Assembly: GCA_027593235.1 (NCBI GenBank)
Contig: JAQCIU010000037.1
Location: 1-30,342, forward strand
Direction: 5' to 3'
Origin: Chloroflexota bacterium
GTDB lineage: Bacteria; Chloroflexota; Dehalococcoidia; UBA2979
Length of the DNA: 30,342 nucleotides
The position numbers and the translations under genes were made by a program. Below the pieces are notes generated by a model. It was not told the DNA's origin and made no database searches. It saw nothing but the letters and a program-made list of their open reading frames with translations. Shown here one piece after another: positions 1 through 30,342 of this stretch. How positions within the stretch are numbered: the stretch's first letter is position 1; each line of letters starts with the position of its first letter.

Positions 1-62
1 CCATGGCTCGCTCGGTGGCCGCCCACCCATCAGCCGTGTCTCACATGTCCGTGGTCAGTACA
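1..62 (-). mobile_element. Terminus of a probable IS481-family insertion sequence (truncated by contig end)
   Basis: Minus strand from 62 reads TGTACTGACCACGGACATGTGAGACACGG..., identical to 30276 onward. It has a 5'-TGT terminus abutting GCTAGC (63-68), matching the NCTAGN target known for IS481. No transposase is in the window. Confidence 0.7.
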
Positions 63-69
63 GCTAGCC
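1..69. repeat. 69-bp perfect inverted repeat, left copy (partner 30269-30337)
   Basis: 1-69 is the exact reverse complement of 30269-30337; identity stops at 70/30268. Confidence 0.97.
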
Positions 70-165
70 GTACCGACCGGGTCACTCAAAACCTGCCCAA
101 ACAATGCCGCCTGTTCCGTGATTTGGTAGATTCTGTTGAACACCACAACAGCCTCGGGAGTCGCT

Positions 166-792
166 GTGCCCGATCCAAGTCCCAGTCCGCAGGGCGAGAC
201 CACAGTCCGCTGGGTGAGCCTCGCACGTGCGTGCTCGATCCTCGGCGTCAACGAGTCCACGGTCCGGCGCTGGGCAGACGCCGAGAAGATTCGTTGCTTT
301 CGGACCCCCGGCGGGCACCGTCGCTTCGCCGAGGCCGATCTGATCGCGATCACCAGCGGTTCGGTCGACTCGCACGAGATCGGCAACGCTGCCGTCTCGC
401 GGATCCGCCGGCAGCTCACGGGCGGCTCGAGTGGCGCGCCCTGGTACGAGGGCATGGGCGCCGACGAACGCGAGACCTTGCGCCCGCTTGGCCGGCGTCT
501 CGTCGAAATCGTCGACGACTACCTGTCCGGTCGCGGTGATCGCGCCCAACTCGATGAAGAGGTGGACGCCATCGGCGCCCGCTATGGGCTCGAGTTGTAC
601 GGGCGTGGTGTCGCCCTCGGCCAGGCGATGCAGGCGGTCGTCTTTTTCCGCCGCTCGCTCGATGAAACGGCGAAGCAACTCTCCGCGCGCCATCGCCTCT
701 CCGACGACGAGGCGTCACGCGCCCGCGAGGAGATCGCGGGCCTCGCTGATCGCGTGCTCGTCGGCGTCTCGGCTGCCTACGATCGAAGCTGA
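166..792 (+). CDS. MerR/excisionase-like (HTH_17, BldC-like) DNA-binding protein with C-terminal helical domain
   Basis: WVSLARACSILGVNESTVRRWADAEKIRCFRTPGGHRRF is a typical HTH_17 signature. GTG at 166 follows GGGAG; the ORF is open from TTG 136. Confidence 0.8.
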   Translation: MPDPSPSPQGETTVRWVSLARACSILGVNESTVRRWADAEKIRCFRTPGGHRRFAEADLIAITSGSVDSHEIGNAAVSRIRRQLTGGSSGAPWYEGMGADERETLRPLGRRLVEIVDDYLSGRGDRAQLDEEVDAIGARYGLELYGRGVALGQAMQAVVFFRRSLDETAKQLSARHRLSDDEASRAREEIAGLADRVLVGVSAAYDRS

Positions 793-824
793 CCACGAGC
801 AGCGGAGCGGGTAGAGTCGTCGCG

Positions 825-1697
825 ATGACTCCGCTGGGCGTTCCTCCCGACACACGACCGGCATTCGACCTGGCGTCGATTCGCGGCGTCCTCTTTGACG
901 CCTACGGCACCCTCTTCGAATTCGGCAATGCGCAGTTCCGCGCCGCGATCGGTACGATCCTCGCTGAGCAGGGCATCGAGACGGACTTCGAGCGGTTCCA
1001 TCGGAGCTGGATCGAGGCCTATTCGCCCTCGGGCGTCTGGGGCACCGAATCGCCGAACCGGCAGGACCCTTACCGCGACCACTCCTTGAACGGCCCGCTC
1101 CCGGCCTGGCATTCCCAGTGGGAGATCTGGCGCCGCCAGTTCGCATCCGCGCTCGAACAGCACGGACTGGAGGGCGACCCGGACCGCGCCGCTGACGTGC
1201 TGCGCGACCAACTGGGCGAGGCCGATCCGTTCCCCGAGGCGCATGACACTGTCGAACGCCTGGACGCGCACGGTCTCACGCTTGGCCTGCTCTCGAATGC
1301 CGACGAGGACTTTCTCCAGCGTGCCCTCTCACGCGCACGGCTCCGCTTCTCCGTGATCCAGAGTTCCGAGTCATTGCGCGCTTACAAGCCGCACCGCGCG
1401 GTCTTCCTCGCCGCCTGCGAACGCCTCGGTTGCGCGCCCAACGAAACGCTTTACGTCGGCGACTCGCCGATCGCCGACGTTGGTGGTGCGCACAACGCGG
1501 GCCTGCGTACTGTCTGGATTCGGCGGCCCTCGGAGGCCACGCCCGCCGCTGCTAATGCCGCCCCGAATGGCACCGCGAATGAGGCCGCGAACGGTCCGCC
1601 GCAGGTCGTCGACACCTACGCGGACATGATGAAACGGCTGCCGCAACCGGACCTCACCGTCGCCACGCTGCTCGGAATCGTCGACGCGCTGCCGTAA
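825..1697 (+). CDS. HAD-superfamily hydrolase (haloacid dehalogenase type II-like)
   Basis: Motif I LFDAYGTL, motif II LSNAD, motif III K (YKP), motif IV YVGDS..ADV.GA. Confidence 0.9.
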   Translation: MTPLGVPPDTRPAFDLASIRGVLFDAYGTLFEFGNAQFRAAIGTILAEQGIETDFERFHRSWIEAYSPSGVWGTESPNRQDPYRDHSLNGPLPAWHSQWEIWRRQFASALEQHGLEGDPDRAADVLRDQLGEADPFPEAHDTVERLDAHGLTLGLLSNADEDFLQRALSRARLRFSVIQSSESLRAYKPHRAVFLAACERLGCAPNETLYVGDSPIADVGGAHNAGLRTVWIRRPSEATPAAANAAPNGTANEAANGPPQVVDTYADMMKRLPQPDLTVATLLGIVDALP

Positions 1698-1743
1698 TCA
1701 GTCCTGAGATCGCCCGCGGATCACCGAAAAGCCCAGCTATTCA

Positions 1744-1772
1744 TTGCTGGGACGCTTCTGTATCCCTATACT
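1744..1772 (+). promoter_or_regulatory. Putative sigma70-type promoter of dnaN
   Basis: TTGCTG (1744-1749), 17-bp spacer, TATACT (1767-1772), in an AT-rich intergenic region. Confidence 0.6.
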
Positions 1773-1842
1773 AATGATGTAAATGAGAATCTGAGTAAGC
1801 ATTTTTTTCGATCTATTGATCGACCAAACCTAGACGACGCCC

Positions 1843-2973
1843 ATGCGCCTTTCTTGCCAGCAAGAAGACCTTCACCGCGGTCTCTCCGCCGTTGCTCGGG
1901 CGATCCCCGCGCGAACGACCTTGCCGATCACCCAGCACGTCCTGTTCGAGGCGCTGGAAGACTCGATCGTGCTGTCCGCGACGGATGCCGAAACAATCGC
2001 CATCACCTACCGGATCGCCGCCGATGTCGACGAGCCCGGCTCGATCACGATGCCGTCCCGCTTGCTCTCGGACTTCGTCGCGACCCTGCCGCACGAGCAG
2101 ATCAAGCTCACGCTGGCCGAGCGCTCGCGCCAGGTCAGCCTGACCTGCGCTCGCAACACCGCCTCAATTGGTGGGCTCGACCCCGACGATTTCCCGCCGA
2201 TCCCGCCGGTCGATGACGCCGGTCGCGTCGAGGTAGACGCCGGTCGCCTCCGCAAGGCGATCAGCCAGACCGTCTTCTCCGCCGCCACCGATGACTCGCG
2301 CCCGGTACTCACCGGCGTGCACTTCCACATGGAAGACCGCGAAGTGCGACTCGCCGCCGCCGATGGCTTCCGCCTCTCGGTACACACCATGGCGCTCGAT
2401 CACGAGGTCGACGAACGTGCCGTGATCGTTCCGGCGCGCGCCCTCGGCGAACTCGGACGGCTGCTCTCCGACGTCAGCGGTCCCGCGACGATGACCTTCA
2501 ACTCCGCGGGCACCCAGGTGCAGTTCGACCTCGGTCACGCCAAGCTCGTCGCCCAGCTCATCCAGGGAACTTTCCCGAACTACGAGCAGCTCATCCCGCG
2601 CGAGACCACCACCCGCACCGAGGTCTCCGTGAGCGAGCTGATCCGCGAGACCCGCATCGCCTCGATCTTCGCGCGCGACGGGTCGGGCATCGTCCGCCTC
2701 ATCGGCACGCCCGGCGATGGCGGACCCGGTCGTCTCCAGATCAACGCCCGCGCCGAGGAAGTCGGCGACAACGAAGGCGAAATCGACGCCATCGTCGACG
2801 GCGAAGAAGCAAAGATCGCCTTCAACGGTCGCTACCTCATGGACGTGCTCCAGATCATCGACTCCGATCGCGCGATGATCGAAACGTCATCGCCCTCGAG
2901 CCCTGGGGTGATCCGTCCCGTCGGCGACGACGCCTTCGTGCACGTGGTCATGCCGATGTTCGTTCAATGGTGA
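1843..2973 (+). CDS. dnaN: DNA polymerase III beta sliding clamp
   Basis: 376 aa; LSATD, SRPVLTGV, AADGFRLS, GTFPNYEQLIP, IAFNGRYLMD and C-terminal VVMPM motifs. Confidence 0.97.
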   Translation: MRLSCQQEDLHRGLSAVARAIPARTTLPITQHVLFEALEDSIVLSATDAETIAITYRIAADVDEPGSITMPSRLLSDFVATLPHEQIKLTLAERSRQVSLTCARNTASIGGLDPDDFPPIPPVDDAGRVEVDAGRLRKAISQTVFSAATDDSRPVLTGVHFHMEDREVRLAAADGFRLSVHTMALDHEVDERAVIVPARALGELGRLLSDVSGPATMTFNSAGTQVQFDLGHAKLVAQLIQGTFPNYEQLIPRETTTRTEVSVSELIRETRIASIFARDGSGIVRLIGTPGDGGPGRLQINARAEEVGDNEGEIDAIVDGEEAKIAFNGRYLMDVLQIIDSDRAMIETSSPSSPGVIRPVGDDAFVHVVMPMFVQW

Positions 2974-2978
2974 TAAAC

Positions 2979-2992
2979 AGCACGTTTGTTCT
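2979..2992. promoter_or_regulatory. Candidate LexA (SOS) box
   Basis: AGCACGTTTGTTCT (minus strand AGAACAAACGTGCT) is one mismatch from AGAAC-N4-GTTCT, the Gram-positive/Chloroflexi type. Confidence 0.45.
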
Positions 2993-3056
2993 ATCTACCC
3001 CTTCGCGGTAACCTTCTCGCTGTAGCGGCCCTTCTTCCCGGACAGGAGCTTCCGCA

Positions 3057-3770
3057 GTGACCCGTGGCGGGGACCGGCATCCCTTCGTTCCTGGCGACGA
3101 ACTCGTCCACGCCCAGGCCATCGTCCAGGCGATGCTCCACGATGGATCGACGGGCGGTCTCCTATTCCGTGCTGGGCTCAGCGGCGTGCAGGCCAAGCAC
3201 GACCAGACGCTCGAGCAGCTCAGGGCAGCGCCAGACTTTCACTTTGAGATCCGCGCGCCTCTCCTTCTCCACTCGTGGCTTCGTCAACAGCGTGTTCTAG
3301 GGGAGATAGGTGAGCCGTCGGCGGCAGGCGTGGTGTCCGACGCGTGCGCGTTCGCGGACCGTTGGGGGCTCGCGGCCTGGTGGGGTCCCGTTTCTGTACT
3401 CCAGCTGCTCCTCTTCGGCCTCGCGTCACCCGAGCGCGTTCTGGACCCCTCGGCGTTTCGCGGGGACTGGATCCCGCTAGAGGCTGTCCGAGCGACAATG
3501 CCCGGGGGACGCTCGATGGTGCTCGAGCTTGAGCCGAACGCCACTGCAGCCGCGGTCACGGATCTCATCGCTGAGCAATCGGCAACGGCCGGCTATCCCC
3601 TAAGCTATCGGGCGAAACGTCGCATCAGCGCGAGCGTCGCACCGCACGTGCTTAAAGCTCGCACGAAGGCGGAGTCAGCCGGTTGGGAGCACGAGCCGAC
3701 CGGGAACCTTGAAGCCGATGCGGCTTGGTGCGCGCGACTCCTCCTCGATGAGAAGGCGACCCCGTCGTAG
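3057..3770 (+). CDS. Hypothetical protein, probably a C-terminally truncated remnant of an integrated element
   Basis: 237-aa ORF with more A/T-ending codons than its neighbours (CTA, ATA, CTT AAA); overlaps the convergent ORF by 166 bp; no recognisable motif. Confidence 0.5.
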   Translation: MTRGGDRHPFVPGDELVHAQAIVQAMLHDGSTGGLLFRAGLSGVQAKHDQTLEQLRAAPDFHFEIRAPLLLHSWLRQQRVLGEIGEPSAAGVVSDACAFADRWGLAAWWGPVSVLQLLLFGLASPERVLDPSAFRGDWIPLEAVRATMPGGRSMVLELEPNATAAAVTDLIAEQSATAGYPLSYRAKRRISASVAPHVLKARTKAESAGWEHEPTGNLEADAAWCARLLLDEKATPS

Positions 3771-4207
3771 TCGACGAGGAACACCGCCCGCGGTAGCTCG
3801 CCTGCGGGGAGGGCCGGCGCGAAACCGACCACGGCGGCGATCGCCTCGAGGCTGTAGGGGCTGCCGAGGTTTTCGAGCGGTGGCGGAGCCGGGAAAGCGG
3901 TCGGCGTGACGTCCGGCGGCGGCGTCGGGAGGACCTCGATGCGCTCGCCTTGGACGAGGCCGAAGAACTCGCCGATCGCGGTGCGGGCGGGTGGGACGGC
4001 GATCGTCGCCGCGAGCATCACCAGCGCGACGACCGTTGCGGCCGCGAGGCGAGGCGCGCGCCCGATCGCGAAGCGAGGGGCGCGGCGCTCGATGCGGGCG
4101 GCGGCAACCACGCGGCTGGCGAGGTCGGGCGTCGTTGGGTACGCGGCGGCCGCGGCCTCGGTGTCGAGCCACTGCGCCCAGCGGTCGTCGCGCCGTTCGT
4201 TGGTCAT
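3605..4207 (-). pseudogene. Putative anti-sigma factor, extracytoplasmic part apparently truncated near 3755
   Basis: ATGA overlap with the ECF sigma stop; short cytoplasmic N-terminus, one TM helix (LAAATVVALVMLAATIAV), Pro-rich linker. After ...FLVDYDGVAF the sequence looks like antisense read-through. Confidence 0.55.
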
Positions 4208-4806
4208 TGGTCGCCACCCGATTCGAGGTCGGTCGGGGCCAACGACGGGAAGTCTTGCTCGATGACGGCGCGGAGCCGCGTGCGTGCTCGGCTCAGCCGC
4301 GATTTCACGGTGCCGGGTTGCTGGTCGATGGTGGTCGCGATCTCTGACTCCGGGAGATCGAGGAAGTGCCGCAGGTACAGCACCACCTGGTCGTCATGGC
4401 GGAGGCGAGCGATCGCGGTCAGGAGCGTGCGCTGGCGTTCGCTTTGCTCGAAGGCGCGGGCGGGGCCGGGGATCGACGGCTCCTCGATCGGTCGCAGGCG
4501 GCCGAGGAGGCCGCGTCGCCGTCCGCGCGCGCGGACCTCGTTGAGCGCGAGGTTGGTGACGATCCGCAGTAGCCACGGCCGAAACGGCTGGCCGAGCTGG
4601 AAACGTGAGAGCTGGCGGTAGGCGCGGATGAAGCCGTCCTGGGTGACGTCCTCGGCGGTCGCTGCGTCGCGCACGACGAGGTAGGCGGTGCGGAATGCCA
4701 CGGGTTGATAGCGCTCGACAAGAGCGGCGTACGCCTCCGCGTCGCCGTTCCGTACCGCCTGGATGACGGCACCATCTGGATCCATCAGTCCTGCGCGTCC
4801 ACGCAC
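4204..4806 (-). CDS. ECF-type RNA polymerase sigma-70 factor
   Basis: AEDVTQDGFIRAY, FRPWLLRIVTN (region 2) and SEIATTIDQQPGTVKSRLSRAR (region 4). Start is GTG 4806 or ATG 4785. Confidence 0.93.
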   Translation of the reverse strand: MRGRAGLMDPDGAVIQAVRNGDAEAYAALVERYQPVAFRTAYLVVRDAATAEDVTQDGFIRAYRQLSRFQLGQPFRPWLLRIVTNLALNEVRARGRRRGLLGRLRPIEEPSIPGPARAFEQSERQRTLLTAIARLRHDDQVVLYLRHFLDLPESEIATTIDQQPGTVKSRLSRARTRLRAVIEQDFPSLAPTDLESGGDQ

Positions 4807-4893
4807 CTGTCATACACCGCGGGCGAGCGATCGGTTCCCGCTGGTGGTTCGAGCGTCAGCGCTGGTTCCCGGCAGATCGAGGGGGCCGGCTGG

Positions 4894-5478
4894 TTAGGCC
4901 GGAGCGGTGACGCGGATACCGTCGATCAATTGCGGGATGAGGCTGCGCGCGACGCGGTCGGCGTCGAGCTTGCCCGAGGTGGTGACGTGCATCATCCCGA
5001 CGAAGTGCAGCGCGCCCATCAGCGCGGTGGCGGTCAGATCGACGTCGTCGACCTTGAGTTCGCCGGTGGCGCGGCCCTCGATCAGGAGTTCGCGGAGCGG
5101 CGTCATCATCACGCGGTCGGCGTTCGCCATGACCTCGCTCATGTTGCCGGCGCGCTTCACCGCGAGGGGGAGCTCCGTGCAAAGCGGCGGGTGTTGCTCA
5201 ATGCTCTGGAGGATCGCGGTCATCGCGCGCGTCAGACGCTCGCTGACTGTTCCGCTGGAAGCGGCGGCCGAGGCGATCGCCTCGCGGACCAACGAGAACT
5301 TCTCATTGAGGAAGAAGGCGATCAGGTCGTCTTTACCTGAGAAGTAGTAGTAGAGCGTCGCTCGCGGCACGTCGGCGAGTTTGGCGACCTCGTCGATTGT
5401 CACGTCGAACTCAGTGCCCGTGAGTTGGTCAGACACCTTGATCAGCCGTGCGGTCAGCTCCGCCGGTGGCGTTTTCAT
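4894..5478 (-). CDS. TetR/AcrR-family transcriptional regulator
   Basis: TIDEVAKLADVPRATLYYYFSGKDDL HTH; likely start ATG 5478 (MKTPPAE). Confidence 0.92.
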   Translation of the reverse strand: MKTPPAELTARLIKVSDQLTGTEFDVTIDEVAKLADVPRATLYYYFSGKDDLIAFFLNEKFSLVREAIASAAASSGTVSERLTRAMTAILQSIEQHPPLCTELPLAVKRAGNMSEVMANADRVMMTPLRELLIEGRATGELKVDDVDLTATALMGALHFVGMMHVTTSGKLDADRVARSLIPQLIDGIRVTAPA

Positions 5479-5577
5479 ATGTCTACATCCTACTGCGAAC
5501 TCCTCTTGACAGAGTTTAGACGTGTGTCTGGTCGGTCGTGCATTCCGACTGCCGAGGCTGGTTCCCGGGCGAGCGCG

Positions 5578-5603
5578 GAGGGCGGGCCAATCGGCCCGCC
5601 CTC
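5578..5603. repeat. Perfect 11-bp GC-rich inverted repeat (hairpin) between tetR and nirA
   Basis: GAGGGCGGGCC-AATC-GGCCCGCCCTC; no U-tract, function unclear. Confidence 0.75.
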
Positions 5604-5683
5604 GTCGCGTCTGGCACCTCGCGTGTCTGGCACTCCGCTGCAATCGGTCCGAGAGATCGCCGCAACCGAGCAGAGACCCACTG

Positions 5684-5721
5684 TTCATCCACCGTTCACC
5701 TGCACGCAGCGCCTCCGAAAC
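5684..5721 (+). promoter_or_regulatory. GlnR/OmpR-like phased binding array upstream of nirA
   Basis: TTCAT-n6-TTCAC-n6-GCAGC-n6-GAAAC, with 11-bp periodicity as in the actinobacterial GlnR box (gTnAc-n6-GaAAc). Confidence 0.5.
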
Positions 5722-5759
5722 CGTCGCCCGCGACCCTGTTGGTGCGGAGGAGTGCGCGC

Positions 5760-7382
5760 GTGGCAGTCAACAAGATCGAGGCGATCAAGACCGAGAAGGA
5801 CGGGCTGGCGGTGTTGGCCGACCTGTTCCGCTACGCCCGTGACGGGGTGGACACGATCCCCGACGACGACCTTGAACGACTCAAGTGGTACGGGCTGTTT
5901 CACCGCAAGGCGACTCCCGGATTCTTCATGCTGCGAATCCGGATGCCCAACGGGGTGCTCAGCTCCGAACAGCTCGAAGCGATCGGCGAGATCTCCAACC
6001 GCTGCGGGCGCGGGGCCGCCGACATCACGACCCGACAGGCGATCCAGCTTCGCTGGATCACGATCGAGGACGCGCCGTGGGTGCTGCAACGGCTGGCGGC
6101 GGCGGGACTGACCTCGCAACAGAGCGGCATGGATAACGTCCGCAACGTGACCGGATGCCCGCTCGCGGGCCTGGACGCCGACGAGCTGTACGACGCGGGC
6201 CAGCTCGCGATGCGGTTGCAGCAGGCGATCATCGGGCACGATCGGTTCAGCAACCTGCCACGCAAATTCAGCATCGCGATCTCCGGCTGCCGCGAGGACT
6301 GCATCCACGCGCAGACCAACGACCTGTCGTTCGTGCCGGCGACCCGACCGTCCGAGGACGGCCCACCGCGTGTCGGGTTCAACGTCCTCGTTGGTGGCGC
6401 GCTCGGTGGAGCGGAGCCGGAGCTGGCGCAGCCGCTGGACGCGTTCGTCGAGCCGGCCGAGGTGGTCCCGCTCGCCGACGCGATCCTCGCAACGTTCCGC
6501 GATCACGGGTCGCGCGAATCGCGCAAGACGGCGCGGCTCAAGTTCCTACTGCGCGAGCGAGGCATCGAGGGCTTTCGGGCAATCGTCGCGGATGCGTATT
6601 GCGCGCCGATCGAGCGGGCGGGTGAGCCGGCGACCAACCGACACGGCGGCGATCACATCGGCCTCACCACGCAGCGCCAGGCCGGTCGTTCGGTCGTGGG
6701 TTGTCTCGTCCCGGTTGGCCGTGCCAGCGGCGACGCGCTGATCGAGTTCGGACGGCTCGCCTCTGTCTACGGCACCGGGGAGGTGCGGCTCACGGTTCAG
6801 CAGAACGTGCTGATCCCCGGCGTTGCGGACGCCGTCCTGGGGGAGTTGCTGGCGGAGCCGCTGCTCGACACGTACAGCCCAAGCCCGTCGAACTGGATCA
6901 GGTCGCTCGTCACTTGCACCGGCAACGACTTCTGCCATTTTGCGCAGACCGATACGAAGGGCGACGGCATTCGCCTGGCGGAGGCGCTGGACGCTCGCTA
7001 CGAGATCGACACGCCCGTGCGCATCCAGGTTTCCGGATGCCCGCACGCCTGCGGGCAGCACCGCGCCGGGGAGATCGGACTGCTCGGCGGGGGTGTGCGC
7101 GTGGACGGCGTCGTTGAGAGTGCGGCCGCTGTATTCGTTGGTGGCCGCCTGGGTGAGGACGCGCGACTCGCGGAGCAGGTGGCCAGCGGCGTGCTGCAGG
7201 CTGACCTGCCGGAGGTGGTCGCGGACCAGGTGCGCGCCCTCCGCGGGGCCGCTGCGGTGCGACCGCACCCGCCCGGACCGCATCACACCGCGGCGGGGGC
7301 GGCGGCTGCATCGCCGTCCTCGCCGTTGGTTGTCGCTGACGTCGCGGTTCCGATATCGGCCGTCCCGGCCGATGGGCGCTAG
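5760..7382 (+). CDS. nirA: Ferredoxin--nitrite reductase (siroheme/4Fe-4S)
   Basis: GTG 5760 after GGAGG; NKIEAIKTEKDGL, RLKWYGLF, ITTRQAIQ, SGMDNVRN, NLPRKF, and CTGNDFC / SGCPHACGQ cluster ligands; adjacent to a nitrate reductase and transporter. Confidence 0.9.
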   Translation: MAVNKIEAIKTEKDGLAVLADLFRYARDGVDTIPDDDLERLKWYGLFHRKATPGFFMLRIRMPNGVLSSEQLEAIGEISNRCGRGAADITTRQAIQLRWITIEDAPWVLQRLAAAGLTSQQSGMDNVRNVTGCPLAGLDADELYDAGQLAMRLQQAIIGHDRFSNLPRKFSIAISGCREDCIHAQTNDLSFVPATRPSEDGPPRVGFNVLVGGALGGAEPELAQPLDAFVEPAEVVPLADAILATFRDHGSRESRKTARLKFLLRERGIEGFRAIVADAYCAPIERAGEPATNRHGGDHIGLTTQRQAGRSVVGCLVPVGRASGDALIEFGRLASVYGTGEVRLTVQQNVLIPGVADAVLGELLAEPLLDTYSPSPSNWIRSLVTCTGNDFCHFAQTDTKGDGIRLAEALDARYEIDTPVRIQVSGCPHACGQHRAGEIGLLGGGVRVDGVVESAAAVFVGGRLGEDARLAEQVASGVLQADLPEVVADQVRALRGAAAVRPHPPGPHHTAAGAAAASPSSPLVVADVAVPISAVPADGR

Positions 7383-7390
7383 CGCCGCCG

Positions 7391-9526
7391 GTGGCGCGGC
7401 TCTCGTTCCGCGGCACTGACGACTGGCAACGCTCCGTTTGCTGCTACTGCGGGACGGGCTGCGGCATCCTCGCCCGCGCTCGCGATGGCCGCGTCACGGA
7501 GGTCCGAGGTGATCCCGACCACCCGGTGAACGCAGGCAAGCTCTGCTCCAAGGGCGCCCTGCTGCCCGGCATCTTCGAGGCCGACGGTCGCCTGCTCCAG
7601 CCGCTCGTGCGCGACGGCAAGGGCTCGCACACGCGCGTCACCAACTGGGATGAGGCGATTGGGCGCGTCTCCGAGGCGATCCGCCGCAACGTCGCCGAGC
7701 ACGGTCCCGATTCGATCATGCTCTACGGCTCGGGCCAGCTGATGACCGAGGACTACTACCTCTTCGGCAAGCTCGCGAAGGGCTTTATCGGCACCAACAA
7801 CCAGGACACCAACTCGCGGCTCTGCATGGCGGCGGCCGTCACCGGCTACACGCTCGCGCTCGGCAAGGACTCACCGCCGGCGTCGTACGAGGACTTCGAC
7901 CACGCGAAGACGTTCCTGATCCTGGGCGCCAATGTCGAGGCGTGTCACCCGATCCTCTACGACCGGATCAAGGCGCGGAAGCGTGCCGATCGCGACGTGA
8001 AGGTGATCGTCGTCGATCCGCGCGCGACGCGGACGACCGAGATCGCCGACCTGCATCTGCCGGTGCGCCCCGGCACCGACGTCGCCCTACTGCAGTCGCT
8101 GCTCTATGAGGTGCGACTGGCGGGCGGCCTCGATGAGCGGTTCATCGCGGAGCGCACCTCCGGCTGGGCCGAGGTCGATGTAGCCCTCGAGGGCTGGTCG
8201 GCGGAGCGTGCCTCGGTGATCACGGGCATCGATGGCGCGGCGATCATCGAGGCGGCCCGCATCATCGCCGGCAACGGGCCGATGGTTAGCCTGTGGACGA
8301 TGGGTGCGAACCAGAGCACCTCGGGTGTCGATAAGAACCTCGGGTTGCTCAACCTGTCGCTGGCGACGGGCAACATCGGCAAGCCGGGCGCCGGGCCGTT
8401 CTCGCTGACCGGTCAGCCGAACGCGATGGGCGGACGCGAGGCGGGCGGCCTCGCGACGACGTTGCCCGGCCACCGGATGGTGGCGAACGCCGCAGACCGC
8501 GAGGCAATGGAGTGCGCCTGGGGGCGTCCGCCGGGCTCGATCTCGGACCGCCCCGGCCTGACCGCGATCGAGATGATCGAGGCCCTCGAGCGCGACGAGA
8601 TCAAGGTCGTCTGGATCGCGGCGACGAACCCGGTCGCTTCGTTCCCGAACTCCGAGCGTGTCGAGGCGGCGCTGCGACGCGCCGAGCTGGTGGTGGTGCA
8701 GGACCCCTATCACCCGACCGAGACGAGCCGTGTCGCCGACGTGATCCTGCCCGCCGCCCAGTGGAGCGAGCGCGGCGGGACGATGACGAACAGCGAGCGA
8801 CGGATCTGCCTGCTCGAACAGATCGGCGACGCGCCGGGCGAGGCGCTGCCGGACTGGCAGATCATCTGCCGCATCGCCTCGGAGTTGGGGTACGGCGACG
8901 CCTTCGACTACGCCGACACCGAGGAGATCTACGACGAGTACCGTGCGCTCACTCGCGGCCGTGACCTCGACATCACCGGGCTGAGCTACGAGGTCCTGCG
9001 CGAGACGCCGGGCGGCCTGCAGTGGCCCTATCCCGAGGGCGCAAGCGCGGGCCGCACCCGGCTCTTCGAGGATGGCGATCGTTTTCCGAACTCGGACGGC
9101 CGCGCGCACTTCCACGTCCCGGCGCTCGAAGCACCCTCGGACGTGGTGTCGCCCGAGTACCCGCTCGTGCTGCTGACGGGGCGGGTGAAGGACCAGTGGC
9201 ACACGATGACCCGCACCGGCGGCGTGCCGAAGCTCAATCGCAGCGAGTCGGAGTCCTTCCTCGAGATACACAGCGCCGACGCCTCGATGCTCGGCGTCGA
9301 GGACGGCGCGCGTGTCGCCGTCTCTTCGCGGCGCGGGCGGTTCGAGGTGAAGGCGCGGGTGACGGACTCGATTCGCGAGGGCGCGGTCTTCGCGCCGTTC
9401 CACTGGGGCGCGGAGTGGGGCCGCCGAGGCGTCGCCAACGCGGTCACCAGCGAGGCGATCGACCCTCGGTCGAAGCAACCGGAGCTGAAGTACGCAGCCG
9501 TCCGGGTGGAGCGGATCGACGACTGA
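7391..9526 (+). CDS. narB: Assimilatory nitrate reductase catalytic subunit (Mo-bisPGD, NarB/NasA type)
   Basis: CCYCGTGCG...GKLCSKG 4Fe-4S motif, SGQLMTEDYY, DTNSRLCM, SLTGQPNAMGGRE, GTMTNSERR, DQWHTMTRT, DPRSKQPELK. At 711 aa it lacks the C-terminal BFD-like domain. Confidence 0.9.
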   Translation: MARLSFRGTDDWQRSVCCYCGTGCGILARARDGRVTEVRGDPDHPVNAGKLCSKGALLPGIFEADGRLLQPLVRDGKGSHTRVTNWDEAIGRVSEAIRRNVAEHGPDSIMLYGSGQLMTEDYYLFGKLAKGFIGTNNQDTNSRLCMAAAVTGYTLALGKDSPPASYEDFDHAKTFLILGANVEACHPILYDRIKARKRADRDVKVIVVDPRATRTTEIADLHLPVRPGTDVALLQSLLYEVRLAGGLDERFIAERTSGWAEVDVALEGWSAERASVITGIDGAAIIEAARIIAGNGPMVSLWTMGANQSTSGVDKNLGLLNLSLATGNIGKPGAGPFSLTGQPNAMGGREAGGLATTLPGHRMVANAADREAMECAWGRPPGSISDRPGLTAIEMIEALERDEIKVVWIAATNPVASFPNSERVEAALRRAELVVVQDPYHPTETSRVADVILPAAQWSERGGTMTNSERRICLLEQIGDAPGEALPDWQIICRIASELGYGDAFDYADTEEIYDEYRALTRGRDLDITGLSYEVLRETPGGLQWPYPEGASAGRTRLFEDGDRFPNSDGRAHFHVPALEAPSDVVSPEYPLVLLTGRVKDQWHTMTRTGGVPKLNRSESESFLEIHSADASMLGVEDGARVAVSSRRGRFEVKARVTDSIREGAVFAPFHWGAEWGRRGVANAVTSEAIDPRSKQPELKYAAVRVERIDD

Positions 9527-9535
9527 GACCGGATC

Positions 9536-9606
9536 GAGATTCCGTTGAAACATTGCGGAGAGCGTTTCGTAGCGCCGAGTTCACGCGCACGGCATCGGGC
9601 GGCAAT
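9536..9606 (+). promoter_or_regulatory. Second GlnR-like phased array upstream of the nitrate transporter
   Basis: Pentamers at exact 11-bp steps: GAGAT 9536, GAAAC 9547, GAGAG 9558, GTAGC 9569, TTCAC 9580, GGCAT 9591, GCAAT 9602. Confidence 0.4.
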
Positions 9607-9657
9607 CACCTCCTTCTAGGTTGATCTGGACAGATCAGCGGGCGGAGGAGGACCACC

Positions 9658-11034
9658 CTGGACACCGGACAGATTCAGCATCGCGCGACGAAGATCGACC
9701 TGTTCAGCTTCAAGAGCGTGCAGATGCGCACGTTCCACATCACCTGGTTTGCGTTCTTCCTGGCGTTCTTCGGTTGGTTCGGGATCGCGCCGTTGATGGC
9801 GGTGGTGCGTGAGGACCTGGAGCTGACGAAGACCCAGGTCGGCAACACGGTGATCGCGTCGGTCGCCGTGACGGTTATCGCGCGGTTGTTCATCGGCTGG
9901 CTCAGCGATCGAATTGGCCCGCGTCGCGCCTACACCTGGCTGCTGATCCTGGGCGCATTCCCGGTGATGGGGATCGGGCTCGCGCAGAACTACGAGACCT
10001 TCGTGCTGTTCCGGCTGGCGATCGGGGTGATCGGCGCCTCGTTCGTGATCACGCAGTACCACACGTCCGTGATGTTCGCGCCGAACGTCGTCGGCACCGC
10101 GAACGCGACCACCGCCGGTTGGGGCAACCTCGGTGGTGGCGTGACGCAGATGGTGATGCCGTTCGTACTCAGCCTGCTGGTGCTGTTCGGTCTCAACGAG
10201 GCGGTCGGCTGGCGCTTTGCGATGGTCGTGCCCGGCATCGCGCTCTTCGCGATGGGCATCGTCTACTACAAGTACACGCAGGACACGCCGGACGGCGATT
10301 TCAAGGACCTGCGCGCGCGCGGGTTGCTGCCGCCGGCCTCCGCGACGAAGGGCTCGTTCTGGGCCGCGGCGCGCGACTACCGGGTGTGGGCGCTGTTCGT
10401 CATCTACGGCGCGTGCTTCGGCATCGAGCTGACGATCAACAACGTCGCCGCGCTCTACTACCACGACCGCTTCGAGCTGAGCGTCGGCGTTGCCGGGCTG
10501 ATCGCCGGTCTGTTCGGCCTGATGAACCTCTTCGCCCGGTCGCTCGGCGGCATCTTCGGCGACCGCGCCGGGGCGCGGTTCGGGCTCCGCGGGCGGGTGA
10601 TCTTCCTCGGCGTGGTGCTGGCCCTCGAGGGTGTCGCGCTGCTGGTGTTCTCGCAGATGGCCGCGCTGGCGCTGGCGATTCCGGCGATGATCGTCTTCAG
10701 CATCTTCGTGCAGATGTCGGAGGGCGCGACCTTCTCGGTGGTGCCGTTCGTCAACCCGAAGGCACTTGGCTCGGTGGCCGGCATCGTCGGCGCCGGCGGT
10801 AACGCCGGAGCGGTTGGGGCCGGCTTTCTGTTCCGGATGGAGAGTCTCGCGACGGAGGATGCCTTCGCCATTCTCGGTGTGCTCGTGCTCGCCTCGTCGG
10901 TGCTGGTGGCGCTGGTGCGGTTCGCGCCGCAGGCCGAGGCCGAAGCGGCGGCGGCACATCGCGAGGCCGCTCCTCGCGCGGTGCCCGCGCTCGCCGCCCA
11001 GGCGCAAAGCGTGACGGTTCGCGCGGACGGCTAG
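9658..11034 (+). CDS. NarK/NRT2-family MFS nitrate/nitrite transporter
   Basis: QMRTFHITWFAFFLAFFGWFGIAPL and nitrate signature GTANATTAGWGNLGGG, GLMNLFARSLGG, GIVGAGGNAG. In-frame CTG at 9658 follows GGAGGAGG; first conventional start is GTG 9718. Confidence 0.92.
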   Translation: MDTGQIQHRATKIDLFSFKSVQMRTFHITWFAFFLAFFGWFGIAPLMAVVREDLELTKTQVGNTVIASVAVTVIARLFIGWLSDRIGPRRAYTWLLILGAFPVMGIGLAQNYETFVLFRLAIGVIGASFVITQYHTSVMFAPNVVGTANATTAGWGNLGGGVTQMVMPFVLSLLVLFGLNEAVGWRFAMVVPGIALFAMGIVYYKYTQDTPDGDFKDLRARGLLPPASATKGSFWAAARDYRVWALFVIYGACFGIELTINNVAALYYHDRFELSVGVAGLIAGLFGLMNLFARSLGGIFGDRAGARFGLRGRVIFLGVVLALEGVALLVFSQMAALALAIPAMIVFSIFVQMSEGATFSVVPFVNPKALGSVAGIVGAGGNAGAVGAGFLFRMESLATEDAFAILGVLVLASSVLVALVRFAPQAEAEAAAAHREAAPRAVPALAAQAQSVTVRADG

Positions 11035-11065
11035 ACCGCTCGTCCGACGGTGGTGCTCGCGAAGC

Positions 11066-11094
11066 GGGGCGGACAGCGATGTCCGCCTCTCTTC
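11066..11094 (+). terminator. Probable intrinsic terminator of the nitrate operon
   Basis: GGGGCGGACA-GCGA-TGTCCGCCTC followed by TCTTC; GNRA tetraloop. Confidence 0.6.
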
Positions 11095-11207
11095 GATCTG
11101 TCTCTCCACCCCCATTCGTCGCTCCGAGCGTGATCTCCGTTCGCAACTGCGGGATTCCCCCATGTCCGGCCGCACCAGCCTGGAGGACGCTGGGCGCGGA
11201 GAAAGGC

Positions 11208-14200
11208 GTGCGTGTGCGTCCAGGGATCATCGTGCTGGTCGGGCTGGGCCTGTTGCTGGCCGCCTGCTCGGGGAAAGGCGATGCGGCGACGCCCTCACCC
11301 GGCGCGACGACGCCGGCTTCCGACCCGGATGGGACCGCACTGGTGTCCTTCGTCCAGGGCCTCAGCCCGGCTGACTACTACCAGGCGAGCTGCGCCGCGT
11401 GTCACGGCGTGGACAAGGAGGGGGCGGTTGGCCCCCCGCTCGTCGTGGAGCGACTGACCGAGCCTGCCGAGGTCTACTTCGATGCGATCAAGAACGGGCG
11501 TCCCGGCACTGCGATGCCCGCATGGGGCGCCGTCGGACTGAGCGATGCCGAGGTCCGCACACTCGTGGCCTATCTCCAGGGCCGCGACCTTGTCGGGGGT
11601 TCCGGCTCTGGGATCGGTAGCCAGCCCTCGGTGCTCGGGATCGAGGCGAAGTACCAGATAGAACTCCCGCCGATCGCCCGTACCGCTTCGCGTCCGCTCG
11701 AGTGGACGGTCACCAATAGCTCAGACGCGGCGGTGGAGTTGATCCAGTTCGACAGCTCGACGCTGTCAGTCTTCCTGCTCGATCCGCTGCCGATTCGACT
11801 GGCCCCGGGTCAGTCTCGCGATCTGCGGTTGGTCTTCGTACCGAACCCGCGCGGTTCCGAGGGCGATCCCGCTACCGGGACGGCATCGGTGCTGGTCCGC
11901 GGTTCCGATGCGGTCACGGAGCGCGTGCAGCTGGCGATCCGCTCCGCGATCGGCGCGGCCGCTACTCCGTTGCGGCTCTCCAGCATGGGACTGCCCGACT
12001 ACCCGAGTCGTGTGGCGACGTGGCAGGACTACGTCTATGTCGGCTACCTCGGCGGGCTGATCGAGGTCTATCAGTGGACCGGGAACGGGGGGCTCGAGCT
12101 TGTCGAGTCCGTATCGACAATTGCCGAGACGCCGAACCACGGCCCGCATGGCCGCCCGAACCCGGACGCCGCCGGTCGCCTGATCGGCGGTTTCGCGCTG
12201 GATGCCGACGGCACGCTCTACGTCACGCACAGCGACCCGCGCCTCAACGAGGGCGAGTTCCTGAAGACCGGGCACCTCGCCGATCTCAACTCGGGGGCGG
12301 TGACTGCCCTCGATGGTCCGCCCGGCCAATACGGTGCGGCCGGGCACCGGCGTGACCTCGTAGCCGGGCTCCCGCGCAACGTCACCAATCACATGCCGCT
12401 GGGCCTGGCGCTCCAGGGCGAGTGGCTCTACGTGGGCGTTGGCGCGATGACCGATTCCGGGCAGACCGACGAATCGAAGCCGCAGCCGGATACCGACATC
12501 AGCGGTGCGGTGCTGCGGATCAACGTGGCGGACCCCAGCCGCTTCCCGCTCGTCCTCGCCGAACCGGGTGGCCCGTTCGCCAGCGCCGCCGTGCTCGAGC
12601 CCGGGCTGCTCGAGGTGTTCGCCACCGGTATGCGGAATGCGTTCGGACTCGCCTTCGGACCGGACGGCCAGCTCTACCTCTCGGATCAGTCCTCGGACGG
12701 TGGTGCGACGCCGCAGCCGGCGGGGGACGACGGCCCGCCCGGGCTGATACAGAACCTGGGGCCGGACCACCTTCATCTGGTGCGGCGGGGCGACTTCCTC
12801 GGGCAGCCGAACCTGGCGCGCGGTGAGTCGATCCTCAACGACGGGTCGGAGTACATCACCCCGATCCCCAACCCGGACTACGCCGCGCCGATCCACGTCT
12901 TTGGGACGCACAACTCCGCGACTGGGATCGCCTGGTACGAGGGCGCCGCCTTCCCGGACCTGCGCGGCAAGCTCCTCGTCAGCAAGTTCAGCGGAGCCAC
13001 GGGGCTGCAGGCGCTGACCGTCGAGGACGGTCGCGTCGTCGCGGTGCAGGTGCTGGCGACGAAGCCGCTGCTCAGCAACGTCACCGACGTCGCGGTGGGA
13101 CCGAACGGCGAACTGGTGATTGCGGAGTTCTGGGAGAAGCGACTGCGGATCGCACGTGGCTACGCCCCGCCGTCGCCGGCGGTCTCCTCCGACCACTTCT
13201 ATTTCGGCATCAACCTCGATCCGGAGGACGACTCCGCCGACGGCTACGCGTTGCGGACCGGCGTCGAGCCGGAGGTGCTGGTCGACTTCTTCCGATTCCC
13301 GCTGGACGGGGAGGGCCGGTCGCGGCTCGTCGACTTCCTCGAGACGACGCGTAGCCGTCAGTCGATCGCGCTGGTCACGCTGGAGCCGTTCGACGGCCTC
13401 GGAGCGGTGACGCCTACCGCGGTGGACGAGCTCGCGGCGATCGTCGCGGCGTCGCCGGGCGGTGGCGCCACGGTGATGATCCGCTTCGCGCATGAGATGA
13501 ACGGCTCGTGGTACCCGTGGAGCCAGCAGCCGGAGGCGTACATCGCGGCGTTCCGGCTGGTGGCGGAGACGGTCTATGACGAGGCGCCGGGGACGACCAT
13601 GTTGTGGGCGCCCAACTACGGTGGGGGCTATCCCTTCCGCGGCGGCGCCTTCGAGGCGACGGTCCGGCAGCCCGGTTTCGCGCTCCTCGATAGCAACGGC
13701 GACGGGCAGCTCGACACGACGGACGATCCGTATGCGCCGTACTACCCCGGCGACGACGTCGTCGACTGGGTCGGCATGTCGCTCTACCACTGGGGCAGTG
13801 CCTACCCATGGCGCGAGAACGAGGTTCCCGAGGCCGGCAAGTTCATCGCGGAGCTCCGAGGCGAGTACAGCGGTGCGAACGGCGACGACTCGGCCATTCC
13901 CGACTTCTACGGCGAGTACGCGGAGCGCCGAGGCAAGCCGCTCGCGATCCCGGAGACGGCCGCGCTGTACAACACCACGCTTCCGGGAGACGAAGCCGCG
14001 ATCAAGTCGGATTGGTGGTCTCAGGTCTTCTCACAGGAGACCCGGGAACAGCTCCCCGCGCTCCGGATGGTGAACTGGTTCGAACACCTGAAGCCTGAAG
14101 CCGAGGTGGGCGGCAACATCATCGACTGGCGAGCGACCGGCGATCCGTCGCTTGCCGAGGCGTTCGTCGCCCACCTCCGGGCGTGGCTCGCGTCGCGCCT

Positions 14201-14210
14201 GAGCGAGTAG
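11208..14210 (+). CDS. Multidomain lipoprotein: cytochrome c + Ig-like + glucose/sorbosone-dehydrogenase-like beta-propeller + GH26 glycoside hydrolase
   Basis: Lipobox LLLAAC; CAACH with distal AMPAWG; GLPRNVTNH and GMRNAFGLAF propeller motifs; RFAHEMNGSWYPW, YYPGDDVVDWVG and PLAIPET GH26 motifs. ATG 11079 lies inside the terminator, so GTG 11208/11214 after GAGAAAGG is preferred. Confidence 0.82.
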   Translation: MRVRPGIIVLVGLGLLLAACSGKGDAATPSPGATTPASDPDGTALVSFVQGLSPADYYQASCAACHGVDKEGAVGPPLVVERLTEPAEVYFDAIKNGRPGTAMPAWGAVGLSDAEVRTLVAYLQGRDLVGGSGSGIGSQPSVLGIEAKYQIELPPIARTASRPLEWTVTNSSDAAVELIQFDSSTLSVFLLDPLPIRLAPGQSRDLRLVFVPNPRGSEGDPATGTASVLVRGSDAVTERVQLAIRSAIGAAATPLRLSSMGLPDYPSRVATWQDYVYVGYLGGLIEVYQWTGNGGLELVESVSTIAETPNHGPHGRPNPDAAGRLIGGFALDADGTLYVTHSDPRLNEGEFLKTGHLADLNSGAVTALDGPPGQYGAAGHRRDLVAGLPRNVTNHMPLGLALQGEWLYVGVGAMTDSGQTDESKPQPDTDISGAVLRINVADPSRFPLVLAEPGGPFASAAVLEPGLLEVFATGMRNAFGLAFGPDGQLYLSDQSSDGGATPQPAGDDGPPGLIQNLGPDHLHLVRRGDFLGQPNLARGESILNDGSEYITPIPNPDYAAPIHVFGTHNSATGIAWYEGAAFPDLRGKLLVSKFSGATGLQALTVEDGRVVAVQVLATKPLLSNVTDVAVGPNGELVIAEFWEKRLRIARGYAPPSPAVSSDHFYFGINLDPEDDSADGYALRTGVEPEVLVDFFRFPLDGEGRSRLVDFLETTRSRQSIALVTLEPFDGLGAVTPTAVDELAAIVAASPGGGATVMIRFAHEMNGSWYPWSQQPEAYIAAFRLVAETVYDEAPGTTMLWAPNYGGGYPFRGGAFEATVRQPGFALLDSNGDGQLDTTDDPYAPYYPGDDVVDWVGMSLYHWGSAYPWRENEVPEAGKFIAELRGEYSGANGDDSAIPDFYGEYAERRGKPLAIPETAALYNTTLPGDEAAIKSDWWSQVFSQETREQLPALRMVNWFEHLKPEAEVGGNIIDWRATGDPSLAEAFVAHLRAWLASRLSE

Positions 14211-14213
14211 GCG

Positions 14214-15224
14214 CTAGAGGAACTTCGGCAGCACCTTCTCGGTGAACAACTCGAACGAGGAGTGCGACAGCGGGGTGCAGATCAGGTACTCGAGCGGGAG
14301 CTCTTCCTGGAGCCGTTGCAGGTCGTCGATCACCTTGTCCGGTGTCCCGCAGATGACCACGTCGTTCACGTAACGCTCGACGGGATCCTCGTCCTCCGGG
14401 ACGTCAGCGAGGACGCTTGTGTCCTGCGTCTTCTCCGCGGGTTTCGTGCCGCGACGCAGGTACGAACCGAACATGAACTGCGCGCCGTTACGCGCGATCG
14501 CCTCCGCCTCCTCCTGGGTGTCGGCCAGTGCGATGTTGCGCGTCATCGGGATTACACGGCCCTCCATCGAGTAGCCGGCGCCCTCCAACTCGCGCTGGTA
14601 CAGCGCGCGCTTTGAGGCGATGTCCTCGTGCGAGGAGTGCGGATCCATCATTATCGTGTAGCCGTTCTGACCGCACCATTCCACGGCGCCGGCCGAACTG
14701 GCGGCCATCCAGACCGGAGGGCGTGGTTGCTGCAGCGGCTTCGGGAGGACCTCGACGTCTTCGAAGTCGTAGAACTCACCGTGGTAGGTGAACGGCCCGT
14801 CCTCCCACGCCTTCAGCACGATGTCGACGGTCTCCCGGAATCTCGGGTAGCTCTCCTCCATCGGCACCCCGAAGTTCTGGTACTCCTTCTGGTCGAACCC
14901 GCGCCCGGCGCCCCAGTTCACCCGGCCGCCCGAGAGCACGTCGAGGAGCGCGACCTCCTCGGCCAGACGCAGCGGGTGGTAGAACGGCGCCAGCGAGATA
15001 CCGGTGCCGATGCGCAGCCGCTTGGTCCGCGCCGCGATGTGGGTGCCCATCATGTGGATCGAGGGGCACACGCTGTACGTGCTGAAGTGGTGCTCCGCGA
15101 GCCAGACGGCGTCGTAGCCGGTCTCGTCCATGATTTCGGCGCGCTGGAACGCGCGCTCGTAGACCGTCGGGAGCGGCACGCGTCGTCCCGGCCAGCTGAA
15201 GAACTGTAGGACACCGAATTTCAT
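14214..15224 (-). CDS. LLM-class flavin-dependent oxidoreductase (luciferase-like)
   Basis: GYDAVWLAEHHF, HPLRLAEEVALLDVLSGGRVNWGAGRG, PKPLQQPRPPVW; GGAGG before ATG 15224. Confidence 0.93.
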   Translation of the reverse strand: MKFGVLQFFSWPGRRVPLPTVYERAFQRAEIMDETGYDAVWLAEHHFSTYSVCPSIHMMGTHIAARTKRLRIGTGISLAPFYHPLRLAEEVALLDVLSGGRVNWGAGRGFDQKEYQNFGVPMEESYPRFRETVDIVLKAWEDGPFTYHGEFYDFEDVEVLPKPLQQPRPPVWMAASSAGAVEWCGQNGYTIMMDPHSSHEDIASKRALYQRELEGAGYSMEGRVIPMTRNIALADTQEEAEAIARNGAQFMFGSYLRRGTKPAEKTQDTSVLADVPEDEDPVERYVNDVVICGTPDKVIDDLQRLQEELPLEYLICTPLSHSSFELFTEKVLPKFL

Positions 15225-15439
15225 AGCGACCTCCATCGCGGACCTGGCGCAGTCTCGCAGAACTGCTGCATCGCGTCGCACTGATCCGTGCGCACTCGCA
15301 CACGATTCCGAGGTGGCCCGCACGGCGCTCACCGGCTACGGCGCAGCCCTCGGTCACGCGATGCGCGGACGTTCGCCCCTGTCGTCGGGGCGGCGACCGG
15401 GCATCATCGAGGTACGACAGCACCGAGGGGGTATGAGCG

Positions 15440-15859
15440 ATGGACGAGGGACGCCTGGGATTCCACGTGCAAACCGCGCTTGAGTTCGACGCAGCCGAGG
15501 CGGCGACGCGCGATGCGCTGGCCGCCGAGGGCTTCGGCATTCTGACCGAGATCGATGTGCAGCAGACGCTGGCCGACAAGCTGGGCGCGAAGATGGAGCG
15601 CTACAAGATCCTTGGCGCCTGCAACCCGCCGATCGCGCATGACGCGCTTGAGGTCTGGCGTGGGTTCGGGCTGCTGATGCCGTGCAACGTGGTCGTGCGG
15701 GACGCCGGCGATCACCGGGTCGTGATGGCCTTCGATCCGCTCTCGATCAGCGAGGTACACGACAACGCGGAGTTGCTGCCGATCGCGGAGCGTGCACAGG
15801 GTGCGCTGCGTCGCGCGATGGAGCGGGTCGAGCGCGCCTCGGCGGTGGCGACGGGCTGA
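15440..15859 (+). CDS. DUF302 domain protein
   Basis: EGFGILTEIDVQQTL..KLG...YKILGACNP...GLLMPCNVVV. Confidence 0.88.
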   Translation: MDEGRLGFHVQTALEFDAAEAATRDALAAEGFGILTEIDVQQTLADKLGAKMERYKILGACNPPIAHDALEVWRGFGLLMPCNVVVRDAGDHRVVMAFDPLSISEVHDNAELLPIAERAQGALRRAMERVERASAVATG

Positions 15860-15983
15860 TCGAGGTCTGATCCACGGCCTCCGACCGCGGACGCGAAGCG
15901 ATCCTCGTTCGGAGGTGTCGCGCGCCTCGTGACGACGTAGGATGCGCGGGAGCAGCGCGACCGGCGCGGAAGGCGGCACCTAG

Positions 15984-16805
15984 ATGGCGAACGAACGAGT
16001 ACGAGCACACCTGATCGCGGGTGGATTCCCGGCCGGGCAGACCGCCGGTCACGATCACGACTACGCGCGGCTGCAGATCCTGGGGAAGCTCCAGGACCGC
16101 GAGCACGTCCACACCACCGTCACCAATGACTACGACGACATCGAGAAATGGCTGCCGGACTGCAAGCTGCTGGTCACCTACGTGGCCGGACCGGTCGCGC
16201 AGGCCGAGCAGCATGAGGTCTTGCGCCAGTGGGTCGAGGCCGGCGGTCGCTGGCTGGCATTGCACGGCAGCAGCGGCGGCAAGGCCGCGCGGATGCCCGA
16301 CAGCACCCAGCGCCAGATGGTGCAGATGGACTATCACGACACGCTGGGTGGCTTCTTCATCCACCACCCGCCGATCCGCAAGTTCCAGGTCGAACTGGTC
16401 GACCGCCAGCACCCGCTGACGCAGGGACTCCCGGACGTCTTCGAAACAATCGATGAGCCCTACATGGTGAAGATGCTGGCGCCGGAGAGCACCGAGGTGC
16501 TGCTCACGGCCGACTGGGGCATCGTCCCGCCATCGCCGACGGGCTTCTACTACACGGAGGATGACGCCGTACTGCCGGGAACCTCGAAGCGTGCGATCGC
16601 CTTCGAGCGCACCTTGAGCCAGGGCGCGGTCGCGTACACGACGCTCGGTCACTGCCACACGCCGCTGACGAACAGCCAGCGCTCGGTGCACGAGAGCGTC
16701 GCCGAGGATCACGTGGTGCCGCTGCACCTGCGCGGTTCATGGGAGACGGCGGGGTTCCGGACGCTGCTCGCGAACGGCGTCTCGTGGGGCCTCGGGGAGA
16801 TTTAG
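15984..16805 (+). CDS. ThuA-like domain protein (class I glutamine amidotransferase-like fold)
   Basis: WVEAGGRWLALHG, LGGFFIHHPP, HPLTQGLP.FETIDEPY, YTTLGH. Confidence 0.8.
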   Translation: MANERVRAHLIAGGFPAGQTAGHDHDYARLQILGKLQDREHVHTTVTNDYDDIEKWLPDCKLLVTYVAGPVAQAEQHEVLRQWVEAGGRWLALHGSSGGKAARMPDSTQRQMVQMDYHDTLGGFFIHHPPIRKFQVELVDRQHPLTQGLPDVFETIDEPYMVKMLAPESTEVLLTADWGIVPPSPTGFYYTEDDAVLPGTSKRAIAFERTLSQGAVAYTTLGHCHTPLTNSQRSVHESVAEDHVVPLHLRGSWETAGFRTLLANGVSWGLGEI

Positions 16806-16868
16806 CCGGCGCGGCCCGGGAGCGTACGGCCGGCGGCCGCAACATCGAACGGAACGGACGGGGAAGCC

Positions 16869-17393
16869 ATGAGCACAGTCACCTTTATCCAGCGCAGTCT
16901 GGACTTCACGCACAACGCGCTGAAGGATGCTCGGAACGGTACGGACGAGCAGTTGCACTTCGTGCCGGCGGACGGCAGTCACTCGATCGCCTGGTGCCTC
17001 TGGCACACCGCTCGCGTCGAGGATCTGATCATGAGCCGGGTGAGCGGCCAGCCTCCCGTCTGGAGTCAGGAGTGGGCTGACAAGTCCGGGCTCCCGTTCG
17101 ACGGCTTCGGCACTGGCATGGCCGACGACGACGCGCAGCAGGTGCACATCACGGACATGGGCGCGTTCAACGGCTACCAGGACGCGGTCTTCGCTCGCAC
17201 GGCGGAGTTCCTGAGCGGCGCGTCTGACGATGATCTCGAACGAGAGATCCCGGCCCGCAACGGCACGGAGAGCGTCGGCGAGGCGATCTCGCTGCACATG
17301 ATGGGTCACTTCAACGGGCACCGCGGCGAGATCAACACGCTGCGCGGCATGCAGGGCATGCCGACGGTGATGGCGGCGCAGGGCACGCACTAG
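16869..17393 (+). CDS. DinB-family protein (thiol S-transferase-like)
   Basis: SIAWCLWHTARVED and H..HRGEINTLRG metal-binding His pattern. Confidence 0.85.
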   Translation: MSTVTFIQRSLDFTHNALKDARNGTDEQLHFVPADGSHSIAWCLWHTARVEDLIMSRVSGQPPVWSQEWADKSGLPFDGFGTGMADDDAQQVHITDMGAFNGYQDAVFARTAEFLSGASDDDLEREIPARNGTESVGEAISLHMMGHFNGHRGEINTLRGMQGMPTVMAAQGTH

Positions 17394-17421
17394 GACGCCC
17401 CGCCACCCGATAGCTAGACTC

Positions 17422-17457
17422 GGCAACGCGCCCACGATTCGTGGGCGCGTTGTCTTT
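17422..17457 (+). terminator. Intrinsic terminator after the dinB-family gene
   Basis: CAACGCGCCCACG-ATT-CGTGGGCGCGTTG 13-bp perfect stem followed by TCTTT. Confidence 0.75.
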
Positions 17458-17520
17458 CCGTGCGACCGCTCGAGGTTCCGAGTGGCGCCGGGCTCGAACA
17501 GCCGCCGAAGGATCGCAGCC

Positions 17521-18522
17521 ATGACCGCAGCATCGCGCCGGCTCCGGATTGACCTGCACGCGCACCCCGGCCGCTGCTTCCTGGCCGGCCTCGGTGGCGG
17601 CGATCCGGAGCGCGGGCCGGACCTCGAGGGCGCGTTGCGGCAGCTCCGTGCCGGCGGCGTGCACGTCGCCAGCTTCGCGACGGTCGCCGACATGCGCGTG
17701 AGCCGCCCGGCGGAAGGCCGGATGCGCGCGGTGCGCGACTTCGAGGTGGGCGAGGCGAGTGCCGATCACGCGCGCCAGCTCGACGGGTTGGTGGACTTCG
17801 CAACGTCGGCCGGCATTCGCCGGATCCTCGGGCCGGACGACGTGCGCGCGGTGGCGGCGTCCGGGGAGTCCGCGATGCTGCTCGCATGTGAGGGCGGCGA
17901 CTTCCTCGAGGGCGATGTGGCGGGTGTCGCAGCCGTCTATGCGCGGGGCGTCCGCACGATCCAACTCGTCCACTACCGATTGAATGAGCTGGGCGACATT
18001 CAGACCGAGGACCCCCTACATAACGGCCTGACGGTCTTCGGTGGCGAGGTCGTCGATGAGATGAACCGGCTGGGGATGGTGATCGATCTCTCTCACGCCC
18101 CGTGGTCGGTGACGCGCGACGTGCTCGAGCGAACCCGCGCGCCCGTGATGGTGTCGCATAGCCACCTGGCTGCCAGTCCGGACGCGCCGCCGCGTCTGCT
18201 CTCAGCGGATCACGCGCGCGCGGTCGCGGATGCGGGCGGTGTGATCGGCGCATGGCCGTCCGGGGTGGTCCTCGAGAGCTTCGACCAGTTCCTCGATGAG
18301 ATCGTGCGGATGGTGAAGTTGCTGGGCGCGGAGCACGTCGGCATCGGTACCGACATGGACGGAAACTACGAGCCGGTGATGACGCGCTACGAGCAGTACC
18401 TGGACCTCGAAAGCGGGCTCGCGGCGCGCGGGTTGACCGAGGGCGACGTCGATCTGGTGATGGGCGAGTCGTTCCTGCGGCTGTTCGAGCGGGTGGTGGC
18501 GGTGGCCGGCACGGCGAGGTAA
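17521..18522 (+). CDS. Membrane dipeptidase (peptidase M19)
   Basis: IDLHAH, LACEGG, GLTVFG.EVV.EMNRLGMVIDLSH, VSHS, HVGIGTDMDG. Confidence 0.9.
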   Translation: MTAASRRLRIDLHAHPGRCFLAGLGGGDPERGPDLEGALRQLRAGGVHVASFATVADMRVSRPAEGRMRAVRDFEVGEASADHARQLDGLVDFATSAGIRRILGPDDVRAVAASGESAMLLACEGGDFLEGDVAGVAAVYARGVRTIQLVHYRLNELGDIQTEDPLHNGLTVFGGEVVDEMNRLGMVIDLSHAPWSVTRDVLERTRAPVMVSHSHLAASPDAPPRLLSADHARAVADAGGVIGAWPSGVVLESFDQFLDEIVRMVKLLGAEHVGIGTDMDGNYEPVMTRYEQYLDLESGLAARGLTEGDVDLVMGESFLRLFERVVAVAGTAR

Positions 18523-18573
18523 CGGCGAGACACCGCTATCTGATGAACCTCGGGAAGTGGCCGACGCGCGCGC

Positions 18574-19554
18574 ATGCTGGGCGCTCAACGGTTACCGTGC
18601 GACGAACGAGGCTGGGACGGTCTCGATCCACGGGAGGTGCTCGTCGTGATGGAACGACCGACGTTGCGCACGCTGCGGGAGCTGGACGCGCTGCGATCCC
18701 CGTTGCTGGTCGCCACCTTCGTCCGTCGGAACGGGTTCAACTCCACGGCCGCGGCGACGCTGGCCCAGTACGCCCAGCACCACGACGCCGAGATCATCGC
18801 CGAGATCGATCCGGACCTGTTCTACGACTTCACCGTGATGCCGCCATCGGTGCGCCCGACCGACGGCAAACGGGTCATCGAGTGGCCGAAGAACGAGGTG
18901 CGACTGATTCGTGCGGAGGGCAGCGAGCGGGACGTGCTCGTGCTGGCCGGCATCGAACCGCATCTCCGCTGGCAGACGTTCTCCACCGCCCTCCACGGCT
19001 TCATTACGAGTCACGCGATTCACGATCTGCTGGTGCTGCGCACCTGGCCCGCGGCGGTACCGCACACGCGCCCAACGGTGATGCGCCTCAGCTCGGCGAG
19101 CGACGAGATGGCCTCGAAGCTGGGCCTCACCGCCAACCGGACGCCCTACCGAGGACCGGTCGACTTCGGCGGCGTGCTGAGCGCGCTGCACATCAACGCC
19201 GGCGGTGAGGCTGCTGGTCTGACCGCGGTGGTGGCGAACTACCTGGGGGTGGTGCCGAACCCGTACGCGATGGTCGCGCTGACGAAGTCGATCGATCGCC
19301 TCGCCGGTACCGAGACGCCGACCGACGACTTCCAGGAGGCGGCGGATCAGCTCGGCGTGCGAGCGAACGAGGAGATGGAACGCTCCGAGGATCTCCGCCG
19401 CGCGGTCCACGAACTCGAGGACAGCTACGAGTCGATCGTCGAACAGATGACCGGCGAAGTGACCGGGGCGACGCCGGGCGACGAGCTTCCGTCACACACG
19501 GAACTGCTGCGTGATGTGGAGCGGTTCCTGCAGGGCGAGTCGCCAAGCGACTAA
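18574..19554 (+). CDS. PAC2-family protein (proteasome assembly chaperone-like)
   Basis: IAEIDPDLFYDFT..PP, IEWP, VLAGIEPHLRWQTF, VPHTRP, C-terminal ELLRDVERFL; start codon uncertain. Confidence 0.8.
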   Translation: MLGAQRLPCDERGWDGLDPREVLVVMERPTLRTLRELDALRSPLLVATFVRRNGFNSTAAATLAQYAQHHDAEIIAEIDPDLFYDFTVMPPSVRPTDGKRVIEWPKNEVRLIRAEGSERDVLVLAGIEPHLRWQTFSTALHGFITSHAIHDLLVLRTWPAAVPHTRPTVMRLSSASDEMASKLGLTANRTPYRGPVDFGGVLSALHINAGGEAAGLTAVVANYLGVVPNPYAMVALTKSIDRLAGTETPTDDFQEAADQLGVRANEEMERSEDLRRAVHELEDSYESIVEQMTGEVTGATPGDELPSHTELLRDVERFLQGESPSD

Positions 19555-19601
19555 CCCGTCGCGGGCCGGAGCGACTCACTCGCGGTCGGAGATGCTCGCC
19601 G

Positions 19602-20522
19602 CTAGTTCACGTCTCCGAGCGAGACTTCCCACGGTGCGAAGTCGTCGGGTAGCGGCAGGTCGACGAACGGGTCGGCGCTGACCACCACGCGGAATCCGGT
19701 CGCATCCTCGGGGACATCCCATGCGACCTGGAAGTCCTGCGAGAAGCCGGGCCCGACGTCGTCGAATGGCAACGCCACCGGCTCCCAGGTGCGGTCACGG
19801 TCGTCGAACAGGCTCATCTTCAGGGCCCACCAGGGGCTCGTTGGCTCCTGGCCGTCGTTCTTGAAGGTGAAGTCGACGACGACAAGAACGCCTTGCGGCG
19901 GGTCGTCGAAATCGTTCAGGGCGTCAGCGGAGAGCGAGGCGCCGTTGATCGTGACGATCAGACCGCCAACCGGCAGTGCCTGGCCGGCCGACGCGGCGAC
20001 TGGCGGACCGAAATCGTCCGAACCGAAGTCCGATCCGAAGTCGGTGCCCGAGTCCGAGCTGGTAGAGATGCCGAGTTCGGCGCGCTCGGCGTCGTAGGGC
20101 TCGCAGTCGCTGGTGCTGCGCCAGCGGCCGTCCTGAAGGACGAGCAGTTCGGTGCTCTCACCGCCTTCGGCCGTGGCGCCGAAGAGGTCGAATCCGCCGC
20201 TGCTGGTGACCGTGACGATCGCGCGGTCATCGGCGGGGAAGGTGACCTCGTTGATCTCGAACTCGATGTCGGCTTCGCCGAGGAACGCCTGGAGGAACGC
20301 GAGGCCCAGCGCCAGCTCCCCGGTGTCGGGCGCGCACTCCTCGGGGAAGAACGACGCGAACTTCTCGATGTCGATCTCGTCACCGAAGATTGAGTCGAAC
20401 AACGCGTTCACGTCATCGCGAACGGCGTCCTCGCTGTTGGCGTCGCTGGATCCGCCGCAGGCGGCAGCGAACAGCAATGCGACGGCGACGGGTACGAGGA
20501 GCAGGCGCTTCGAGTTCAGCAT
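19602..20522 (-). CDS. Acidic lipoprotein with C-terminal DUF4352-like Ig-fold domain
   Basis: Lipobox FAAAC; VVVDFTFKNDG...LFDDRDR...VGPG....VAWDVPEDA pattern. Confidence 0.7.
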   Translation of the reverse strand: MLNSKRLLLVPVAVALLFAAACGGSSDANSEDAVRDDVNALFDSIFGDEIDIEKFASFFPEECAPDTGELALGLAFLQAFLGEADIEFEINEVTFPADDRAIVTVTSSGGFDLFGATAEGGESTELLVLQDGRWRSTSDCEPYDAERAELGISTSSDSGTDFGSDFGSDDFGPPVAASAGQALPVGGLIVTINGASLSADALNDFDDPPQGVLVVVDFTFKNDGQEPTSPWWALKMSLFDDRDRTWEPVALPFDDVGPGFSQDFQVAWDVPEDATGFRVVVSADPFVDLPLPDDFAPWEVSLGDVN

Positions 20523-20638
20523 CGCGCGAGCATACGGGTCGGGCACCGAGGAGACGTCGGGAATTTCCTGACGATCTCGGGAGTGTCAGACGGTCGTGTG
20601 CCTGACCTCGAACTGACCGCTCTCTCGCGCGCGCGGCG

Positions 20639-21781
20639 CTAGGTGCGGTCCAGCCGCGCCGCATTGACGATCGCCCGCCCGAGGTACGGCAGGCCCTGGG
20701 CGACTGGCGCGGTGTTGATCCACTCGCGCGGCGTGTGCGCTTCACCCCCCGTCGTGACCCCGACGCAGGTAGCGGGGATCCCGAGGCCGATCGCGTGGTT
20801 CGCGTCCGTGCTGCCGCTGTTGAACATCGGCGGCTCGAGGCCGCTCTCACGCCGCGCGGCGAGCACCGCCTGAACCAGCGGGTCGTCCTGGCTGATGCTG
20901 CCGGCCGGCCGGCGGCCGATCCGCTTGACGGTCAGTTGGCCCTCCGACGACTCGATCGCGGCCCGCACCGCCTGCTTCATCGCAGCATCGAGCGCCGCGA
21001 GGGCGTTCGGGTCCTCGGATCGCAGGTCGATCTCTGCCGTGGCCTCCGGTGCGATCGTGTTCACCGATCGTCCGCCGTGGATGACGCCGATGCTCATCGT
21101 CGTCTTCGGCTCGATTCCGACCGCGGGGTAGAGCGGTTCGAGGGCGGTAAGCGCCCGCGCGAGGAGCGCGATCGCGTTCGGGCGACCGTAGGCGCCCCAC
21201 GAATGCCCGCCCTCGGTGGTGACGGTGATTTCGTAGCGGTTGCTCCCGACGAAGCCGAGTTGCACGCGGTCGCGGGCGAGGCCCTCGATTGCGAGCACGC
21301 GATCGAACTGGCCGGCATGGCTCTTGCAGACCGCGCGGATGCCGCGCAAATCGCCGCGCCCTTCCTCGCCGACGTTCGCGGCAAGCAGGATGTCGCCGGC
21401 CCCTCGAGGCGGCGCGGCCTGCAATGCCTCCGCGACCGCGAGCAGCGCGGCGACCGACAGCGAGTTGTCACCGATGCCGGGGCCGAGCAGCTTGCCGCGC
21501 TGTCGCCGGATCGAGACGGTCGCGTCGGGGAAGACAGTGTCGAGGTGGGCGGCGGCCAGCACGCGACTGCGCCCCGCTTCACCTCGATGGAGGGCGACGA
21601 CGTTCCCCATCCGATCGCGCGTCAACGAGGCCCAACCGCCGATCGCGGCCAGGCGCTCCTCGACGTAGCGAGCGCGGGCGTCCTCCGCGAAGGTCGGCGC
21701 GGGGATCTCGGCAATGCGCACCGCCTCGGCGAGGGTGCGGTTCACCGCGGCGGCGAGGTGGGCCTCGAACGTGGTGGCCAT
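20639..21781 (-). CDS. M20/M25/M40-family metallo-hydrolase
   Basis: AAHLDTVFP, GPGIGDNS, VGEEGRG, GGHSW, GSTDAN, AHTPREW. Confidence 0.9.
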   Translation of the reverse strand: MATTFEAHLAAAVNRTLAEAVRIAEIPAPTFAEDARARYVEERLAAIGGWASLTRDRMGNVVALHRGEAGRSRVLAAAHLDTVFPDATVSIRRQRGKLLGPGIGDNSLSVAALLAVAEALQAAPPRGAGDILLAANVGEEGRGDLRGIRAVCKSHAGQFDRVLAIEGLARDRVQLGFVGSNRYEITVTTEGGHSWGAYGRPNAIALLARALTALEPLYPAVGIEPKTTMSIGVIHGGRSVNTIAPEATAEIDLRSEDPNALAALDAAMKQAVRAAIESSEGQLTVKRIGRRPAGSISQDDPLVQAVLAARRESGLEPPMFNSGSTDANHAIGLGIPATCVGVTTGGEAHTPREWINTAPVAQGLPYLGRAIVNAARLDRT

Positions 21782-21854
21782 GCGCTGCCGTCCTTCGCGA
21801 ACGCGGGCGTGGGGGCGCGCCTATGATGGCGCGCGAACGAGGGGAACGGGCACC

Positions 21855-22556
21855 GTGCGCGACGCAGCCCTGGAGCGCGACGAGCTCTTCGCAGCGGCGG
21901 TTCCGCCCGCGAGCGGTGAGTTCACCGTCCTCGGTGTTCCGTTCGATCTGCGGATCAACGTGATCGTCATCGCCAGCACGATGCTGTTGCTCGTCGATGA
22001 ATATCACACGCCGATCGGCGCCGATGTCTTCGGAACAGCCGCGCGCGGGCTCGCCGCGGAGAGCGTGTTGCTCTACCTCGTGATCCCCGCGGCGATCGTC
22101 ATGCTGCTCTTTCGCGACAAGATCGCGGACTACGGGTTTCAGTTCGGGGATTGGCGTGCCGGGCTGAAATGGTCCGTCGGCATTGCGCTCGCGCTCGCTC
22201 CCGCACTGTTCCTCGCGGCACGCACACCGGCGATACAGGACTACTACGCCGGCTCCGAGCGCAGCGTGCTGGACGTGCTGCTGGTGTCCGGCGCGGACCT
22301 CTTCGCCTGGGAGTTCTTGTTCCGCGGGTTCCTGTTGTTTGGCCTCCTGCGCGCGATCGGACCGTCCGCGATCGTGCTGCAGGCGGTGCCGTTCGCGATG
22401 GCCCACCTCGGGAAGCCGGAACTGGATACGATGACCACGGTCATCGGCGGCATGGGCTTCGGTTGGATCGCCTGGCGCAGCAACTCGTTCTTCTACCCGT
22501 TCTTGATCCACCTCTACCTGAACGTGTTCGTCCGACTGGTGGCGATGCACGGCTGA
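21855..22556 (+). CDS. CPBP (CAAX/Abi) intramembrane metalloprotease
   Basis: Multiple TM helices; WEFLFRG, FAMAH and final IH motifs; likely GTG start 21855. Confidence 0.85.
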   Translation: MRDAALERDELFAAAVPPASGEFTVLGVPFDLRINVIVIASTMLLLVDEYHTPIGADVFGTAARGLAAESVLLYLVIPAAIVMLLFRDKIADYGFQFGDWRAGLKWSVGIALALAPALFLAARTPAIQDYYAGSERSVLDVLLVSGADLFAWEFLFRGFLLFGLLRAIGPSAIVLQAVPFAMAHLGKPELDTMTTVIGGMGFGWIAWRSNSFFYPFLIHLYLNVFVRLVAMHG

Positions 22557-22594
22557 TCGGGTACGGGTCTGACTCGCTCGAAAGGAGCACCGCG

Positions 22595-23494
22595 ATGCGT
22601 GAGTTCGAGGGCAAGGTCGCCGTGGTCACCGGCGCCGCCAGCGGGATCGGCCGGGCGATGGCGGATCGGTTCGCCGCCGCCGGCATGAAGGTCGTGCTTG
22701 CTGACGTGGAGGAGCGAGCCCTCGAGGGCGCCGTGACCGAGCTACGCCAGGGCGAGCACGACGTGCTGGGCGTGCTCTGCGACGTCTCGACCGAGGCTGC
22801 GCTGCAGGACCTCGCGGATCGGACGATCGACGCGTACGGCGGCGTTCACATCCTCTGCAACAACGCGGGCGTCGTTGCCGGCGGCGCGATTGTCGGTGAT
22901 CGCGATCAGTACATCTGGGAGCAGCCGCTCAGCGACTGGCAGTGGACGCTCGATGTGAACCTCTGGGGTGTGATCCACGGCGTGCGAGTCTTCACGCCGC
23001 TGATGCTCGCGCAGCATGAGCCGGGGCACATCATCAACACCGCCTCGACGGCCGGGCTGACCAGCGGTCCGCAGCTCGGCATCTACGGCGTGTCGAAGCA
23101 TGGCGTGGTCCGTCTCTCCGAGGCGCTCTACTTCCACCTGCGCGATGTCGCCGCGAAGACCGGGGCGCAGGTGAACTGCTCGGTGCTCTGCCCGGGCGGC
23201 GTCCGCACGCGGATCACCGGCGCGGGGCGGAACCGCCCCGTCGAACGGCTTGAGGGCGACATCCTCCGGCTGGACGCCGGTGAGGTGGATCGACGCGCGG
23301 CGAACTGGTCGAACCTGATCGGCGATTCCGGCCAGGATCCCGCGGAGATTGCCGAGAAGGTGTTCACCGCAATCAACGAGGACCAGTTCTACATCCTCAC
23401 CCACGACACCCAGGACGAAGCCGTGCGGATGCGCTCCGAGCAGATCCTCGCCCGTCGGAACCCGGAGCTGCCGCCGTCCGGGCTGCGGGGCTAG
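22595..23494 (+). CDS. SDR-family NAD(P)-dependent oxidoreductase
   Basis: TGAASGIG, CNNAG, NTAS, YGVSK; AAAGGAG before ATG 22595. Confidence 0.94.
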   Translation: MREFEGKVAVVTGAASGIGRAMADRFAAAGMKVVLADVEERALEGAVTELRQGEHDVLGVLCDVSTEAALQDLADRTIDAYGGVHILCNNAGVVAGGAIVGDRDQYIWEQPLSDWQWTLDVNLWGVIHGVRVFTPLMLAQHEPGHIINTASTAGLTSGPQLGIYGVSKHGVVRLSEALYFHLRDVAAKTGAQVNCSVLCPGGVRTRITGAGRNRPVERLEGDILRLDAGEVDRRAANWSNLIGDSGQDPAEIAEKVFTAINEDQFYILTHDTQDEAVRMRSEQILARRNPELPPSGLRG

Positions 23495-23627
23495 CCTCAG
23501 CGCCGGCCGCCGAGGCGCCGCCAGACCTCGTCACGCTCGCCCGTGGCGTGGTGGCGGATGCACGCGGGTTCGTAGCGAAGCGGAGTCGTAGACTCCCTCG
23601 TCTCACCGCTGTCTTGAACAGGGTTCG

Positions 23628-24872
23628 ATGCCTGATTCGCCACCTGCGCCCCCCGTCCAGCCGCGAGCTACCGCGCTCGATGCCGTGCGCGTGCGACCCT
23701 TTCGATTGCTGTTGGCCGCCGGGATGGGGCTCCAGCTCGGATCGTGGATCCAGCGCGTCGCCCTGCTCTGGCTCGTCTACGAGCTGACCGGATCCGCCGC
23801 CCAGCTTGGCGGCGTCGCGTTCGTCCAGACGATCTTCGTGCTCGTGATCGCACCGTTGACCGGCCCGCTGGCCGATCGGATCGGTGCCCGTCGTTCGTTG
23901 ATGTCCGCCACCATGCTGCAGGCGATCGGCGCTGTGGTACTCGTGACCGCCGTGCTCGCCGACCAGGCATCGCTGCCGCTGCTCTACGTCGTGTCGGTCA
24001 CCTACGGCATCGGTCAGTCGATCAACCAACCGATGCGTAACCTCCTCGTCTACGACGCCGTCGGGCGGGAGTTGCTCCAGCCGGCGCTCGCGTTGAACGC
24101 GCTGACCGGGAACCTGATGCGGGTCGTCGGACCCAGCATCGGCGGGGCGTTGGTGGGGTACGCCGGCGCGGAGTTTGCGTTCATGACGCAGGCGGTGCTG
24201 CTGGTCGCATCGGTCGCTTTCGTCCGTGCGCTGCGGATCGACGTCGTCCGTGCCGGGCAGCGGACGTCGCTGGTCAACGAGATCGGATCGGGGATCCGGC
24301 ATGTACTCGGCAATGTGCCGATCCGCACATCGATGGCGATGGCCTTTCTCACCTCGACGCTGGTCTATCCGTACATGCAGTTCATGGCCGTCTTCGCCGA
24401 CGAGCTGGGTCGCGGCGCTACGGGCTACGGGCTGATCTCCTCGGCGATTGGCGTCGGCTCGCTCGTCGGATCCACCTATGTCGCGACCGGCCGTGGCGGC
24501 ATGCGCACGATGCTCTGGGCGGGTCTTGCCTACATGGTGCTGCTGGTGGCGTTCACGAGGATGGACTCGTTCTGGATGGCGTTCGGGGTGCTCGCCGTCG
24601 CCGGCATCGCTCACTCGCTGTTCTCGACGCTGAACCAGGCGCTGCTCCAGCTCAACGCCGGCGAGGAGTATCGCGCCCGCGTGATGGGCCTCTACTCCTG
24701 GGCCGGTGGGCTCGAGCCATTCAGCGTGCTGTCACTCGGGTTCCTCGCGGATCAGTACGGCGTCGCGAACACGATCGGTGGATCGATCGCCATCGCTGCT
24801 GTCCTCGCGCTGCTGCTGGCGACCGAGCGGACCGTGCACGAGCGCTCGCTCGCGCGGAGCCTGGCCCGCTGA
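23628..24872 (+). CDS. MFS transporter (MFS_3/DHA3-like)
   Basis: ~12 hydrophobic segments, GPLADRIGARR, RVVGPSIGG, EYRARVMGLY. Confidence 0.88.
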   Translation: MPDSPPAPPVQPRATALDAVRVRPFRLLLAAGMGLQLGSWIQRVALLWLVYELTGSAAQLGGVAFVQTIFVLVIAPLTGPLADRIGARRSLMSATMLQAIGAVVLVTAVLADQASLPLLYVVSVTYGIGQSINQPMRNLLVYDAVGRELLQPALALNALTGNLMRVVGPSIGGALVGYAGAEFAFMTQAVLLVASVAFVRALRIDVVRAGQRTSLVNEIGSGIRHVLGNVPIRTSMAMAFLTSTLVYPYMQFMAVFADELGRGATGYGLISSAIGVGSLVGSTYVATGRGGMRTMLWAGLAYMVLLVAFTRMDSFWMAFGVLAVAGIAHSLFSTLNQALLQLNAGEEYRARVMGLYSWAGGLEPFSVLSLGFLADQYGVANTIGGSIAIAAVLALLLATERTVHERSLARSLAR

Positions 24873-24932
24873 CGAGGTGGCCCGATCGCCCTCGACCGCC
24901 CTCAACCGATCGCTGGAGGCGGGTGCTATCCT

Positions 24933-25050
24933 TCGTCGGTCACTACGCGGTGACCGGGGAAGTCGGTGTGAATCCGACGCTGTCCCGCAACTGTAACTCG
25001 CCCACCAGGTCGCACCTGATGAGCGGGGAGTCAGAACACCGGCCCGCGTG
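24933..25050 (+). ncRNA. Cobalamin riboswitch
   Basis: GGGGAAGTCGGTGTGAATCCGACGCTGTCCCGCAACTGTAA core and GAGTCAGAACACC B12-box, upstream of a btuFCD-like ABC transporter; extended -10 TGCTATCCT just upstream. Confidence 0.93.
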
Positions 25051-25119
25051 AATGTCGAACCTGCGAGGACAGGCGACGGTTATGCGGGCTTCCGCGGAGC
25101 CTGCGGCGCCTCACCCCTG

Positions 25120-25144
25120 CCCCCTCGCCCAGGAGGGGGTTTTT
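25120..25144 (+). terminator. Intrinsic terminator in the riboswitch expression platform
   Basis: CCCCCTC-GCCCAG-GAGGGGG-TTTTT. Confidence 0.75.
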
Positions 25145-25173
25145 GTGCCCCCTCCACGCGGAGGGCTACGGAC

Positions 25174-26160
25174 TTGAACTTGAACTGGCATCGATTGAAA
25201 CGGGCCTCGATGGGGCCACTGATTCTGATGGCGATCGGCCTGATCGCCATGCTGCTCGTCGCTTGCGGCGACACTGCTGATGGCACCTCGACCGCATCGC
25301 CGACGGCGACGGTTGCGGTGGAGGCGACCGGAACAACCGAGGCGACACCGATCACGGTGACCGACTCGGATGGCTTCGTACTGGAGTTCGCAGCGCCACC
25401 CGAGCGCATCATCTCGTTTTCGCCGGGCGCGACGGAGATCCTCTTCGCGATCGGCGCGGGCGACCAGGTGATCGCGGTCGACGAGTTCTCGGATTATCCA
25501 GCGGCCGCGGTCGCGCTGGAGCACGTCTCCTACTCGGAGCCGGATCCAGAGCAGGCGCTTGGTCTCGATCCCGATCTGGTGATCCTGGCCACCCGTCAGC
25601 AGGAGTCAGTTGAGCAGTTCCGCAGCCTTGATCTCCGGGTGCTCTTCAACCGCGAACCGGAGAGCGTGCAGGCGGTGCTCGACAACATCCTGTTGTTCGG
25701 GCAGATCACTGGTCACGAGGCCGAAGCGGCTGCGCTGGTGGCAGAGATGACCGACCGCATCGAGGCGGTCACGTCGGCGCTCGCGAGCATCACCACGGGG
25801 CCCACGGTGTTCTACGAACTGAGCGATGGGCTGTACACCGTCGCGCCGGACACGTTCATCGGCGGCACGCTGGCGCTGGTGAAGGCGAAGAACATCGCCG
25901 AGGGCGCTGAGACGGCGTTCCCGCAGCTCACCGCCGAGGCCGTGATCGAGGCGAACCCGGCCGTCGTGCTGCTGGCCGACGCCGAGTTCGGCGGCAGCCT
26001 GGAGGCGTTACAGGCGCGGCCCGGCTGGGACGTGATCGACGCGGTGGTGAACGAGCGGGTCTACCCGGTCGATCCGGACATTGGGAACCGACCGGGGCCG
26101 CGCATTGCCGATGCGATCGAGCAGATCGCGAAGCTGCTCTACCCGGAGCTGTTCCCGTAG
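25174..26160 (+). CDS. btuF: Cobalamin ABC transporter substrate-binding lipoprotein
   Basis: Lipobox LLVAC, PERIISFSPGATEILFAIG, RPGPRI; riboswitch upstream. Start likely TTG 25174 after GGAGGG (alternative ATG 25210). Confidence 0.85.
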   Translation: MNLNWHRLKRASMGPLILMAIGLIAMLLVACGDTADGTSTASPTATVAVEATGTTEATPITVTDSDGFVLEFAAPPERIISFSPGATEILFAIGAGDQVIAVDEFSDYPAAAVALEHVSYSEPDPEQALGLDPDLVILATRQQESVEQFRSLDLRVLFNREPESVQAVLDNILLFGQITGHEAEAAALVAEMTDRIEAVTSALASITTGPTVFYELSDGLYTVAPDTFIGGTLALVKAKNIAEGAETAFPQLTAEAVIEANPAVVLLADAEFGGSLEALQARPGWDVIDAVVNERVYPVDPDIGNRPGPRIADAIEQIAKLLYPELFP

Positions 26161-26173
26161 TGGCTCGCTCGCG

Positions 26174-27262
26174 ATGAATGCTGATCGGGCGGACGCCGTC
26201 CTCGACGTCCCCGTTACGCGGGCGCGCTGGACGGCGTTCGCCTCGATCGGTCCGACCGCTGGCGCGGTGTTGCTCCTCGCGATCGTCGCGCTCGTCGCGA
26301 TGACGCAGGGCGCCGCCGCGATCCCGGTGCGCACGACGCTCGGCATGTTGCTCGATCGGCTCCCGCTGATCGCGATCGACCAGGACGTGCCGGCGACCTG
26401 GGACCGGATCGTCTTCGACGTGCGGCTCCCGAGGATCGTCGCGGCGGGCCTCGTGGGCGCCGCGCTCGCGTATTCCGGCACCGCCTACCAGGGCGTCTTC
26501 CGCAACCCGCTTGCCGATCCATTCCTGCTCGGCGTCGCCTCGGGCGCAGGTTTCGGCGCGGCGATCGCGATCATTTCGCCGTTGCCCAGCAGCGCGTACG
26601 GGTTCGGCTGGGTGCCGGTGTTCGCGTTCGTTGGCGCGATCGCCACGGTGAGCCTGGTCTACGCCGCGGCCCGCTCCGCGCCCGGCTCGCAGGGCGCGAC
26701 GCTGATCCTCGCCGGGGTGGCGCTCTCGGCGGTGCTGTCCGCCGGTATCTCGTTCATCCTGCTCACCGGCGGCGAACGTGCGCGGCCGATCCTCTCGTTC
26801 ATCTTCGGCGGCTTCAACACCGCCTCGTGGGAGCGGGTCATCGCCGCACTGCCGTACATCGTCGTCGGCGCGGTTGTGGTGGCGAGTCATTCGAGGGTGA
26901 TGAACGTGCTCCAGCTCGATGGCGAGCAGGCGGCGCAGCTCGGGGTGAACGTCACGCGGTCGACGCTGATCATCCTTGCTGCCGCGTCGTTGATGGCCGC
27001 GGCGGCTGTCTCCGTCGCGGGGATCATCGGCTTCGTCGGCCTGATCGTCCCGCACAGCGCGCGGATGCTGGTCGGCTGGGACCACCGGCGGCTGCTCCCG
27101 GTGGCCGCGCTCGGCGGTGCCGCGTTCCTGATCGCGGCCGATCTGGCCTCGAGGACGATCCTGGCTCCCGAGGAGATACCGGTCGGCGTGCTGACCGCGA
27201 TGATCGGCGGCCCGTTCTTCCTCTACCTGTTGCGCACGCGTCGCGTGGACGGGGGCCGCTGA
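26174..27262 (+). CDS. btuC: Cobalamin ABC transporter permease (FecCD family)
   Basis: VRLPRI, QGVFRNPLADPFLLGVASGA, GIIGFVGLIVPH, EIPVGVLTAMIGGPFF. Confidence 0.88.
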   Translation: MNADRADAVLDVPVTRARWTAFASIGPTAGAVLLLAIVALVAMTQGAAAIPVRTTLGMLLDRLPLIAIDQDVPATWDRIVFDVRLPRIVAAGLVGAALAYSGTAYQGVFRNPLADPFLLGVASGAGFGAAIAIISPLPSSAYGFGWVPVFAFVGAIATVSLVYAAARSAPGSQGATLILAGVALSAVLSAGISFILLTGGERARPILSFIFGGFNTASWERVIAALPYIVVGAVVVASHSRVMNVLQLDGEQAAQLGVNVTRSTLIILAAASLMAAAAVSVAGIIGFVGLIVPHSARMLVGWDHRRLLPVAALGGAAFLIAADLASRTILAPEEIPVGVLTAMIGGPFFLYLLRTRRVDGGR

Positions 27263-28083
27263 TGGTGGCGACGCAGCCCGATCGCGCCGCGGTCGCCGCA
27301 CCGCTGCTGAGCGTCGAGGACCTGACGGTCCGCATCGGCCGGAAGACGCTCGTCGACTGCGTGAGCCTTGAGGTCGCGCGCGGCGAGGTCGTCGGCCTCG
27401 TCGGCCCAAACGGCGCCGGCAAGAGCACGCTGCTGCGCGCGATCAGCGGCGTGCAGTCCACGGCGGCAGGCGAGGTCCGCATCGAGGGTCGGTCCGCTGT
27501 CGCGCTTGGGCGACGGGAACTGGCGAAGCGACTCGCCGTGGTGCAGCAGCTCCCCGAGGCGCCGAGCGCCATGCTGGTCAGCGAGTTGGTGTTGCTCGGC
27601 CGCCACCCCCACCTCGGCTGGTTCGATCGCGAGTCGGGGCGTGACGCGCGGATCGCGCGCCTCGCGATGTCGCGCGCCGGCTGCCTGGAGCTGGCCGACC
27701 GCGAGGTGGGCACGCTCTCCGGCGGCGAGCGCCGGCGCGCCTTCATCGCTCGCGCCTTGGCCCAGGAGGCGGAGCTGCTGCTGCTCGACGAGCCGACGGC
27801 CAACCTCGATGCCGGCGCGCAGGCCGAGGTGTGCGATCTGCTGCGCACGCTCGCAAGCGACGACGTCGGGGTGCTGGTCGTGCTCCACGATCTGACGCTC
27901 GCGGCTTCGACCTGTGACCGCGTGATCCTGCTCGCGGAGGGACGCGTCGTCGCGACCGGATCACCCGACGAGGTGATCACGGCGGAGCACGTTGCCCGCA
28001 TGTACGGGCCCGGCGTGGCAGTGCTGCGGCACCCCGAGGATGGCCGCCCGATCGTGGTGCCGGCCCTCGGATCGCGTCGATAG
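27262..28083 (+). CDS. btuD: Cobalamin ABC transporter ATP-binding protein
   Basis: GPNGAGKST, LSGGE, LLLDEPT, VLHD; TGATG coupling with the permease. Confidence 0.88.
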   Translation: MVATQPDRAAVAAPLLSVEDLTVRIGRKTLVDCVSLEVARGEVVGLVGPNGAGKSTLLRAISGVQSTAAGEVRIEGRSAVALGRRELAKRLAVVQQLPEAPSAMLVSELVLLGRHPHLGWFDRESGRDARIARLAMSRAGCLELADREVGTLSGGERRRAFIARALAQEAELLLLDEPTANLDAGAQAEVCDLLRTLASDDVGVLVVLHDLTLAASTCDRVILLAEGRVVATGSPDEVITAEHVARMYGPGVAVLRHPEDGRPIVVPALGSRR

Positions 28084-28182
28084 TCCTCGGCGGTTAGTCC
28101 CACTGCGTCCGGACGTTCGGCCCCGAGGGATCCGCATCGCGGCCACTATGCTGCTGACTCGCGATGCGAGCGGTGGTGTGCG

Positions 28183-29118
28183 GTGGTCGTTGTCTGGGTG
28201 CTGTTCGTCGTGGTTGGATTCGCGATCGCGATCCTCGCGAGCCGCCAGGCGACGCAGTACGCACAGGTGGTCGCGCTGCGGATGGGCGTCCCCCCGCTCA
28301 TCATCGGGCTCACTCTCGTCAGCATCGGGACGAACCTGCCGGAGATCGCCAACTCAGTGATCGCGTCGCTCTCCGATCACGGCGATCTGAACGCCGGCAC
28401 GGCGATCGGGTCGGTCGCTGTCGACCTCACGCTGGTGCTCGGATTGCTGCCGTGGGTGGCCGGCGCGTTCTACCTCGGACGGGTCGACCTGCGGGCAATC
28501 AGCGGCGCGATCATCTTCGCGCTGCTGTTGGGCCTCCTCCTCGTCGCCGACGGCGAGCTGTCGAGGGTCGACGGCGCCGTCCTCGTGCTGACCTGGGGCG
28601 GTGGCACCGCGGTGATCTGGACCAGCGGGAGCCGACTGCTCCGCGCCGAGGTGGAAGCGCCCTCCGAGGGCCCGATCACGATGCAGCTCCTTGCCACCCT
28701 CGGCACGCTGGTCCTCGTCGCCGCCGGCGCGAGCGTGGCCGTGATCGGCCTCGTCAATGTCGCCGAGATCGCGGGGGTACCGGAGTACGCCATCTCCTTC
28801 TTCGGGGCGTCGATCGGCACCTCGCTGCCTGAGCTGGTGGTCAATGCCACGGCTGTCCGCCGGCGCGCCTGGGGTCTCGCAATCGGCGACGCCTTCGGCT
28901 CGGCGTTCGTCGATGCCACCGTCTCGCTCGGCATCGGGCCGCTGTTCGCGGCGACAACGATCGACACCGATCTCGCGCTCCGAGGTGGCGTCGGGGCACT
29001 GTTGGCGACACTGCTCGTCCTCGGAATCTTCTGGCGCCGCGTCCGGCTTGATCGCCCGATCGGGACGCTTTTCGTCGTCGCCTACATCGCGCTCTACCCG
29101 ATCGTTCTCGCGACCTGA
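28183..29118 (+). CDS. Sodium:calcium antiporter (YrbG/CaCA family)
   Basis: Two alpha repeats, SIGTNLPE and SIGTSLPE, each followed by a G.A.GS motif. Confidence 0.88.
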   Translation: MVVVWVLFVVVGFAIAILASRQATQYAQVVALRMGVPPLIIGLTLVSIGTNLPEIANSVIASLSDHGDLNAGTAIGSVAVDLTLVLGLLPWVAGAFYLGRVDLRAISGAIIFALLLGLLLVADGELSRVDGAVLVLTWGGGTAVIWTSGSRLLRAEVEAPSEGPITMQLLATLGTLVLVAAGASVAVIGLVNVAEIAGVPEYAISFFGASIGTSLPELVVNATAVRRRAWGLAIGDAFGSAFVDATVSLGIGPLFAATTIDTDLALRGGVGALLATLLVLGIFWRRVRLDRPIGTLFVVAYIALYPIVLAT

Positions 29119-29636
29119 TGCTGTCGGTCCCGGGATTGATCGGCCGCAATCGCTGGAAAGCCGCTGCGGTGCGGGGCGAGTTCGAGCCGCACACGATCGA
29201 GCGCGTGACCGTGCATCACACCGCCGTCGCCTTCGACGGCCGCGCGACCGCGCTCCGGCTGCGCGCCTACCAGCGGTACCACCAGGGGATGGGTTGGCCG
29301 GACGTCGCCTACCACCTGCTGATCGGGGGCGACGGTGTCCCCTATGAAGGACGGCCGTTCGAGGCGTGCGGTGACTCGGCGACGGACTACGACTCCAGCG
29401 GGCACCTGCTGATCGCGCTCGATGGCGACTTCAGTGCGGCGGAACCGGGTGAGGCACAGCTCCGCGCACTGGTCGAACTCGTCGCCTGGGCGAGCGACAC
29501 CTTTGATATCTCGCCCGACGCCCTCCGAGGCCATGACGCCTACGCGGCCACCGCCTGTCCCGGCACGCGGCTCTCCGCGCTGCTCGTCGACGGGTCGATC
29601 ACGGCCCGCGTCCGGACGCTGCTCGACGGCGACTAG
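29118..29636 (+). CDS. N-acetylmuramoyl-L-alanine amidase, PGRP/Amidase_2 family
   Basis: VTVHHTA, YH..MGWPDVAYHLLI, YEGR, GH and TACPG zinc-ligand set. Confidence 0.87.
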   Translation: MLSVPGLIGRNRWKAAAVRGEFEPHTIERVTVHHTAVAFDGRATALRLRAYQRYHQGMGWPDVAYHLLIGGDGVPYEGRPFEACGDSATDYDSSGHLLIALDGDFSAAEPGEAQLRALVELVAWASDTFDISPDALRGHDAYAATACPGTRLSALLVDGSITARVRTLLDGD

Positions 29637-30256
29637 ATGCCCTCGAGGTGTCGCGTCTCGTTGAGGCTGCGCACCTGCCGGTTTCGCCAGAAGTCGTCTT
29701 CGTGCAGGTGGGTGATCCCGCCGGAGGTCGACGCGAGATTGAGTTGCCCGGCTGCCTCGATTGGCATCCCGATCCAGGCCGCGACGACGAAGGTCAGCGC
29801 GAAGCCGTGCGTGACCACGATCTGCGCGGGGGCGCCGTCCTCGAGGATCGTGTCCATCGCGCGATAGATCCGCGTGGCGAACTCCCGCTTGGTTTCGCCG
29901 CCCTCGATGCCGCGATGGTCGAGGCGGTCATGGTCCGGCGCGGGGACGAGCCGTTCGTCGAGCCAGGCCTGCGGCTTGCCTTCGGCGACGCCGTAGCTCA
30001 GCTCACGGAGATCGCCGCTCTGCTCGAGCGGCACATCGAAGTGGGTCGCGATGCGGGCCGCGGTCTCGCGTGCCCTCGTGAGATCCGAGGACACGAGACG
30101 TGGTGCCGAGGTGGCGATCAGCGCTCCGAGGCGCGTGGCTACGGCGTCGGCCTGCCGCTGGCCGCGGCCGGTGAGCCCGCTGTCGTACCAGCCACCGACG
30201 CGGCGCTGGACGTGGTGTCTCGACTCGGTGTGCGTCACGACGTAGATGTCTCGCAT
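29633..30256 (-). CDS. Histidine phosphatase (phosphoglycerate mutase) family protein
   Basis: VVTHTES (RHG variant), LT.RG.RQA, SSDLTRARETA, LRE.SYG..EG, VVTHG, LNETRHL. Confidence 0.85.
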   Translation of the reverse strand: MRDIYVVTHTESRHHVQRRVGGWYDSGLTGRGQRQADAVATRLGALIATSAPRLVSSDLTRARETAARIATHFDVPLEQSGDLRELSYGVAEGKPQAWLDERLVPAPDHDRLDHRGIEGGETKREFATRIYRAMDTILEDGAPAQIVVTHGFALTFVVAAWIGMPIEAAGQLNLASTSGGITHLHEDDFWRNRQVRSLNETRHLEGI

Positions 30257-30268
30257 GAGGCCTGCTCG

Positions 30269-30337
30269 GGCTAGCTGTACTGACCACGGACATGTGAGAC
30301 ACGGCTGATGGGTGGGCGGCCACCGAGCGAGCCATGG
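30269..30337. repeat. 69-bp perfect inverted repeat, right copy (partner 1-69)
   Basis: Exact reverse complement of 1-69. Confidence 0.97.
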
Positions 30338-30342
30338 GGTCT
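30276..30342 (+). mobile_element. Terminus of a second copy of the same probable IS481-family element
   Basis: GCTAGC (30270-30275) then TGTACTGACCACGG...; ATG at 30333 might be the transposase start (unverifiable here). Confidence 0.7.

Follow-up and report, generated by a model that had tools for sequence, protein, structure and literature searches.

What might a bacterial protein do that carries, in one chain, a cytochrome c, a propeller of the sugar-dehydrogenase type and a glycoside hydrolase? The question is raised by a gene at 11208..14210 of contig JAQCIU010000037.1 (GCA_027593235.1) of a Chloroflexota bacterium (Dehalococcoidia; UBA2979); the whole stretch of DNA analysed, 30,342 nt, is referred to as the window, and all features described below lie on its + strand. 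A sequence-only reading had proposed that the protein cleaves a beta-glycan, oxidises the released reducing ends and passes the electrons through its own heme. Hydrolysis, oxidation and transfer in one chain emerges as the best reading; within it we infer, from the evidence that follows, which substrate is cut, which cofactor is used, which way the electrons flow and which acceptor finally takes them.

One reading frame with five modules

The open reading frame spans 11079-14210 in the ORF list, being open from an ATG at 11079. We set the gene start at the GTG at 11208, with which the N-termini of the relatives agree in an alignment of 21 rows, and translation from there gives 1000 codons plus stop in a single uninterrupted frame, as had been claimed; a stored copy of the protein, P0002, has 998 aa. 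GC3 reaches 0.865 in the gene, compared with 0.689 overall, a pattern that a real gene should show in a window of 68% G+C. A lipoprotein signal peptide is followed by a class I cytochrome c, then by an Ig-like sandwich and a six-bladed propeller, and the chain ends in a (beta/alpha)8 barrel. All five modules, as identified by Pfam, profile search and AF2 models with Foldseek, match the earlier description; it had called for a domain scan, and a Pfam scan returned Cytochrome_CBB3, GSDH and Glyco_hydro_26, each above its cut-off, and the motifs lie where it had put them whenever it gave a position.

The N-terminus carries a predicted bacterial lipoprotein signal peptide (11208..11267; VRVRPGIIVLVGLGLLLAAC), read from the sequence as a basic n-region, a hydrophobic core and a lipobox LAAC (aa 17-20) that ends in Cys20 (11265-11267), and 18 of the 21 aligned rows have a Cys there. 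The class I cytochrome c domain (11367..11579, aa 54-124), helical in the AF2 model, matches Cytochrome_CBB3 (PF13442) over residues 54-123 at 3.4e-15 (56.6 bits, cut-off 27) and Cytochrom_C (PF00034) at 4.2e-7 (31.6 bits, cut-off 21.3). Its heme-attachment motif CAACH (CxxCH; aa 62-66, 11391-11405) keeps C62, C65 and H66 in 19 of the 21 rows, the remaining two being without that region, and Met103 (11514-11516), within GTAMPAW and the AMPAWG motif (aa 102-107), is kept in 20 rows and is the probable distal ligand. Pfam and conservation thus agree with the cytochrome as first described. In addition, the N-terminal 124 residues look like a complete small cytochrome c551 (NCBIfam NF045774, 1.6e-8, below the family cut-off), a type that we take to be lipid-anchored.

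A flexible linker (aa 125-144, 11580-11639), in which pLDDT falls below 50 (model residues 93-99, protein residues 132-138), precedes the Ig-like beta-sandwich spacer (11640..11957, aa 145-250). The Ig-like stretch noted earlier is indeed a beta-sandwich in the AF2 model, its strands spanning model residues 106-210, or 145-249 of the protein, and one relative, P0010, scores DUF1573/ASH over it.

The propeller, its candidate active site and its likely cofactor

The six-bladed propeller (11970..13172, aa 255-655) is of the GSDH type (soluble PQQ aldose/glucose dehydrogenase). Pfam GSDH matches residues 401-639 at 1e-15 (58.3 bits, cut-off 25), covering only positions 120-322 of the 332 in the profile. 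The AF2 model of residues 40-662 (pLDDT 87.9, pTM 0.91) finds 3a9g as its best Foldseek match (2.3e-16, TM 0.73 on target), followed by 7cgz, 7cdy, 2g8s, 2ism, 3das and then sGDH, 1c9u. The top-ranked matches are PQQ sugar dehydrogenases (2.3e-16 to 9.2e-13, TM 0.54-0.73 on target), the other top-ranked entries being two Lin41 filamin-NHL and two teneurin structures, and the AA12 folds 6jt5 and 6i1t match at 1.3e-11 and 2.5e-11. With GSDH above its cut-off and PQQ sugar dehydrogenases as the nearest solved folds, the proposed sugar-dehydrogenase type of the propeller holds; sGDH and YliI (1c9u, 2g8s), named earlier for comparison, are both among the Foldseek matches. Sequence similarity is more distant: a PDB search with the single sequence matched no dehydrogenase, the family profile finds them weakly (2g8s, 1.2e-5 over about 75 residues), and hhalign aligns the propeller family with E. 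coli YliI over 210 columns at 93% probability, leaving the first two blades unaligned. The NCBIfam model of PQQ glucose/sorbosone dehydrogenases, TIGR03606, reaches only 11.5 bits, far short of its cut-off of 434.55.

This fold bears on the suggestion, which is close to refuted, that the protein is a nitrogen-oxide enzyme combining cytochrome and propeller in the manner of cd1 nitrite reductase and working with its upstream neighbours. NirA-like, NasC/NasA-like and NarK-like genes do lie directly upstream on the same strand, and the cytochrome domain finds its best PDB sequence matches in the c domains of cd1 nitrite reductases (6.7e-6). The propeller, however, is six-bladed and GSDH-like, and cd1 reductases match it at a TM of only about 0.22; the upstream genes are assimilatory by their family names; the neighbourhood is not kept in either of the two genome loci found, L001 and L002; and the MFS gene upstream in L001 belongs to an unrelated type.

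For the sugar-dehydrogenase reading, the candidate active site can be set out residue by residue. The hhalign alignment places TNH395, the end of GLPRNVTNH (aa 387-395), on the GNH of YliI, which we take to be the His144 motif of sGDH, and Arg476-Asn477 (12633-12638), within GMRNAFG (aa 474-480), on the RN of YliI. In sGDH, His144 is the base and Arg228/Asn229 stand at the PQQ ketones (PMC6881810); His395 (12390-12392) is the candidate catalytic base of the window protein and Arg476-Asn477 the candidate dyad at the PQQ ketones. The acidic loop SDQSSDGG (12681-12704), aligned on NEHGPRGG of YliI, is a candidate metal loop. None of H395, R476, N477, D493, Q494 and D497 varies among the 21 rows, and all of these are also kept in the GH16-fused relatives P0044 and P0045 described below, except for Q494, which is N there; the Arg-Asn dyad is thereby invariant across 23 rows (the 21 plus these two). 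Lys593 (12984-12986) adjoins the YliI Lys in the alignment, at a near and not an exact position; Lys377 of sGDH pairs with a PQQ carboxylate (PMC6881789).

The sequence-only reading had cautioned that the last blade reads SNVTD (aa 623-627, 13074-13088) where RxRD was expected, and this caveat turns out to apply widely. S-N-V-T-D aligns on R-I-R-D of YliI, N624 and T626 replacing both Arg, and these two residues are invariant in 21 of 21 rows. The C-terminal Arg pair that binds the PQQ carboxylates (Arg406/Arg408 in sGDH, RIRD in YliI) is absent from the propeller, so that one defining feature of PQQ binding is missing. The first Arg is retained in the GH16-fused relatives; within that clade N624 is replaced by R and K593 by Q, a charge swap consistent with a shared anionic ligand.

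A propeller which is not a PQQ enzyme has to be weighed as well: it may hold another cofactor or a metal centre formed by its many invariant His, Asp and Arg residues, or it may only bind glycan, cofactor-free as in HHIP, with the cytochrome serving another reaction. This we consider unlikely, though of real weight. The loss of the RxR pair in all 21 relatives speaks for it, as do the TIGR03606 score, the family-specific invariant residues H341, D343, R345, H521, H523 and H568 that have no aligned YliI counterpart, and the presence of HHIP, a heparin/glycosaminoglycan-mimic binder, among the fold matches (7pgn, 7pgm, 3ho3). The invariance of the catalytic His and the Arg-Asn dyad argues against it. 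Moreover, PQQ binding is plastic, AA12 enzymes having an N-terminal Arg and two His where the bacterial enzymes have Lys377 and Arg408 (PMC6881789), and the propeller family has spare invariant N-terminal Arg and His. The covalently linked cytochrome, with CxxCH in 19 of 21 relatives, also favours redox catalysis. PQQ is therefore the likely cofactor, given that the propeller retains both catalytic His and Arg-Asn dyad, and only likely, since the C-terminal Arg pair is absent.

The glycanase partner and its recurrence

The C-terminal GH26-type (beta/alpha)8 glycoside hydrolase domain (13200..14207, aa 665-1000) gives a marginal Pfam match, Glyco_hydro_26 (PF02156) covering 48 residues only (753-800; 1.1e-4, 22.2 bits, cut-off 20.2). 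Profile, model and fold search back this match. A 53-row profile of the domain matches CtLic26A along almost the entire barrel (2.7e-16), 42 of the 45 PDB matches listed for it being GH26 entries. The AF2 model (pLDDT 95.5) likewise finds CtLic26A as its best fold match (Foldseek 3.7e-15, TM 0.74-0.79 on target), and all 31 best Foldseek matches listed are either GH26 structures or constructs derived from such structures. By alignment to CtLic26A, Glu763 (13494-13496) in HEMNG (aa 762-766, 13491-13505) is the predicted acid/base and Glu916 (13953-13955) in IPET (aa 914-917, 13947-13958), on strand 7, the predicted nucleophile. Both fall on the two Glu motifs of CtLic26A, whose aligned residues we take to be the catalytic pair, and conservation of each reaches 90% or more across the 53 rows of the family alignment, in good agreement with the GH26 domain with both catalytic Glu proposed at the outset. 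The domain also holds an EF-hand-like loop, DSNGDGQLDTTD (13689-13724).

Six other 90%-identity clusters share the whole length of the protein (69-72% identity, 95-99% coverage), and the whole-length fusions together form one cluster at 50% identity. As these clusters come from other sources, the fusion is not an assembly artefact: the cytochrome-Ig-propeller-GH26 fusion is real but rare. A fused glycoside hydrolase is absent from 14 of the 21 aligned relatives. P0044 and P0045 carry the cytochrome-Ig-propeller core at 41-42% identity, followed by GH16 domains with ExDxxE that match 5nbo at 9.5e-6 and the laminarinase 5wut at 8.9e-14 in the PDB. At locus L002 a compact GH26, 22% identical to that of the window, lies directly downstream of the core gene, and at L001 no glycanase was found beside the gene. 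In a tree of the core, the GH26-fused, GH16-fused and GH26-adjacent associations fall in three separate clades; the seven GH26-fused rows group with support of 99/98 and the GH16 pair with 100/100. A core joined to GH16 in one clade and adjoining a different, compact GH26 in another gives independent support for the link to glycans, which stands stronger than when it was first proposed.

Among the three substrates originally suggested (mannan, lichenan and beta-1,3-xylan), the lichenase-like barrel and the beta-1,3/mixed-linkage glucanase types of the sister fusions make a beta-glucan more likely as the predicted substrate, and mannan and beta-1,3-xylan less so: in the 53-row profile CtLic26A aligns over the whole barrel, whereas mannanases align over about 35-70 residues only.

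Other members of the GH26-like domain family are fused to GT2 (P0038), to OpgC-type acyltransferases (P0040 and P0084) and to carbohydrate esterase domains, CE2 and SASA (P0077 and P0128), which suggests roles in building or trimming polysaccharides, beyond feeding. The protein might accordingly trim or remodel an envelope or matrix polysaccharide of its own cell and be no feeding or respiratory device at all. PslG (5bx9) is among the weaker fold matches of the barrel, and polysaccharide synthesis gene sets often contain such a hydrolase. We regard this as highly unlikely, as no polysaccharide synthesis genes flank the gene in the window, L001 or L002, and the dehydrogenase, the cytochrome and the laminarinase-type GH16 domains that replace GH26 in the sister clade would all be left unexplained.

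Proposed mechanism and comparison with known systems

The analysis shows which domains are present and how they fold, and it places the catalytic residues in the glycanase, the His and Arg-Asn in the dehydrogenase and the heme motif in the cytochrome; it also shows the core coupled repeatedly to beta-glucanases. The mechanism that we favour, tentatively and at a little short of an even chance, is that of an enzyme outside the cytoplasm, held by a lipid anchor and containing three catalytic modules, by which a glucan would be cut, the fragments oxidised and the electrons led through the protein's own heme. The GH26 barrel would act as a retaining endo-beta-glycanase, most likely on beta-1,3-1,4- or beta-1,3-glucan, each cut making a new reducing end. 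The propeller would oxidise the sugars or oligosaccharides so released at their anomeric carbon, giving the lactone, in an sGDH-type site, with His395 as the base, Arg476/Asn477 polarising a quinone cofactor, most likely PQQ, and a metal in the acidic loop. Two electrons would then pass to the N-terminal heme c domain, swinging on its flexible linker, and from it to an acceptor in the membrane, for instance a terminal oxidase. The architecture fits intramolecular transfer from dehydrogenase to cytochrome, the latter being modelled on a linker of low pLDDT. If this is correct, glycan fragments would serve as respiratory electron donors outside the cell. Several findings count against this mechanism: no genes for PQQ synthesis, cytochrome maturation or an oxidase were found in the 30-kb window, and, as noted above, L001 shows no glycanase beside the gene and most aligned relatives have no fused one.

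The same chemistry may end in another sink, the heme passing sugar electrons to an extracellular partner in place of the respiratory chain, either a lytic polysaccharide monooxygenase (LPMO), as in fungal cellobiose dehydrogenase and Coprinopsis cinerea CcPDH, or an external metal oxide or humic substance. LPMO action is driven by CcPDH, whose single chain combines cytochrome b, AA12 and CBM1 (PMC5960967); LPMOs can also be reduced by a c-type cytochrome domain of bacterial origin (PMC8981238), and the flexible linker of the heme domain would suit such a partner. This route is nonetheless distinctly unlikely: the predicted lipid anchor would keep the heme domain at the membrane, beside respiratory complexes, and no LPMO gene was found in the window, L001 or L002. 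We also know of no LPMO that attacks the kinds of glucan on which the lichenase- and laminarinase-like partner domains would act, which counts against this sink.

Among known systems, the GSDH enzymes P. aerophilum Asd (3A9G), E. coli YliI (2G8S) and A. calcoaceticus sGDH (1C9U) share the six-bladed propeller and are its best fold matches; the His motif and Arg-Asn dyad align, an acidic or carbonyl loop follows the dyad, and a Lys lies near the YliI Lys position in the window protein. Identity, however, is only 13-20%, the first two blades are unaligned by sequence, and Asn and Thr take the place of the C-terminal Arg pair. The known GSDH enzymes are single-domain and soluble, whereas the window protein is fused to cytochrome c, Ig and glycanase domains and is predicted to be lipid-anchored. 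Clostridium thermocellum CtLic26A, the best profile and fold match of the barrel, aligns at HE(x)NG followed by W-Y-P-W and at the nucleophile Glu with 17-19% identity; the window domain is about 60 residues longer and has an insertion that holds the EF-hand-like loop.

Two-domain 'glucose/arabinose dehydrogenase' proteins share part of this core, the fusion of Cytochrom_C to GSDH being a known database annotation that appears in a Bacteroidota cluster (80 members, 494 aa; score 0.75, a lead only) and in the JGI name of P0013; unlike the window protein they are without the Ig domain and the glycanase. We found no paper in the literature that characterises such a two-domain protein and no published description of the whole cytochrome-Ig-propeller-GH26 architecture, which, with six further 90%-identity clusters, is rare, as had been suspected, and appears undescribed.

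A cytochrome partner also features in the bacterial six-bladed PQQ enzymes of a preprint (bioRxiv 10.64898/2026.07.10.737718), which lists Chloroflexi among their phyla and proposes that cytochrome c, encoded as c4 or c551 by a neighbouring gene, docks beside the PQQ site and hands electrons on to a terminal oxidase. In those systems a gene of its own encodes the cytochrome, and the proteins are soluble in the periplasm, whereas the window protein is fused; they were chosen for all nine PQQ residues of CcPDH, of which the window protein probably lacks at least the last Arg; and glycoside hydrolase has no occurrence in the main text of that preprint.

Fungal enzymes offer a further parallel. 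CcPDH (AA8 cytochrome b, AA12, CBM1) and cellobiose dehydrogenase likewise combine, in one chain, a sugar dehydrogenase with a flexibly linked cytochrome and a polysaccharide-targeting module, and the AA12 domain of CcPDH holds PQQ by a mix of Arg and His and not by the bacterial Arg pair (PMC6881789). The fungal enzymes carry heme b and are secreted, whereas the window protein would carry heme c, is bacterial and is predicted to be lipid-anchored, and its third module is a predicted catalytic glycoside hydrolase where the fungal enzymes have a binding module.

Gene, domain order and surroundings

The longest ORF of the window runs from 11079 to 14210 on the forward strand; read from the GTG at 11208, to which an equivalent start is common among the aligned relatives, it encodes 1000 residues with no internal stop, the uninterrupted frame (11208-14210) that a sequence-only reading had described. 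The motifs of that reading were all recovered by script on the same strand, including CAACH (11391-11405), HEMNG (13491-13505) and IPET (13947-13958) at the coordinates it had proposed, together with the lipobox LAAC (aa 17-20) and AMPAWG (aa 102-107). The GC3 of the gene is 0.865, compared with 0.689 over all its positions. No promoter-like site was detected in a scan around the gene, and of two terminator-like sites (1.0 expected) neither lies at a gene end.

Pfam analysis identified Cytochrome_CBB3 at residues 54-123 (3.4e-15), GSDH at residues 401-639 (1e-15, limited to positions 120-322 of the 332 in the profile), Glyco_hydro_26 at residues 753-800 (marginal, with 22.2 bits where the cut-off is 20.2) and one NHL repeat. 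The NCBIfam scan gave no model above its cut-off: residues 1-124 resembled a complete small cytochrome c551 below the cut-off (1.6e-8), and the PQQ-dehydrogenase model TIGR03606 reached 11.5 bits against 434.55. Two structure models were built from alignments of the relatives, one for residues 40-662 (pLDDT 87.9, pTM 0.91) and the other for residues 655-1000 (pLDDT 95.5). The former consists of a helical cytochrome, a disordered linker (132-138), a beta-sandwich (145-249) and a propeller, in good agreement with the cytochrome c and the Ig-like stretch that had been read from the sequence, and binding of heme by the cytochrome is considered highly probable.

Directly upstream, at a distance of 173 nt, lies a nitrate-assimilation set (5538-11034, forward strand), including genes for a ferredoxin-nitrite reductase-like protein (NF007125, 1.3e-160), a NasC/NasA-like molybdoenzyme and a NarK-type MFS transporter (TIGR00886, 6.8e-88). 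That the target protein works with these neighbours, or as an enzyme of the cd1 nitrite reductase type, is extremely improbable and was rejected, as the set is absent beside the relatives at L001 and L002, two genome loci of Chloroflexota, and a cd1 enzyme would have a different propeller fold. A conserved pairing with an MFS gene, which stands directly upstream in both the window and L001, was also rejected, because the two transporters (NarK type in the window versus lactate/oxalate-formate type in L001) are unrelated (BLASTP E 0.015).

On the other side, a luciferase-like (LLM) oxidoreductase gene (14214-15332, reverse strand) converges on the 3' end of the target gene, and a ThuA-like gene of the trehalose-utilisation family (15984-16805, forward) follows 1.8 kb 3' of it. 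Farther away are dnaN (1843-2973, forward), genes for an ECF-type sigma factor (4204-4806, reverse) and, downstream of it, a candidate anti-sigma factor (3675-4217, reverse), a TetR-family regulator gene (4894-5688, reverse) and a siderophore-type ABC importer composed of binding protein, FecCD permease and ATPase (25048-28083, forward). DnaN shares 93% identity with metagenome proteins and 74-80% with proteins from Dehalococcoidia bacterium MAGs, by which the window is placed in the Chloroflexota.

The propeller and its putative cofactor site

A PDB search with the single propeller sequence yielded chance WD40 matches only, and profiles and folds were therefore employed. The nearest PDB fold to the N-terminal model in Foldseek is Asd of P. 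aerophilum (3a9g, 2.3e-16, TM 0.73 on the target), with 7cgz, 7cdy, E. coli YliI (2g8s, a six-bladed PQQ dehydrogenase), 2ism, 3das and A. calcoaceticus sGDH also near, and HHIP and fungal AA12 enzymes lower in the ranking. Together with the GSDH match, these folds substantiate the glucose/sorbosone-dehydrogenase type first recognised from the motifs. The profile-profile alignment of the propeller family with YliI (93% probability, 210 columns; no sequence alignment was obtained for the first two blades) pairs GLPRNVTNH (aa 387-395, ending in H395) with the YliI stretch ending in G-N-H, G-M-R476-N477 of the GMRNAFG motif (aa 474-480) with G-I-R-N, S-D-Q-S-S-D-G-G with N-E-H-G-P-R-G-G, S-K593-F-S-G with the stretch containing the YliI Lys, and S-N624-V-T626-D (aa 623-627) with Q-R-I-R-D.

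Roles were assigned to the YliI residues from the motif alignment and two reports (PMC6881810, PMC6881789); for YliI itself, a spectral shift upon PQQ binding has been reported (PMC13088180). In sGDH, His144 is the base and Arg228 and Asn229 sit beside the PQQ ketones (PMC6881810), and the PQQ carboxylates are paired by Lys377 and C-terminal Arg residues, while in AA12 enzymes an N-terminal Arg and two His stand in for some of the sGDH PQQ residues (PMC6881789). In the alignment of the target and its relatives (21 rows; 7 GH26-fused, 14 unfused), H395, R476, N477, D493, Q494, D497, H521, H523 and H568 are invariant, and K593 is kept in 20 of the 21. We conclude from these alignments that the propeller retains the predicted catalytic core of enzymes of the sGDH type.

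The C-terminal Arg pair is the one defining feature on which membership of the canonical GSDH family fails. Opposite the two Arg of YliI stand Asn624 and Thr626, both invariant in 21/21 rows, and the pair is therefore lost family-wide; the earlier caveat that SNVTD replaces RxRD in the last blade was thus well placed. The position immediately before N624 is Arg in 10 of the 14 unfused relatives and Ser in all seven GH26 fusions. Moreover, Lys593 (12984-12986) and Asn624 (13077-13079) of the window's clade and the unfused clade are replaced by Gln593 and Arg624 in the GH16-fused relatives P0044 and P0045, a swap of charge that is expected if both positions contact one anionic group. A PQQ-like anionic cofactor is likely from this pattern of residues, with the chances that it is PQQ itself evenly balanced. 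We lean towards a propeller that is redox-active and oxidises sugars; the alternative, in which the propeller uses a different cofactor or serves only to bind glycans, would accommodate the lost Arg pair and leave the invariant residues to be accounted for, and we regard it as unlikely. The propeller would either extend the known modes of holding PQQ or indicate another cofactor.

Glycanase modules on one core family

For the C-terminal model, the closest PDB fold is the GH26 lichenase CtLic26A (Foldseek, 3.7e-15, TM 0.74-0.79), followed by other GH26 enzymes. The profile of this domain (53 rows) matches CtLic26A at 2.7e-16 across the barrel, with HEMNGSWYPW placed on HEANGDWYPW and the nucleophile Glu aligned as well; the match of mannanases to the same profile is confined to the acid/base motif and its near surroundings. 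The two catalytic Glu predicted from the sequence, E763 and E916, are each conserved in at least 90% of the 53 rows, and the assignment to GH26 was confirmed; the domain is very probably an active retaining glycanase. An EF-hand-like loop, DSNGDGQLDTTD (13689-13724, aa 828-839), lies within an insertion that is missing in CtLic26A. Conservation of the Asp, Thr and Gly positions of this loop reaches at least 90% in the same alignment, which suggests a predicted calcium site marking the GH26 subfamily of the target.

The GH26-like domain belongs to a large family whose members, among 28 proteins scanned, either stand alone or are fused to PKD, CE2/GDSL, SASA esterase, OpgC-type acyltransferase, GT2 or Calx-beta domains. 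Examples are P0038 (GT2 glycosyltransferase; named from a Mycobacteriaceae MAG), P0040 and P0084 (OpgC-type acyltransferases), and P0077 and P0128 (CE2/GDSL esterase or SASA acetylesterase). Because of these GT2, acyltransferase and esterase fusions, there are hints that parts of the family may act on acylated or self-made polysaccharides. For the target itself, remodelling of the cell's own polysaccharide is considered highly unlikely.

The word-indexed search identified 42 proteins at E <=1e-3 among 8000 candidates scored, including the window's own: six full-length clusters (P0003-P0008, 69-72% identity) from three different sources, 14 clusters with the cytochrome-Ig-propeller core only (569-709 aa, 48-55% identity), 17 with the GH26-like part only (31-33% of the query) and four others. 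An exhaustive search of 1.84 billion representatives gave 3204 proteins at E <=1e-3; among the 150 listed, P0007 alone covers the whole length, three (P0013, P0044 and P0045) cover the N-terminal two thirds, P0048 is a propeller fragment, P0095 is a multi-cytochrome protein, and in the 144 others the match is limited to the GH26-like domain. From these counts the three-part fusion forms one small clade. An assembly chimera was ruled out, as the full length is common to six independent clusters. No cluster with the target architecture was found in the Atlas of large clusters, its nearest being a Bacteroidota cytochrome c plus GSDH cluster (score 0.75, a lead only), and the scan of the species-genome collection detected two loci with relatives, L001 and L002, both from Chloroflexota. 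P0021 (575 aa, on a 1.77-Mb contig) carries a signal peptide and lipobox directly before the Ig domain, with no cytochrome c domain.

The cores of P0044 (983 aa) and P0045 (998 aa) are 41-42% identical to that of the target, and their C-termini differ from the window's, carrying ExDxxE, the signature of GH16, in the forms EVDVME and ELDLIE; P0044 matches the GH16 structure 5nbo (9.5e-6), and P0045 matches the laminarinase ULam111 (5wut, 8.9e-14) plus many other beta-1,3-glucanases. At L002, in a Chloroflexota MAG, a GH26 ORF of 259 aa (3066-3845; Pfam GH26 1.2e-9, only 22% identity to the window's domain) comes directly after the core gene (922-3012); this ORF has both Glu motifs, lacks the long insertion and a signal peptide, and lies in a different frame from the core gene. 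Behind the TAA at 3010-3012 comes an in-frame stretch resembling the first barrel strand, and the join (3010-3066) could represent a broken fusion, sequencing errors (coverage is about 0.5 according to the contig name) or two genes. No glycanase was found beside the core gene of L001. A maximum-likelihood tree was computed for the Ig and propeller part of the core (23 rows, fragment P0048 left out). All seven long-GH26 fusions group together in it (support 99/98), the two GH16 fusions make up a separate clade (100/100), and the L002 protein is nested deep among the unfused proteins. A single core family is thus associated, on three of its branches, with three different glycanase modules. This is the best argument for a core that acts on substrates derived from glycans, and it speaks for beta-glucan rather than mannan.

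Proposed electron path and known systems

In polysaccharide breakdown, hydrolases and sugar oxidoreductases are normally separate proteins. Our leading reading, held tentatively at slightly under an even chance, is a lipid-anchored beta-glucanase, sugar dehydrogenase and cytochrome c feeding the membrane respiratory chain, which is the earlier proposal in a more specific form. The anchored glucanase would cut polysaccharide at the cell surface, the propeller would oxidise the reducing ends, and electrons would pass via the cytochrome into the chain. Chloroflexota are generally single-membraned; if that applies here, the lipid anchor would hold the protein to the external side of the cell membrane. 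The respiratory chain as the electron sink is possible but somewhat doubtful; identical chemistry delivering electrons to an LPMO or an external acceptor is still less likely, by a wide step. A complex prediction of the cytochrome domain and the propeller with heme gave scores of 0.00 and 0.01 (mark 0.32), which carry no weight either way.

A broader reading, which as a whole we consider rather unlikely, is that a Chloroflexota lineage built self-contained extracellular polysaccharide-respiring devices. The anchored core would have captured beta-glucanases at least three separate times (long GH26, compact GH26 and GH16), the reducing ends would feed the respiratory chain directly with no sugar uptake, and the cofactor site would be unlike any characterised, holding PQQ via a new residue set or holding another cofactor.

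If the leading reading is true, the protein represents a natural bacterial chain of cutting, oxidising and wiring electrons to heme, providing respiratory electrons before glycan import, and with laminarin or mixed-linkage glucan as the substrate it would bear on glucan use by abundant uncultured Chloroflexota. It would also be a natural cytochrome-dehydrogenase fusion, counterpart to the constructs that biosensor groups engineer from cytochromes and PQQ dehydrogenases for direct electron transfer, as outlined in PMC12011955. Bacterial six-bladed PQQ enzymes with adjacent cytochrome c genes, for which docking and transfer to an oxidase were predicted, have been described (bioRxiv 10.64898/2026.07.10.737718, 2026); the main text of that preprint mentions no glycoside hydrolase, whereas the target has one fused. 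Full-text literature searches retrieved no description of a cytochrome, GSDH and GH fusion, consistent with the initial impression that no protein of this architecture has been characterised, and GH26, cytochrome and PQQ co-occurred in a general review only. To our knowledge, the cytochrome-linked sugar dehydrogenases so far known, cellobiose dehydrogenase (CDH) and CcPDH, are fungal and carry no hydrolase. The target works most like these two, the latter a quinohemoprotein, but differs in that its heme is of type c instead of b, that it is lipid-anchored, and that its third module is a catalytic hydrolase in place of a binding module.
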